Assembly (NCBI GenBank): GCA_964600195.1 | Contig: CAZRIR010000001.1 | Coordinates: 1-33,185, forward strand | Length of the DNA: 33,185 bases | Source of the DNA: an uncultured archaeon | GTDB lineage: Archaea; Asgardarchaeota; Lokiarchaeia; Sigyniarchaeales; SOKP01 | Reading direction: 5' to 3' | Part shown: positions 1 to 33,185 of the stretch, one piece after another | Numbering within the stretch: position 1 is the stretch's first letter | How the letters are laid out: each line of letters opens with the position of its first letter | Made by a program: the position numbers and the translations under genes | Notes under the pieces: generated by a model | Told to the model about the DNA's origin: nothing | The model's database searches: none | The model's input: the letters and a program-made list of their open reading frames with translations, nothing else

Positions 1-356
1 AATAAATAGAATAGAATTGGAATATAGTAAAGAGAAATTAAAATTATTCTTCCAAATCTCCCCAATCTTGAGGATTATATATTTAATAGTTATTTATTAG
101 GATTAAATTAAGATTAAAAGGTATATCTTATACATAAATGTTAAATTTATGCTAATTATTAATATTTTCAAATGCCACGTGAAAAATCCAAAAATCTATT
201 CAATGAATTGATTGACAATTTATATATTAAACCAATTACATAATATTTATCTAATTTAATAGCTAATATTTAGCTTAAAAATTAGTATAATTAAATCTTA
301 AAAATTTAGAATTTAGCTATAAATAAAATAAAATATAATAAAAAAGAGAATTTGTT

Positions 357-1607
357 ATGCAAATTAATCCATTTAAAATGGCGATAAATCAACTTGAAAT
401 AGTTACAAAAGAGATGGGATTAAATCCTAATTTAGTGGAGGCCCTTAAGAGGATTGAAAGAGCCCTAATTGTCTCCATCCCAATAATGATGGATGATGGT
501 AATTTGAAGATTTTTGAGGGTTATAGAGTTCAACATAATACCGTAAGAGGACCTGCAAAAGGAGGTGTTAGATTTTCTCCAAATGTAAATCTTGATGAAG
601 TCAGGGCGCTTTCGATGTGGATGACCTGGAAAACGGCAATTTTAGACTTGCCCTTAGGAGGTGCGAAGGGAGGCGTTTGCGTGGACCCAAAAAAATTATC
701 AAAAAAAGAAATTGAACGGCTTACAAGAAGATATACCACTGAAATTATAAATATCATAGGTCCTGACATGGATATTCCGGCTCCAGACATGAATACCGAT
801 GGCCAAACCATGGCTTGGATGATGGATACTTACTCGATGCAAAAAGGAAGGACGATTCCAGGCGTGGTGACGGGGAAGCCTGTAGAGATTGGGGGATCTG
901 TAGGAAGACGAGGTGCCACGGGCACGGGCATGTTTTATGTACTTGAAGATCTCTGTAAGAGAGAAAACCTTGACTTAAAAGCGATGAGTGCCACGGTACA
1001 AGGATTTGGTAAAGTTGGAAAAATTATAGCCAAAAAACTATACGATTTTGGTAGTAAAGTAATAGCGATTCAGGATTCTAAGGGCACGATTTATTCCGAA
1101 AAGGGATTGAATATAAATGAATTAATTGAATGGAAGGAACAGGGCAAATTATTAAACGAGTATAATAATGATGGTGCTAAATCAATACCAAATGAGGAGT
1201 TCTTTGGGATAAAGTGTGATGTATTAGTTCCCGCCGCAATTGAAAATCAAATTACAAGAGAAAATGCACCTGCTATTGATTGTAAAATTATTTTAGAAGG
1301 AGCAAATGGTCCTACCACTCCAGATGCGGATAATATTCTAAACAAGAAGGGAATAATTGTCATTCCCGATATATTGGCAAATAGTGGAGGAGTCTGCGTC
1401 TCCTATTTTGAATATGTTCAAGATATCAATGCATATCATTGGAAACTCGATAGAATCTATGAGGAATTGAAAAGCATCATCCTCGAGGCATTTGAGGATG
1501 TCTATGAAATATCAAAAAAGAAGAACGTGTCATTACGGACAGCAGCCTATATAATTGCTGTTTCTCGAGTCGCGAGGGCAATTGAATTGAGAGGAATTTT
1601 TCCATGA
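357..1607 (+). CDS. gdhA: Glutamate dehydrogenase (Glu/Leu/Phe/Val dehydrogenase family)
   Basis: 416-aa ORF with GPAKGGVRF and LPLGGAKGG catalytic-region motifs and a GFGKVG dinucleotide fold. Ends at TGA followed by TAG at the family-typical C terminus. Confidence 0.95.
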   Translation: MQINPFKMAINQLEIVTKEMGLNPNLVEALKRIERALIVSIPIMMDDGNLKIFEGYRVQHNTVRGPAKGGVRFSPNVNLDEVRALSMWMTWKTAILDLPLGGAKGGVCVDPKKLSKKEIERLTRRYTTEIINIIGPDMDIPAPDMNTDGQTMAWMMDTYSMQKGRTIPGVVTGKPVEIGGSVGRRGATGTGMFYVLEDLCKRENLDLKAMSATVQGFGKVGKIIAKKLYDFGSKVIAIQDSKGTIYSEKGLNINELIEWKEQGKLLNEYNNDGAKSIPNEEFFGIKCDVLVPAAIENQITRENAPAIDCKIILEGANGPTTPDADNILNKKGIIVIPDILANSGGVCVSYFEYVQDINAYHWKLDRIYEELKSIILEAFEDVYEISKKKNVSLRTAAYIIAVSRVARAIELRGIFP

Positions 1608-1658
1608 TAGATCATCCGATGGTTAATGCACTATTTTGAATATATAATCATAAACTTA

Positions 1659-1678
1659 ATATGAATTATCATTCATAT
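1659..1678. promoter_or_regulatory. Palindrome ATATGAAT-TATC-ATTCATAT abutting a TATA-like ATATAAATAA upstream of the DUF134 gene
   Basis: 8-bp perfect arms read directly from the sequence. It lies about 45 nt upstream of ATG 1723. Confidence 0.3.
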
Positions 1679-1722
1679 ATAAATAAGAGAAATAGTATTT
1701 ACTTGTGTTTCGTTGTTCAATC

Positions 1723-2142
1723 ATGGGTAGAAGAATTCGTCGAAGATGGGTCGTTAATCCCCCAAATAATGATTATTTTCTGGACGAACGACCATTGAGT
1801 GAAAGAATTGTTATATTAACACTTGCTGAATTTGAAGCGATGAGATTAAAGCATTATGTAAATTTAACTCAAAAAGCAGCAGCAGAAAAAATGGAAGTAA
1901 GTCAACCCACTTTTTCTCGTATTTTGGATAGTGCCCATAAAAAAATGACTAAGGCCATTTTTGAGGGTAAGGAAATCAAGGTCCATGGAGGCCATTTTAA
2001 TTATAGGCGTGGATTCGTGGGGTATGGATGCCTTGATTGTAATCATGAATGGGAAGATGAGACTGCATCAAAAGATAAAAAAGTAAATTGTGTAAAATGT
2101 AATTCTGTAAATGTGTATTATCTTGTTAGAGAAATTATCTAA
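1723..2142 (+). CDS. DUF134/UPF0251-type HTH protein with C-terminal zinc ribbon
   Basis: MGRRIRRRWV N terminus and LTLAEFEAMRLKHYVNLTQKAAAEKMEVSQPTFSRIL sigma-region-4-like HTH are typical of DUF134. C-terminal CLDC...CVKC is a zinc ribbon. The track starts at GTG 1705; ATG 1723 fits the family N terminus better. Confidence 0.7.
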   Translation: MGRRIRRRWVVNPPNNDYFLDERPLSERIVILTLAEFEAMRLKHYVNLTQKAAAEKMEVSQPTFSRILDSAHKKMTKAIFEGKEIKVHGGHFNYRRGFVGYGCLDCNHEWEDETASKDKKVNCVKCNSVNVYYLVREII

Positions 2143-2153
2143 TATTCTGTAAA

Positions 2154-4037
2154 TTATAGGAGATATTTAAAATCAATAGTTCCACCCTCAATTTCTTTAG
2201 ACACGTAATTAGGATGTCTTTTATTTATAATGTGCATCATTGCCCTGTTCTCAAGCAAGACTGTTCCTGAAAAATAGGTGTAATTCAATTCTTTTGCGAT
2301 GATCTCGAGATAATCGAGTAAGTAACGTGCAATATTATTGCCTCTAAATTTTTCATCTACAACAAGAGCGATTTCCGCGGTTGAGGGATCCCCTGTTTTG
2401 AAAAATCCTGCCGAGGCAATTAGTTTCTTTTCACCATCTATTTCATATTCTCCCACTAATATCATGTTTGTGGCATAATCTATACTTAAGAGGGGTTGGA
2501 CCCGCTTATGTGAAAATGAGGACGTATACGTGAAGAATCGGAGGTATCTATCTCGAGTATCCATTGAATAATAGAGTTCTTGTAACATTCTTTCATCCGT
2601 TAGCTTGACAGGTCTTATTTGAATGATTTTACCATCCGAGAGTTTCAATTTTTTCTCGTATTGTTCTGGATAAAGGCTGATTCTTCCTTCTACAGATTTT
2701 GGTAATTCTTGATCGGAGTACACGTAATTCCATTTTTTAGCGTATTCTAATAATTCCTCCCGAAAATCAGGATGGGCGATATTTATCATTTGTAATACCC
2801 GTTCTCTTATGCTCTTCCCAAATAAATCCGCGATTCCATATTCTGTTACTACATAATGAACATCCCCTCTAGTAATTACTACTCCTGAACCATTTTGGAG
2901 ATAAGGAACAATGCGCGATACGACAGTTCCATCATTCAAGGTTGCCGTGCTCGGAAGAACAGTTATTGGTTTTCCCCCATCTGATCGCCCAGCACCTCTT
3001 ATAAAATCTACCTGGCCTCCAATACCGCTATAAAATAAAGGCCCTAGGGAATCGGCATTAACTTGTCCTGTTAAATCAACCGTGAGAGCTGCATTAATTG
3101 CGATTTGCTTCTTATTCTGACTTATGATATAAGGATCATTACAATAGTTACATGGATAGAATTCCACCATGGGATTTCTATCTATAAAATCATACAACTT
3201 TCTTGAACCCATTACAAAAGAGCAAATGATTTTACCAGGATGAAGTGTCTTTTTTTCACATGTAACTACACCTTCATTTACTAAATCTACAATTCCATCA
3301 GAAAATACTTCACTATGGATGCCTAAATCTTTTTTATCCAATAATTCACTTGCGATTACATTGGGAATAATTCCTATTCCCGTTTGAATTGTAGACTCAT
3401 CCTCAATGAGAGAAGCCACAAATTTGCCTACTTTTTTTGCGATTTCATTTGGTTTACCATATTTAAACTCTACAATGTCATGTTTAGTATTTATATATGC
3501 ATCGATATCGTCCATGTGGATGAGGGAATCACCTAAAGTATGAGGCATTTTAGGATTTATTTCTGCGACCACGTGTTCCACTGATTCTGCGATAGGTTTT
3601 GCGATATCAACATTAATTCCATAACTACAATACCCATCATTATCGGGAGGACTTAGTTGTAAAAGGGCAGTTTTTACATGCATTCTTCCCCTCTTGATAA
3701 ATCGAGGAATATCTGAAAGTAACATTGGAGTGTAATCCGCCATTCCTTTTTGAATTGGCTCTCTTAGATTATCTCCTATGAAAAATGTATTGTGGCGTAA
3801 TAAATCTTCTTTTCCGCCTAGTGATTTATAATAATCCAAGTCAGACAAGTTTACGAGATGCAATATTTGTGTATCAGGTAGCCGAGGACTGAGTTCAATG
3901 AGTTTTTTAACAAGATCTACTGGTTCTGAACATCCGGATCCAATAAATACTCTGTCCCCAGGTTCAATATATTTCATTATGGCATCATCAATATTTACTT
4001 CTTTATCTTTATATCTCATTAAATTCTCGTTTGGCAA
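2154..4037 (-). CDS. Acetyl-CoA hydrolase/CoA-transferase family domain fused to a C-terminal GNAT acetyltransferase domain
   Basis: 627 aa. The N-terminal ~440 aa resemble 4-hydroxybutyrate/acetyl-CoA transferases (GIGGQVDF, SGCSEP). The C-terminal ~170 aa (IRPVKLTDERMLQELYY...FRGNNIARYLL) look like GNAT. TTG start is preceded by AGGTGA. Confidence 0.8.
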   Translation of the reverse strand: MPNENLMRYKDKEVNIDDAIMKYIEPGDRVFIGSGCSEPVDLVKKLIELSPRLPDTQILHLVNLSDLDYYKSLGGKEDLLRHNTFFIGDNLREPIQKGMADYTPMLLSDIPRFIKRGRMHVKTALLQLSPPDNDGYCSYGINVDIAKPIAESVEHVVAEINPKMPHTLGDSLIHMDDIDAYINTKHDIVEFKYGKPNEIAKKVGKFVASLIEDESTIQTGIGIIPNVIASELLDKKDLGIHSEVFSDGIVDLVNEGVVTCEKKTLHPGKIICSFVMGSRKLYDFIDRNPMVEFYPCNYCNDPYIISQNKKQIAINAALTVDLTGQVNADSLGPLFYSGIGGQVDFIRGAGRSDGGKPITVLPSTATLNDGTVVSRIVPYLQNGSGVVITRGDVHYVVTEYGIADLFGKSIRERVLQMINIAHPDFREELLEYAKKWNYVYSDQELPKSVEGRISLYPEQYEKKLKLSDGKIIQIRPVKLTDERMLQELYYSMDTRDRYLRFFTYTSSFSHKRVQPLLSIDYATNMILVGEYEIDGEKKLIASAGFFKTGDPSTAEIALVVDEKFRGNNIARYLLDYLEIIAKELNYTYFSGTVLLENRAMMHIINKRHPNYVSKEIEGGTIDFKYLL

Positions 4038-4118
4038 AGAATATCACCTTGTATTTATAAAAAATATTAAACAATAAATATATAATTAATAGTAAAATAT
4101 TTAAAAAAAAAGTATAGA

Positions 4119-4592
4119 TTACAAGACTAAAACATCACAAGGAATTTTCTTTATGACTTTTTTACTGAATGATAAGTCATGTTTTAATCTTGTTTTGGAG
4201 TGAGATCCTTGTATTCCAATGATTACTAAATCAAAATTCTGTTTTTTGACAAGTTTTTTAATGAATTCGTCAGGAACTTCATTTACTATCAATTTTAAGT
4301 CAACAGGAATTCCAGCGGTATGAAATTTTTCTTCGGTCGTGTCCAAAATCGCTTGTCCATATTCATATTGAGTGAATTCTTGTTGGATATAGGCATGTAA
4401 TTTGGATGCATTCGATTCATAACAAAAGGGAATTACGATTTGATGTTTTAAAAAATGTATTACAAAAATCTCTGATCCCCAAATTTCATGAAATTCGATA
4501 ATTTTATCAATAGCCTTATTGGCATTTTCTAAACCGTCAGTTACAAATAATATTTTTTTATACACGTTTTTCACCTCAAATTTTCTTATCAT
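4119..4592 (-). CDS. Universal stress protein family
   Basis: KILFVTDGLENANKAI...DLVIIGIQGSHSK...VIKKIPCDVLVL is a typical UspA fold signature. ATG at 4592-4590 overlaps the TGA of the upstream ORF (ATGA overlap), so I prefer it over the track start at 4646. Confidence 0.75.
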   Translation of the reverse strand: MIRKFEVKNVYKKILFVTDGLENANKAIDKIIEFHEIWGSEIFVIHFLKHQIVIPFCYESNASKLHAYIQQEFTQYEYGQAILDTTEEKFHTAGIPVDLKLIVNEVPDEFIKKLVKKQNFDLVIIGIQGSHSKTRLKHDLSFSKKVIKKIPCDVLVL

Positions 4593-4879
4593 GGATAGAG
4601 ATGTTGCATTCTCAGAAAGACTATGAGATAAGATATTAGCCAACAAATTTCATCATATTCTAACTCTGCATTAAATATCTTTTCTTTCATTATACTCACG
4701 TCATGATCCGTGTAATTGTGATACCCTTTTTCGATTGTAAGCTGGAGTTCAGATAGAGTCCAGCATAATACATCAAAGGGGAGATTTTTTTCGATTAAAC
4801 TTCTGGCTTCTACATCAACTTGAGCTTTCATTAATTTATTGTCCAATTTATCAAAACTTACTTGTTCCTGACCAACCAT
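4589..4879 (-). CDS. Hypothetical protein (96 aa), translationally coupled to the Usp gene
   Basis: Open frame with ATG start. Its stop overlaps the usp start. No recognisable motif. Confidence 0.4.
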   Translation of the reverse strand: MVGQEQVSFDKLDNKLMKAQVDVEARSLIEKNLPFDVLCWTLSELQLTIEKGYHNYTDHDVSIMKEKIFNAELEYDEICWLISYLIVFLRMQHLYP

Positions 4880-5002
4880 TATTTTATATCACCTCAAATT
4901 GGTTTTTATAATCGAATATTTTTCATTAAATAATAAATACGTATTTTGTTATTAAATCAATTTCTTACAATAATGATTAAGGATTCAAACTATTTAAATG
5001 TT

Positions 5003-5040
5003 TCGAATAATGTTCGGTTTTATAACGGAAAGTTTAAATA
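5003..5040 (+). promoter_or_regulatory. Operator-promoter module copy 1: TCGAATAATGTTCGGT, 15 nt, TTAAATA
   Basis: Palindromic CGAA-N5-TTCG core at 5003-5018 and TATA-like TTAAATA at 5034-5040. The same architecture recurs at 8274 and 22009. Confidence 0.5.
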
Positions 5041-5098
5041 GTATTCGATCCATCATTTATTTAAGAAATAATATTCTTTCATAAATTTTTATTTAAAG

Positions 5099-5290
5099 GT
5101 GATCCTTGAATATATGGAATTGCATGATGTTGTGAAAAATAAAAAAGCTCAGCAAAATAAAAATATTGAAATTTACCCACAGAAAGAAGATTTGAAAATC
5201 ATAATTGAAAATTGGAAAATTAAGAAAAAAATTGAAATATTGATTGATGCTGTTCAAAAAAAAAATGAATTCTTTCGGCGAGAACAATAA
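5099..5290 (+). CDS. Small Lys-rich hypothetical protein (63 aa from GTG 5099, or 58 aa from ATG 5114)
   Basis: It sits about 60-75 nt downstream of the TATA-like element of module copy 1, with AGGTGA upstream. The sequence is low complexity and a mirror ORF exists on the minus strand, so coding status is uncertain. Confidence 0.3.
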   Translation: MILEYMELHDVVKNKKAQQNKNIEIYPQKEDLKIIIENWKIKKKIEILIDAVQKKNEFFRREQ

Positions 5291-5328
5291 AAGTGTATTT
5301 TATATAATACTAAGATCATTCCTGAAAA

Positions 5329-6204
5329 TTAGAATTTTATTTTATGAGTCATTTTATAGGTATCAATAAAACTAGAAACGTGTAATTGAGGATAAACTCC
5401 CTCTATTGTCTTTATTTTGGTATTAATGAACTTCCATAATTCTTTTTCATTTTTCGAAACAATTTGAACGACAATATCATGATCCCCTGTTGTTGCTGCA
5501 ACTAATTGTACATCATCAAAAGAAGCGATTATATTGGCTACTGTTTCTATTTTGATGGGATCTATAGATAAACCCAATAATGCTAACGTTTTAAATCCCA
5601 CATGAAAAGGGTTAACTTGAGCATAAAATCCTTTAATAGCACCATCTTTCTGTAATTTCTGAACTCTGTTATGAATTGTGCTGGCTGCTAACCCGATTTT
5701 ATCGCTTAGTTCATTATAAGAAACTCTACAATTTTCTTGTAAGATATTTAAAATTTCTTTATCTTTTTCATCTAATGGTGAAGATTCAGTTGTTTTTGTT
5801 GTTTTTTTTATTTCTGTTTTAAACCGTTCAATGGAATAAAGGATGGAACGCATTAATAACGAAGAATTTAAATCTCCTTTTACTAGGTAGTCTTGAGCTC
5901 CTTTTTTAAGAGAATCTAAAGCCATTTCTTTCTCATCTAATCCTGTTAAAATGATAATTGGGATATTTTCATTAATTTTTAATATCGATTCAAGTGTCTT
6001 TTTTCCCTCACTATCAGGGAGATTAAGATCTAAAAGCAATATGTCAAAATGATCATTTTGTATTGCATCTAACCCATCAGAAAGTCGAGGGTGAGATTCC
6101 AATTCATAATATAAATCTTTTGACGTTTTTAATAATTCTTCTATCAAACGCACGTCGACTGGATTATCTTCTATTAAAAGAATACTGATTTTATTATTTA
6201 TCAT
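5329..6204 (-). CDS. Response-regulator receiver domain fused to an Lrp/AsnC HTH plus RAM domain
   Basis: N terminus ILLIEDNPVDVRLI...DILLLDLNLPDSEG...IIILTG is CheY-like. C terminus LDEKDKEILNILQENCRVSYNELSDKIGLAASTIHNRVQKLQKDGAIKGF followed by an AsnC-type ligand-binding (RAM) domain. Confidence 0.85.
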   Translation of the reverse strand: MINNKISILLIEDNPVDVRLIEELLKTSKDLYYELESHPRLSDGLDAIQNDHFDILLLDLNLPDSEGKKTLESILKINENIPIIILTGLDEKEMALDSLKKGAQDYLVKGDLNSSLLMRSILYSIERFKTEIKKTTKTTESSPLDEKDKEILNILQENCRVSYNELSDKIGLAASTIHNRVQKLQKDGAIKGFYAQVNPFHVGFKTLALLGLSIDPIKIETVANIIASFDDVQLVAATTGDHDIVVQIVSKNEKELWKFINTKIKTIEGVYPQLHVSSFIDTYKMTHKIKF

Positions 6205-6533
6205 TGTTATCTTACAAACACACTTTTTTTAAACTACCTAGGTAAAATCAGAATGATTTTTCATTCTATGTTATATTATATGAAAGTTAAATAAATGCCT
6301 TTCGGTCATTTGCAGTTTTTATTGAAAATTATTCGATATTAGATCAATAACACAGAAACTAAGTTGTAATCATTCGATATTTTTCTTTTGAAATTGATAA
6401 TTACAAAAATTTTTTAGGCAAATCAATTGAAGAGCAAGCTGCTTCAATGGAGGAAAGACAGGTCAAATAAATTAACTTGGTGTAGTGGCTTTAAAATTGA
6501 AAGAAAAGCTGCTAAAAAAGAGATTTAAACAAA

Positions 6534-7001
6534 TTATTCCCTATTATCAGGTAGAATTACGATTGAAAACCAGAAATTTCCAATACTTTTTACTATTTTT
6601 TCAAATTCAATAATATCTACGGGTTTTTTGATATAACAATTAGCATGAAGGTTATATGTTTTCAAAAGGTCTTCTTCCGCGTCGGAAATGCTCAAAATCA
6701 CTACGGGAATTCGCCTTAAATCGGGATCATTCTTTATTTCACTTAAAACTTCAAATCCATTTTTTTTTGGTAAATTTAAATCAAGTAAAATAAGATCTGG
6801 TTTAGATTTAACCTTATAATTCCCTTCTTTTCTAAGAAAGCGAATTGCTTCTATACCATCATTTACTACATTTAGGTTATTTGCAATTTTACTATTTTTA
6901 ATTGCAACTTGAGTTAACCGAATATCGGCGGGGTTATCTTCTACAAGTAAAATTTCAATTAATCTTGCTTTTAGATTGCTATTCATGTGTATCGAGGGCA
7001 T
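6534..7001 (-). CDS. Single-domain response regulator (CheY-like receiver)
   Basis: LLVEDNPADIRL, DLILLDLNLPKKNG, PVVILSIS and YIKKP are the receiver acidic pocket, phospho-Asp, Ser/Thr and Lys positions. Confidence 0.9.
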   Translation of the reverse strand: MPSIHMNSNLKARLIEILLVEDNPADIRLTQVAIKNSKIANNLNVVNDGIEAIRFLRKEGNYKVKSKPDLILLDLNLPKKNGFEVLSEIKNDPDLRRIPVVILSISDAEEDLLKTYNLHANCYIKKPVDIIEFEKIVKSIGNFWFSIVILPDNRE

Positions 7002-7058
7002 CTTTAGCTGTATATAATTATAAATATATTTTATCTAATTTTAATTTTTTAGTCTATC

Positions 7059-8117
7059 CTATTCGGAGATTGGGATTGAAAAGTAAAAGATCGAACCTTT
7101 TCCCATTTCAGATTTAAGCCATATTTTACCTCCATATCTCTCAACTATTTTTTTACAAATCGCTAAACCAACTCCGGATCCTGGAAATTCACTTCGAGTA
7201 TGTAAGCGTTGAAAAATTTTAAAAATTCGGTCATAATATTCCTCTTCAATACCAATACCATTGTCTTGGACTGAAAAAATCCATTCTGATTTGGTTTGAT
7301 TGGCCCCCACATGGATTTGAGGGGATTTTTGAGACACAAATTTTATTGCATTTCCAATTAGATTTTGAAATAATTGTATTATTTGAGATTTATCGACTTT
7401 TAATTCAGGTAATGGATCATTTGTGATATGTGCATCCGATTCTTCAATCGCTTCTTTTAGATTGAGTTTAACTTCTTTTAATACTTGTTCAAAATCTGTA
7501 ATTTTTAATGGTTTTTGATGAGTCGTGATTCTCGAATAATCTAAAAGGTCTCTGACCAGTTTTCTTAATCTTATTCCTCCATCTAAGATAAACGAAAGAA
7601 ATTCCTTACCTTCAGAGTCTAATTTATCAGCATGATGTTCCTCTAATAATTGTGAAAAACTTATGATTGCCCTCAGAGGTTCTTGTAAATCATGGGATGC
7701 GATATAGGCAAATTCCTGCAGTTCCATATTTGATCGTTTTAATTCTTTTAAAATATGTTTAGTTTTTTCTTCTGCCTTCAATAAATTCTCACTTAAAAAA
7801 GCAACGACAATCCCCATTATGAGTAAAAAAATAGCTCGTAAAAAATTTTCGATAATATTAAAATCAACAATATTTCCTCCATTAAAAAGAGGTAAAATGA
7901 TAATTGACAATGAAAGGATTAATGGCACAATTAAACCTTTTCTTTTCCACCAAAGACAAGACAAGATTATGGGTATGTAAAAAAAATGAGAATATACAAT
8001 CTCAATCTTTAGGATAAAAATAAAATAAATTTGTATGACAAATGATATTATGGTTAATATAATGATAATTGCTTTTTCTTCGTTTTCTTTGATCTTTACT
8101 CTAATAATATTCACCAA
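7059..8117 (-). CDS. Membrane-bound sensor histidine kinase (HisKA + HATPase_c)
   Basis: About 4 N-terminal TM helices, H-box FAYIASHDLQEPLR, N-box QNLIGNAIKF, G1 VQDNGIGI and G2 GSGVGLAICKKIV. Start is TTG 8117 or GTG 8114. Confidence 0.9.
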   Translation of the reverse strand: MVNIIRVKIKENEEKAIIIILTIISFVIQIYFIFILKIEIVYSHFFYIPIILSCLWWKRKGLIVPLILSLSIIILPLFNGGNIVDFNIIENFLRAIFLLIMGIVVAFLSENLLKAEEKTKHILKELKRSNMELQEFAYIASHDLQEPLRAIISFSQLLEEHHADKLDSEGKEFLSFILDGGIRLRKLVRDLLDYSRITTHQKPLKITDFEQVLKEVKLNLKEAIEESDAHITNDPLPELKVDKSQIIQLFQNLIGNAIKFVSQKSPQIHVGANQTKSEWIFSVQDNGIGIEEEYYDRIFKIFQRLHTRSEFPGSGVGLAICKKIVERYGGKIWLKSEMGKGSIFYFSIPISE

Positions 8118-8273
8118 TTAAATGATATTTAGTTATCGGCGTTAATTCTTTATTAATTAACATTTATTTGATCTTTTTTATATTTAAATCAATAATTTTT
8201 GATAAAAAATATTTATGATTTAATAAAATACATGCTAATTTTTAGAAGATTCTTTTGGTTTTTAAGTTTTTGC

Positions 8274-8311
8274 TCGAATTGTGTTCGGTCTTAGATCAAA
8301 ATACTTAAATA
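8274..8311 (+). promoter_or_regulatory. Operator-promoter module copy 2: TCGAATTGTGTTCGGT, 15 nt, TTAAATA
   Basis: Palindromic core at 8274-8289 and TTAAATA at 8305-8311. It lies upstream of two small ORFs and metV-metF. Confidence 0.5.
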
Positions 8312-8376
8312 TTCTTCATTATAATATTTAAATGTAGAATTTAATTCTATAACATAATTTATGAGGTAATAAAAAA

Positions 8377-8553
8377 ATGAGGAAATTTATTTGTCTCAAA
8401 CAAAAAAAAGAGCAAGTCTACAACAATTTATACCTGGAAGATTACAAGTTAGTTATAAAAATTCCTCTCATTGAAAAAGATAGAGACGATTCAGATATAG
8501 AGACTGAAAATTTTGACTTATCAAGCTATACTATTTTTATACCTTATGAATAA
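8377..8553 (+). CDS. Small hypothetical ORF (58 aa), below the ORF-track cutoff
   Basis: ATG preceded by GAGGT at about 8 nt, TAA stop at 8551-8553, translated by hand (MRKFICLKQKKEQVYNNLYLEDYKL...). No homology recognised. Confidence 0.25.
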   Translation: MRKFICLKQKKEQVYNNLYLEDYKLVIKIPLIEKDRDDSDIETENFDLSSYTIFIPYE

Positions 8554-8598
8554 ATCTTTGAAATGCAATTTTCCTAACAAAATTTGGAGATATAAAAA

Positions 8599-8766
8599 AT
8601 GGATCAAAAATTTGTTTACTATAAAAATTCTTGGTTTAAAGTATGCAATGCAATAAATTCTGATAGTGAAATATATTCACACATGAAAAATGGCTATTTT
8701 TTTCATGACATGAATGAATTGATAAATTTTACAAATGTAAGTGATGAAGAAGAAATCGAATTTTAA
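8599..8766 (+). CDS. Small hypothetical ORF (55 aa), below the ORF-track cutoff
   Basis: ATG preceded by GGAG, TAA stop at 8764-8766, translated by hand (MDQKFVYYKNSWFKVCNAINSDSEIY...EEEIEF). No homology recognised. Confidence 0.25.
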   Translation: MDQKFVYYKNSWFKVCNAINSDSEIYSHMKNGYFFHDMNELINFTNVSDEEEIEF

Positions 8767-8795
8767 TAAAATATAAAAAAAAAGAGTGGTATAAA

Positions 8796-9461
8796 ATGAC
8801 CATAATTACAACAAAAAAACCTTTTGAAGAAATTCTTGGAGCAATAAAAGATTTTAAGAAGATTACCATTGTTTCATGTAATTCTTGTGCGGCCATGTGT
8901 CAAACCGGGGGTGAAGAAGGAGCGAAAGAAATGGCAGAAAAATTAGAAGGCCAAGGATTTAGCGTTGTTTCAGTCATAGTTCCTGAAGAAGTATGTGATA
9001 ATCGAGTCATGCTCAAGGATTTCAGGAAAATTGATGAGGATTTAAATAATACGGATGCAATATTAACTCTAAGTTGTGGACTTGGAGTTGCTAGTATAAT
9101 AAATACGCTAGAAAAGAATCATCCTAACATTCCCGTATTCATCGGCACCAATACCGAGTTTATGGGGATGACAGAAAGAATTGGAAGGTTCTACATGCGA
9201 TGTAGGGGATGTGGCGACTGCTTGTTGAATGAAACGGGGGGAATTTGCCCCATAACCACCTGTGCCAAGTCACTCATGAATGGTCCTTGTGGGGGAATGG
9301 TAAAGGGCAAGTGTGAAGTGGGGAATTATGAACGAGATTGTGGATGGGTTTTAATTTATGAACGATTGAAACAGCTCGGAAGGTTGGATTTATTCTCAAA
9401 ATTGAGAGATCCTGTTGATTGGAGCGAATCAGGACATCAAAGAGAGGTTGTTTGGAGGTAG
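8796..9461 (+). CDS. metV: MetV-like protein (methylene-tetrahydrofolate reductase C-terminal domain, Cys-rich)
   Basis: C-terminal CRGCGDCLLNETGGICPITTCAKSLMNGPCGG...CEVG...CGW matches the MTHFR_C zinc/Fe-S domain. It lies immediately upstream of metF with a 6-nt gap. Confidence 0.75.
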   Translation: MTIITTKKPFEEILGAIKDFKKITIVSCNSCAAMCQTGGEEGAKEMAEKLEGQGFSVVSVIVPEEVCDNRVMLKDFRKIDEDLNNTDAILTLSCGLGVASIINTLEKNHPNIPVFIGTNTEFMGMTERIGRFYMRCRGCGDCLLNETGGICPITTCAKSLMNGPCGGMVKGKCEVGNYERDCGWVLIYERLKQLGRLDLFSKLRDPVDWSESGHQREVVWR

Positions 9462-9467
9462 AGGAAA

Positions 9468-10397
9468 ATGGCAGAAAAAAAAGTATTTTCAAAATTAGGA
9501 GAGGTACTTGCAAAAGGTGAGTTCGTTCTTACAGGCGAGCTCGAGCCTGAGAAGACGTGCGATCTTTCACACCTGGTTCAGGAAGCCAAGGAAATGGCCC
9601 CCTATGTCGTTGCAGCTAACGTCACTGACAGTCCATTGGGAATTGTGACCATCAACAGCCTTGCCGCTTGCGCAATCGTTCAAAGAGATGCCGGCTTGGA
9701 ATGCATCTGGCAACTAACCGTGAGAGATGTGAACAAGTTAGGGATCGCAGGAATGATAATGGGTGCGGAGGCGCTTGGCATTCATAACGTGCTTTCTTTG
9801 ACCGGCGATCATCCCAACATGGGAGACATGCCGGAATCAAAACCCGTCTTTGATCTCGACTCTGCCACGTTAGTAAAGCTCGTAAGAGAAATGGTAGATA
9901 CTGGAAGCATCAATAAGAAAGAAATCGAGCATCCACCCAAGCTACACGTGGGTGGGGCTGCAAATCCCAATTCCGATCCCATGGAAGCGGAAGCACTAAA
10001 GATAGGTCGTAAAGCTGAAGCCGGAGCGGAATTCATACAAACCCAAGTCGTTTACGACTTGGATAAAACCATAGAATTCTTGCAGGCGATCCAGAAATAC
10101 AAAGTTCCCGTCTTGCTTGGATTGTTTCCCATGAAAAGTTATGCCATTGCCAAGGGTTTTGACATGTTTGTTCCAGGAGTGGACGTGCCAAAGGACATCC
10201 TTGCCAAATGGAAGGGCATCAAGACAGACATTACGGACAAGAAGGATCAAAATGAAGCTTACGATCAAGCTAATTATGATTTTTTCAAACCTTTTGTAAC
10301 CGAACTGAAAGCGAAAAAGTTACTTGCAGGAGTGCACTGCATGGCAGTACATTATCCACGAATTTTCCCCAGACTAGTAGAAGTTATTAAAGGATGA
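9468..10397 (+). CDS. metF: 5,10-methylenetetrahydrofolate reductase (MetF family)
   Basis: 309 aa with an MTHFR TIM-barrel signature (LTGELEPEK..., VTDSPLG, QLTVRD, LSLTGDHP, FIQTQVVYD). It is markedly more GC-rich than its flanks. Confidence 0.9.
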   Translation: MAEKKVFSKLGEVLAKGEFVLTGELEPEKTCDLSHLVQEAKEMAPYVVAANVTDSPLGIVTINSLAACAIVQRDAGLECIWQLTVRDVNKLGIAGMIMGAEALGIHNVLSLTGDHPNMGDMPESKPVFDLDSATLVKLVREMVDTGSINKKEIEHPPKLHVGGAANPNSDPMEAEALKIGRKAEAGAEFIQTQVVYDLDKTIEFLQAIQKYKVPVLLGLFPMKSYAIAKGFDMFVPGVDVPKDILAKWKGIKTDITDKKDQNEAYDQANYDFFKPFVTELKAKKLLAGVHCMAVHYPRIFPRLVEVIKG

Positions 10398-10400
10398 TCC

Positions 10401-10428
10401 AAAAAAAAATTTTTTTTAAATTTTTTTT
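10401..10428 (+). terminator. Oligo-T tracts after metF (A9, T8, AAA, T8)
   Basis: Two T8 runs begin 13 nt after the metF stop. Archaeal intrinsic terminators are oligo-T tracts. Confidence 0.4.
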
Positions 10429-10570
10429 ATTAACATGAAAGCAAAAACAGCTCAGATTAGTTGATATAGGGGTAAGATAATTATATTCTTACATTTGAAA
10501 TTAGTAAATGTTTAAGAATTCGTAATAAAATAGAACTACATTCATTATATCAAAAAAGGAATAAAAAAAT

Positions 10571-10840
10571 TTATTGAGATACTTTTTTATCTTTTTCAAG
10601 ATCAATTTTTAGACTTTCAATCCATGATTCCAGATATTGAGCTTTAAATGAATTCTTATCTTTCATATTTTCAAGTTCTTGGGTTAATCCTTCAATGAAT
10701 TGTTCTTGTTTATCGATTTCAATCCATAAATATCCTTTAGAAAATTCAGATACAAACTCTGCTCTTGAATTTTTTTCCCTTTTTCCAACAAATTGATCCA
10801 TATCCATTCTTGTTAATGTTTGCATTTTTTTCTTCACCAA
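10571..10840 (-). CDS. Hypothetical coiled-coil protein (89 aa; alternative ATG at 10825)
   Basis: Open frame only. Charged helical sequence with no recognised motif. Confidence 0.35.
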   Translation of the reverse strand: MVKKKMQTLTRMDMDQFVGKREKNSRAEFVSEFSKGYLWIEIDKQEQFIEGLTQELENMKDKNSFKAQYLESWIESLKIDLEKDKKVSQ

Positions 10841-10917
10841 TATATTATTTTTTTTTAATACATGTTATCCTAATTAAGTAATCAGAAGTCCTCAATTTAA
10901 AATATTTGATAAGAAAA

Positions 10918-10944
10918 ATTTTTGTCAATTTGATAATTTTTTTT
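10918..10944 (+). repeat. Intergenic motif ATTTTTGTCAATTTGATAATTTTTTTT (copy A)
   Basis: Near-identical, with one T indel, to 11722-11749. The two copies bracket hdrC. Confidence 0.5.
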
Positions 10945-11129
10945 ATCATAAATAAATTTTAAAAAAAAAAATAGTCTTTTATTCTTCCTACGTAAAGATA
11001 TAAACTGTGAATTGAATACTATAATTCTAAAATAAGTAATTCACTTTCAAATTAAGTTTTGAACAACAATTTACAATAAATAATTGTAATTTATATGGCT
11101 TACTTGTGAAATAAGGAAAATATTGATTT

Positions 11130-11672
11130 TTAAATTTTAGAATTATTCATGAATTCAAGTTTTTCTGTAAGTTTTGTTGTTTCCAAAAGTTTTTTTACTT
11201 CAGCAATATCAGGTTGCATAATTTTTGGGAGACCCAACTGCTCACGCCTTTTTTCTATAGCAGGTTGCAAGGGAATTGCTTTTGCATTTTTAAAAATATT
11301 CATTGCTTGGAATGAATAATAATCGGGAGCCTCCCCTCTTTCAACACTCATGTTTTTTAAAATCGTGAAGATCTCGGTTAATTCTACTTTTTGCGGACAA
11401 ATCTCATCACAGGTATCACACGCGGTACACCCCCAAATATTAAAATTATCACCTACTCCAAATATCTTATGTTTCAAGCCTAATAATGCATCAAGTATTA
11501 AACGTCTTGGATTATATCTCCCCCCAGTTACCTGTGCCACGGGACAAGCCACAGAACAAGTAGCACATTGATAACAATAAGATAAAGTTGAACCTATATC
11601 ATTTTCAAGGATCTGATTTCTAAATTTAAAATCTATTGTAGCTATTTGATTTTCACCTAATCGATATCTGTT
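11130..11672 (-). CDS. hdrC: Heterodisulfide reductase subunit C-like 2x[4Fe-4S] protein
   Basis: CYQCATCSVACP (hand-translated upstream of the track start) and CTACDTCDEICP motifs, with RYNPRRLI between them as in HdrC. The open frame reaches 11672, but there is no ATG/GTG/TTG upstream of the first Cys motif. The track's GTG 11552 lies inside that motif. Confidence 0.7.
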   Translation of the reverse strand, partial: NRYRLGENQIATIDFKFRNQILENDIGSTLSYCYQCATCSVACPVAQVTGGRYNPRRLILDALLGLKHKIFGVGDNFNIWGCTACDTCDEICPQKVELTEIFTILKNMSVERGEAPDYYSFQAMNIFKNAKAIPLQPAIEKRREQLGLPKIMQPDIAEVKKLLETTKLTEKLEFMNNSKI

Positions 11673-11680
11673 TTAGACTA

Positions 11681-11699
11681 TGATCAAAAATTTTGATCA
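11681..11699. promoter_or_regulatory. Perfect palindrome TGATCAAAA-A-TTTTGATCA between the hdrC TATA-like box and the hdrC open frame
   Basis: 9-bp arms around a single central base, read directly from the sequence. Its position fits an operator over the transcription start. Confidence 0.35.
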
Positions 11700-11700
11700 A

Positions 11701-11722
11701 TATTTAAACAAAATGACAAAAT
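11701..11722 (-). promoter_or_regulatory. Twin promoter copy (minus strand reads ATTTTGTCATTTTGTTTAAATA) facing hdrC
   Basis: Exact reverse complement of 12036-12057. It contains a TTTAAATA TATA-like box about 30-50 nt upstream of the hdrC frame. Confidence 0.55.
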
Positions 11723-11749
11723 TTTTTTTGTCAATTTTGATAATTTTTA
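11722..11749 (+). repeat. Intergenic motif TTTTTTTTGTCAATTTTGATAATTTTTA (copy B)
   Basis: See copy A at 10918-10944. A shorter AATTGATAATT core also occurs at 21905-21917 and 6392-6402. Confidence 0.5.
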
Positions 11750-12035
11750 CAAAAAAAAATGCATCTCAAACAGAACTGAATCTAGACTCTAAAAAATGTA
11801 AACAAGGTTTTCTTGATAATAATAGAAAATTCAATAATTAGTAAGTCTATAGATTTCTCAATATTGGTCATTTTTTTTTCAGGAAATAAACAATTTTAAC
11901 CACAACCCTACCTATTATTAAATCATTTTTTAAAATATAAGCTAACCTTGGTCTAAACAGCAAAAAAATTGAGACTATAAATGGTATTATCTTCCTAAAA
12001 TTAGACTATCATATTTGTCAAAATAATAAAAAATT

Positions 12036-12057
12036 ATTTTGTCATTTTGTTTAAATA
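12036..12057 (+). promoter_or_regulatory. Twin promoter copy ATTTTGTCATTTTGTTTAAATA facing ORF 12106
   Basis: 22-nt perfect inverted copy of 11701-11722. The TATA-like box lies about 50 nt upstream of ATG 12106. Confidence 0.55.
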
Positions 12058-12105
12058 AATTTCAATTATCTTAAACATAATACAATCAGTAATATAAAAG
12101 AGGAT

Positions 12106-12705
12106 ATGATTTTCTTGGTAGTTACAAAAAATCAAACAAGTATTCAAAAATCGATGATCATATATTTGGTAGGATATGATAATAATGATTCAAATTTTGA
12201 TGATTTGAAAGAGATCTTTGGATTATTTAGAGATAGAATAGTAAATTATGCCACCTTCTATAGTACTGAAGATAATCCCATAACAATTAGAGATTCACCT
12301 CTTCCACGTCTATTAAAATCACATAATGTTCCTTTTTACCGAATACAAATACCAGAAAAAACAAGAATGTTCTATAATGAAAAGATTCAAACTATAAAAA
12401 AATACATGATGAAAGATCAAGAAGAATACGATCTTTTAGTGAATAAAAATTGTGCAAGAGGTCGTTATTTGAAATTTTGGAACGAGCTATATCAGAAAGA
12501 ACTAATGGAAATTAAAAAATTCTTTGAGCTCAAAATTAAACCTGTATATATCGCAGAGTCTATATTAGAACAGCTTGAAGGAATATTGGATGAAAATCTA
12601 CTGTTATTGCATTTTGGTGAAATCCAAACCTTTGGAGAGATAATGAAAACGATTAAATTAGTGAATTCAAAAATAGACATTTCCTATTTACATTATATGA
12701 GCTAG
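12106..12705 (+). CDS. Hypothetical protein, paralogue of ORFs 21190..21801 and 20434..21168 (distantly TraB/GumN-like?)
   Basis: Aligns by eye to ORF 21190: LKSHNVPFYRIQIPE vs LTQMNIKYFQVDIPE, EEYDLL vs EEYESM, LKFWNELYQKEL vs LKNWIDMLRDEI, LLLLHFGE vs VSFLHLVQ. Confidence 0.5.
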   Translation: MIFLVVTKNQTSIQKSMIIYLVGYDNNDSNFDDLKEIFGLFRDRIVNYATFYSTEDNPITIRDSPLPRLLKSHNVPFYRIQIPEKTRMFYNEKIQTIKKYMMKDQEEYDLLVNKNCARGRYLKFWNELYQKELMEIKKFFELKIKPVYIAESILEQLEGILDENLLLLHFGEIQTFGEIMKTIKLVNSKIDISYLHYMS

Positions 12706-12871
12706 GAAACTAATTGTAAAATAATTTTTTTTAAAAAAGATAAAAAACGTTCATTATAAGAGATTTTTAAAACTTTAGCTCAGGAAAAAATGGATTAAGA
12801 AAGAATTTCGAGATAAATAAGAAATTATAAAAATCAGGAGGGATTAAACAAAAAAAATTGGTGATCATGCA

Positions 12872-14818
12872 TTGGTTGTGAATACAAGTGATGGAAGTCG
12901 AATTTTCGTTGCAATTTGTCAATGAGGTTTAAATATTGCCGAAATTATTGATTGTAAGGAACTAGCAGGTTATTCAAAAACTCTTCCTAATGTCGTTAGT
13001 AGCGGAAACTATGTCAGTCTCTGTACTACAGCAGGAGCGTCATTCATCCAAGAAAACATGGAATCGAGCAAGGCAAATCGATTGATTATTGCGGCTTGAA
13101 CTCCAAAAACTCATGAGCCCGTATTTAAAACCATTCTTAAAAATACAGGGATTGATCCATCTTATTTGGAATTTGTAAATATAAGAGAACATTCATCATT
13201 CGTTCATAGAAACAATAAAAAAGGTGCCTTTCTTGTTGCTAAGGATTTGATAAGAGCTTCAGTTGCCAGAGCGACAAATTTAGAAAAAATAGAGATAAAA
13301 CAAGTTGATCTTACTAAAAAAACGCTAATAATAGGAGCAGGTGTTGCAGGCTTATCAGCGGCACTCGATTTAGCAGAATTAGGATATGATGTGTACATGG
13401 TTGAAAAAAGACCCAGCATTGGTGGTTTAATGGCCAAGCTTGATAGAACTTTTCCAACTGATGATTGCAGTATTTGAATATTAGGTCCTATCATGCTTAA
13501 AGTAGCGAATGTTCCCAATATTTACATATATACCTTCTCGGAAGTCGAAGATATCTCAGGATTTATAGGTAATTTTAAGGTCATTATTAGAAAAAAAGCA
13601 AGATATGTAACGGAAGATTGTAATGGTTGTGGAGCCTGCGTGGAAGCGTGTCCTGCATATGGTTATGATGAATTTAATGAGTGTTTAAATTCTAGAAAAG
13701 CAATATATACATATTTTGCCCAAGCAGTACCATCAATTGCACAAATTGACATGGAACGTTGCATTCAATGCGAAATCTGTAAAGATGTCTGTGAATTGAA
13801 TGCCATAGATTTTACTCAAAAAGATAGAATTGAGAATGCAAAAGTCGGTTCAATAATAGTAGCTACGGGTCTTGAAGTTCATAAGGGAAAAGAATATGGA
13901 AGGGGAAAATACGAAAATATAATCACTCAACTTGAATTGGAGAGGATTCTAGCTCCAAATGGTCCAACGGTAGGACATTTAGCAAGGCCTTCAGATGGAA
14001 AGCGACCTAAAAAGATATTATTCATTAATTGTGCCGGTTCAAGGGATCGAAATACCCATCCCTATTGTAGCGTTGTATGCTGTAATTTAACAGTTAAAAA
14101 TTCAAAGCTTATAAAATCTGAATACCCTGATACTGAGATTGTTGTAAGCTTCATTGACATGCGATGTGCAGGAAAAGATTATGAAGAATATTATACTCGT
14201 GCAAGAGATAGTGGTATCATTTTTCTTAGAGGTCATATTGGAAACATTACAGAAGATCCTAAATCAAAGGATCTTATCGTTCAAATCGAAGCGTTTACCA
14301 TGGATCGTTTCTTAGAGATGGAATTTGATCTTATTGTCTTATCATCAGCATCAATTCCATCGAAACATGCTAAAAAAATTGAAAAATTGTTAGGATTGGA
14401 GACGAGTCGAGATGGATTCTTTAAAGAAATGCATTCCCGTTTGGATGCAATTGATACAAAAATCCCAGGAATATGCATAGCAGGAGCAGCACAAGGGCCA
14501 AAATCGATACCTGATGCAATAACTCAAGGAAGAGCTGCAGCAGCATCATTAGCAAGTATAATGCACAAGGACACATATGAAATTCTTTTAGTGAGAGGAT
14601 ATATTGATAATGATTCATGCTCAAAATGTGGATTATGTCAATTGAATTGTCCTTATAATGCCATACAGATATCTAAAAGTCATGCGGAAGTCAATGAAAT
14701 TCTCTGTAAAGGATGCGGCACTTGTTTAGCAAATTGTCCATCCGAAGCAATTACCTTAAAATATTATAGAGAATCTCAATATGAAAATCAAATTGATTCA
14801 ATATTGTATGAATATTAA
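12872..14818 (+). CDS. hdrA: Heterodisulfide reductase subunit A with three in-frame UGA (selenocysteine) codons at 12923-12925, 13097-13099 and 13475-13477
   Basis: One continuous frame joins a hand-translated N-terminal part (SRIFVAICQ-U-GLNI...RLIIAA-U-TPKTHEP) with track ORFs 13166..13477 and 13493..14818. The only interruptions are TGA, each aligned to a Cys of the paralogue at 22176..24722. Also present: FAD motif IIGAGVAGLSAA and ferredoxin motifs CNGCGACVEACP, CIQCEICKDVC, CSKCGLCQLNCP, CKGCGTCLANCP. Start is uncertain (TTG 12872, GTG 12878, or near-cognate ATT 12857 after AGGAGGG). Confidence 0.85.
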
Positions 14819-14868
14819 AATTGAGTATAATCTAACAGTGAATAAATAATGCTAAATTGACAATCATT

Positions 14869-14942
14869 TAAACCCGTAAGAATGACTTAAATGAAAAAAT
14901 CGTGATCATTTGAGGACTCGCCCCCGCAAGGGAACGGGTTGT
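14869..14942 (+). promoter_or_regulatory. Candidate SECIS stem-loop in the hdrA 3' UTR
   Basis: AACCCGT (14871-14877) pairs perfectly with ACGGGTT (14934-14940). The interior holds CCC-GCAA-GGG (14923-14932) and AAUGA/UCAUU complements. It is the only GC-rich island in this AT-rich spacer and begins about 50 nt after the stop. Confidence 0.45.
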
Positions 14943-15085
14943 ATTAATATGATTTTAATATTAACTGAAATCCAATAAATGTTAATAGAAAGAATTTTAA
15001 AAATTTTCAAAAAAAAATTCACTATTTTTAATCGCTAATCATTAGAAAAAGAAATAAAATATATTTTTGAGTTTATTCTTTTATT

Positions 15086-16765
15086 TTAATCCCATTTGCC
15101 TTTAACTCGAGCATTTTTTATATCGTTGTCCAATCTTCTTTGTAAAATGATATAATCAGGTCTATTATTTTTTGTCAGAGGAAATTCATCAAGAAATACA
15201 ACTAATGAAGGTCTTTTATAAGATGCCATTCCTTTACAATGCTCATCGATTTCTGAAAGAGTTAAATCTGCATTATCTTTAATTTTTATATAAGCAACAA
15301 TGCCCTCAGTAAATATGGTGTGTTTAGCACCTAATACTCCAACATTCTCAACTTCGGGAATTTCCGAAATGAAATCCTCGATTTCTGGTTGAAATACTCT
15401 ATAACCCTTGGGATTAATCATGTATTTTTTTCTACCTGCCAGATGGATTCCTTTTTCATCTTTATAACCCATATCTCCCGTGTATAATATGGCATCGTAA
15501 GAGAGCACTGCTCTTGTCGCAACTTCATAATTTAAATATCCAAAAAAAGTTTGAGAACCCTCGAAACATATTTCTCCAATTTCACCATCTGGGAGGACAT
15601 CTCCTGCAAACCCGTTTTCATTCATTTTAGCCCTTATAGTTGCGGGAAATATTGCAAAAGGATGACCAAGACCATTCAATATCTCTTCGATAGTCGCCTC
15701 CTCAGGAGTATATGTGCATAAACCTGAAGTTTCAGTGAGGCCTAATCCAGTACCAATTCTAGGAGCCATTTTTATAAGTTTTTCTAAGAATCCCATATCT
15801 ACGGATTGCCCACTATAGATTGCATGTTTTAAAGAACTTAAATCAAAATTATTATAATCATGCAAATTCCATTCCATTGAATATGATGCGGGTATTTGAC
15901 CTAAACATGTAATCTTATAGTCTTGAATTGCTAATAATGATTTTTCTGCTTCAAACCGATGTAATATGATTGCGGTTCCTCCAACATAGAGGATCGTCAT
16001 CAATTGTTCTGTAGATCCTCCAATAAATGCAAAAGGCATGTTTACCATCATTCGATCATCTCCGGTAATATTAAATGCTTTTGCCAAGCACATGTTCTGG
16101 CAAGTAATACTTAAATTGGTCAACATCGTAGGTTTTGGAAATGCTGTAGTTCCCATCGTGAATATTAATAAGATCGGATCTTTTTCACCAACTTTCTCAC
16201 ATTCATTTTCAAATTCTTTTAGAAGATTCTTATTGTTTAGTGCTTCTTTATATTCATGCTCAGCTTCTTTAATTAGCTTGTGTCCGTTTATCAATCCATC
16301 CGTATAATTTTCATTCATGTATCCAAATTGGACTATATAATTCAACCAGGGATAATTTTGATGTATGACAGAACCAATTATATTATAATTCTGATATTGT
16401 GTTTTACCTAAATGGCAGTACATTTTTATCCTATTTCTCAATAAGGAAAACGATATCATGATTTCAGGAGGTTTTAAGCTTAGGTCTAATGGACACCACA
16501 TTATTCCAAGTTTAACGCAAGCATAACCAATGATGAAGTGTTCATACGTATTTGGAAGACTTGCCACACATATATCTCCCTTTCTTAATCCCATGTTGTA
16601 TAATTTAAAAGCCATCATGTTAATCGCATCTGAAAATTCTCTATAAGATACTTCAGCTTTGGTATTGAAAAAGATCATTGCGTCATGATTAGGCTTATTT
16701 TCAGTCCATTTTTCTATGGCACCAACAAGGGTATGAGGATATTTTTCAAATTCTTCCCAAGACAT
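15086..16765 (-). CDS. AMP-dependent synthetase/ligase (acyl- or aryl-CoA synthetase family)
   Basis: 559 aa with a divergent AMP-binding P-loop (FTMGTTAFPKPTML), YTGDMGY, and a C-terminal KRPSLVVFLDEFPLTKNNR. Confidence 0.85.
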   Translation of the reverse strand: MSWEEFEKYPHTLVGAIEKWTENKPNHDAMIFFNTKAEVSYREFSDAINMMAFKLYNMGLRKGDICVASLPNTYEHFIIGYACVKLGIMWCPLDLSLKPPEIMISFSLLRNRIKMYCHLGKTQYQNYNIIGSVIHQNYPWLNYIVQFGYMNENYTDGLINGHKLIKEAEHEYKEALNNKNLLKEFENECEKVGEKDPILLIFTMGTTAFPKPTMLTNLSITCQNMCLAKAFNITGDDRMMVNMPFAFIGGSTEQLMTILYVGGTAIILHRFEAEKSLLAIQDYKITCLGQIPASYSMEWNLHDYNNFDLSSLKHAIYSGQSVDMGFLEKLIKMAPRIGTGLGLTETSGLCTYTPEEATIEEILNGLGHPFAIFPATIRAKMNENGFAGDVLPDGEIGEICFEGSQTFFGYLNYEVATRAVLSYDAILYTGDMGYKDEKGIHLAGRKKYMINPKGYRVFQPEIEDFISEIPEVENVGVLGAKHTIFTEGIVAYIKIKDNADLTLSEIDEHCKGMASYKRPSLVVFLDEFPLTKNNRPDYIILQRRLDNDIKNARVKGKWD

Positions 16766-16863
16766 AAATAATTAACCAAATAATTTTAATTAATATTCTA
16801 TAATGAATATAACTATTAAAAAATTGCTCATATCTATTTAAGATGCATTCTTGACAATATTAT

Positions 16864-16879
16864 TTGTCATTTTATTTAT
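16864..16879 (+). promoter_or_regulatory. TTGTCATTTTATTTAT promoter-like element, part of a TGACAA-N6-TTGTCA palindrome (16852-16869)
   Basis: 16-nt string identical to the minus-strand reading of 21874-21889 and related to the twin promoter at 12039-12057. It points toward the 3' end of cdc48, with no plus-strand ORF downstream. Confidence 0.3.
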
Positions 16880-17036
16880 TTTAGATAATTAAATTAATTA
16901 TATTTAGTTTATAGATTATCTAAATCATTATTTTTGCTTCATTATTGCTTTAAGAAAATGTTATAAGTTCTATTCTTATTGATGTGTTTAACTAATGATT
17001 ATTTAATTAAAATATAAAAAAATTGGAGGTTGGAAA

Positions 17037-19325
17037 TTAGCCATATATATGTTCTATTGGTTCTTTTATATTCTCTTCATATGATTTTTTTGCCCTATTT
17101 ACAGATTTGGATATTTTCTTGATTGCCTCATTAAAATCATCCATTGTTATCTTTACCTCCGTATATGTTTTTGGATCATCATCTTGAACGAATTTATCAT
17201 GTATTCCCCTTCTTATTGCTAATATTGTTGCTTCTTCGCAAATTCCTTCAATATCAGCACCAGTATACCCATCAAGTTTTTCAGCTAACTTTTCAAGATC
17301 AATATCATCAGAGATTGGCTTGTCTTTCAAATGAATTTTAAAAATTTTCATCCTTGATATCTGATTTGGTAATGGAACTTCAATATGTCGCCCAAATCTT
17401 CCTGAACGCAACAACGCAGGATCGAGCATGTCAGGTCTATTCGTCGCAGCCAATAGAACAACATTATGCAATTCCTCTAATCCATCCATCTCAGTTAAGA
17501 GTTGGGCCACTACTTGTTCGACAACGCGTGAGCTAGATGATTCAGCCCTTTTAGAAGCAATAGCATCAATTTCATCAAAAAAAATGATACAAGGCGCGGC
17601 GGATCGTGCTTTTTTAAAGGTTTCTCTGACAACTTTTGCACTCTCACCAACCCATTTTGATAAAAATTCAGGCCCTTTTACAGAAATGAAATTTACCTCA
17701 GTTTCATGTGCAAGCGCCTTAGCTAATAATGTTTTTCCCGTCCCTGGCACACCAAATAATAAGATACCACTTGGAGGTCGCGATTTCATGTAATTATAAA
17801 AACCAGGATATTTTAAAGGCCATTCAATCGTCTCCCGTAATTGTTGTTTAGCCTCAACTAAACCGCCAATATCGTCCCATGTCTCATTTGGCTTGATTAT
17901 CAATACCTCCCTTAATGCTGATGGTTCTATGGAATTTAATGCTTCCAGAAAATGATTCATGTTGATTTCAATCGCATCTAGTATTTCTTCAGGAACAGGA
18001 TTTTCAAGATTAATATTCGGTATTATCTCTCTTATTGCCAACATTGCTGCTTCTTTACATAAAGCCTTGATATCGGCTCCTACGAATCCATGTGTTTTAT
18101 TCGCTATCAATTTCAAATCTAAATTTTTTGATAAAGGCATTCCACGAGTATGAATTAATAATATTTCAAACCGTCCTTCTATATTTGGAGCACCTATTTC
18201 TATTTCCCTATCAAACCTTCCAGGTCTTCTTAAAGCAATATCCACGCTATTTATTTTATTCGTTGCTCCAATGATAATTATTTCCCCCCTACTCTCTAAT
18301 CCATCCATTAAAGAGAGTAATTGAGCAACAACTCTAGATTCCACTTGTCCCTTGCCATCCTCTCTTTGAGGTGCGATTGAATCTAATTCATCGAGAAAAA
18401 TGATTGTTGGTGCTTTCTTTTTTGCTTCATCGAAAATATTTCTCAAATTTTCTTCACTTTGACCGAAAAACTTGCTCATTATTTCTGGACCACTAATGGA
18501 AATGAATTGAGCGTCAGTTTCAAACGCAATAGCTCGTGCCAGTAATGTTTTTCCCGTTCCAGGTGGACCATGAAGCAAGACTCCTTTAGGAGGATCGATT
18601 CCTATCTTTTTGAATAATTCGGGATGCCGTATTGGTAATTCAATCATTTCTCTAACTCTTTGGATGACATTCTCTAAACCTCCTATATCTTCATAGGTAA
18701 TTCGCTCTCGAAATTTCTCCATTTCTTCTTCTAATTCTGAAATGGCTTCATATTTTATGCGTTTCACCCTAGACGGTTCTTGTTTTATGAGTTCTTTATT
18801 GATATTCTTTGATATCTCAATTTTAGTCCCCAAATGAATTTTTACAGCTTCAGTACTTGGAGAGTAATCAATTATGACTAAATCTATTCTACGTCCCATT
18901 GCATAAAAACTGAGGGTATCACCTTTAGTGACAACACGATTATCCAAAATTCTCGTTAATTGTTGCATGTCTCGGATGATATATGATTGATCTAATCCAG
19001 ATAGCATTATATTATCCGCTAATACAGCTTCAATTTTTTTGATTTCGACATAATCATCAATGGATGCATTTAAGTTTCTACGTAAGGAAGGATCGATTCT
19101 GATGATATTTGTATTGGCATCCTCGCTCTTACCTGTCATCAGAATTGCTGCCGTTTTTTTATTCACGATCGGATGAATGATCTCAATAATATCACCAGAT
19201 TTAAAGTTAAGTTCTTTAATTAATTCTGGATCAATTCTAACGATTCCTCTACCAGCATCTTCTTTAAATGCATCTTTAATTCTCACTTTTTTCAAGGAAC
19301 TAGAAGATTTTGATAACTCAACCAT
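17037..19325 (-). CDS. cdc48: Cdc48/VCP-type AAA+ ATPase (N domain plus D1 and D2)
   Basis: 762 aa. Double-psi-barrel-like N domain ([23 protein letters not shown]), Walker A GPPGTGKT and GVPGTGKT, Walker B IIFLDELD and IIFFDEID. Confidence 0.95.
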
Positions 19326-19359
19326 TTTTAAACCTCCCTTATTTTAATTTTAAAAATAT

Positions 19360-19381
19360 GGGATCATTTCATCACGATCCC
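19360..19381 (-). other. Hairpin GGGATC-N10-GATCCC between the mtd-like gene and cdc48
   Basis: 6-bp GC-containing stem in an AT-rich 79-nt spacer, followed on the minus strand by a T/A-rich run and the cdc48 GGGAGG ribosome-binding site. Confidence 0.25.
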
Positions 19382-19404
19382 CGCTAAAAAAATTGGTAAT
19401 TTTC

Positions 19405-20400
19405 TTATTTTAATAATTTTTTAGCCATCTCGAATGCATGATCATAATTAAAAACTTTTAGTCCCTTAGTTTTCGCCGCTTCCTTTAATATTGCTGCTTC
19501 TGAATTAGATTTAAGCCTACCTAATGCTAGGGCTCCGATTCCAAAGATTCCAGGATAAATTTCTTCATTATAATGTTTTGGTTTAATGCCTTCTATACCA
19601 TAAGGCGGAACGAGATTTATATCAACTACTATCTTTTTTCCAGATAATCTCATCATTGATTCTTCGGGTAAGATTTCAATACCTGCAGCAGCTAAGGACC
19701 ATATAATGTCCGCATTCATGGCAATTTTCTCTCTATCAATAATGTCTGGAGCAAAAACACCTTTTATTTGTGTAGCACCTTCTCCTGCTTCTTCATTCAA
19801 CTCTTTCGCTAAATCTGATACGAATTCTTCACTTGATTTATTCCACGTCTCAATTATAAACATCTCAAGACCAATTTTAGCACCTAAAATAGCAGCAATT
19901 CGTCCAACCGGACCCGCACCAAAAACTAAGGCTCTTTTTCCTTTTAAATTTTTTATTCCGTGTAATTTACTTGCAACATCAATAGTCATGGCCACGACTG
20001 CTGAAGCCGTGGTATGTGAACCTCTTGGATCGATAATGACGGGACATTCAAAAGGTGGGACTAATGATTTTACGACGTCTTTAGCAATCATTTCTCCTTC
20101 TTTTACATTTGAACCCCCAATGAAAAATGTCGTTGGGGCATTTGGTTTTCGGGAAAATATTGCATCCTGGACAAGTTTGGGTACTTGATCTGCAGTCATC
20201 CTGCTGATTGGGACAACAATATCGAAACCTGCATCATAAGCCATGTTAATATCAAACGGAGATGCATTATCATCAGTATCAAAAAAATAACAGATCTTAT
20301 CAGACATGTCCTTTTTCTTAATAACGATGGGTGTCAATTCAATAATTGATTTCCTTCCAAGTATTGATTCAACTTTATTTTCTAAATTTTCTTCTTGCAT
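19405..20400 (-). CDS. NAD(P)-dependent methylene-H4MPT/methylene-H4F dehydrogenase, MtdA/MtdB-like
   Basis: FFDTDDNASPFDINMAYDAGFD...FFIGGSN...IIDPRGSHTTASAVVAM parallels the N-terminal domain of methylotroph MtdA, followed by Rossmann GAGPVGRIAA. ATG is preceded by AAGGAGG. Confidence 0.7.
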   Translation of the reverse strand: MQEENLENKVESILGRKSIIELTPIVIKKKDMSDKICYFFDTDDNASPFDINMAYDAGFDIVVPISRMTADQVPKLVQDAIFSRKPNAPTTFFIGGSNVKEGEMIAKDVVKSLVPPFECPVIIDPRGSHTTASAVVAMTIDVASKLHGIKNLKGKRALVFGAGPVGRIAAILGAKIGLEMFIIETWNKSSEEFVSDLAKELNEEAGEGATQIKGVFAPDIIDREKIAMNADIIWSLAAAGIEILPEESMMRLSGKKIVVDINLVPPYGIEGIKPKHYNEEIYPGIFGIGALALGRLKSNSEAAILKEAAKTKGLKVFNYDHAFEMAKKLLK

Positions 20401-20433
20401 TTTTATTTTCCTCCTTAATCTAATTATGATTAT

Positions 20434-21168
20434 TTATTGCTCATCAAGTTCAATTTCAATATCTTTTTCGAGTTCCTTTTCGACTTCTTCAGTTTTTATG
20501 GATCTTTTAATTTTTATTTTCTCGAGATCTACATCCAATTCATTTGCTAATTTTTCAATACCATTAAAATGTCTGAGATCACATATGAATAATCCCTTGA
20601 GTTTCGTTCCATTAACATTTTTTGCAAGATTCAAGATATTCATCATCATCCAGGCTTCTCTAACATTAAATCGAACCTCATCTTCTTGAGTTTCATAGTC
20701 TTTATCCAGATATTCCTTCCATAAAATTAATCTTTGTAAAAATTCATCATTTTCAGGAACGCCTCCATTTTCTTGTATCATTTGTCGGATGACGGTTTCT
20801 AATTTTTTAATGGTTACCCTATGCTCATCTAATGCAGATGATAAATAATCTCTGGCATTTTCATCAATATCAACATGTTCAAACGGTACCTTTTTGAGTT
20901 TAAAAAGTTCCTCTAAAGGATCTACCGGATTCGGAGAATCATCCCAATTAGTAGGCTTTTCTTCCGTAGCAAAATCGGGCTTGTATTTATTAACTAATTC
21001 TTCTATGAGTTGAAGATATTCCTTTGAAATCAAGTGTAGATTCCAGACTATATCTTCTTTCACTTTTTTCGGAGCCTCAAACCACCAATCAATGGGAAAT
21101 TCACTCTCAACCATTATAAGTTTTAAGTTTTTTTTCTTGAGTGGTTTTAATTCCAATACTTTTGGCAT
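20434..21168 (-). CDS. Hypothetical protein, tandem paralogue (distantly TraB/GumN-like?)
   Basis: Starts MPKVLELKPLKKK, like the neighbouring MEVLELKPIKKR. VPFEHVDIDENARDYL, NVREAWMMMNIL and LFICDLRHFNGI resemble the DRD-, ERDxxM- and GxGHxxG-type blocks of TraB/PrgY proteins. The resemblance is weak and judged by eye. Confidence 0.45.
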   Translation of the reverse strand: MPKVLELKPLKKKNLKLIMVESEFPIDWWFEAPKKVKEDIVWNLHLISKEYLQLIEELVNKYKPDFATEEKPTNWDDSPNPVDPLEELFKLKKVPFEHVDIDENARDYLSSALDEHRVTIKKLETVIRQMIQENGGVPENDEFLQRLILWKEYLDKDYETQEDEVRFNVREAWMMMNILNLAKNVNGTKLKGLFICDLRHFNGIEKLANELDVDLEKIKIKRSIKTEEVEKELEKDIEIELDEQ

Positions 21169-21189
21169 TTTTTTTATCAACCTCTTTTT

Positions 21190-21801
21190 TTAAAATTCAA
21201 TATTAATTATATTATGTTTTTTAGTATATTGAACAACCTTAACATCTAATTCTCTCAAATTATCTGTTACTTGAGCACAGATATCCTCGCATATGTCTGC
21301 TTGGACAAGATGGAGAAAAGATACTTCTTCTGATGAAATACTTTGAGTAATTTCTAGCATTTTTTTCACGATCCATTGAGGCCTTAATGTTAAACTGATA
21401 AAATTTTCTTTATCTTGAATCTCATCCCTTAACATGTCAATCCAATTCTTTAAGCTTTCTCCTTTTAATGAATCTTTATCAATCATTGATTCATATTCTT
21501 CACATAAATCCGCATGTAATTCATTTTTTTCAACAATTTCTTGATATATATATCCCATTGCATATTCGGGAATATCTACCTGAAAATATTTAATGTTCAT
21601 TTGAGTCAATGTCTTAGCAAGCTCAGAATCATTAAATTCTTTCAGGTCAACGTTGAAATCAAGAGTTATAAAATCAACTTTCTTTTTAGTTATGAATTCT
21701 CTCAATGCAACAAGATCAAACTCATGAAAATCATCTTTATTCTTTTTGGCGACATATGCGCAGACTCTTTTTTTTATTGGTTTCAATTCCAATACTTCCA
21801 T
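21190..21801 (-). CDS. Hypothetical protein, tandem paralogue of 20434..21168 and of 12106..12705
   Basis: See the alignment blocks listed for 12106..12705. It shares the VLELKP(I/L)KK N terminus with the downstream gene. Confidence 0.5.
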   Translation of the reverse strand: MEVLELKPIKKRVCAYVAKKNKDDFHEFDLVALREFITKKKVDFITLDFNVDLKEFNDSELAKTLTQMNIKYFQVDIPEYAMGYIYQEIVEKNELHADLCEEYESMIDKDSLKGESLKNWIDMLRDEIQDKENFISLTLRPQWIVKKMLEITQSISSEEVSFLHLVQADICEDICAQVTDNLRELDVKVVQYTKKHNIINIEF

Positions 21802-21873
21802 TTAATTCTACACCTCACTTCAAACTATATTTATTGTAGATATTAATCTATGTAAAGTACCTTTAGAAGAGAT

Positions 21874-21889
21874 ATAAATAAAATGACAA
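21874..21889 (-). promoter_or_regulatory. TTGTCATTTTATTTAT promoter-like element facing ORF 21801
   Basis: The minus-strand reading is identical over 16 nt to 16864-16879. It lies about 75 nt upstream of ATG 21801. Confidence 0.4.
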
Positions 21890-22008
21890 CAATAATTTCA
21901 AAAAAATTGATAATTTTATTTTTCAAAAAAAAAATTTTAACAACATTACTGGTTAATTTGGTCTATCACGAAAAGTTTATGGTTATATTTGTTATTTATA
22001 GATTTTCA

Positions 22009-22046
22009 TCGAATAATATTCGGTAGTAAATGCACAAGCTTAAATA
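22009..22046 (+). promoter_or_regulatory. Operator-promoter module copy 3: TCGAATAATATTCGGT, 15 nt, TTAAATA
   Basis: Perfect 13-nt palindrome CGAATA-A-TATTCG inside 22009-22024, with TTAAATA at 22040-22046. It lies upstream of the wHTH-hdrA-mvhD operon. Confidence 0.5.
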
Positions 22047-22175
22047 ACCTTCGTTCTATTATAAATATGACATTTCATATTTGGTAGAAAATTTTTCAAA
22101 ATTCTTGATTTTCAAATTTTTTTTATCAAGGTGATTAACTATTCATTATTAAATGGTGGAAGGGATGGAAAACAA

Positions 22176-24722
22176 ATGGACATTTATTCAATATTATCTC
22201 ATGAGTTTAGAAGGAATATTTTGTTCCTGCTTGAAAAAGAAGGATACATTCCCTATACTGATTTAATGGATAAGCTAGGTTTAGACCAAACAGGGCAGCT
22301 CAATTTTCATTTAAGAAAACTTGGTTCTCTTATTGGAAAAGACAAAAAATCATATTTTTTAACTGAGGATGGTAAAAGAATTTTAAAAATACTCAGCATC
22401 AATAAAAGAATCTTATCAGGAGAAGAAGTAGAATATATCAATTCCAAAGGGAGTGAAATAAATAGAATAGGAGTAATTATTTGTAATTGTAATACTGAAA
22501 TCTCCAACACGATTGATATAAACGCACTAGAAAAATACATAAACAGGTTGCCAAATGTTGTTTCAGTAAAGATTTTTGAAAATTTATGTCAAGAGAAAAA
22601 TTTAGAAAAAATATCCGATTGGGTTAAAGAAAATTTTCTAAATAAAGTTGTCATTGCTGCTTGTTCTCCAAAATCGCATCAACTTGTCTTTGAACGAATT
22701 TTTGAGGAAGTAATAGATAAGTCAAACATTGAAATTGCTAATATAAGAGAACAATGTTGCTGGGTTCATCAAGGAAACGATAAACAAATTGAATCCTCTC
22801 AAGTATTGAAAAAGGCTCAATTACTAATCGAAGCTGCAGTTGAATGTTTATACCTTCAGAAAGAAGTAAAAGTTAAGAGGGTCGAAGTAGAAAAAAGTTG
22901 TGCAATATTGGGAGGGGGTATTGCGGGCATGACACTAGCATTAAATTTAGCTAGAGCCGGAATTAAAGTCTACCTAATCGAAAAAAGTCCTACTTTAGGT
23001 GGTAAGGTGGCACGATGGCATAGAATCCATAAAATGGGTGATTGTTCAATTTGTTTCATTTCAGAATTAATAGGTGAAATTGTAAAAGAAAAAAATATAG
23101 AAATTTTAACAAATTGCGAGATAACGAGCGTTTCGGGAGAAGTAGGTAATTTTTCAATAAATCTAATTAAAAAACCTCGATATATTGATGAGAAAAAATG
23201 TACTGGTTGCATGCAATGCATTGATGTATGCAGCATGGAAAAACCGAATCAATATGAGTTCAATCTCGTTAATCGGAAGATTATTTTCCTTCCTTTCCAA
23301 AACTCATATCCCTACACGCCTATTATTGAAGAAGAAGACATAAAGAATTGTCTCAATTGTAGAATTTGCGAAAGAGCATGCATGAATAATGCAATTGACT
23401 TAAATCAAAAACCAGAGGCAATTAAAATAAAAGCTGGTGTAAAGGCCATTGCTATAGGTGCCGATCTATATTCTGATCTAGAGGAATATCACCATGACCC
23501 TAAAAAAAACATCATCACTTCGGTTGAATTTGAAAGAATTTTATCATCAGATGGTCTTACTGAGGGGAAGATTTTAAAGCTTTCCGATAATAAACCGCCA
23601 AAAACAATATCAATTATTCAGGATATTGGACCTAATCGAGATCATTTAGGCCTTACGGATATAATTGCTCAAAAATATTTAAATTGTATTAGTGTTAAAA
23701 ATCCAGATAGTCAGGTAAAAGTATTTTACACCATGAATAACTTGTATCATAATCATGAAGCGATCATCAAATCTACAGATCCGAGATTCTATTATGTCAA
23801 TCAACTTGAAATAAAAAGAGAAAATGATGAAAACATCATTATCGCAGATAATAAAGAGTATCCAAGTGATTTGATTGTACTAAATCTTGATTTGATACCT
23901 AATAAGGATTTAAAAAACCTTAGAAAGACTTTAGATTTTACTCTAGATGATAACGGATTCATGAGTGAAGATACGTTAGCTTCTGGTATATTTGGTGTCG
24001 GAACAATCCTTGGTCCTTACAATTATCAATCAACAATAAATAGTGCTAATAAAGTTGCACTAGAAATCATATCACTCCTTTCAAATGATTATTTGATCTC
24101 GGAATTTACGGGAGTGGAAATCGACCATAAAAGATGTGGTCTATGTTCTTTATGCGTGAATGCTTGCCCTTATAATGCCATTACTATTGAAGATGACAAA
24201 ATCAATATTGATAAGTTTAAATGCAAGGGTTGTGGTACTTGCGTGAGTGTTTGTCCTACAAATGCGATTGAAATGAATATAGATACTGATGAAAAAATAC
24301 TTAGAAAAATAGATATTTATTCGGGGTTTAATGCCACGCCCAAAATACTAGCTTTTTGCTGTAAATCTTGTGGATATGCCGCAGCTGATGATGCCGGACT
24401 CAAAAAACAGTTTTATAAACCCAATATCTTTATCATTAGAGTTCCCTGTACGGGGCGTATTGATACACATTTTATAACAAGAGCTTTCGAAAAGGGATTT
24501 CAAGGTGTCATGATTATTGGATGCAGGAAAGATGCTTGTAGATATATCGATGGTATTCAAAAAGTACAGAAAAAAGTTCAACTTTTGAAAAAAGTCTTGG
24601 GTCCACGACTAAGCAGGAAAATCATCATTAAAAATCTAAATGCTGTCGAAGGAATCAAGTTTTCAAATTTTGTAAATAGATTTTATCATATATTAAAGGA
24701 GGAATACGAATTTGCGACTTAA
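22176..24722 (+). CDS. hdrA: Fusion protein: ArsR-like winged HTH + HdrA (Cys type) + C-terminal MvhD domain
   Basis: N terminus SILSHEFRRNILFLLEKEGYIPYTDLMDKLGLDQTGQLNFHLRKLGSLIGKDKKSYFLTEDGKRIL is a wHTH. HdrA motifs: VIICNCNTEI, IAACSPKSHQ, REQCCWVH, GGGIAGM, GDCSICF and four CxxCxxCxxxC(P) motifs. C terminus ILAFCCKSCGYAAAD...RVPCTGRID...IIGCRKDACRY is MvhD/FlpD-like. The track start is GTG 22131; ATG 22176 sits after a GGAAGGGATGG purine run. Confidence 0.85.
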   Translation: MDIYSILSHEFRRNILFLLEKEGYIPYTDLMDKLGLDQTGQLNFHLRKLGSLIGKDKKSYFLTEDGKRILKILSINKRILSGEEVEYINSKGSEINRIGVIICNCNTEISNTIDINALEKYINRLPNVVSVKIFENLCQEKNLEKISDWVKENFLNKVVIAACSPKSHQLVFERIFEEVIDKSNIEIANIREQCCWVHQGNDKQIESSQVLKKAQLLIEAAVECLYLQKEVKVKRVEVEKSCAILGGGIAGMTLALNLARAGIKVYLIEKSPTLGGKVARWHRIHKMGDCSICFISELIGEIVKEKNIEILTNCEITSVSGEVGNFSINLIKKPRYIDEKKCTGCMQCIDVCSMEKPNQYEFNLVNRKIIFLPFQNSYPYTPIIEEEDIKNCLNCRICERACMNNAIDLNQKPEAIKIKAGVKAIAIGADLYSDLEEYHHDPKKNIITSVEFERILSSDGLTEGKILKLSDNKPPKTISIIQDIGPNRDHLGLTDIIAQKYLNCISVKNPDSQVKVFYTMNNLYHNHEAIIKSTDPRFYYVNQLEIKRENDENIIIADNKEYPSDLIVLNLDLIPNKDLKNLRKTLDFTLDDNGFMSEDTLASGIFGVGTILGPYNYQSTINSANKVALEIISLLSNDYLISEFTGVEIDHKRCGLCSLCVNACPYNAITIEDDKINIDKFKCKGCGTCVSVCPTNAIEMNIDTDEKILRKIDIYSGFNATPKILAFCCKSCGYAAADDAGLKKQFYKPNIFIIRVPCTGRIDTHFITRAFEKGFQGVMIIGCRKDACRYIDGIQKVQKKVQLLKKVLGPRLSRKIIIKNLNAVEGIKFSNFVNRFYHILKEEYEFAT

Positions 24723-25470
24723 ATTTCTCATAACTTCATTGACTTCATGTAGTGGTTGCATTTCTTCCTTGATTTCATTAGATATTTTCTCTCAATTCCT
24801 TGAAAGGACTGAGATCTCATATTTCCCATTCATGTCAGATAAAATTAATATAGAACCATGTGATATAGCCCTTATAGAGGGTTGTGTTTCGGAGGAAGCA
24901 CAAATTGATTATCTTAAAGATATTAGAATCTCAGCAAAAAAAGTATATGCGTTAGGAACCTGCGCCGCTTTTGGAGGTATTTTGAGCCTTTCAAGAAAGA
25001 AGAGGGCCTCACCATTATCAGATTATGTTGAAATAGATGGAATCATTCCTGGTTGTCCTCCCCCTAATAAACTGCTTGGAAATTGCCTGATTAGATTACT
25101 TGAAAGAAAAAATATTGAATTATCACCTAAAAATCTTTGTAACGATTGCCCTTATAAAATAACTTTTAATATTAAACCAGAAATCGAAATCAAAAAAATT
25201 TTACCCCAAAATAGTGAATTTAACACGGGAGACGATGAACAAACTTGTTTCTTAAATAGGGGTATCATGTGCATGGGACCCATTACCAGAGAAGGTTGTG
25301 ATCATGAATGTATAAAACGAGGAATTCCATGTGAAGGATGCATGGGTCCAGTTTCTAAAGATTTCACCTCAAATTTAGTTAATTATTTAAGTCTATTTCA
25401 TGTTGTAAAAGATTTGAAAAAATATTCTGGAATTTTCTATCGATTTTCAAAACCAAGGATTTGGAGGTAG
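24712..25470 (+). CDS. mvhG: [NiFe] hydrogenase small subunit, Mvh (group 3c-like) type, no signal peptide
   Basis: SCSGC, GTCAAFGG and PGCPP proximal-cluster motifs plus Cys-rich distal motifs (CNDCPYK, CMGPITREGCDHEC, PCEGCMGP). TTG start after GGAGG, overlapping the upstream gene by 11 nt. Confidence 0.85.
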   Translation: MRLKFLITSLTSCSGCISSLISLDIFSQFLERTEISYFPFMSDKINIEPCDIALIEGCVSEEAQIDYLKDIRISAKKVYALGTCAAFGGILSLSRKKRASPLSDYVEIDGIIPGCPPPNKLLGNCLIRLLERKNIELSPKNLCNDCPYKITFNIKPEIEIKKILPQNSEFNTGDDEQTCFLNRGIMCMGPITREGCDHECIKRGIPCEGCMGPVSKDFTSNLVNYLSLFHVVKDLKKYSGIFYRFSKPRIWR

Positions 25471-25474
25471 GCAG

Positions 25475-26773
25475 ATGCAAAAAGTTGTAGAAGTATGCAC
25501 GAGAGTGGAGGGTCATGGAAGTTTAGATATATTTATAAAGGATGATAATGTATCTCACGTAGAATTCAAGATAGGTCCGTATAGAGATTTTGAAAACATG
25601 TTAATTGGAAAAAAAATTGAAGATGTTCCCAGAATAATTTCAAGAGTGTGTGGCTTGTGTCATGCTTCTCAAAGTATAGTCAGCTGTAAGACTATTGAAA
25701 CAATGTATAATATTAAACCTCACATGCAATCTATTATTGTAAGACGTCTTTTAATGACAGGTGAACTTATAAAATCCCATTTGATGCATTATTTCTTTCA
25801 ATCATTTCCAGATCTTCTAGAAATTTTTAATATTAATGAAAAAGTTCTAAATTTAAATGATCTATTGAAATATAATAGCAATTTAACATCAAATATCTTC
25901 GATCTGATAAAAGTTGGAAATGAAATAAATAATCTTTTTGGAGGTCGTTCCGTGCATTTAATAACACCATTACCCGGAGGAATTATTTTTAGGCCTTCAC
26001 AAAAATCTATTAAAATTGCTCAAAAACTATTCGAAAAAGCCTCATTTTTACTAGAAATGATTATCGAAGATTTTTCCAATATTTTTTCAAATTTTACTCC
26101 TCCTGAAGATTATTCACTTTCTAAAGCATACTTTTTAGCATTAAACAATAACAAGGTCTATGATCGTTATGAAGGGGTTCTCACTATAAAAAAAAATTCT
26201 AATTACAATGATTTTCACGAAACAGAATACAAATCTTATTTCAATAAAGATCTAAATCTTCATGGAATTGATTTTGTTAACCAAAACGGTGAAAATTGCT
26301 TAGTTGGACCACTTGCAAGAAATAATATAGTTGAAAATTATGGAGTTGAGCAAATAACATCATATCTCAACTTATTTCAAAAATCTTGGAAAAATAACCT
26401 CTTGTATGCCAATTTTTTAAGATTAATTGAGGTATATTGTGAAGTAATCAAGTCATTAGATTTATTGAATGACCAGGTAATAAAGAATGAATACCCCCTT
26501 CCAGAATTAGTAAATATCAAAAATAATATTGGTATAGCCGTTGTTGATGCACCTAGAGGAACATTAATCCACCAATATCGCGTAAATGATAGAAAAACTG
26601 TTGAAGAAGCAAAACTTTTCATTGCTACAGAGATGAATCTTCCGATTATCAATCAAATGATCACGGATTATGCCAAAAAACTCTATTTGAAGAAAGACAT
26701 ATCATTTGTCAAGAAAAATGTTCAAAAGATGATTAGAGCATTCGATCCATGCATAGCATGTGCAACACATTAA
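25475..26773 (+). CDS. mvhA: [NiFe] hydrogenase large subunit, Mvh type
   Basis: N-terminal RVEGHG and RVCGLC, C-terminal DPCIACATH nickel-ligand motif. The ORF stops immediately after that His. Confidence 0.9.
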   Translation: MQKVVEVCTRVEGHGSLDIFIKDDNVSHVEFKIGPYRDFENMLIGKKIEDVPRIISRVCGLCHASQSIVSCKTIETMYNIKPHMQSIIVRRLLMTGELIKSHLMHYFFQSFPDLLEIFNINEKVLNLNDLLKYNSNLTSNIFDLIKVGNEINNLFGGRSVHLITPLPGGIIFRPSQKSIKIAQKLFEKASFLLEMIIEDFSNIFSNFTPPEDYSLSKAYFLALNNNKVYDRYEGVLTIKKNSNYNDFHETEYKSYFNKDLNLHGIDFVNQNGENCLVGPLARNNIVENYGVEQITSYLNLFQKSWKNNLLYANFLRLIEVYCEVIKSLDLLNDQVIKNEYPLPELVNIKNNIGIAVVDAPRGTLIHQYRVNDRKTVEEAKLFIATEMNLPIINQMITDYAKKLYLKKDISFVKKNVQKMIRAFDPCIACATH

Positions 26774-26804
26774 GCATCAATTAAAAAATAAGGAGATTGG
26801 TTCT

Positions 26805-27827
26805 ATGAAAATACTCACTGAAAATGAAAGAAGAATCATCCAAGCAGAACAATTATGCGAAGTTTTTTTATTATATTTTGATGAAAAATTAGGTCATATA
26901 CCAATTTTAGTGAGTCCTGAGGATGTCATGAAAAAAAATAAAGAAACGATGCAAATTCTCCGTATTCATTCCATTTGGTTCTTAGATCTAAGTGATAAGA
27001 CATCTCTTGATCGCGTGGATTTAGAATATGGAGGGAAAATGTACTTTGCAAAAAAATTTCTAGTTCCTTCTTTTAGAAATAAAAGAAGAGCTGGTTCAGA
27101 AGAGGTTAAATTTGAAACGATAGTCTTAATTTTAGCACTCCCCATAGAAATGGATATTTTCGGGGGAGCTTTACTCGGGGAAATGGCTGAGAGAATCGCC
27201 AAACACTTTAAATTTTATCTTTCTGACGTGATTGAAGCAGAAATAGAAAAATTGAATGTAATTATAAAGCCAAACGCTAAATATTTAATTGAAAAGGGAG
27301 AAAAAATTAAAAAAAGAATAAGGATGCTCATTAAAAACACCTGCTCCCAATATTTTCAATCCGTAATAAAAAAAACAGATACGACCATCTTAAAAATTCA
27401 AAAAGCAATTTCCTACTTGTCGTTAAAAGGGGTGCCAGTGAGTTATATAGTTAGCAATAACAAAAATATTGGATTTTCTAACATAAAATTATTTGATCAA
27501 AAGACTACCCATCATCCTAACAGTAAAAATGAAATCCCTTTTCAAATATCTAATATCAATACCATTGAAAATAGTCAAGAGGTCGAAATATCCGTTAAAA
27601 ATCAAACTAACAAAGAATTTAAAGATCTATTGATAAAAATAACTTCATTATACGAGTTTTTTGAACAAGTTATTCTTTACGATAAAATTGAACTTTGGTT
27701 TCCAGAGGAAGAAATTCTTTTCATCCTTCCTGAGATGATGATGGAAAATGAATATATTTTATATTTATTAGAGCAAAATCAAAAAAAAGTCATTTTTCAA
27801 AAAAAAATTAAACTACTTAAAGAATAA
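26805..27827 (+). CDS. Hypothetical protein (340 aa), last gene of the hdrA-mvhDGA operon
   Basis: ATG 26805 lies 9 nt after AAGGAG, 31 nt downstream of mvhA. It has no Cys clusters. The N-terminal ~150 aa show an alternating beta/alpha pattern that could be longin/roadblock-like; this is a guess by eye. Confidence 0.55.
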   Translation: MKILTENERRIIQAEQLCEVFLLYFDEKLGHIPILVSPEDVMKKNKETMQILRIHSIWFLDLSDKTSLDRVDLEYGGKMYFAKKFLVPSFRNKRRAGSEEVKFETIVLILALPIEMDIFGGALLGEMAERIAKHFKFYLSDVIEAEIEKLNVIIKPNAKYLIEKGEKIKKRIRMLIKNTCSQYFQSVIKKTDTTILKIQKAISYLSLKGVPVSYIVSNNKNIGFSNIKLFDQKTTHHPNSKNEIPFQISNINTIENSQEVEISVKNQTNKEFKDLLIKITSLYEFFEQVILYDKIELWFPEEEILFILPEMMMENEYILYLLEQNQKKVIFQKKIKLLKE

Positions 27828-27872
27828 GAAAGATGTCACCTGGAAAATTCACATGATATATAATTTCAATTT

Positions 27873-28673
27873 CTAAGTAAAAATGATTTTATATAACAAA
27901 TATATTCCTATAATGACCGCATATAGAGGAATGACGTATCTCCATATCTTATTTGGAGTAATTCTTACCAAATAGGGAGTAATGATTGCGGCGATAAAAC
28001 CACCCGTGAAGATTGAAGGCAATAAGGTCAGATCAATCTCGACACCAAAAGCAGTTATAAAAAAGAACGTGACGATACCAACGATGCATACCATTGCTTC
28101 AGCAAGAGAAACAATTGCCGTGGCACTTTTTTCATATACCCCAGAATAAATTTGACCCAATGTTATAACAGGACCATATCCTCCAGCACCTATTCCTTTA
28201 TTAAATCCTGCAATCGCAGAAAACCCAAATAATAAACCCGATTTAATTTCAATCTCATCTGCTTGTTTTTGTTTCATTTTATTTCTAAATACGGAGAAAA
28301 CGCCCATGAAAAGAACCAGCATTGCTACATAAAATTGTATGAATGTTTTAGGCAAGTGGAGTGCCATGTAAGTGAGCATGATGGAAAAAAAGATGCCGAT
28401 ACATCCAATTCCTCCTATAATAAATGCAAGTTTTGCACTATCACTCAATGGCCGGAGAGAAAAATTAACATTTTCGAATTCATGACTGAAATATGATTTG
28501 ATAAATCCTGTAATTGCTTGAGAAATTAAAAGAGTAGGAACGACTTGCAAGGGAGAATACCCTAATATGAGCAATAATGGTGTCAACCCCGTTCCAAATC
28601 CCATGCCCGCAGCGGAATCCATGAACTCAAAAATAAACGCAATTAAAATAATGAGAATTATGAGCTGGAACAT
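27873..28673 (-). CDS. TauE/SafE (DUF81) family anion permease
   Basis: 266 aa with about 8 TM helices. N terminus FEFMDSAAGMGFGTGLTPLLL and an internal repeat AGFNKGIGAGGYGPV are typical of TauE/SafE. Confidence 0.85.
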   Translation of the reverse strand: MFQLIILIILIAFIFEFMDSAAGMGFGTGLTPLLLILGYSPLQVVPTLLISQAITGFIKSYFSHEFENVNFSLRPLSDSAKLAFIIGGIGCIGIFFSIMLTYMALHLPKTFIQFYVAMLVLFMGVFSVFRNKMKQKQADEIEIKSGLLFGFSAIAGFNKGIGAGGYGPVITLGQIYSGVYEKSATAIVSLAEAMVCIVGIVTFFFITAFGVEIDLTLLPSIFTGGFIAAIITPYLVRITPNKIWRYVIPLYAVIIGIYLLYKIIFT

Positions 28674-28695
28674 GTGATGATCTCCCCTCTAATTG

Positions 28696-28845
28696 TTATA
28701 TTACAATTGAGAAAATAACCATCGTAACAAAATAGAAAAGAACGGCAAAACCTATTCTTTTAATTGTGGTTTTTTCTATTTTTAGCCTTTCTTTCAAGCT
28801 CTTGGAATCAATTTCACGTGCTTCGCTTCCAATATTCCATCCCAT
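28696..28845 (-). CDS. Small putative membrane protein (49 aa from the internal ATG; track ORF extends to 28908)
   Basis: C-terminal hydrophobic helix GFAVLFYFVTMVIFSIVI, 22 nt upstream of the TauE gene on the same strand. Support is weak. Confidence 0.25.
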   Translation of the reverse strand: MGWNIGSEAREIDSKSLKERLKIEKTTIKRIGFAVLFYFVTMVIFSIVI

Positions 28846-29034
28846 TTTATTAACCACACTATTTTTAAAGTATTTTAATGACTGATAATTAAATATAATT
28901 AATTCCAATTAAACTTAATGATTTTAAAAATAGGTCAGTAATTCAAAAAAAAAATAGATAAAATCATGTTTCAATAAAAATTCAGCTTATTATGGAATAA
29001 TCCAGGAAATATTCTAAATTCATGGAAAAAAAAA

Positions 29035-29799
29035 CTAGGGGAATATTATATTATAAGTTTTCAGCAATACAAATATTCCCAAAAAAATTATAAATACTCC
29101 AGTTAATTTCTTGAATCTTTTTTCATCTTTCATTTTACGTGTAGTAAATGCACCTACTATTGTTGCAGGAATAGCTCCAATTATTAATGCGAAAGACATG
29201 ATGAAAAAATCAATAGTTATTGTGCTTATAAGAAAGTATGTTAGTAATCCTGCCAAACATATTGGTGCTTCACATGCCAACCCTGTTGCGATTGAGTTTT
29301 TAGTGTCTCTTCCTGAAACTACTTGACCTGCAGTTATTAATGGTCCAAATCCACCTCCAGATATGGATTTATTAAAGGAACTTATTGTTCCTATGATCCC
29401 TATTTTTTTCCATGAAAATTTATAGCTTCTTTTCATTAACATTAAAGTTCCAACACTCAATACCAAAATTCCAATATAAGTATTTATTATTGTTTTATTT
29501 AATTCTACGGCCAAAAAAACAGCAAAAATGGTGGCACCGATTCCAAGAGCGCTTATTAAAAAAAAGATTCTCCAATTAGTTGTCCCATTTTTCGAAAGGT
29601 CAGCATTCCCAAAGAAATGGTGCATGGCTGCTCCAGAAACACCAGTTATTATTTCTGAAAGCAAAATTGCTGGCACGATATCCAGTCTCTGCAAGTTTAA
29701 TATAAGTAATAAAGGTGTCAATATAGTTCCATAACCGCCCCCTAAAGCCGTATCAATGAATTCAAAGCTAAAAGCAAATATTACAATTAAAATGAACAA
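29035..29799 (-). CDS. TauE/SafE (DUF81) family anion permease, paralogue
   Basis: 254 aa. FEFIDTALGGGYGTILTPLLL and SFNKSISGGGFGPLI mirror the neighbouring permease. Confidence 0.85.
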   Translation of the reverse strand: MFILIVIFAFSFEFIDTALGGGYGTILTPLLLILNLQRLDIVPAILLSEIITGVSGAAMHHFFGNADLSKNGTTNWRIFFLISALGIGATIFAVFLAVELNKTIINTYIGILVLSVGTLMLMKRSYKFSWKKIGIIGTISSFNKSISGGGFGPLITAGQVVSGRDTKNSIATGLACEAPICLAGLLTYFLISTITIDFFIMSFALIIGAIPATIVGAFTTRKMKDEKRFKKLTGVFIIFLGIFVLLKTYNIIFP

Positions 29800-30181
29800 T
29801 TCTAATCCAATAATTTTGTATCATCCCAGATTATTTTTTATATAATTAAAATTGAAATATCGCAATACATGAAAAAACATTTATCTTTTCTTTTAATGTA
29901 ATTTTCTCCAATAATAATCACTATTTCAAACTTTTAGAATCAATTGCTAATGCTTTTTTTCCAATAACTCACATTTTCATATTTTCATTTATCTCTTTAA
30001 TAATTTTTAATGACATTTAATTAAATGTAATTAATTATAATTAAAGTTATTGATTTTTAGAATCAGAAAAATGATTTTAAAAATATCAAAAAAAAATAAC
30101 AGATTTATGAATATATCTTAGTTATATGATCATAACCATAAACATTTCTAATGATGAAATTAAAAATATCTCATAAGATGA

Positions 30182-30607
30182 TTCATAATCGATATTATAG
30201 ATTCTGAAATCCTTGAAATATTGAAGGAGAATAGTAGGATTTCTTATTACAAAATTGCCGATAAGATAGGAAAGACAGAAGCGACTGTTAGACGCAGGAT
30301 AAAAAAATTAGAAAAAAATAGAATAATCAAGAAATATACAACTGAAGTTAAGCTGAAATCTGAAAATTATATAAATATTTTAGTTAAGATTGAGATTAAT
30401 TTAAAAGAAATAAAAACAATTTTGGATGAATTAAATTTAATGGAAGAAATTACGGATATATGGAGATTAAGCGGTGATGCTGGCTTGCTATTAAGAGTAA
30501 AGATCCCTTCGTTAAATTATTTTAATCCCTTTATTGAAGAAAAGATATCTTTAATCAAGGGAATAAAATTAATTAAAGCTAGCTTGATTTTAGAAGTCAT
30601 TAAATAA
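30182..30607 (+). CDS. Lrp/AsnC family transcriptional regulator (5' end unresolved)
   Basis: HTH SRISYYKIADKIGKTEATVRRRIKKLEKNRIIKKY plus a RAM-like C-terminal domain. Family-like sequence IDIIDSEILEILKEN continues upstream of the track's TTG 30221 to 30182, but without a canonical start codon. A nearby ATG (30178) is in another frame. Confidence 0.75.
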   Translation, partial: FIIDIIDSEILEILKENSRISYYKIADKIGKTEATVRRRIKKLEKNRIIKKYTTEVKLKSENYINILVKIEINLKEIKTILDELNLMEEITDIWRLSGDAGLLLRVKIPSLNYFNPFIEEKISLIKGIKLIKASLILEVIK

Positions 30608-30704
30608 TATTGAAAATCCTTTGTTTTCTATAGTTTTAAAAAATTAAGCATCAATAAAATTGAAAATAGAATTAAAACAAGCTAAAAAATAAAAAAAAGA
30701 GGTA

Positions 30705-30758
30705 CATATGAAATTGGTTTAAATCAGATCCCCACTCTGCTCTAAACCAAAACATATG
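30705..30758. terminator. Long imperfect hairpin between convergent lrp and cdhA
   Basis: CATATG (30705-30710) pairs with CATATG (30753-30758), and TTGGTTTA (30714-30721) pairs with TAAACCAA (30743-30750), enclosing a 21-nt loop. It lies about 55 nt beyond the cdhA stop. Confidence 0.3.
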
Positions 30759-30813
30759 CCTTCACGTGATAATGTCTATATAAGACCATGATGGATAATT
30801 TATTTATTAAATT

Positions 30814-33171
30814 TCATGCTTTGTTATGGCATAAACGCTCGAGTAGGGTTGGATCGACCAGTTCCTTTGGTTCCCATCCTTTTTCCTTGAGATATGCTTG
30901 AACCTCATCTTTAATGCTGATTGGGATGTCCGCATCCACTCTGATAAATTTCTCCAAATCATTCGGGAATTGAACACCCTTGTATTTTCGTTCGAGATCG
31001 ATCCAATGGGACAATTTAATCATTCTTCCCTTGGAATTATCTGCGGGTCTCAAGCACAGTTTAGCGGTCAAGCAAATTGCTTGTTCGATAGATTCCGCAG
31101 TGGTTAAAAGATGTTCCGGACCGGGTCCGACTAAATGACCAGAGGTACCATCTCTTGCATTATAAACCTTCCAATTCTCTTCATCGTATGTTCTTCCAAG
31201 ATACATCCTTCTATATTCTGCAGAATGAGGTCCACAAATCGCAGGAATGCCCATGCCATTACAGCTACTTGCAATGCTTGCTGCTTTTTGACTCATGGCA
31301 CCCCAAGCGACGCCACAAGCGCCTACTCTATTGAGGATATAGTCTGCGATCTCTTCATAATTTCCGCGTAAAGGACGCCTTGCAAAAATATTTGCTATTT
31401 TAATTGCTGCACCATTAATGTGTGGATTGCTGACACAACTTCCAACATTTACAAGACCACCTCTATCAAAATACCCTGGGAACCGATCATATAATGTTTT
31501 ACCTTCTTCGTCCTTTACAAGACCAATGTCCATCGCTCCACATCCCGAAACGACCACGATATAATTTCTCACTAAGAATTCTTCTGCCATCATGTATAAT
31601 TCCTGAATCTCCTTGGCATAATTCGCACATCCAATTATGGCCACGACTCCTGGAATTTCGCCTAAAACTACAGGCGCCCCCACGTTTCTTATTTCCACGT
31701 CTTGAATGGGACCCCGTCCTGCTCTCATGTTAAATGTTTCATTTCGAATCTTATCCCGTGCAGCATACATGATGAGGGTTAATGGGGATACTTCTTTCTT
31801 GCAATCTGCTTCGCATCGCCCACAATCCAAACAAGAATCAAATACGCCTTCTAATACAGAGAAATCTCCTTCTTTTGCTAATTTCACGCCCTCAACAATT
31901 GGTAAATCATTTGGACAATTCCTTTGACAATTTCCACAGCCATTACAGTTCATTGCCATGTCAATACAACCTTGTTTATCAGGAATGCCACTCTTGGCTG
32001 CCCTGATTGGTTTTACTTTAATTGCAGTTTCTACGGCAATTTTTCCAGCTTTTATTGGATCAAGAATTAAAATTCCAGGTGTCTTACCGCTAACCAGGTC
32101 AGCAATGACTTCATCAACAGGATCACTTGTTCTATTAGGAAGACCTCCCATGTTTTTTTCATTCGTTGCAATGAAGGGAGCATTCACTAATTTCGCTTGT
32201 TCAAAACTTCTCAAGTTGACACATTGCTCATCAACCATCACGACATCTGCCAGTCCAGAACGAATATAAAACATTTGACGGGAAAGAGATCCTACTATTT
32301 TCGCACCATCATAATATCTGGTTAAATCAATAGCAGTGCAACAAATTGCTCCGACATCAACTTTTTCTTCTAAATCATTTTCTCTCATGTAATCTACTAA
32401 TTCAATACCAGGGGCTACATTATGCCCAATCATTAAAATAGTGGCTTTTTTTTCAAAATCCAGTGTACCCATGCCTAATTCAATGATAGGGACATCAGGG
32501 TCACCCATTGGAAACCCATAAGCTGCAATCTGAACAGCATCAGAAATTTCCATTCCCACGGCATCCGCTAATCCTGCTAAAAAACTTTTTGCTTCATAAT
32601 CCAGGTGATTAGATTCCTGCCCGGTATGACCTGCTGCTAATAAATGAGTGATGGTATAATGAACCCATTCCATTGCGGTCTCTAAATCTTCTAAACATTC
32701 AGGTTTCATGCCAATTATTAATCGAGTACAAGGCATTTCTACAGCAATGTTATTTCCATAATTAATGGCAACATTACCATATTTTTCTTTTAACCAATGC
32801 AAGAGATGATCTCCGTGGGCACTATGACAAGCGGCACCAATGCAACAAGCAATTTCAACAATTCGAGCGTTTTGAGTTTGCATGTTAATACCACAAGCTC
32901 CCGTTCTTCCCTTGGAAAGATTACACTTACCATACGTGCAGAGACAACACATGTCACATATTGGCATGTAGGTGGGGTTATATCTTTCCATTAACTTGAA
33001 GAACCATGGACGTAATGTAGGGATGTGTGGTTTTGGATGGGGACCCATGGGCTCCCATTCAGATTCATCCCCCTCTCTTATTACCTTTCCGGTAGTAAAC
33101 TCAAATCCCTTGATCGTGCCGAGAGGTCCTTTATAGGAATCAATTTTGAGCCTTGCTCCTTTTTCTGTCAT
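30814..33171 (-). CDS. cdhA: CO dehydrogenase/acetyl-CoA synthase complex alpha subunit (archaeal ACDS CdhA)
   Basis: 785 aa. N-terminal Cys cluster CDMCCLCTYGKCNL...GACGI and CCIGAACHSAHGDH, inserted ferredoxin-like CNGCGNCQRNCP / CLDCGRCEADC, and C-cluster region GCANY, SGCGA, VGSCVSN. Confidence 0.95.
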   Translation of the reverse strand: MTEKGARLKIDSYKGPLGTIKGFEFTTGKVIREGDESEWEPMGPHPKPHIPTLRPWFFKLMERYNPTYMPICDMCCLCTYGKCNLSKGRTGACGINMQTQNARIVEIACCIGAACHSAHGDHLLHWLKEKYGNVAINYGNNIAVEMPCTRLIIGMKPECLEDLETAMEWVHYTITHLLAAGHTGQESNHLDYEAKSFLAGLADAVGMEISDAVQIAAYGFPMGDPDVPIIELGMGTLDFEKKATILMIGHNVAPGIELVDYMRENDLEEKVDVGAICCTAIDLTRYYDGAKIVGSLSRQMFYIRSGLADVVMVDEQCVNLRSFEQAKLVNAPFIATNEKNMGGLPNRTSDPVDEVIADLVSGKTPGILILDPIKAGKIAVETAIKVKPIRAAKSGIPDKQGCIDMAMNCNGCGNCQRNCPNDLPIVEGVKLAKEGDFSVLEGVFDSCLDCGRCEADCKKEVSPLTLIMYAARDKIRNETFNMRAGRGPIQDVEIRNVGAPVVLGEIPGVVAIIGCANYAKEIQELYMMAEEFLVRNYIVVVSGCGAMDIGLVKDEEGKTLYDRFPGYFDRGGLVNVGSCVSNPHINGAAIKIANIFARRPLRGNYEEIADYILNRVGACGVAWGAMSQKAASIASSCNGMGIPAICGPHSAEYRRMYLGRTYDEENWKVYNARDGTSGHLVGPGPEHLLTTAESIEQAICLTAKLCLRPADNSKGRMIKLSHWIDLERKYKGVQFPNDLEKFIRVDADIPISIKDEVQAYLKEKGWEPKELVDPTLLERLCHNKA

Positions 33172-33185
33172 GTTTTTCTCATTTT

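Follow-up and report, generated by a model that had tools for sequence, protein, structure and literature searches.

The Sec-type hdrA gene found on the plus strand of the archaeal contig analysed here (33,185 nucleotides, hereafter the window) is in all likelihood a functional Lokiarchaeal selenoprotein gene, in which three in-frame UGA codons are decoded as selenocysteine (Sec) via a SECIS element of the Lokiarchaeal type (lokiSECIS) in the 3' untranslated region. A triple-Sec HdrA had been proposed before from the nucleotide sequence of this gene, and the present analysis substantiates it: the UGA codons fall on cysteine columns, they recur in orthologues, a SECIS element follows the gene, the stop codon is not UGA and the host appears to be a Lokiarchaeon. 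HdrA proteins with several Sec residues have been known from Lokiarchaeota since 2016, hence the finding as such adds little; modest differences from the published picture concern the gene organization, the architecture of the SECIS element and the mapping of the Sec residues onto a cofactor.

Reading frame and gene product

The coding sequence (12872..14818, plus strand) comprises 648 codons with a TTG start and a TAA stop. Its frame, with coordinate mod 3 = 2, runs between two TAA codons, at 12845-47 and 14816-18, and is interrupted by TGA at 12923-25, 13097-99 and 13475-77 only. Translation thus confirmed the original prediction that three TGAs, but no TAA, TAG or frameshift, interrupt a frame that continues upstream to about 648 codons, and over the same stretch the other two frames contain 45 and 70 stop codons. 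Judged by alignment, the TTG at 12872 is most likely the start, because it is aligned with an ATG in the orthologous locus L001 and with a TTG in L002. Counted from this start, the TGAs are found at residues 18, 76 and 202 of 648. A purine-rich AGGAGG motif, read from the sequence, is located at 12837..12842 (plus strand), about 30 nt 5' of the start, and similar motifs (GAGGG and GGTGG) are seen at equal distance from the start in L001 and L002. The gene contains no TGG codon.

A mechanical ORF list cuts the gene into 13166..13477 and 13493..14818, reproducing the two HdrA fragments reported earlier, and database homologues are likewise stored as fragments, as had been expected of automatic gene callers. 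A window-wide scan for TAA/TAG-delimited frames with TGA between long segments returned hdrA and two further frames, 31622-32269 (plus strand) and 9616-10230 (minus strand), which run antisense to the genes of CdhA and MetF and were therefore dropped.

The gene is predicted to encode HdrA in full length, the subunit that performs flavin-based electron bifurcation in heterodisulfide-reductase-type complexes. With Cys put in at the TGAs, the product has a complete HdrA architecture in Pfam, with NAD_binding_8/Pyr_redox_2 at 150-226 and Fer4 families at 243-310 and 577-630, corresponding to an FAD-binding Rossmann domain like that of thioredoxin reductase and to two ferredoxin domains, one inserted and one, of the 2x[4Fe-4S] kind, at the C-terminus. 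It matches the solved HdrA chains 9sfi_A (E 6e-194, residues 10-645) and 5odc_A (E 9e-190, residues 9-644) over the full length. All 16 ferredoxin Cys are present, as is the C387/C399/C403/C404 motif, and, apart from the three TGA sites, the tabulated Fe-S Cys columns are kept as Cys in 23 of 23 cases. The columns of the four conserved N-terminal-domain Cys and of the CxxC(197) pair read C16, U18, C51, U76, C199 and U202 (U, Sec), and three of them are Sec codons.

The UGA codons occupy conserved cysteine columns

The first UGA (12923..12925, plus strand; Sec18) lies in a C-x-U-G motif and the second (13097..13099, plus strand; Sec76) in an AA-U-TP motif, both in the N-terminal Fe-S domain. 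The third (13475..13477, plus strand; Sec202) is the canonical HdrA Sec site, DCSI-U, equivalent to Cys/Sec197 of methanogen HdrA. All three align with Cys in 5odc_A and in a Cys-type paralogue of the same window, taken here as 22131..24722, so that the proposed pairings ICQ-U-GLNI/ICN-C-NTEI, IIAA-U-TPKTHE/VIAA-C-SPKSHQ and DDCSI-U-ILGP/GDCSI-C-FISE were recovered in the alignment. Residue 202 is aligned with Cys197 of 5odc_A and with X (Sec197) in the Methanococcus maripaludis chain 9sfi_A. The check on HdrA family columns that the original prediction had suggested therefore turned out in its favour, as each TGA is found at a conserved Cys column, including those of the solved chains.

The orthologue set consists of five sequences, obtained from the contigs of database protein fragments; scans of genome and metagenome contigs gave no further close orthologues, only paralogous clades of 46-66% identity and a few distant homologues below 45%. 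All three sites are TGA in L001 (GCA_016839425.1; 81% amino acid identity). L002/L003 (82% identity) carry TGA, a Cys codon (TGY) and TGA, hence a Sec/Cys swap at the middle site. In L005 (91% identity), which is cut by a contig end, sites 2 and 3 are TGA, as is site 3 in L006 (70% identity), also cut. A separate assembly record, L007 (99.8% nucleotide identity, about 10 differences in 4,700 bases), keeps all three. Comparison of codons 1-205 between the window and L001 revealed 72 unchanged codons, 82 with synonymous and 51 with non-synonymous differences, and no new stop. This synonymous excess argues that the stretch spanning the TGAs, including the part with the first two, 5' of the canonical site, is translated and under purifying selection.

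Beyond the orthologues, Sec positions were tabulated for about 90 fetched loci. In the Asgard HdrA homologues of at least 46% identity among them, Sec18 and Sec202 are TGA wherever covered, except for the first Sec in L075 and L077, which is shifted from residue 18 to 16. Site 1 is TGA in the window, L007, L001, L002 and nearly all Asgard homologues, and Cys in bacterial or distant homologues and in the solved HdrA chains. Site 2 is TGA in the window, L007, L001, L005, L008, L083 and L085, and a Cys codon in L002 and most paralogues. The pattern 18+76+202 is also found in two other clades. Residue 51 is TGA in L008, L063, L066, L070-L072, L074, L076 and L078-L081; L008 thus has four Sec (18, 51, 76, 202), and L063 has an extra Sec at the ferredoxin-ligand position 303.

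A predicted three-way-junction SECIS element follows the gene

The SECIS element is located in the 3' UTR at 14871..14940 (plus strand) and was identified by minimum free energy (MFE) folding, pattern match, covariance model and covariation. Its core (14882-14916, 64 nt past the TAA stop) reads AUGA-CUUAAAUGA-AAAAAUCGUGA-UCAUUUGAG-GA, with AUGA at 14882-14885 on the 5' side, a 9-bp stem (14886-14894/14906-14914; 9 of 9 pairs), an 11-nt apical loop AAAAAUCGUGA at 14895-14905 and GA at 14915-14916 on the 3' side, all on the plus strand. On the same strand, the core is enclosed by a closing helix (14871-14877/14934-14940; AACCCGU/ACGGGUU) and accompanied by a second hairpin composed of CCC (14923-25), a GCAA loop (14926-29) and GGG (14930-32). 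The core geometry is identical to that published for the lokiSECIS, namely AUGA, 9 bp, an 11-nt loop opening with AAAAA, and GA (Mariotti et al., 2016; PMC4989117). The last two nucleotides of the apical loop are GA instead of AG; its final position lacks the G described as ultraconserved there.

On both strands of the window this is the sole perfect match to the lokiSECIS pattern; under loose criteria 0.43 matches per shuffled window are expected by chance. Another lokiSECIS-like pattern, at 27738-27772, was taken for such a chance match: it has 8 of 9 pairs, its loop is poor, it falls within an ORF without in-frame TGA, and the covariance model does not match it. This model, built solely from a different HdrA clade, has a single match in the window, at 14869-14942 (50.4 bits, E 3e-9). 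The Rfam models gave no SECIS family match at gathering thresholds over the whole window, nor at E up to 10 within 14819-15000; the assignment therefore leans on the published description of the lokiSECIS and on covariation.

The elements of the different clades were compared by per-sequence MFE folds and by a covariance-model alignment. Independent folding yields the three-way junction in 43 of 51 elements drawn from all clades, and the closing helix differs in sequence by clade (ACCCG/CGGGU, CCGA/UCGG, UGUGUU/AACACA, ACGAAUC/GAUUCGU, CUCCC/GGGAG, UUACCC/GGGUAA). In the alignment 95.4% of the cells are paired, compared to 36-41% in slid controls, a figure biased towards structure by the fitting of the alignment to the model. 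In this same model-fitted alignment 16 of 18 SECIS pairs show compensatory change, and all three helices are backed by covariation. Published lokiSECIS models consist of the core, the upper stem and the apical loop (PMC4989117), and a junction or second hairpin is not mentioned in the running text of the papers searched. The Asgard SECIS is accordingly predicted, from the folds and the covariance-model alignment, to be larger than the published hairpin, forming a covariation-supported three-way junction.

The distance from the hdrA stop to the element is 52-91 nt in the clade of the window gene (window, L001, L002, L005, L006). In a tandem clade, 62-66% identical, it lies 440-500 nt 3' of hdrA, beyond vhuD. 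In L050 and L088 the SECIS is found 103 nt past hdrA, and L055 and L060 show the order hdrA-SECIS-vhuD-SECIS.

Alternative explanations for the in-frame UGA codons

A gene broken by nonsense mutations, from which at best fragments such as a 441-residue C-terminal ORF would be made, would explain why gene callers report fragments and would be compatible with the lack of visible Sec machinery in the window. However, the interruptions are TGA in three of three cases and never TAA or TAG, all sit at Cys columns and recur at the same codons in orthologues of 70-91% identity, the 82 synonymous against 51 non-synonymous differences are found in the N-terminal 205 codons, and a conserved, covarying SECIS lies 3' of the gene. 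We consider a pseudogene very improbable. Errors of sequencing or assembly, with TGA standing for TGT or TGC, are a concern for any metagenome-assembled contig such as this one, but L007 retains three of three TGAs despite about 10 differences in 4.7 kb, and orthologues from four other samples have TGA at those sites; such errors are the least credible of the explanations considered here.

The UGA codons might also be read as another amino acid, either in a reassigned code (Trp or Gly, codes 4/25) or by near-cognate suppression with Cys or Trp. Under selenium starvation some organisms put in Cys or Trp at Sec codons, and many database homologues are stored with W at the Sec columns. At the DNA level, however, the stored W is TGA and the genuine Trp residues of those proteins are TGG; the stored W is therefore an artefact of gene calling. 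In the window, moreover, GDH, MetF and CdhA all terminate with TGA, each at its natural end, and genome-wide reassignment is thereby contradicted. The three columns are Cys in all Cys-type homologues, the third is Sec in the solved Methanococcus HdrA, and a SECIS element is present. A reading as another amino acid is thus also very unlikely, if by a shade less so than a broken gene. Each of the three alternatives is contradicted by several independent results, and jointly they retain a small share of the probability, the remainder falling to selenocysteine.

For the decoding as selenocysteine we envisage a monocistronic hdrA mRNA ending in the three-way-junction, eukaryote-like lokiSECIS, one element that would serve all three UGA codons. 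The AUGA/GA kink-turn hairpin would presumably recruit an elongation factor of the archaeal/eukaryotic Sec type together with Sec-tRNASec, and the element would recode the UGA codons from approximately 1.41, 1.79 and 1.96 kb downstream. Termination at UAA would be untouched by UGA recoding. A tRNA scan of the 33-kb window found nothing, which is neutral with regard to a tRNA-Sec elsewhere, and genes for EFSec, PSTK, SepSecS and SPS are not present in this one contig. As the 33 kb thus hold neither tRNA-Sec nor a Sec-pathway gene, Sec insertion and its trans-acting machinery are inferred from the gene and its SECIS.

Comparison with known selenoproteins and SECIS elements

The original prediction regarded a single Sec as usual for HdrA and three as unusual, a view that is outdated, because up to four Sec at five positions were reported for Lokiarchaeal HdrA in 2016 (Mariotti et al., 2016; PMC4989117) and multiple Sec recur in our fetched loci. 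A recent catalogue lists 1439 Asgard selenoproteins, HdrA being among the most abundant (Huang et al., 2024; PMC11227280). The window gene shares with Lokiarchaeal HdrA.1-4 (PMC4989117) and Asgard HdrA (PMC11227280) the family, the host phylum, UGA at conserved Cys columns, the canonical Sec near residue 200 and the presence of several Sec, as well as the 3' lokiSECIS with AUGA/GA core and a UAA/UAG stop; a stop codon other than UGA was described for every Loki hdrA (Mariotti et al., 2016; PMC4989117). Its Sec positions 18, 76 and 202 are all among those seen in other Asgard loci.

One difference is the gene organization. Asgard hdrA genes were described as always followed by vhuD/frhD, with one shared SECIS past vhuD (PMC4989117; PMC11227280), whereas the window gene lacks vhuD and has its own SECIS 64 nt past the hdrA stop. 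Sequence identity between its clade and the tandem-type HdrA genes is no more than 62-66%. Thus, Sec-type hdrA can occur without vhuD and with a SECIS of its own. Methanococcales HdrA (VhuD-associated; 9SFI, PMC13518236; Cys-type 5ODC) has the same domain order and Fe-S Cys pattern (E about 1e-190). In contrast to its single Sec197 and euryarchaeal-type SECIS, the window HdrA has two extra Sec at N-terminal Fe-S Cys and a eukaryote-like SECIS core. The window host is not a methanogen, and the genomic context here is one of Wood-Ljungdahl and hydrogenase genes.

With the lokiSECIS and the eukaryotic type I SECIS, the window element shares AUGA, the 9-bp stem, GA and an 11-nt apical loop starting from AAAAA. 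It differs from the lokiSECIS models, together with its relatives, by two added parts, a closing helix and a further small hairpin whose loop is GCA(A). In canonical euryarchaeal SECIS elements an asymmetric GAA_A bulge separates a long lower stem from 3 bp of G+C. Some resemblance to them is seen in the closing helix, in the CCC/GGG hairpin and in one A that stays unpaired on the 3' side. However, the place of the 5' bulge is taken by the AUGA hairpin in its entirety, and other clades do not conserve GAA. Closing helix and second hairpin are overlooked by current search models and bear on the origin of eukaryote-like SECIS elements and on the nature of their binder, since no homologue of SBP2 is known in archaea (PMC4989117). 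Eukaryotic selenoprotein P likewise recodes several distant UGA codons in one ORF from the 3' UTR; this unrelated protein uses two SECIS elements and SBP2, in contrast to the one element of the window hdrA.

Position of the Sec residues in HdrA

The N-terminal [4Fe-4S] cluster of HdrA is located between the bifurcating FAD and ferredoxin, on the low-potential path. Its ligands are Cys of the N-terminal domain and, from the partner HdrA, Cys197 (Chadwick et al., 2022; PMC9012536, summarizing the HdrABC-MvhAGD crystal structure); in the open-access text Cys197 is the only ligand identified. Residue 202 is the equivalent of Cys197 (alignment offset 5). In the N-terminal domain only four Cys are conserved, and residues 18 and 76 belong to them. 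In 5ODC numbering the candidate ligands are thus residues 11, 13, 46 and 71, together with 197 from the partner. Should the three ligands supplied by the N-terminal domain come from this set of four, residue 18 or 76, or both, must be a ligand. By this alignment to solved HdrA the three Sec would lie at or beside one cofactor, the N-terminal [4Fe-4S] cluster. Provided that the product dimerizes as methanogen HdrA does, Sec202 would meet the partner's N-terminal cluster, in the region of Sec18, Cys51 and Sec76.

It is conceivable, at a little less than even chances, that this [4Fe-4S] cluster naturally has selenolates as two or three of its ligands, or as three or four of them in relatives like L008, and that the SECIS of the gene is a conserved three-way junction. 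The cluster part of this reading contradicts Mariotti et al. (2016; PMC4989117), who stated, before a structure was available, that none of these Sec sites is a ligand of a cluster. In the cryo-EM structure of the M. maripaludis complex (2026), Sec197 is modelled in a Cys-Sec selenylsulfide between cluster and FAD (PMC13518236). The predicted clustering of Sec at one Fe-S centre makes the presence of several Sec in HdrA a concrete bioinorganic question, namely whether the low-potential exit of an electron-bifurcating flavoprotein is tuned in this way. For annotation, the gene should be recorded as one selenoprotein of 648 residues and not as fragments or a pseudogene, and spurious Trp residues stand at the Sec sites of many database homologues.

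Gene neighbourhood and host

The contig probably derives from a Lokiarchaeon (Promethearchaeota), as supported by sequence similarity: its CdhA groups with proteins of Candidatus Lokiarchaeota / Promethearchaeota in clusters of at least 90% identity, and the 34 genome matches of the HdrA are nearly all Asgard metagenome-assembled genomes, mostly Promethearchaeota, the two weakest being bacterial.

Downstream of hdrA, 268 nt off on the opposite strand, the next gene encodes an AMP-binding ligase. No vhuD/frhD was found beside hdrA, and a tblastn search of the whole window with the MvhD domain retrieved only a fused copy at 24336-24710; this vhuD-less arrangement is also seen in L001, L002 and L006. 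An adjoining hdrB was not found. An HdrC-like ORF, 1.2 kb upstream, runs on the other strand; scanning it for hidden UGA codons gave none. The Cys-type paralogue, a wHTH-HdrA-MvhD fusion (22131..24722), is located 7 kb downstream of hdrA together with MvhG and MvhA. The NiFe hydrogenase large subunit at 25475-26773 was inspected for a Sec-type C-terminus, which was ruled out, as it ends with DPCIACATH and is of the Cys type. Partner subunits of the Sec-type HdrA are not encoded beside it; candidates in the window for the same electron-transfer network are MetV-MetF, the HdrC-like ORF, the HdrA-MvhD fusion with MvhG/MvhA, CdhA and a protein with an Mpt_N domain, the latter being similar to methylene-H4MPT dehydrogenase.

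Structure and position of the SECIS element

The lokiSECIS of hdrA and vhuD genes, the Asgard 3'-UTR element, is conserved as a three-way junction, in which a closing helix encloses the AUGA/GA hairpin and a second short hairpin with a loop of the GCA(A) type. The junction is found after the Sec-hdrA of the window (14871-14940) and at the loci of its orthologues L001 (5398-5471), L002 (2106-2179), L005 (1832-1905) and L006 (1695-1765), and the set further comprises about 45 other loci. Across clades, all three helices show covariation. Published Asgard SECIS models, in contrast, contain only the core, the upper stem and the apical loop, and hence neither the closing helix nor the second hairpin. 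There is a loose resemblance to a euryarchaeal SECIS in the closing helix, the G+C hairpin and the unpaired 3' A; in this comparison the eukaryote-like hairpin occupies the 5' bulge. A weak lokiSECIS-like pattern at 27738-27772 of the window, with 8/9 pairs and an A-poor loop, lies within an ORF (26760-27827) free of in-frame TGA and was not matched by the covariance model; we regard it as a chance occurrence.

The literature states that Asgard hdrA is always followed by vhuD/frhD and shares one SECIS downstream of vhuD (PMC4989117, PMC11227280). This rule is also broken in other HdrA clades. A SECIS directly follows hdrA in L050 (3537-3609) and L088 (1395-1467), while the order hdrA-SECIS-vhuD-SECIS is found in L055 (SECIS at 3448-3524 and 4780-4859) and L060 (3462-3537 and 3973-4050), and the vhuD of both latter loci carries two Sec (CNKUGY...IGUYEGEC). 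L064 also departs from the rule.

Selenocysteine in stored and fetched HdrA sequences

Many Asgard HdrA entries in public protein collections are full-length and carry Trp at the Sec columns, in the motifs CxWG, CSIWI, AAWTP, SLWTE and LNWFY (database proteins P0001-P0014, P0022, P0025, P0032, P0036, P0047, P0052 and P0115). In the three cases checked at the DNA level (L026, L033 and L067), the W at Sec columns is encoded by TGA and genuine Trp by TGG. Evidently, the source contigs were translated with a TGA=Trp table, and Sec has therefore been silently mis-annotated as Trp in the stored proteins.

Several relatives have Sec patterns that are unusual or extreme. L008 HdrA (2974-4953) has Sec at 18, 51, 76 and 202 (window numbering), that is three of the four N-terminal-domain Cys and the canonical site; L063 has an additional Sec at the ferredoxin-ligand position 303, and in L075 and L077 the first Sec is at 16 instead of 18.

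Genomic context

Downstream of the stand-alone Sec-hdrA, the conserved neighbour is an AMP-binding gene of the acyl-CoA ligase type, shared by three orthologous loci, namely the window (15086-16765, minus strand), L001 (5697-7382, in a different orientation) and L002 (2390-4075). The window further encodes a methylene-tetrahydrofolate reductase pair, MetV-MetF (8796-10397), and the alpha subunit of CO dehydrogenase/acetyl-CoA synthase (30814-33171), and the context of Sec-hdrA is therefore that of the Wood-Ljungdahl pathway and hydrogenase. It brings to mind the acetogen complexes of the MetFV-HdrABC-MvhD type, which PMC9012536 mentions.

An HdrC-like ORF lies on the minus strand (11130-11650). 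Because its first CxxCxxCxxxCP motif (YCYQCATCSVACP) precedes the earliest ATG, GTG or TTG of the frame, the ORF is either damaged or started at a non-canonical codon; a search of it for in-frame TGA found none. At 22131-26773, a Cys-type HdrA fusion is followed by an MvhG-like gene and a Cys-type MvhA ending in DPCIACATH. The fusion has a winged-helix domain (DUF7347/HTH_24) at the N-terminus of its HdrA part and an MvhD (FlpD) domain at the C-terminus; a DNA-binding-type domain joined to an HdrA-MvhD fusion is odd.

Follow-up and report, generated by a model that had tools for sequence, protein, structure and literature searches.

The window, that is, the whole 33,185-nt stretch of DNA that was analyzed, carries on its + strand an hdrA gene of 648 codons (12872-14818), with a TTG start at 12872, placed by alignment with the ATG (M-V) starts of relatives, and a TAA stop at 14816-14818. 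HdrA is an FAD- and [4Fe-4S]-containing electron-bifurcating subunit. The sequence AGGAGG, a possible ribosome-binding site read from the sequence, lies on the same strand at 12836-12841. Translated in a single frame, 12860-14818 yields HdrA without interruption, and exactly three TGA codons lie in that frame, namely codon 18 (12923-12925, context C-Q-U-G), codon 76 (13097-13099, A-A-U-T-P) and codon 202 (13475-13477, D-C-S-I-U), the codon numbers being counted from the inferred TTG. The translation thereby confirms the coordinates given in a preliminary description of this DNA for the in-frame UGAs at 12923 and 13097, as well as the REHSSFVH block that it names, which lies at 13184-13207.

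The predicted protein aligns over its full length, with few gaps, with five HdrA sequences of solved structure (residues 6-647 covered; E = 6e-194 for 9sfi_A, 9e-190 for 5odc_A, 8e-185 for 8rvu_a and 2e-157 for 7bkb_A). The FAD-binding Rossmann motif GAGVAG occupies residues 153-158, the CxxCxxCxxxC motifs at 250-260, 297-307, 583-593 and 612-622 correspond to ferredoxin-type clusters, two of them inserted and two C-terminal, and C387, C399, C403 and C404 form the Cys set of the cluster in the thioredoxin-reductase domain. The columns of these ferredoxin-type and thioredoxin-reductase-domain clusters hold Cys in 71-91 relatives each. The window gene is a soluble HdrA of the five-domain type.

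All three TGA codons fall on Cys columns and none elsewhere, with 30 Cys/Sec columns among the 648 codons; since only Cys columns are hit and the frame matches solved HdrA end to end, this placement is not a matter of chance. TGA serves as an ordinary stop for three of the 25 other ORFs of the window, and no other gene of the window contains TGA in frame. The same TGA codons recur in independent samples: codon 76 is likewise TGA in L158, a relative found in a different sample, whose 441-residue C-terminal product clusters with that of the window at ≥90%. We surveyed 120 metagenomic relatives, counting Sec and Cys column by column; the codons at column 76 are TGT in 77, TGC in 32, TGA in 11 and TGG in none. 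The TAA stop agrees with the stops reported for Loki hdrA genes, all of which end in UAA or UAG (PMC4989117). Genes for tRNAs, including tRNA-Sec, and for the Sec machinery (EFSec, PSTK, SepSecS and SPS) are absent from the 33-kb window.

Folding combined with a custom pattern located a Loki-type SECIS element on the + strand at 14871-14940, in the gene's own 3' UTR, 64 nt past the hdrA TAA, with UGA codons 18, 76 and 202 lying 1959, 1785 and 1407 nt upstream, respectively. The element is composed of a lower helix (14871-14877 with 14934-14940), the AUGA (14882-14885) and GA (14915-14916) segments, a 9-bp helix (14886-14894 with 14906-14914) carrying the 11-nt loop AAAAAUCGUGA (14895-14905), and a small GCAA hairpin (14923-14932). 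In its 9-bp stem, its A-rich loop of 11 nt and its AUGA...GA segments it agrees with the geometry published for lokiSECIS (PMC4989117). A strict lokiSECIS pattern matches once in the window against 0.01 matches expected per shuffled window; Rfam reports no SECIS, either with its gathering thresholds or with the E cut-off relaxed to 10. Relative to the orthologue L036, four base pairs are altered on both sides, that is, in a compensatory manner, and the same overall architecture is found in the SECIS elements that follow vhuD in the Asgard loci L007, L010, L012, L013 and L033.

That the TGAs are not Sec codons at all, and reflect a pseudogene, an assembly error or another meaning of TGA in this organism, has on its side that public gene callers break the gene into fragments and that one record (P0003) has TGA translated as Trp, but we consider it extremely improbable and, as far as sequence evidence allows, refuted by the confinement of TGA to invariant Cys columns, its recurrence in independent samples and a SECIS with compensatory changes, with global TGA reassignment and pseudogenization further rejected on stop usage across the window ORFs, on the codons at column 76, where TGG never occurs, and on the TGA in L158. 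The window hdrA is a selenoprotein gene on this evidence, and we infer that Sec is inserted at its UGA codons.

No vhuD follows hdrA. The next gene, convergent and on the opposite strand (15086-16765), codes for an AMP-binding enzyme, and from 14819 up to it the + strand encodes nothing. This layout (no vhuD, SECIS after hdrA) is shared by the orthologue L036, and two short contigs (L158 and L159) have a SECIS at the same place 3' of hdrA. Each of the 30 retrieved Asgard genome loci that extend past hdrA shows hdrA-vhuD with the SECIS after vhuD. An all-Cys HdrA-like paralogue is also present in the window, and the only FlpD/MvhD domain of the window is fused to such an all-Cys HdrA-like gene; the hydrogenase large subunit in the window is likewise of the Cys type (DPCIACATH). 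Because no CCG-domain hdrB was found among the window ORFs, and an hdrC-like two-cluster ferredoxin gene occurs only on the opposite strand, 1.2 kb upstream of hdrA, the quaternary context may differ from that of the methanogen complex.

Multi-Sec HdrA is known since 2016 (Mariotti et al. 2016, PMC4989117) and has been surveyed across Asgard archaea (PMC11227280). In the Lokiarchaeota proteins, as many as four of five possible positions are Sec, the canonical one at ~200 always among them, and every Sec is aligned to a conserved Cys, a scheme into which positions 18, 76 and 202 fit; their eukaryote-like lokiSECIS, the element type found here, acts over ~2 kb (PMC4989117). In these genomes, however, hdrA and vhuD/frhD stand in tandem with one SECIS after vhuD, an arrangement called invariable (PMC4989117, PMC11227280), and the window gene departs from it in having its own SECIS and no vhuD.

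The N-terminal α/β domain (residues 1 to ~135, 12872-13276, + strand) is the one that in solved HdrA holds HA3, a [4Fe-4S] "shuttle" cluster (PMC9012536, PMC13580544, PMC12054007). It has only four invariant Cys columns, occupied here by Cys16 (12917-12919), which is the first Cys of C-x-U-G, Sec18 at the second position of the family motif C-x-C-G, the lone Cys51 (13022-13024), where many relatives have Sec, and Sec76 of the A-A-U-T-P motif (Cys11, Cys13, Cys46 and Cys71, respectively, in 5odc numbering). Two of the four positions are thus TGA-encoded, and the preliminary description, which had placed two Sec within the N-terminal Cys motif of HdrA, was right in this respect. No Pfam family matches the domain. 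Database fragments P0001 and P0008 were used as surrogates for structure modeling; P0008 is 61% identical to the window domain, and its AF2 model (pLDDT 91) superimposes on the N-domains of 5odh, 8rvu and 7bkd with TM 0.88-0.90 and rmsd 1.5-1.7 Å, its four Cys sharing one edge of the sheet, where they are located at the C-terminal ends of strands 1-3 or just past them. The ligands of HA3 are stated in PMC9012536 alone among the literature searched, as N-domain Cys together with Cys197 from the partner HdrA. Since the domain offers only four conserved Cys and the partner adds a single ligand, three or more of these four must bind the cluster, hence at least one of U18 and U76 is a predicted ligand, and direct Se-Fe ligation is plausible.

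A further suggestion, that a Cys of an REQC block had been lost in REHSSFVH (13184-13207, + strand) and a third ligand position thereby rewired, does not hold, since the column concerned (108, Ser in the window) is variable. It is occupied by S, A, V, C, I, N or G among the 120 relatives, with Cys in only eight, and among three solved HdrAs compared it is Asp in two (9sfi and 8rvu) and Cys in one (5odc). REHSSFVH is in fact the commonest Asgard form of the block, and the N-domain of 9sfi, with REHDAFVH, likewise does without this cysteine.

VhuD, the delta subunit of the F420-non-reducing hydrogenase, is a small α/β Fe-S protein on the same mobile arm, and its two Sec, ~50 residues apart in C-x-x-U-G and A-G-U, superficially resemble the C-x-U-G and A-A-U of HdrA. 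The cluster of VhuD is a [2Fe-2S]. Homology of the HdrA N-domain to MvhD/VhuD, by which its two Sec sites would be those of VhuD, was rejected as unsupported, with an hhalign probability of 5.7% and no match to Pfam FlpD even at E = 0.1, and the Foldseek top 50 for the N-domain model of pLDDT 91 consisted of HdrA chains followed by lumazine-synthase-like folds, with no MvhD.

The third Sec is part of C-S-I-U (13466-13477, + strand). Cys199/Sec202 correspond to Cys194/Cys197 of M. thermolithotrophicus and to Cys202/Cys205 of M. marburgensis, and Sec202 to Sec197 of M. maripaludis; the alignment offsets reproduce the residue numbers of the respective papers (PMC9012536, PMC13580544, PMC13518236). 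Cys197 has been described as an HA3 ligand supplied by the partner HdrA across the dimer (PMC9012536), Cys202/Cys205 as "additional conserved cysteines" that are dynamic and bind an unknown ligand (PMC13580544), and in M. maripaludis a selenosulfide of Cys with Sec197, lying between cluster A3 and the FAD, is reported from map density (PMC13518236). The HdrA(U) of Methanococcales and Methanopyrus (9sfi) belongs to the same family and has its single Sec, Sec197, at the identical D-C-x-x-U position (PMC13518236), but, unlike in the window protein, the four N-domain positions of methanococcal HdrA are all Cys, and its SECIS is of the archaeal type. The preliminary description contained nothing on U202 as the equivalent of a reported partner-supplied ligand of the same cluster.

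Among the 120 relatives, Sec was counted 2 times at column 16 (Cys in 113), 98 times at column 18, 50 times at column 51 (Cys in 68), 11 times at column 76 and 96 times at column 202; the positions recovered are 18, 51, 76, 202 and 618, plus the rare 16. TGA is never found at a non-Cys column, and columns 18 and 76 are strictly Cys or Sec, never another residue, so that the variability which the preliminary description had named as a refutation is not seen in them. At column 18 TGA is present in all 30 species-level Asgard genome loci and in 98 of 115 metagenome loci, in the latter always together with Sec202; all 96 residues counted at column 202 are Sec and none is Cys, whereas column 199 is Cys in 96 and has no Sec in 101 cells. 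Some relatives show the pattern C-U-U-U, with Sec at three of the four N-domain positions. In the other five clusters, whose Cys occupy 20 columns, a single Sec was counted in 1,608 cells, compared with 257 Sec calls at the five HA3-set columns, which are five of 26 conserved Cys columns.

This distribution bears on whether Cys/Sec interchange might be nearly neutral, with TGT/TGC to TGA changes tolerated and drifting at a few exposed sites given efficient SECIS recoding. Column 76 looks compatible with such drift, being Sec in the window and L158, Cys (TGT/TGC) in the 82%-identical L036, and Sec again in scattered lineages 53-65% identical to the window, and Cys/Sec variation occurs at columns 18 and 51 as well. 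Drift would not, however, restrict Sec to five of 26 conserved Cys columns with a contrast of 257 to 1, and Sec202 in every one of the 96 relatives and Sec18 in every one of the 30 Asgard genomes look like selection, so that we regard the neutral explanation as improbable.

Our preferred reading, to which we assign a probability of roughly 60%, is that the window codes for an expressed Promethearchaeota (Asgard/Loki-type) HdrA in which three UGA codons are read as Sec by means of one SECIS, and in which selenolates most likely take the place of thiolates in the HA3 coordination sphere or directly beside it; the Se-Fe bonds, like any tuning of the cluster, are predictions. Cys16, Sec18, Cys51 and Sec76 are the sole invariant thiol/selenol positions of the domain that in solved HdrA complexes carries the isolated, mobile HA3, and Sec202, as the Cys197/Sec197 equivalent, would reach over the dimer to the N-terminal cluster of the partner. 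With two Sec in the HA3 domain and one directed to the partner's cluster, all the selenium of the protein is predicted to come together at one site, namely HA3 and the point where it docks close to the FAD of the partner. Selenolates have a lower pKa, are more polarizable and are better leaving groups than thiolates. These properties would shift the potential of HA3, or the rate of binding and release of a ligand such as Sec202' during the arm swing.

Sec selenolates that directly ligate a metal in an anaerobic redox enzyme are familiar from [NiFeSe] hydrogenases and formate dehydrogenases, but there they are bound to Ni or to Mo/W at the catalytic site and not to an electron-transfer [4Fe-4S] cubane. 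Against fixed ligation by the 199/202 pair, recent cryo-EM papers do not describe the equivalent residues as fixed cluster ligands (PMC13580544, PMC13518236). Because HA3 departs from the Cys pair of the partner in the course of the cycle, its ligands may not be the same in every state. The absence of hdrB and of Sec machinery genes from the window also counts against the preferred reading.

Selenolate ligation of HA3 must also be weighed against a relay, in which at least Sec18 and Sec202 are not ligands and act as a redox-active selenol, selenosulfide or diselenide between the input cluster, HA3 and FAD. The 2016 Loki paper is older than the structure of 2017. It held that the Cys in question are not cluster ligands and read the additional Sec as multiple catalytic residues (PMC4989117), and for Sec197 the 2026 M. 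maripaludis structure is likewise read in the sense of the relay. The selenosulfide density between A3 and FAD (PMC13518236) and the dynamic Cys202/Cys205 pair with its unknown ligand (PMC13580544) support the relay, as does the near absence of Sec at ferredoxin-type ligands (1 in 1,608), which fits a choice of Sec for reactivity over ligation. If Cys197' is the fourth ligand, moreover, the N-domain has one Cys more than the cluster needs. The occurrence of Sec18 in 98 of 115 relatives, always with Sec202, also speaks for the relay. On the other hand, the domain has only four conserved Cys for its traveling [4Fe-4S], leaving at most one free, and in the C-U-U-U relatives at least two Sec must be ligands, which counts against the relay. 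We consider it less likely than ligation; relay and ligand roles are compatible with each other.

A stronger form of selenolate ligation can be put forward only tentatively: across Asgard HdrA, HA3 may be a naturally selenolate-ligated [4Fe-4S] cluster, with Sec confined to its sphere and Se ligands that exchange rapidly with the arm swing and thereby gate electron bifurcation. The set involved would comprise the four N-domain Cys and the partner's Cys197, up to four of which five positions are Sec in one protein. The exchanging ligands would be Sec202' above all, along with one of the two residues of the C-x-U pair, and the window protein, with C-U-C-U and U202, would be one such enzyme.

For annotation, these genes matter in that they are routinely cut into two to four fragments, or mistranslated with Trp, in public records. 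Flavin-based electron bifurcation in methanogens has HdrA at its core, and the energy metabolism of Asgard archaea relies on it as a central module. The route of electrons among the input cluster, the Cys194/Cys197 pair, FAD and HA3, as well as the role of Sec197, are raised as questions in papers of 2025-2026, and the Sec of Asgard HdrA represents a built-in spectroscopic label (77Se, Se K-edge) usable on the HA3 site. The occurrence of Sec almost only at positions of the HA3 set points to a specific chemical demand at this site.

The hdrA gene (12872-14818, + strand) comprises 648 codons, with an inferred TTG start aligned with the ATG of relatives and a TAA stop, and its product matches solved HdrA structures over its full length (9sfi_A, E = 6e-194; 5odc_A, 9e-190; 8rvu_a, 8e-185; 7bkb_A, 2e-157). 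Exactly three in-frame TGA codons, at 12923-12925 (codon 18), 13097-13099 (codon 76) and 13475-13477 (codon 202), cause mechanical ORF calling to break the gene into pieces, and the public gene calls are broken likewise. All three fall on Cys columns and none on any other column of the gene. Of 25 other ORFs in the window, 3 end normally in TGA, and the other ORFs otherwise run as long frames without interruption; the genetic code is therefore not reassigned. TGA also stands at codon 76 in L158, a related locus from a different sample whose 441-residue C-terminal product clusters at ≥90% with that of the window, which excludes a sequencing error. Its nearest relatives assign the contig to a MAG of the Promethearchaeota (Asgard).

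A Loki-type SECIS (14871-14940, +) lies 64 nt after the hdrA TAA and has the geometry published for Lokiarchaeota (PMC4989117): AUGA (14882-14885) is followed by a perfect 9-bp helix (14886-14894 with 14906-14914) that carries an 11-nt loop starting AAAAA and is followed by GA, and a lower 7-bp helix (14871-14877 with 14934-14940) encloses this core together with a small GCAA hairpin. The strict pattern has a single match in the window, with 0.01 matches expected per shuffle; no Rfam model detects the element. In the orthologue L036 (82% identity) the structure is preserved through double changes at four pairs, of which three belong to the 9-bp helix, and 97% of cells are paired as opposed to 24-50% when one arm is slid. 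Together, the Cys columns, the unaltered code, the SECIS hairpin, its covariation and the second sample indicate that the three TGAs are selenocysteine codons, and a genuine three-Sec HdrA is well supported on sequence grounds. The coordinates and motifs given in the preliminary description, including REHSSFVH at 13184-13207, are all correct.

The SECIS located after vhuD in other Asgard loci shows the same three-part architecture. The lower closing helix and a small 3′-side hairpin between GA and that helix are shared by the elements of the window, L007, L010, L012, L013, L033, L036, L158 and L159. In the standalone-hdrA clade this hairpin has GCAA as its loop; in the vhuD-linked elements it is a 5-bp stem, ACCAU/AUGGU. 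According to published work, vhuD/frhD invariably comes next after hdrA, and the two share a SECIS located behind vhuD/frhD (PMC4989117, PMC11227280). We found this build in 30/30 Asgard genome loci that extend past hdrA, their vhuD carrying Sec at C-W-K-U-G and A-G-U; in those in which the strict scan picked up the SECIS, it lies 447-494 nt beyond the hdrA stop. In contrast, no vhuD/frhD follows hdrA in the window (14819-15085 compared with L001-L033), where the gene has a SECIS of its own and the next gene, for an AMP-binding enzyme, is convergent. This layout is shared by L036, and the SECIS is at the same place in the short contigs L158 and L159. The standalone arrangement is a small variant within the family. 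In most hdrA-vhuD loci (L003-L033), a conserved in-frame TGA was also noticed three codons before the ATG (E/D-TGA-Y/F-A-M-V); it may terminate an overlapping gene upstream or belong to a conserved leader.

Immediately upstream of hdrA is a 199-aa ORF (12106-12705, +) for which a Pfam search gave no match; gene calling in the independent assembly L035 also predicts it. An orphan hdrC-like two-cluster ferredoxin gene (11130 to ~11640, - strand; CYQCATCSVACP ... CTACDTCDEICP) has neither an ATG start nor an adjoining hdrB. Further downstream, a second HdrA-like gene (22131-24722, +) codes for an 863-aa protein in which a winged-helix domain (DUF7347) is fused to an HdrA-like body, with an MvhD/FlpD domain at the C-terminus. 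Every homologous position in this protein is Cys (C-N-C, L-C, A-A-C-S-P, REQCCWVH, G-D-C-S-I-C), and the four Cys of the thioredoxin-reductase-domain cluster are missing; the gene is followed by genes for NiFe hydrogenase small (24712-25470) and large (25475-26773; Cys-type DPCIACATH) subunits. The surroundings (8796-10397, 19405-20400, 30814-33171) fit the Wood-Ljungdahl pathway, with metV-like and metF genes upstream of hdrA; a CO dehydrogenase of the Prismane family and a protein with the N-domain of methylene-H4MPT dehydrogenase are also encoded. The metFV-hdrA neighbourhood recalls the Moorella MetFV-HdrABC-MvhD complex (PMC9012536).

The window protein aligns with 5odc_A with no gaps over the first 214 residues at an offset of 5, so that codons 16, 18, 51, 76, 199 and 202 correspond to Cys11, Cys13, Cys46, Cys71, Cys194 and Cys197. 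Codons 199/202 are Cys202/Cys205 in 8rvu, and 9sfi has residue X (Sec) at 197; these numbers match independent usage in PMC9012536, PMC13580544 and PMC13518236, which validates the mapping. When N-terminal domains from Asgard archaea and methanogens are aligned, C16, C18, C51 and C76 are the only invariant Cys. In an AlphaFold model of the related fragment P0008 (61% identical to the window N-terminal domain; pLDDT 91), which superposes on solved N-domains with TM 0.88-0.90 and rmsd 1.5-1.7 Å, the four lie at the C-terminal ends of strands 1-3 or immediately beyond them, along a single edge of the parallel sheet. The domain is described as carrying one [4Fe-4S] cluster (PMC12054007), which recent cryo-EM studies name HA3 and present as a "shuttle" that sits isolated on a mobile arm (PMC13580544, PMC12350162). 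The earlier proposal that two Sec residues belong to the N-terminal cluster-binding Cys set thus holds, Sec18 and Sec76 being among the four invariant columns.

A species-level genome scan gave 34 loci (32 Asgard), whose best segments share 62-69% identity with the window. Codons 18 and 202 are TGA in 30/30 loci covering both, codon 51 in L001 and L023 and codon 76 in L001 only; a bacterial relative is all-Cys. A metagenome scan with the third base of codon 76 left free in the motif gave at least 120 loci. Among the 120 matches listed, codon 76 is TGT in 77, TGC in 32, TGA in 11 and TGG in none, and Cys/Sec counts are 113/2 at column 16, 17/98 at column 18, 68/50 at column 51, 109/11 at column 76, 96/0 at column 199 and 0/96 at column 202. 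The N-terminal set is therefore confined to Cys and Sec in the homologue survey that the preliminary description had called for. Across the 20 columns that hold the Cys of the other five clusters, the 1,608 cells in these matches comprise 1,605 Cys, a single Sec (column 618) and two with neither, and no in-frame TGA in these matches occurs at a non-Cys column. L094 and L157 share the window combination of C-U-C-U with U202, and C-U-U-U proteins are also present among these matches. Sec76 is seen in lineages that share only 53-65% identity with the window and Cys76 in L036, so column 76 switches repeatedly. In public records these genes are broken at each Sec codon: 118/120 related fragments reach the Sec202 region and all stop at residue 201, except P0003, in which TGA is translated as Trp (CQWG, SLWT, CSIW), hiding three Sec codons.

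The preliminary description also took the missing Cys of the REQC block for a rewired ligand. This is wrong, since column 108 is variable in relatives (S/A/V/C/I/N/G among 120 related fragments, Cys in only 8) and is Asp in 9sfi and 8rvu; it is Cys in 5odc. REHSSFVH is the commonest Asgard form, and REQC(S/C)WVH exists in other HdrA subfamilies, including the all-Cys paralogue in the window. Among the metagenome matches listed, Cys108 is rare where the Cys199/Sec202 pair is present, and four relatives without the pair (CCCCC + PE/QQ/QE/SE) all have Cys108 and an all-Cys N-domain. Cys108 may substitute for the ligand that the partner otherwise supplies, or its presence may simply be the signature of a distinct clade.

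With four conserved N-domain Cys and at most one ligand from the partner, at least three of the four N-domain positions should bind the cubane, and therefore at least one of Sec18 and Sec76 is likely a ligand. Both would be, if the N-domain alone holds the cluster when the arm swings away. Sec202 is the partner-supplied position itself, and thus all three Se atoms would converge on HA3 and the dimer interface. We put at roughly 0.6 the probability that selenolates replace thiolates in, or directly beside, the HA3 coordination sphere and tune the cluster. The main rival, a redox-active selenol relay, is not exclusive with ligation and seems the less probable; density for a Cys-Sec197 selenosulfide in M. 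maripaludis (PMC13518236) and an unknown ligand on Cys202/Cys205 (PMC13580544) speak for it. The near absence of Sec at ordinary ferredoxin-type ligand positions fits either reading, as HA3 may be special or the residues may do more than ligate. Neutral drift between Cys and Sec is unlikely given the 257 to 1 Sec contrast between the HA3 set and the other cluster columns among the matches listed, and the fixation of Sec at columns 18 and 202. To the extent that sequence evidence allows, a pseudogene and a recoded TGA are both ruled out.

Multi-Sec HdrA was described in Lokiarchaeota by Mariotti et al. in 2016 (PMC4989117), and HdrA is among the most abundant selenoproteins in the 2024 Asgard selenoproteome (PMC11227280); this class of observation is therefore already published and the gene type known since 2016. 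The present survey places Sec at columns 18, 51, 76, 202 and 618, with a rare sixth, 16, among the matches listed. The 2016 paper, which appeared before the 2017 structure brought the N-terminal cluster to light, regarded these Cys as not being cluster ligands and suggested catalytic roles. Our literature search found no mapping of Asgard N-terminal Sec positions onto HA3; the link drawn in the preliminary description may be unpublished, and is a re-reading of known data. The most useful result is the enrichment of Sec at the site of HA3, a cluster that docks and undocks every cycle and whose potential or ligand-attachment kinetics selenium would tune.

Follow-up and report, generated by a model that had tools for sequence, protein, structure and literature searches.

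In a Lokiarchaeial genome with a G+C content of 30%, a gene coding for HdrA carries three in-frame UGA codons, and is followed by a sequence able to fold into a stem-loop. The original prediction took this sequence for a candidate SECIS element, lodged in the 3' UTR and serving all three codons, and left its class open. Whether the assignment holds, and to which kind of SECIS the element belongs, is the question raised by the locus. To our knowledge, no archaeal SECIS-binding protein is known, and for this reason the link between the SECIS elements of archaeal 3' UTRs and distant UGA codons is unsettled. The Lokiarchaeial SECIS has been proposed as a bridge to the eukaryotic SECIS. Analysis of the whole stretch of DNA (33,185 nt, hereafter the window), and of related genomes, led us to conclude, with a probability of roughly 90%, that the segment 14870-14941 is the SECIS belonging to a stand-alone hdrA gene with three predicted Sec sites, and that its core, of the lokiSECIS kind, makes one arm of a three-way junction of ~70 nt.

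The hdrA gene (12872-14818, forward strand) is a single frame of 648 codons once TGA is read as U; the start is approximate (TTG at 12872), the ORF reading contains three odd steps, and the stop is the TAA at 14816-14818, where the original prediction had placed it. The product carries Fer4 and FAD/NAD-binding domains (Pfam), and its relatives are encoded by MAGs of Promethearchaeota (Lokiarchaeota). The first UGA (codon 18, 12923-12925, context ICQ-U-GLN) lies 1959 nt upstream of the SECIS core, and is U in two orthologues and in a paralogue of the same genome. The second (codon 76, 13097-13099, AA-U-TPKTHEP) precedes the core by 1785 nt; the orthologues have U at this site, and the paralogue, found on contig C200, has Cys. 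The third (codon 202, 13475-13477, CSI-U-ILGP), 1407 nt upstream of the core, corresponds to the canonical Sec site of HdrA, which the main text of Mariotti 2016 (PMC4989117) places near residue 200. The orthologues are ~80% identical to the protein, and the two full-length ones, both from the same genus, retain all three UGA sites. One orthologous gene (L041, G004:C214) retains five in-frame UGA codons.

The element can be dissected into three helices, all read on the forward strand. Helix I is made by the arms AACCCGU (14871-14877) and ACGGGUU (14934-14940), the latter being the exact reverse complement of AACCCGT, and encloses everything else. A spacer AAGA (14878-14881; 4-6 nt in relatives) leads to the AUGA core (14882-14885), the 5' half of a presumed G.A/A.G kink-turn quartet. 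Helix II follows, with a 5' arm of 9 nt (14886-14894) and a 3' arm (14906-14914) supported by the predicted fold and by covariation; all nine pairs are standard, one being U.G. The apical loop in between (14895-14905) measures 11 nt, reads AAAAA-UCGUGA, with the opening run of A residues at 14895-14899, and ends GA, as opposed to (U)AG in relatives. Directly behind the 9-bp helix come the GA of the 3' half of the core (14915-14916), which with C14917 makes up a conserved GAC, and the linker CUCGCC (14917-14922), delimited by alignment of relatives. Helix III is the small hairpin CCC-GCAA-GGG (14923-14932), the loop of which carries a conserved G-C/U-N motif; a single unpaired A (14933), seen in both fold and alignment, separates it from the 3' arm of helix I.

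All the strings named in the original prediction are found where it had located them, and the outer stem and the GCAA hairpin it described are genuine parts of the structure, corresponding to helices I and III. The functional reading of two details had to be changed. The GA next to the closing arm (14932-14933) had been pointed out, but the working GA is the one at 14915-14916. Similarly, AAUGA does occur twice (14881-14885 and 14890-14894), and UCAUU once (14906-14910), yet the two former strings are not alternative partners of the latter, as the core lies within the first, and the second belongs to the 5' arm of helix II.

Folding of the region 14850-14960 by RNAfold, a check suggested at the outset, yielded the outer stem, the 9-bp hairpin inside it and the small hairpin with the GCAA loop (-24.3 kcal/mol, z = -2.2, with 6 of 200 shuffled sequences folding equally well). 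The tighter cut 14866-14945 folds into the same three helices, and no others, and the core hairpin alone accounts for -7.1 kcal/mol. Such statistics are modest, and the case therefore rests on the comparison with relatives. Taken at face value, a z of only about -2.2 might also denote a GC-rich hairpin arisen by chance, or an intergenic structure of a generic sort, next to a gene in which UGA is read otherwise, for instance upon reassignment of the codon throughout the genome. The same could be said of the lack of matches to known RNA families: no SECIS or other relevant family was returned by Rfam, either at gathering score or in a search of 14780-15100 at E ≤ 10.

A covariance model built from relatives gave a different answer from the Rfam families. 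The model (R2) was trained on 52 elements belonging to other genes and other genomes; the flagged element and its three orthologues were left out. Used to search both strands of the whole 33-kb window with filters off, it matched 14870-14941 at 49.1 bits (E 1.5e-10), the sole significant hit; the next best among the 33 matches listed scored 13 bits, and no better candidate was found in the transcript or elsewhere in the window. Together, the match in geometry and this unique hit uphold the idea of a 3' UTR SECIS for the three hdrA codons.

A comparison with other UGA-containing genes of the same genome had been suggested, and a shared structure was found. A strict pattern scan combined with the covariance model detected six more elements, all located directly behind genes with in-frame UGA codons: the paralogous hdrA-vhuD pair (C200), a selD gene with the motif HG-U-SCK (C221), three genes for Prx-like proteins with UU or CUU motifs (two on C182, one on C336) and an ORF for a small membrane protein (C46). 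Family members outside the genome obey the same rule, and reside only behind UGA-containing genes. A model of the whole unit, 73 positions long, found 1-9 full-length matches per genome in 25 of the 25 family genomes searched, for a total of about 125. All 38 matches of five near-complete genomes were fetched; they sit behind vhuD/frhD-like genes, hdrA, selD, genes for Prx-like proteins and several small unannotated ORFs containing UGA.

Reassignment of UGA is at odds with the usage of the codon, which is also an ordinary stop in this genome, since the UGA contained in the AUGA core is the stop of ORFs of the vhuD type. It is also at odds with the presence of a Sec machinery. The genome encodes SepSecS (372 bits), and a tRNA gene adjoins it, which features the anticodon loop CUUCAAA, hence the anticodon UCA (G000:C329:2759-2828, reverse strand, and ~60 nt upstream; L108). 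The piece corresponding to the 5' acceptor and the D-arm, GGCCCUUGACGGUUGG, is split from the remainder by an A/U-rich insertion of ~33 nt. The gene was recognized by reading of the sequence, together with a match of the Rfam tRNA-Sec model at 37.9 bits, below the cut-off, and ARAGORN, which missed the split gene, reported no tRNA-Sec over the genome. SelD is encoded as well, by the gene with in-frame UGA mentioned above. EFSec and PSTK were not identified in the assembly, which is 69% complete; TIGR00475 (selB) gave only sub-threshold matches to GTPases. Spread of the family, covariation within it, as described below, and the independent covariance-model match effectively refute both the chance hairpin and the reassignment of UGA.

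Some of the genes lying upstream of family members deserve mention in their own right. The full-length extended SECIS at G000:C46:6074-6147 (reverse strand; L062:1501-1574:-), which scores 52.5 bits, is found 23 nt behind an ORF of ~45 codons, coding for a single-pass membrane protein that ends ...TPGG-U-GC. Comparable small membrane ORFs precede a SECIS in five other genomes (L070, L078, L087, L093 and L104), and feature the Sec motifs GGG-U-GC, GGG-U-PSTC, GPS-U-LC, GGGG-U-AC and CLP-U-G. They make a candidate family of small membrane selenoproteins, absent from published Asgard lists. In two further loci (L073, G018:C106, and L105, G024:C40) small ORFs resembling zinc ribbons (C-x2-C ... 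C-x2-C) end ...FK-U before TAA or TAG, and an extended SECIS lies 36-39 nt downstream; these may encode a mini-protein with C-terminal Sec. The selD SECIS of the genome under study (G000:C221:67-137, reverse strand; L063) combines helix III with plain type I geometry (stem of 9 bp, loop of 11 nt), and differs in this from the type II form with an apical mini-stem, which is described for SPS/selD of Loki in the main text of Mariotti 2016 (PMC4989117).

The three-way junction is a property of the whole family, and not of this locus. The elements of the three orthologous stand-alone hdrA genes (L041-L043) and of the hdrA-vhuD paralogue share one layout. In the 5' to 3' direction, helix I opens it, and a spacer of 4-6 nt leads to AUGA; helix II with its loop is followed by GA, by a C with a few further bases, and by hairpin III, which 0-2 nt separate from the closing arm of helix I. 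The same layout is seen in about 30 hdrA-vhuD loci of other genomes of Promethearchaeota. In the three orthologous loci most positions of helix II have changed, and pairing has been kept. In an alignment of 60 distinct elements (A3), which was fitted to the model and has thus pair counts biased towards the structure, standard pairs fill 76%, 92% and 86% of the cells of helices I, II and III, respectively, and all of the 19 pairs, including the five of helix III, have changed on both sides. The covariation score of 0.657 was reached by none of 500 shuffles, and drops to 0.159 or less if the 3' partners are displaced by 1-3 columns. Alignment by MAFFT only gave 0.625 versus at most 0.234 upon sliding, with helix III paired in 84% of the cells, and, for the hdrA subset, 0.344 versus at most 0.090. 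The register of helix I slips in MAFFT-only alignments because the spacer varies in length. Between genes, helix I sequences are diverse yet paired (CCGA/UCGG, GCUAGA/UCUAGC, CUCCC/GGGAG, UCUGAA/UUCAGA); in the hdrA subset CCG/CGG never varies, and covariation is limited to the flanking pair, so that evidence of covariation for helix I comes mainly from the other gene families. The AUGA core is found in 57 of the 60 elements, the exceptions being AGGA, AUGC and AUAA. Near-invariant are also the C following GA (as GAC or AAC), the CC/GG of helix III, and, in the loop of this helix, a G that precedes C or U.

Whether the three helices make up one functional unit can be debated. It may be argued that only the hairpin formed by AUGA, helix II and GA is the SECIS, and that helices I and III are a distinct module travelling along with it at the 3' end, devoted to termination or to protection from exonucleases. 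In the published descriptions the hairpin alone suffices, and a few elements of our set, such as L087 and L001, are without a convincing helix I. Moreover, U-runs are mildly enriched just past helix I: runs of five or more T occur within 25 nt after 21 of 60 elements, versus 6 of 59 at a distance of 75-100 nt. This excess is a thin hint that transcripts may end right behind the element. In the window, a short U-run (14953-14956), 13 nt after helix I, may be regarded as a weak candidate for such an end.

However, helix I does not follow the core but encloses it, and would thus set the geometry of the AUGA/GA internal loop. The near-invariance of the GAC of the linker and of the G in the helix III loop across gene families suggests specific recognition rather than a generic clamp. 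A scan for hairpins followed by U residues, the signature of bacterial-type terminators, detected none at the element, and archaeal termination generally needs oligo-U alone. All considered, that helices I and III are mere companions of the hairpin seems rather unlikely to us, and the junction is probably part of the SECIS.

One peculiarity of the locus is the genetic setting. According to the main text of Mariotti 2016 (PMC4989117), hdrA occurs only in tandem with vhuD, and the SECIS is found after vhuD; in Huang 2024 (PMC11227280) hdrA and frhD are "always" neighbours. Here the gene found 3' of hdrA encodes an AMP-binding enzyme (15086-16765), and is convergent to it. Neither vhuD nor frhD is present in the 267-nt gap between the two genes. 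A remnant of vhuD behind hdrA was considered and rejected, the gap being too short to hold a gene of ~150 codons. The three orthologous loci of the genus are organized in the same way, with the SECIS straight after hdrA and no intervening vhuD; the convergent AMP-binding gene is conserved in two of them, and in the third an HdrC-like gene comes next on the same strand. A stand-alone hdrA with a private SECIS is thus an exception to the published adjacency of hdrA and vhuD/frhD. The AUGA core starts 63 nt 3' of the hdrA stop; in most relatives it overlaps the stop, or starts within ~20 nt from it.

The protein is 62-65% identical to HdrA encoded by genes that do have a vhuD partner, and in helix I and the linker its SECIS bears the signature of that group. 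The simplest history would be that vhuD has been lost, and the signal retained. Genes for hdrA directly followed by a SECIS, with no vhuD, have been found in other genera too (L085, G041:C72; L095, G015:C59; L102, G024:C64). The SECIS is of the AA type in the first two, and has GA in the third; the HdrA proteins carry a short C-terminal tail reminiscent of the end of VhuD, and the loci represent a second kind of exception to the adjacency. As to the surroundings, genes similar to metV (DUF5981) and metF (MTHFR) reside ~2.5 kb upstream of the stand-alone hdrA (8796-10394 of the window, forward strand), and a second HdrA, of the Cys type and fused to an MvhD/FlpD domain, is encoded at 22131-24719 (forward strand). 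This context suggests an electron-bifurcating methylene-THF reductase of the MetFV-HdrA type, to which hdrA might be functionally linked.

One base of the element deviates from the family. The loop terminates with U-G-A, the G being one position early, while the last base is G in 59 of the 60 distinct aligned elements, mostly as UAG. The main text of Mariotti 2016 (PMC4989117) calls this last G "ultraconserved", and reports that it is usually preceded by A. Since it has A in place of a near-universal G, this SECIS copy could be weaker. The atypical end, unique among the 60 elements, and the missing vhuD partner could be taken as signs of a SECIS in decay, behind a hdrA that is a pseudogene or supports the synthesis of a truncated product only. 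The same loop end was found in contigs of three independent metagenome runs (marine sediment 2015, salt marsh 2019, marsh 2025), and because the three assemblies agree, it is real, and not an assembly error. The identity of the sequence in three independent metagenomes speaks against decay, and the sole variant observed within the element, T14888C (run X3, one salt-marsh assembly), changes the pair 14888/14912 from U.G to C-G, and hence strengthens helix II. Every other SECIS feature is intact, as is the frame of 648 codons save for UGA at Cys-equivalent sites, and orthologues ~80% identical carry the same three UGA codons. A SECIS on its way to extinction is thus very improbable. In one of the orthologous elements (L041:2084-2087, G004:C214) the core reads AGGA rather than AUGA, which denotes either a tolerated variant or an assembly error.

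How would an intact SECIS of this sort work? The element would act in cis from the 3' UTR of the hdrA mRNA. The bases of AUGA and GA may form tandem sheared G.A pairs, so that helix II would rest on a kink-turn-like core. The lower, GC-rich helix I would close the junction, and helix III, with its loop of the G-C-A type, would project from the strand lying 3' of GA. A putative SECIS-binding factor, an EFSec of archaeal/eukaryotic type and Sec-tRNA(UCA) would engage the element, and ribosomes would then decode UGA as selenocysteine, and not as a stop, at the three sites that precede the core by 1959, 1785 and 1407 nt.

A broader proposal can be put forward, to which we give a little less than an even chance. 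According to it, the working SECIS of Lokiarchaeia is a junction of ~70 nt akin to a k-junction, and not a 35-nt hairpin. The lower helix, the 3' hairpin with the near-invariant G of its loop and the GAC linker would all be needed for recognition by the binding factor. The SECIS of the stand-alone hdrA would then be a module kept privately after the loss of vhuD, in which the "ultraconserved" G would be able to shift by one position.

The locus is a clean natural test case, in which one SECIS faces all three UGA codons of one gene that lacks a vhuD partner, and this copy provides a natural variant at the most conserved base of the loop. Along with ~60 relatives, it contributes evidence from covariation for a three-helix junction as the functional unit. 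Such a unit is relevant to the design of reporters, to the hunt for binding factors, and to the models used to search for SECIS elements in Asgard genomes.

Placed among known systems, the element is, to judge from its sequence, a SECIS of a published kind, and not a new class. The question of the class, which the original prediction left undecided after failing to fit the structure to either the methanococcal or the eukaryotic model, is settled in favour of the published lokiSECIS, or Asgard type I eSECIS-like element. The lokiSECIS, as described in the main text of Mariotti 2016 (PMC4989117), consists of AUGA, a 9-bp stem, an apical loop of 11 nt in which the first five bases are mostly A, and GA. 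The element matches it position for position, including the AAAAA at the start of the loop, and deviates at the last loop base only, which is A and not the "ultraconserved" G. Likewise, it resides in the 3' UTR near the stop, and would serve several UGA codons up to ~2 kb away in a multi-Sec hdrA, inclusive of the site near residue 200. In contrast to the published situation, in which one SECIS after vhuD is shared, the lone hdrA has a SECIS of its own. Neither a lower stem, nor a three-way junction or a downstream hairpin is reported in the main text of Mariotti 2016 (PMC4989117), though a supplementary figure may show them.

The Asgard type I eSECIS-like model of Huang 2024 (PMC11227280) has GA_[G/A]A as its core, allows no more than two mismatches in an upper stem of 7-15 bp, and calls for 8-20 nt in the loop and for an energy lower than -5 kcal/mol; the element agrees with it in all respects. 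Yet, the structures of Huang 2024 (PMC11227280) have a simple lower stem and only short family-specific motifs, with no second hairpin, whereas in the element described here a covarying helix III, located on the 3' side of the internal loop, turns the structure into a three-way junction.

As the original prediction had it, the methanococcal GAA/A model does not fit. The element does not contain the euryarchaeal GAA_A pattern, which in a scan of 14800-15090 matched only an all-A/U low-complexity string (15045-15069). The SECIS of methanococcal VhuD nevertheless has, according to Figure 4B of Mariotti 2016 (PMC4989117), an extra outer stem, the order AUGA...GAC, and a GAC/AAC motif. The order helix I, AUGA, helix II, GAC is the same in the element and in the VhuD SECIS of Methanococcales and Methanopyrus, and helix I resembles the outer stem; in contrast, the GAA_A bulge and the upper stem of three G-C pairs are missing in the main helix. 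A reading of the element as a methanococcal skeleton (GC-rich helix I, GAA in the spacer, helix III of 3 G-C pairs, a single A on the 3' side) in which a eukaryote-like hairpin has been inserted was rejected as a general scheme, because most relatives do not build helix III from three G-C pairs, and have U, or no base at all, at the 3' unpaired position.

The arrangement also recalls the k-junction, a kink turn in which an extra helix on the non-bulged strand generates a three-way junction (PMC4005666, PMC10573300). Here too the extra helix (III) is inserted in the strand carrying the 3' GA, the non-bulged one of the presumed kink turn, with the non-canonical helix II on one side and the canonical helix I on the other. 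However, ~4-6 unpaired nt separate GA from helix III, and the "bulge" on the opposite side measures 6-8 nt rather than 3; linker and bulge being longer than in a canonical k-junction, the resemblance is one of layout only.

Finally, the other half of the original verdict, lack of fit to the eukaryotic AUGA/GA model, did not hold, as the element conforms to it in its lokiSECIS version save for the last base of the loop. SBP2 has not been found in Lokiarchaeota, according to the main text of Mariotti 2016 (PMC4989117). Compared with the eukaryotic SECIS (SECIS_1 of Rfam), the element matches no Rfam family, has a shorter helix II (9 bp), and hosts, within the 3' half of its internal loop, an additional hairpin. 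Yet, the two share the AUGA/GA quartet, the unpaired A residues at the start of the apical loop, a lower helix that closes the structure, and the location in the 3' UTR.

Follow-up and report, generated by a model that had tools for sequence, protein, structure and literature searches.

Feast/famine regulatory proteins of archaea (FFRPs) bind 13-bp sites of the form abcdeWWWe'd'c'b'a' (PMC2715240, Yokoyama et al.). For FL11 (PH1519) of Pyrococcus sp. OT3, the SELEX optimum is C-CGAAA[AAT/ATT]TTTCG-G (PMC2715240), and its natural sites are TGAAAWWWTTTCA. In the contact code of the same study (PMC2715240), Ala34 and Thr37 specify C or T at position a, Ser36 specifies G or A at b, His39 specifies the complement of c, so that c is A, and residues 24 and 35 have an effect on d and e; this code is an empirical rule obtained from a handful of proteins. 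In the archaeal Lrp family, autoregulatory sites are typical, the sites are typically clustered at two to three helical turns, and activation by Ptr2, LysM and Ss-LrpB proceeds from a dimer site whose position, just upstream of BRE, is highly constrained, with recruitment of TBP (PMC2995911).

The present analysis concerns a promoter element that occurs three times in a 33,185-bp stretch of AT-rich Asgard DNA, annotated as Promethearchaeota/Lokiarchaeota (the window, meaning the whole stretch analysed), together with a response regulator encoded there, REC-Lrp, in which a receiver domain is fused to an Lrp module. Its closest characterised counterpart is FL11. The boxes have the same format, with positions a to d (C/T, G, A, A) and the flanking G identical, and both systems have multiple phased boxes, one of them at the regulator's own promoter. 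In FL11 numbering, REC-Lrp carries Tyr24, Ala34, Ala35, Ser36, Thr37 and His39, and FL11 carries Leu24, Ala34, Glu35, Ser36, Thr37 and His39, so that of these six residues only 24 and 35 differ between the two. Unlike the FL11 box, that of the window has T or C rather than A at position e; REC-Lrp adds an N-terminal receiver, and its control is presumably by phosphorylation, instead of or beside a small-molecule ligand; and the targets are H2/Hdr and C1 genes, not genes of lysine metabolism.

Ptr2 of M. jannaschii and LysM and Ss-LrpB of Sulfolobus are similar in having a tightly constrained Lrp dimer site upstream of the core promoter with further phased sites, and in having redox and energy targets (ferredoxin, rubredoxin and pyruvate:ferredoxin oxidoreductase). 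They differ in their boxes (GGACGA.., TTCGA.. and TTGCAA..) and in their proteins, which have Arg39 and no receiver domain. The edge of a window-type box lies 6 or 16-18 nt from TATA, and in the module promoters about 10 nt from BRE, versus "a few bp" for Ptr2 and LysM; activation is a property that we infer here. SurR of Thermococcales is likewise one archaeal regulator that acts through a short palindrome (GTTn3AAC) on hydrogenase operons and the electron-flow operons linked to them, and the position of that palindrome relative to BRE/TATA decides between activation and repression. It differs in being an ArsR-type wHTH protein with a disulfide switch, an unrelated motif and no two-component system. 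Response regulators of the Bat type, LtrR and FilR1 combine a receiver with an HTH output and are encoded beside a histidine kinase gene, as is REC-Lrp, but for output they use HTH_10 or other wHTH domains.

In a 2018 census, HTH-bearing archaeal response regulators were rare and REC-HTH_AsnC-RAM was not among the listed classes (PMC5847659). No publication on this regulator, box or regulon came up in our literature search. The element itself is of a familiar kind, an FFRP/Lrp-family site beside an archaeal promoter; the receiver-fused Lrp is the less familiar regulator architecture.

Sequence Data

The gene map of the window, which defines its intergenic fraction, was constructed from ORFs and Pfam. 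A strict pattern was scanned against 185,579 GTDB species genomes, the source genome not being among the species representatives, and further loci were gathered through HdrA and REC-Lrp homologs and the contigs encoding them. For comparison outside the clade, an outgroup set of five REC-Lrp loci from other lineages (97 kb in total) was used, with YGAAY-N3-RTTCR as a relaxed box. For 65 boxes from all Asgard loci, spacing was measured between the edge of the box and the TTWWATA nearest to it.

Promoter Module and Proposed Target Genes

The first-pass annotation had reported three plus-strand 16-mers, each followed exactly 15 nt later by TTAAATA (at 22040, 5034 and 8305), and these positions were confirmed. 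The elements of the three promoters, with two related boxes, are as follows.

22010 to 22022, plus strand: box 1 of the hdrA promoter, CGAATAATATTCG, a perfect 13-bp palindrome abcdeWWWe'd'c'b'a' (CGAAT-AAT-ATTCG), in the 16-mer at 22009-22024, TCGAATAATATTCGGT
22040 to 22046, plus strand: predicted TATA element of the hdrA promoter, TTAAATA, 17 nt past the box core, with the purine-rich BRE-like CACAAGC before it
22049 to 22053, plus strand: CTTCG half-site of the hdrA promoter, 31 nt downstream of the right half of box 1
5004 to 5016, plus strand: box 1 of the sORF63 promoter, CGAATAATGTTCG, in the 16-mer at 5003-5018, TCGAATAATGTTCGGT
5034 to 5047, plus strand: predicted TATA element and half-site of the sORF63 promoter, TTAAATA-GTA-TTCG, with the second box TAAATAGTATTCG at 5035-5047
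8275 to 8287, plus strand: box 1 of the sORF58-sORF55-metV-metF promoter, CGAATTGTGTTCG, in the 16-mer at 8274-8289, TCGAATTGTGTTCGGT
8305 to 8318, plus strand: predicted TATA element and half-site of the metVF promoter, TTAAATA-TTC-TTCA
4913 to 4925, plus strand: degenerate auxiliary box, CGAATATTTTTCA, with the 5004 box 91 nt away
6323 to 6335, minus strand: candidate autoregulatory box, CGAATAATTTTCA, 119 nt upstream of the REC-Lrp start codon

The CGAA-N5-TTCG core has exactly three matches on both strands of the 33,185 bp, against a shuffle expectation of 0.35, and none of 100 shuffles reached three. The 16-mer pattern TCGAATNNTRTTCGGT, with up to two mismatches, has five matches in the window versus 0.67 expected from shuffles. 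All three exact cores are intergenic, intergenic DNA making up 14% of the window, and the claim of the first-pass annotation that no copy lies in coding sequence held. When the three promoter regions are aligned, the box, TTAAATA and a TTC(G/A) 3 nt past the TATA are conserved and the 15-nt spacers differ. A TTWWATA 16-18 nt downstream is present at just about 1.4% of intergenic positions per orientation in the window. Of 56 intergenic TATA-like heptamers in the window, four are followed by NNN-TTCR, and three of these four are the module sites. Since this leaves only one case among the 53 other heptamers, TTCR past the TATA was rejected as a general promoter feature. Because of the shuffle counts, the intergenic location, the conserved triple alignment and the rarity of TATA-NNN-TTCR, the tripartite module of box, TATA-like element and TTCR is real.

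From its sequence, TTAAATA is predicted to be the TATA box; no Asgard transcription start site study was found in the literature. The AT-rich intergenic DNA also carries further TATA-like strings, such as TATTTAAAT just upstream of the 5004 box. At the hdrA promoter, the TATA and half-site together read TAAAT-AAC-CTTCG, a degenerate second box. An RNA element or riboswitch was rejected, as no Rfam family was found anywhere in the window, the box is upstream of the TATA and a 5-bp stem is too weak. A terminator was rejected because all three sites lie between divergently transcribed genes, none of them downstream of a gene's 3' end.

The target genes and the candidate regulators encoded in the window are the following.

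22176 to 27827, plus strand: target operon of a wHTH(DUF7347)-HdrA-MvhD fusion, MvhG, MvhA and a 355-aa protein, with operon synteny in relatives
8377 to 10397, plus strand: target unit of the conserved sORF58 and sORF55, metV and metF
5114 to 5290, plus strand: target small ORF, sORF63, 58 aa from ATG, with a conserved E-N-W-K/R-x-K-K-K motif
5329 to 6204, minus strand: REC-Lrp response regulator (REC, HTH_AsnC and AsnC/RAM by Pfam), the proposed binder of the box
6534 to 7001, minus strand: stand-alone REC protein of the REC-Lrp operon, with synteny in L018, L056, L058 and L059
7059 to 8117, minus strand: membrane histidine kinase (HisKA and HATPase_c), which opens the HK-REC-REC-Lrp operon and diverges from the metVF promoter
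30185 to 30607: small Lrp/AsnC protein, without a canonical start codon
1705 to 2142: DUF134 protein, a predicted DNA binder

Measured from the 16-mer start to the likely ATG, the box is 167 nt upstream of hdrA, 111 nt upstream of sORF63 and 103 nt upstream of sORF58, a set of distances somewhat larger than the 60-130 nt given earlier. We regard sORF63, sORF58 and sORF55 as genes because they are conserved as proteins in relatives. Homologs of sORF63 follow a GNAT gene in two related loci (L056 and L058), and a sORF58 homolog lies 22 nt from metV in L056. The metVF genes are presumably co-transcribed with sORF58 and sORF55, and the earlier proposal that metVF is co-regulated, which has the shared site in its favour, hinges on this co-transcription.

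The HK-REC-REC-Lrp operon is on the minus strand between the 5004 and 8275 sites, and the 8275 box is within the divergent intergenic region that this operon has in common with the metVF unit. Linkage of the histidine kinase to REC-Lrp is conserved in other loci by synteny. The receiver domain of REC-Lrp (Pfam Response_reg, 1.5e-19) has LLIEDN, LLLDLNLPD, IIILTG and YLVKG; with an acidic pocket, a phospho-acceptor Asp, conserved Thr and Lys, and a histidine kinase in the operon, the protein has the features expected of a two-component response regulator. None of the curated NCBIfam models reached its cut-off for REC-Lrp. The candidate autoregulatory box CGAATAATTTTCA is 27 nt upstream of a TATA-like TTTATTTAA, and the centre of the 4913 auxiliary box is 40 nt upstream of a minus-strand 96-aa gene.

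Prediction of the Binding Protein

All 12 sites found in the window and in related loci fit the 5+3+5 format of FFRP sites, with centres that are mostly A/T and in some cases contain G or C (TGT, GAA, TCT and ATC). The Lrp module of REC-Lrp matches FL11/PH1519 with E=3e-24. For the recognition residues of REC-Lrp, the contact code predicts (C/T)GA.., and the observed box agrees; only position e departs from the FL11 optimum, and e is governed by residues 24 and 35, the two that are substituted in REC-Lrp. The published FFRP rules account for four of the five half-site positions, and the code leaves T or C at e unexplained, d and e being partly explained. The residue set Y-AAST-H is kept in 112 of 116 scorable REC-Lrp homologs, which come from MAGs labelled Loki, Thor, Hod, Hermod or Heimdall. 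Since a Zn-ribbon-Lrp paralog in one outgroup locus (L064) shares the recognition residues of REC-Lrp, the binder could be any member of this Lrp subfamily; among the proteins encoded in the window, REC-Lrp is its sole member. The box, with CGAAY-N3-RTTCG as its consensus, is most likely the recognition site of an FL11-like Lrp/AsnC protein, with REC-Lrp as the predicted binder.

Distribution in Other Asgard Genomes

The strict scan of the GTDB genomes gave 18 matches, of which about 16 are chance matches in bacteria and a single one (L018) is a true ortholog. Four Paenibacillus matches represent one conserved orthologous non-coding region, and one Promethearchaeota match (L012) sits in an open reading frame. 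In the genome DZ2M.219, the box is kept at the syntenic small-ORF promoter (L018), at the hdrA promoter (L019, TCGAATATTTTTCGGA) and at the metV promoter (L018 1766-1778, TCGAACATTGTTCGGT). It is also kept in two hdrA promoters (L022, GCGAACAATATTCGGT, and L023, GCGAACATTGTTCGAT) whose HdrA proteins are just 73% identical, at the ortholog of the metV/HK site (L056 4129-4141) and at the GNAT-sORF63 promoters of L056 and L058. Orthologous sites are non-independent observations.

In all 12 sites, TTAAATA or TTATATA is present 16-18 nt past the core, in the form (C/T)TTAAATA or TTTATATA, preceded by AAAG, AAAT or CGAAA-like purine runs that resemble a BRE. The TTCR 3 nt past the TATA is kept in 10 of the 11 sites listed. 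Across related Asgard MAGs the spacers diverge while the box and TATA stay, and between the window and L022 or L023 essentially the box and TATA alone can be aligned. The spacing of exactly 15 nt from 16-mer to TATA, which had been described as fixed, is constant in the window and varies from 14 to 16 nt at the orthologous sites of relatives. The proposal of a regulatory site shared by hdrA-mvhDGA and metVF is supported by this conservation of orthologous promoters, by the intergenic location and by the sharp spacing peaks described below.

The core is absent from 24 of 28 orthologous hdrA upstream regions outside the window, and the box was therefore rejected as a general feature of Asgard hdrA promoters. 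Many of the promoters without it share another layout, TGATC, then TATA, then TTGACAA-N7-TTATCAT; L021, with an HdrA 75% identical, has this layout and no box. Since most other Asgard hdrA promoters are without the box, hdrA, and probably metVF also, would have been recruited to this regulon in one clade only.

Because the recognition residues are kept in nearly all REC-Lrp homologs, the box is expected to accompany REC-Lrp genes. The five outgroup loci contain six exact cores (6.2 per 100 kb) and 24 relaxed boxes (24.8 per 100 kb), versus a background of 1.1 exact and 3.8 relaxed per 100 kb in 369 kb of hdrA loci outside the clade, which is an approximately 6-fold enrichment around REC-Lrp genes in distant Asgard lineages. 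Of the 24 relaxed boxes, 23 are intergenic, intergenic DNA being 18% of these loci. In four of the five loci (L062, L063, L064 and L066), an identical TGAATATTATTCA precedes the REC-Lrp start codon by 71-117 nt, and in three of the four it immediately follows a ATTATATAT(T/A)AA TATA element. In the window, L018 and L059, a CGAA(T/G)-N3-TTTCA box precedes REC-Lrp by about 120 nt and a TATA by 26-27 nt. The regulator probably controls its own gene via a related box. Outgroup boxes also recur upstream of GDH (four loci), a Cys-rich small protein (three loci) and a sORF58 homolog (L061); the GDH-upstream box of these lineages was not found in the 356-nt GDH upstream region of the window.

Spacing of Boxes and TATA Elements

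Distances from box to TATA for the 65 boxes show one sharp peak of 8 cases, no fewer than 7 of them independent, at exactly 6 nt and another of 11 cases at 16-18 nt and are sparse elsewhere; about 11 nt, or one helical turn, separates the two peaks. The 5004 box counts in both classes, since it is 17 nt from the plus-strand TATA facing sORF63 and 6 nt from a minus-strand TTAAATA (4991-4997) facing the 96aa-Usp-acetyl-CoA transferase genes. Boxes of the 6-nt class have no obvious downstream box, which argues that the constraint is the box-to-TATA phase itself.

Spacing between boxes is also regular. Tandem boxes 30-31 nt apart are present in L061, L062, L064 and L066. The window, L062 and L064 each contain boxes with a spacing of 91-92 nt, and in all three window promoters the right arm of box 1 is followed 31 nt downstream by a TTCR half-site. 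TAAAT-NNN-RTTCR over the TATA is plausibly a weaker second box. The tandem spacing of 30-31 nt and the 31-nt half-site match the clustering of Lrp regulators at two to three turns.

Mode of Regulation

The best explanation of the whole, to which we assign a probability of roughly 0.6, is that REC-Lrp, acting through the box, activates hdrA-mvhDGA, sORF58-sORF55-metVF and sORF63 together. A signal passed by the two-component system to REC-Lrp would co-regulate the electron-bifurcating hydrogenase/Hdr module and methylene-THF reductase. REC-Lrp, possibly in phosphorylated form, would bind the upstream box and aid TBP/TFB assembly at the TATA in the manner of Ptr2, LysM and Ss-LrpB. A second dimer, bound in phase at the weaker TATA-overlapping box 31 bp downstream, could dampen or reverse the effect at high occupancy, and auto-repression would take place at the REC-Lrp promoter in outgroup lineages.

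Archaeal regulators such as SurR, TrmBL1 and Tgr usually activate from sites upstream of BRE/TATA and repress from sites over or after the TATA. We favour activation as the sign of regulation by analogy with the upstream sites of these regulators. The first-pass annotation had called the element an operator; with the box upstream of BRE/TATA, the repressor sense of that word has yet to be established, and a role of the UAS type is no less likely. As for metabolism, MetFV is known to associate with HdrABC-MvhD in acetogens, and co-regulation of the two units thus makes metabolic sense; they may form one H2-linked system for methylene-THF reduction.

The strongest alternative, a serious rival that we consider less likely, keeps REC-Lrp as the binder and makes it a repressor: a tetramer or octamer occupying box 1 and the TATA-overlapping box would exclude TBP/TFB, and the fixed 15-nt spacing would reflect box-to-box geometry, not TBP contact. 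This reading would explain the third element of the module as well as the fixed spacing: TTCR past the TATA is specific to the module promoters (three of the four cases among 56 heptamers) and conserved in relatives (10 of 11 sites listed), and TAAAT is an acceptable half-site under the FFRP code, T at a and A at b being tolerated by Thr37 and Ser36. Full tandem boxes 30-31 nt apart in other lineages and the outgroup REC-Lrp promoter box immediately after a TATA also suit a repressor, and FL11, the nearest characterised relative, represses by covering promoters (PMC2995911). However, the high-affinity full palindrome stands upstream of BRE/TATA, a position usually associated with activation in archaea, and the 6-nt spacing class has no obvious downstream box.

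Binding by another protein, namely the small Lrp/AsnC, DUF134, the HdrA wHTH in a trigger-enzyme role, or a factor whose gene is outside the window, appears more doubtful still. The first three are all predicted DNA binders in the window and, together with REC-Lrp, were the candidates named at the outset; of these, REC-Lrp is now singled out, and the HdrA wHTH and small Lrp/AsnC are argued against. In DZ2M.219 there is synteny between the small Lrp and the hdrA operon, but the residues of the small Lrp (Tyr24, Thr34, Glu35, Ala36, Thr37 and Arg39) are LysM/FL10-like. Arg39 and Ala36 predict TTCGA-WWW-TCGAA boxes, which are not enriched in the window (7 weak matches versus 9.95 expected), and the gene has no canonical start codon; the small Lrp/AsnC was thus rejected as the binder. 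The HdrA wHTH (DUF7347) was rejected because it does not co-vary with the box: the fusion is present in essentially all Asgard orthologs, most of whose promoters are without the box, and in hdrA loci the box has only its background density (1.1 per 100 kb). In some REC-Lrp neighbourhoods DUF134 is found again, but it is not an FFRP and is absent from most of the outgroup loci that carry boxes. The Zn-ribbon-Lrp paralog of L064 remains in favour of a different binder within the same subfamily.

Finally, a non-regulatory likeness, either chance in an AT-rich genome with many TATA-like strings or a recently duplicated promoter cassette, as the extra spacer similarity TAACCRAAATATTTAAATATTATTC shared by two DZ2M.219 promoters might suggest, is very improbable in view of the shuffle controls, the confinement of the box to intergenic DNA, the differing spacers of the three window copies in which box, TATA and TTCR are kept, the conservation of the same positions where HdrA is just 73% identical, the enrichment near REC-Lrp genes in unrelated loci and the finding of no RNA family by Rfam.

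Biological Meaning

Activation by REC-Lrp, our preferred reading, can be placed in a wider picture that we put forward tentatively, at somewhat less than even odds. REC-Lrp may represent an Asgard-wide class of phosphorylation-controlled regulators with one specificity (YGAAY-N3-RTTCR) and two phased positions relative to the TATA (6 or 17 nt), a rough analogy being the class II and class I positions of bacterial CAP, and its circuit may have been rewired in the clade of the window for Mvh-HdrA and MetVF. The two sharp spacings would offer a clean system in which bacterial-type regulators meet a eukaryote-like TBP/TFB machinery.

To our knowledge, hardly anything is known about how Asgard archaea regulate their genes, and very few archaeal two-component systems have a defined DNA target. 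The present analysis provides a concrete and testable triplet of a receiver-fused Lrp, a 13-bp box and target operons. The targets, Mvh-HdrA hydrogenase and MetVF, are central to H2 and syntrophy hypotheses of eukaryogenesis and, if the proposal is true, this would be the first circuit from sensor to promoter to be defined in the energy metabolism of the archaeal relatives of eukaryotes.

Genes and modules downstream of the CGAA box

Three small ORFs of 55-58 aa, which appear to be the first genes of putative box-controlled transcripts, are located in the window as follows.

5114-5290, sORF63
8377-8553, sORF58
8599-8766, sORF55

No match to them was found in Pfam or NCBIfam, and both their sequence and their position are kept in relatives. 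The motif E-N-W-K/R-x-K-K-K is conserved in sORF63, and sORF58 is characterized by ..YxNxYxEDxKxVIKxP.. and by ..IFIPYE at its end.

In the outgroup Asgard REC-Lrp loci, a Cys-rich module with the pattern CP.CGEEYSLGRKIYHEC.., which resembles a Zn-ribbon, was found at the following positions, and a box is located upstream of every copy.

L062, 7520-7765
L063, 7875-8063
L064, 6764-7357
L066, 7575-7820

The module occurs as a small stand-alone protein adjoining the HK-REC genes (histidine kinase and stand-alone receiver); in L064 it is joined to an Lrp module, the recognition residues of which are identical to those of REC-Lrp.

Matches to the strict search pattern were also obtained from four Paenibacillus genomes (L004, L006, L009, and L017), because one nearly identical non-coding stretch is common to them. 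This stretch adjoins the start of a gene on the opposite strand; it is a conserved leader or promoter region with no bearing on the Asgard box.

Other features of the window

The N-terminal wHTH (DUF7347) of the HdrA-MvhD fusion (22176-24722), a DNA-binding-type domain on an enzyme, is kept at 65-88% identity in the homologs P0002-P0120, which are derived from Loki-, Thor-, Hod-, Hermod-, and Odin-labelled MAGs, and its presence does not track the CGAA box.

A second HdrA-like gene (13166-14818, plus strand) contains one in-frame TGA (13475-13477), within DDCSI-[TGA]-ILGP at a position normally occupied by Cys in HdrA. The TGA is probably a selenocysteine codon and the gene probably not a pseudogene.

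The small Lrp/AsnC gene (30182-30607) has no canonical start codon 5' of HTH helix 1: its frame opens directly after a stop and starts with ..IIDIID.., and initiation at the first ATG, GTG, or TTG would cut into the HTH. Its ortholog in DZ2M.219 (16872-17294 of the hdrA locus L019) likewise lacks a canonical start before the HTH. Translation begins at a non-canonical codon, or else the protein is truncated N-terminally.

Two repeats were also found.

28864-28931 and 29996-30063, 68-nt direct repeat (79% identical), 5' of the 70-aa gene preceding the first TauE gene and 5' of the second TauE gene
11679-11743 and 12015-12079, 65-nt inverted repeat (74%), flanking the region that separates the Fer4 and 199-aa genes

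A second palindromic element

Another palindrome, TTGAYAA-N6-9-TTRTCA, which has no relation to the CGAA box, gave five matches in the window against 0.17 expected, and is located at the following positions.

10906-10948
11714-11734
16851-16869
21872-21943

In addition to a degenerate copy in the divergent region between hdrA and the 203-aa gene, the element precedes the 89-aa, Fer4, and AMP-binding genes. In most other Asgard lineages it lies directly 3' of the hdrA TATA box (upstream of hdrA in L021, L026, L029, L031, L035-L039, L050, and L052). The element looks like an operator for a different regulator of energy-metabolism genes, one with wider conservation.

Follow-up and report, generated by a model that had tools for sequence, protein, structure and literature searches.

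A winged helix-HdrA-MvhD fusion protein of Asgard archaea and a palindrome conserved with it: a putative enzyme-fused autoregulator

The gene heading a [NiFe] hydrogenase operon in the window (the whole stretch of DNA analysed, 33,185 nucleotides from an uncultured archaeon of the Lokiarchaeia) encodes an ArsR-type winged helix fused to an HdrA-like core and an MvhD domain. This triple fusion, proposed in an earlier note on the same DNA, was confirmed to be translated and conserved, and it is no product of an assembly or start-codon error. An 18-bp palindrome, TGAYAA-N6-TTRTCA, is conserved phylum-wide upstream of the fused gene, usually right behind a TATA box. The reading that we favour, with a probability of about 0.5, is that the fusion protein may be an autoregulating enzyme with its own DNA-binding domain (a trigger enzyme). 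The fused gene and its parts are as follows:

22176-24722, + strand: winged helix-HdrA-MvhD fusion gene, 848 aa, start moved from GTG 22131 to ATG 22176
22176-22424, + strand: ArsR-type winged helix-turn-helix (DUF7347), residues 1-83, recognised by Pfam, AlphaFold2, Foldseek and codon selection
22290-22331, + strand: recognition helix, residues 39-52, motif TGQLNFHL(R/K)KL
22425-22463, + strand: linker, residues 84-96, conserved in sequence, low in predicted confidence
22464-24326, + strand: HdrA-like core, residues 97-717 (N-terminal cluster domain, FAD domain with an inserted ferredoxin, C-terminal ferredoxin)
23607-23675, + strand: place of the HA4 motif (canonical CxGxRD-x6-8-CSxxCC), which reads IIQDIGPNRD...LTDIIAQ, with four of four cysteines missing
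24336-24698, + strand: MvhD/FlpD domain, residues 721-841, Pfam PF02662, E 6.5e-32

A conserved winged helix-HdrA-MvhD fusion

The open reading frame spans positions 22131-24722 of the + strand, and the earlier note had taken GTG 22131 as the start. Nearly all homologues are 848-851 aa long with an MDIYSIL N terminus, and a ribosome-binding stretch (GGTGGAAGGGATGG, 22155-22168), kept in the closest relative, lies ahead of ATG 22176; the start was therefore placed at this codon, 15 codons further downstream. The new start still precedes the helix-turn-helix. A comparison of the winged-helix region with that of locus L083 revealed that the changed codons comprise 30 synonymous and 3 nonsynonymous ones, and that codon position 3 takes 32 of the 37 base differences. 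This selection at the codon level shows that the winged helix is translated.

The N-terminal region proved to be a winged helix by profile and by structure. Pfam DUF7347 (PF24038) matched residues 2-71 with 42.5 bits (cut-off 27.6; 47.8 bits in the genome search), and there was a weak match to HTH_24. AlphaFold2 gave a pLDDT of 86.5 for residues 1-100, with values of 95-97 across residues 11-70. In this model DSSP assigned helices to residues 3-7, 10-22, 27-33 and 39-52, strands to 53-56 and 59-62, and a last helix to 64-80, which is the a1-a2-a3-aR-b1-b2-a5 order of the ArsR type. The top Foldseek matches were winged-helix transcription factors only (YodB, QsrR, HxlR, NolR on DNA, CadC and HlyU), with TM values of 0.6-0.67 to YodB, QsrR, CadC and NolR, and the best PDB sequence match was Phr of Pyrococcus furiosus (2P4W, E 0.13).

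The window domain keeps the family consensus (RR, TG.LN(Y/F)HLK.L and K..Y.LT..G). Five positions of the recognition helix (T39, G40, L42, N43 and H45) never vary, even among fusions at 34-39% identity, and neither this helix nor the basic wing residues have drifted from the consensus. Judged from the model, the winged helix looks like an intact DNA-binding domain. Prediction of a two-copy complex (residues 1-100, with alignment) gave a score of 0.31, under the mark of 0.42, which speaks neither for nor against dimerisation. In the full-length model, residues 84-93 of the linker have a pLDDT below 50. Mean column identity is 75% for the winged helix plus linker and equally for the catalytic core.

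A search for a characterised member of DUF7347 found none, and the family was not mentioned in the literature searched. About two thirds of the nearest relatives of the winged-helix domain are fused to predicted membrane segments, and stand-alone DUF7347 proteins with the same helix motif are present in this genome and in other families.

Solved HdrA chains start aligning at window residues 94-97 (phmmer E 3e-113). The NCBIfam HdrA2 model matched residues 97-842 (E 8.7e-171) with 569.8 bits, under its cut-off of 1100, and the HdrA equivalogs scored 372-419 bits, under cut-offs of 1300-1400. VIA-align superposed model residues 94-717 on 8RVU_A (Z 44.2, rmsd 3.5 over 603 residues) and on 5ODC_A (Z 43.9); the identity to the solved chains over these residues is 30-32%. 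Pfam NAD_binding_8 matched residues 244-283, and G246, G247, G248 and G251 of the GxGxxG Rossmann (FAD-binding) motif are invariant in 63 homologues.

Residue-level alignment of the HA4 site, taken against 5ODC_A, 8RVV_A and 8RVU_a, placed IIQDIGPNRD...LTDIIAQ of the window opposite IQCVGSRD...YCSNVCC of 5ODC_A. Across 63 fused homologues (f1-type fusions) there is no conserved cysteine at positions 402-654; the divergent fusions P0166 and P0174 retain the HA4 motif. Cysteines are still conserved in the N-terminal cluster domain, the two ferredoxin domains and MvhD, and so is the cysteine pair 290/293. HA4 takes the high-potential electron from FAD towards HdrB (PMC13580544). To call the protein a flavin-based bifurcating subunit, as had been done earlier, is thus too strong: the HdrA-like fold and the FAD motif are there, and the HA4 cysteines are not.

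The claim of a complete MvhD-like domain at the C terminus was borne out. PF02662 matched residues 724-841 with 110.6 bits (cut-off 22.3; profile positions 1-120 of 123), the domain aligned to the solved MvhD chains 5odc_D and 8rvu_F, and Cys 729, 732, 758, 783 and 788, the cysteines for a [2Fe-2S] cluster, are conserved.

Orthologues keep the fusion, which is present in 71 of the 301 sampled Asgard genomes (about one quarter), distributed over seven families. Solved HdrA structures contain no winged-helix domain, and an HMM of the domain, run to find stand-alone copies beside unfused hdrA (fused versus split), had no match within 6 kb of 62 non-Asgard hdrA loci. One protein of 147 aa (P0122) was considered as a stand-alone domain and rejected; it shows the same synteny, lies near a contig end and is probably a truncated fused gene. 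A literature search ('HdrA' with 'winged helix'; Asgard with group 3c hydrogenase) found no paper describing the fusion, in line with the earlier impression that it had not been described.

The hydrogenase operon

Three genes follow the fused gene in the window:

24712-25470, + strand: mvhG-like [NiFe] hydrogenase small subunit, with an 11-nt overlap with the fusion gene
25475-26773, + strand: mvhA-like [NiFe] hydrogenase large subunit, 4-nt gap behind mvhG, C-terminal end DPCIACATH
26760-27827, + strand: conserved protein at the operon end, start codon uncertain, no Pfam or NCBIfam match

The overlap and the gap are as previously claimed (ORF coordinates, Pfam/NCBIfam matches), and the overlap is also called in L083. 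In 16 of 18 related loci mvhG and mvhA follow the fused gene; of the remaining two, L003 stops at the fused gene and L007 has mvhA only. The protein at the operon end has homologues at the same position in 8 of these 18 loci.

In the PDB, the large subunit matches MvhA best (5odc_F, E 1.8e-49). Its NCBIfam scores for ShyA (161.5 bits) and VhuA (158.5 bits) are about equal, both far under the cut-offs. The strong hydrogenase matches all belong to cytosolic group 3 (Mvh, NAD-reducing hydrogenase, sulfhydrogenase and Frh), and among them there is no affiliation with group 2 enzymes. The stop codon stands directly behind DPCIACATH, which leaves MvhA without a C-terminal extension; methanogen MvhA chains are 24-25 residues longer.

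Neither hdrB nor hdrC was found behind the fused gene in the 18 related loci, and the sole hdrC-like gene of the window adjoins a selenocysteine HdrA paralogue. The mvhB polyferredoxin is absent from the operon, and a protein of no known family stands in its place. Since the HA4 cysteines are lost and MvhA lacks the C-terminal tail, canonical heterodisulfide-coupled bifurcation in the window lineage is doubtful. Genome-based reconstructions label the gene as bifurcating 'MvhADG-HdrABC'; because of the loss of HA4, this lineage probably cannot reduce heterodisulfide by the known route.

Genes for a histidine kinase and a response-regulator-Lrp protein lie directly 3' of mvhA in L012, L019 and L020, and 14-17 kb from the fusion locus in the window. 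Lrp-type matches number about 10 per genome. Comparison of the related loci revealed no other DNA-binding gene that is conserved in the locus.

A palindrome conserved with the fusion

The palindromic sites of the window to which we refer below are:

21872-21925, + strand: distal promoter-like module, with TATA-like ATATAAATAAAA at 21872-21883
21884-21901, + strand: degenerate operator TGACAA-CAATAA-TTTCAA, within the distal module
21908-21925, + strand: operator TGATAATTTTATTTTTCA, one mismatch to TGAYAA-N6-TTRTCA, at -268 from the fused gene
22010-22022, + strand: palindrome CGAATAATATTCG, then TTAAATA at 22040-22046; the operator proposed in the earlier note
16852-16869, - strand: exact operator TGACAAATAATATTGTCA, directly behind a TATA-like box
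10931-10948, - strand: exact operator TGATAAAAAAAATTATCA, with a second, N9-spaced copy alongside

When one mismatch at most was allowed, TGAYAA-N6-TTRTCA occurred 27 times in twenty 320-nt hdrA upstream regions and 34 times in the remaining 254 kb of locus sequence, which corresponds to a 31-fold higher density upstream of hdrA. In place of these 27 copies a reversed control pattern gave none, and shuffles averaged 0.32 copies and never exceeded 2; with every spacer other than N6, at most 5 copies were found. The 320 nt ahead of the fused gene contain the operator in 17 of 20 loci, and four more families have it there as well (families with the operator in this place: f1, f3, f21, f9 and f14), upstream regions of 40-44% GC included. 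As a predicted DNA element, the operator is real and specific to the locus, and a motif search upstream of the fused genes revealed no alternative conserved palindrome.

In the window itself the hdrA-proximal operator has been lost, and the one-mismatch (21908) and degenerate (21884) copies stay in the shared upstream region. The counterpart of the former in L083, a second site there, is a perfect match, and a 16-mer of the distal module (ATAAATAAAATGACAA) is common to the 16852 site. The latter lies 87 nt upstream of an AMP-binding (acyl-CoA synthetase-like) gene and has a copy at the same place in 9 related loci; a small ORF of about 84 aa (10575-10826) has the 10931 site about 105 nt ahead of it.

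These two sites are the only exact copies in the 2.55-Mb assembly. In five related genomes, most of the clearly intergenic exact copies belong to the hdrA locus or precede paralogues of its neighbour genes of no named family. In three f2 genomes, which do not carry the fusion, ORFs contain 13 of the 16 exact copies, and not one copy is adjacent to an hdr gene. On the distribution of these copies, the putative regulon is small and local. Exact-operator counts over all 301 genomes were discarded as evidence: the reversed control is modestly exceeded in fusion-less families as well, and the f2 matches lie mostly in ORFs, so that raw genome-wide counts do not discriminate. The contig of the divergent fusion P0174 holds 51 nt of intergenic DNA, in which the operator is not recognisable, and upstream of the second DUF7347 gene of this genome (L002) there is no comparable palindrome.

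Possible roles of the winged helix and comparison with known systems

We propose that the HdrA-MvhD flavoprotein would form a complex with the MvhG/MvhA [NiFe] hydrogenase, and that its N-terminal ArsR-type winged helix would bind TGAYAA-N6-TTRTCA, probably as a pair, since HdrA is present as a dimer in the solved complexes. The palindrome would lie over the expected transcription start; as it usually stands just behind the TATA box, a protein bound there would shut RNA polymerase out, and the hdrA-mvh operon would be repressed along with a few linked genes. The winged helix would be tethered to the N-terminal cluster domain of HdrA, part of a mobile arm, and DNA binding could be set by the redox or H2 state, or by the assembly state, of the complex. 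In methanogen complexes the mobile arm, which consists of the HdrA N-terminal part and MvhD, swings in catalysis and lies next to the hydrogenase (PMC13580544).

Several observations suggest such a role: (i) in the model, the winged helix sits on a linker that is not confidently packed, (ii) the operator and the fusion are conserved together phylum-wide, and (iii) the putative regulon is small and local, with no other conserved DNA-binding gene in the locus. A precedent is RbkR, an archaeal kinase fused to a winged helix, whose own gene is within its regulon (PMC5397151). The autoregulator suggested in the earlier note is therefore kept as the best reading, with TGAYAA-N6-TTRTCA instead of the site at 22009.

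Other observations speak against autoregulation. The function of DUF7347 is itself inferred, and about two thirds of the nearest relatives of the domain carry predicted membrane segments. The whole domain and its linker appear to be conserved beyond the need of a DNA-reading face alone. Asgard metatranscriptomes rank Hdr and hydrogenase genes with the most highly transcribed genes of metabolism (PMC11291895), and an abundant enzyme would be an unusual repressor. The operator could be bound instead by one of the many Lrp-type proteins or the stand-alone DUF7347 paralogues of each genome, and the proximal operator is missing in the window.

An extension of the autoregulator, which we consider unlikely, is that MvhA-MvhG-(winged helix-HdrA-MvhD) acts as a DNA-binding H2/redox sensor that needs neither a kinase nor a second messenger. 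Reduction of the flavin and clusters by H2-derived electrons would shift the mobile arm with its tethered winged helix and so switch operator binding. With the HA4 route to HdrBC lost and a large subunit without the C-terminal tail, the complex of the window lineage may be mainly a sensor.

The main rival takes up the alternative offered in the earlier note, a recruited protein-interaction module: the winged helix might be a protein-docking or structural module that does not bind DNA, the operator being read by another transcription factor. It would hold a partner on the complex (the operon-end protein, the neighbouring protein family of no name, a ferredoxin or another redox module), or stabilise the HdrA dimer or the mobile arm. 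The equal conservation of domain plus linker and enzyme core argues for docking, as do the habitual fusion of its relatives to non-regulatory modules such as membrane segments and the place of the domain on the HdrA N-terminal domain, the part of the mobile arm next to the hydrogenase (PMC13580544). The winged helix-turn-helix of BamF, an MvhD-type adaptor of class II benzoyl-CoA reductase, likewise interfaces with BamI (bioRxiv 10.64898/2026.04.10.717634). However, the full-length model does not pack the domain on the body (linker pLDDT below 50), the recognition helix and basic wing residues hold the family consensus, and docking would leave a locus-restricted, phylum-wide operator without a locally encoded binder; we regard it as somewhat unlikely.

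It is improbable that the winged helix binds DNA at another target and that TGAYAA-N6-TTRTCA belongs to a different regulator (an Lrp/AsnC protein, the response-regulator-Lrp protein or a stand-alone DUF7347 paralogue). Such candidates are at hand, given the kinase and response-regulator-Lrp genes behind mvhA in three loci (14-17 kb off in the window), the number of Lrp-type matches and the helix motif shared by stand-alone DUF7347 proteins. However, five f9/f14/f21 genomes that keep the operator yielded no full-length response-regulator-Lrp protein, and the motif search offered no other palindrome to which the winged helix could be assigned. Moreover, the half-site centres of the operator are 12 bp apart, wider than in the palindromes of archaeal Lrp proteins, which are typically 13-15 bp long.

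The palindrome proposed earlier, CGAA-N5-TTCG at 22010, and its two sister copies (5004 and 8275) are real and over-represented in the window (3 copies versus 0.35 expected; none of 100 shuffles reached 3) but not co-conserved with the fusion, being restricted to the window's own genus (L083 and L084). That it is the site of the HdrA winged helix is very improbable: ahead of hdrA it precedes the TTAAATA box, and the closest relatives keep it, but 18 other species with the same invariant recognition helix lack it both upstream of hdrA and throughout their fetched loci, and its sister sites adjoin two-component genes or precede metVF.

The H2 metabolism of Asgard archaea is central to syntrophy models of the origin of eukaryotes, and we know of nothing reported on its regulation. 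Should the winged helix indeed bind the operator, the fusion would be the first case known to us of a hydrogenase or HdrA-type redox machine reading its own state out directly on DNA, with a small regulon composed of the hydrogenase operon and the protein family of no name that is always found with it. With a domain this small and an operator known to the base, the idea is directly testable.

The protein shares the HdrA fold (Z 44) and adjacent mvhG/mvhA genes with MvhAGD-HdrABC of methanogens (5ODC, 8RVU and 9SW2). In contrast to these complexes it has an additional N-terminal winged helix of about 95 residues, and lacks the HA4 cysteines, hdrB/hdrC in the operon, mvhB and the MvhA C-terminal extension. 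The C-terminal position of MvhD is as in HdrA-MvhD fusions of the HdrA2 type.

HoxBC/HupUV, the group 2b H2-sensing hydrogenases, signal via a histidine kinase and a response regulator (HoxJ-HoxA) and have a large subunit without a C-terminal extension. The window hydrogenase resembles them in the latter feature and in its proposed wiring to transcription, but its best matches are in group 3 and the putative DNA-binding domain is inside the complex itself.

The likeness of the winged helix to Phr (best sequence match) and to YodB and QsrR (best fold matches, TM 0.67) is weak and at the level of the fold, and those proteins are free-standing regulators, whereas the window domain is fused to an enzyme. 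Phr, an archaeal repressor, has a palindromic site that extends over the transcription start of the gene encoding it.

The trigger enzymes PutA and BirA combine an enzyme and a DNA-binding domain in one polypeptide; in PutA this domain is a ribbon-helix-helix, and the regulatory state follows the redox state of the flavin. RbkR (PMC5397151), like the window fusion, unites an enzyme with a winged-helix-type domain and has a palindromic operator at its own promoter. Unlike in these three proteins, the enzyme part in the window belongs to a [NiFe] hydrogenase complex of several subunits and many iron-sulfur clusters, and DNA binding and any dependence on an effector are putative.

BamF (bioRxiv 10.64898/2026.04.10.717634) likewise places a winged helix-turn-helix within a bifurcating machine of the HdrA/MvhD type. 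There the motif belongs to the MvhD-like adaptor and touches BamI, whereas the window domain forms the N-terminal end of HdrA and is joined to the core by a linker predicted with low confidence, and it is on the side of the window protein that a co-conserved operator is found.

The fused gene and its distribution

The earlier note placed an open reading frame for a winged-helix–HdrA–MvhD protein at 22131-24722 (plus strand). The gene is real, but its start is ATG 22176 and not 22131: nearly all of the approximately 120 homologues are 848-851 aa long with the N terminus MDIYSIL, the GGTGGAAGGGATGG stretch 5′ of this ATG is kept in the closest relative, and the gene of that relative was called with its start at the equivalent position. 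The 11-nt overlap between mvhG and the fused gene, and the following 4-nt gap to mvhA, were both borne out by the ORF positions. The protein (848 aa) is composed of:

residues 2-71, DUF7347 winged helix of the ArsR clan (Pfam match above cut-off)
residues 97-842, HdrA2 (match to an NCBIfam model)
residues 724-841, FlpD/MvhD (domain match)

AlphaFold2 modelling of residues 1-100 yielded a confident helix-helix-helix-helix-hairpin-helix fold, for which the closest structures all belong to regulators that bind DNA (YodB, QsrR, HxlR, NolR on DNA, CadC and HlyU). Since every solved HdrA begins at window residues 94-97, the winged helix extends the known protein at its N terminus. Codon comparison with L083, a close relative, gave 30 synonymous and 3 nonsynonymous changes in the winged-helix region, which is thus translated and subject to purifying selection.

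Residues 1-130, used as query in a word-indexed search, matched 160 proteins; among the matches listed, DUF7347 is carried and the names are Promethearchaeota, Loki-, Thor-, Hel-, Hod-, Hermod- or Odinarchaeota. Scanning of species-representative genomes revealed 18 loci matching residues 1-240 in full, without exception from Promethearchaeota or an "uncultured archaeon", while the HdrA loci of bacteria, Thermoplasmatales, Methanocellales and Archaeoglobaceae matched only from approximately residue 90. The fusion junction (residues 1 to ~139) was found at 72 places in 71 of 301 sampled genomes of the phylum, spanning seven families and identities down to 36-40%, mostly in open frames of 845-900 aa.

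Both mvhG and mvhA lie 3′ of the fused gene in 16 of the 18 related loci; of the other two, L003 stops with the fused gene, and only mvhA is seen in L007. This order is kept beside two divergent fusions, P0166 (followed by mvhG and mvhA) and P0174 (with mvhG at the contig end). P0122 (L086, 5001-5444; 147 aa, 49% identical) is a "stand-alone" DUF7347 protein whose gene has the same synteny and lies approximately 230 nt from the end of a contig; it is probably what is left of a truncated or broken fused hdrA, and not a regulator in its own right. Public databases already hold the fused proteins, annotated as "hydrogenase iron-sulfur subunit" or "heterodisulfide reductase subunit A"; our literature search found no paper describing the fusion.

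Departures from canonical HdrA and MvhA

Alignment of residues 400-560 to solved HdrAs revealed that the cysteine motif binding the iron-sulfur cluster HA4 (CxGxRD...CSxxCC) is lost in the window (23607-23675), which reads IIQDIGPNRD...LTDIIAQ against IQCVGSRD...YCSNVCC in 5ODC. No conserved cysteine occurs between positions 402 and 654 among 63 fused homologues. The motif is missing from the Lokiarchaeia-type fused HdrA, whereas the two divergent lineages of P0166 and P0174 retain C...CSxxCC, which dates the winged-helix fusion to before HA4 was lost. The cysteines of every other cluster are conserved, as are the Cys pair 290/293 and the FAD motif.

On its way from FAD towards HdrB, the high-potential electron passes through cluster HA4 (PMC13580544). 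Neither hdrB nor hdrC was found in the fused-gene operon of the window or the related loci. Furthermore, the last residue of the window MvhA is the His of DPCIACATH (26741-26773), whereas methanogen MvhA chains (5odc_F, 9sw2_F) are 24-25 residues longer; a protease-cleaved tail is thus not encoded. Taken together, the loss of HA4, the lack of hdrB and hdrC and the tail-less MvhA make canonical heterodisulfide-coupled bifurcation improbable for the complex of this lineage. In methanogen operons the next place is held by the polyferredoxin MvhB, whereas here it is occupied by a protein of ~340-355 aa (26760-27827) with no family match; 8 of the 18 related loci encode a homologue in the corresponding place.

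A palindrome upstream of hdrA

The palindrome proposed in the earlier note as an operator for autoregulation (CGAA-N5-TTCG; CGAATAATATTCG at 22010) does exist, with two sister copies, but its conservation is limited to the genus of the window. It was not found in the hdrA upstream regions or whole loci of 18 other species, in which the recognition helix TGQLNFHLKKL is invariant. The examined hdrA upstream regions contain a different, 18-bp palindrome, TGAYAA-N6-TTRTCA (consensus duplex form TGACAATAATATTTGTCA), which usually has a TTTAWATA box 2-5 nt ahead of it and often another TTGTCAAAA half-site after it. When up to one mismatch was tolerated, 27 copies were present in twenty 320-nt upstream regions versus 34 in the other 254 kb, a 31-fold higher density than in other locus sequence. 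A reversed control pattern gave 0 copies, shuffled upstream regions contained a mean of 0.32 (maximum 2), and any spacer other than 6 nt (27 copies) gave at most 5. The palindrome also occurs 5′ of the fused gene in distant families, at the following positions:

family f21, -94 to -97
family f9, -143 (upstream DNA of 43% GC)
family f14, -44 to -59
family f3, present

Family f18 has half-sites only. The window has lost its hdrA-proximal copy; what is left is a one-mismatch copy, TGATAATTTTATTTTTCA, at 21908 and, behind a TATA-like box at 21884, a degenerate one. The 2.55-Mb assembly carries two exact copies, both inside the window:

16852, just behind a TATA-like box, 87 nt before an AMP-binding gene
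10931, before a small ORF

Nine related loci have a copy at the place corresponding to 16852. The 16-mer ATAAATAAAATGACAA, comprising the TATA-like box and left half-site, is identical at 21872-21889 (hdrA-distal module) and 16866-16881 (promoter of the AMP-binding gene); this common 16-mer suggests that a promoter cassette was duplicated.

A protein family without a known Pfam family is encoded in the window by:

20434-21801, minus strand
12106-12705, plus strand
10575-10826, minus strand

Its members are of 203, 248 and 199 aa; in addition, a small ORF of ~84 aa resembles the N-terminal part of the family. In 11 of the 18 related loci the family is the divergent neighbour of the fused hdrA and, since its promoters bear the TGAYAA operator, it looks co-regulated with the hydrogenase operon.

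Most exact operator copies in five related genomes lie inside ORFs, and the clearly intergenic ones are mainly found in the gap separating hdrA from its divergent unnamed neighbour, or they precede paralogues of the latter. In three genomes of family f2 that lack the fusion, 13 of 16 exact copies are inside ORFs and none adjoins an hdr gene. From these distributions, the regulon looks small and local.

Candidate readers of the operator

In both gene-order types, the fused-hdrA locus contains no other conserved DNA-binding gene. In the second type (L012, L019 and L020, where the divergent neighbour is a selenocysteine-type hdrA), histidine kinase and response-regulator-Lrp genes lie directly 3′ of mvhA, and the window has such a pair at 5329-8117, 14-17 kb away. 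However, the full-length response-regulator-Lrp protein was not found in five genomes of families f9, f14 and f21 that retain the operator. Moreover, the fused winged helix is close to its own family consensus, and pLDDT below 50 in linker residues 84-93 of the full-length model means that docking of the winged helix onto the body is not predicted. Together, these indirect observations favour the HdrA winged helix as the binder, at a probability of about 0.5.

Several points weigh against this assignment. Alternative binders are on hand in the many Lrp-type proteins and in some DUF7347 paralogues. The winged helix could instead serve as a protein interface, as the winged helix-turn-helix of BamF does towards BamI in an HdrA-type machine (bioRxiv 10.64898/2026.04.10.717634), and domain and linker are conserved to the same degree as the catalytic core. 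Hdr and hydrogenase genes are also very highly expressed in Asgard metatranscriptomes (PMC11291895).

The DUF7347 family itself is uncharacterised and mostly one of tethered winged helices, often joined to membrane modules, which likewise counts against the assignment. With the domain alone as query, an exhaustive profile-free search gave 581 representative proteins; among the matches listed, only three are of HdrA length and the rest are of 90-470 aa with the domain N-terminal. Membrane segments are predicted in approximately two-thirds of the 146 nearest family representatives. The sole other DUF7347 protein of the genome (165 aa; L002, 1435-1932, contig C150) combines a winged helix with hydrophobic C-terminal segments.

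Should the HdrA winged helix be the binder, each of the two copies in an HdrA dimer would read one half-site, with 12 bp between the half-site centres, and occupancy just behind the TATA box would block polymerase recruitment. Archaeal repressors commonly act in this way, from this position. The winged helix hangs on the HdrA N-terminal cluster domain, which in methanogen complexes is part of an arm swinging between catalytic states (PMC13580544), so that redox or assembly state could gate operator binding. We consider a dedicated H2- or redox-sensing role of the complex unlikely. A precedent for the logic of an enzyme-fused regulator is PutA. RbkR provides another (PMC5397151).
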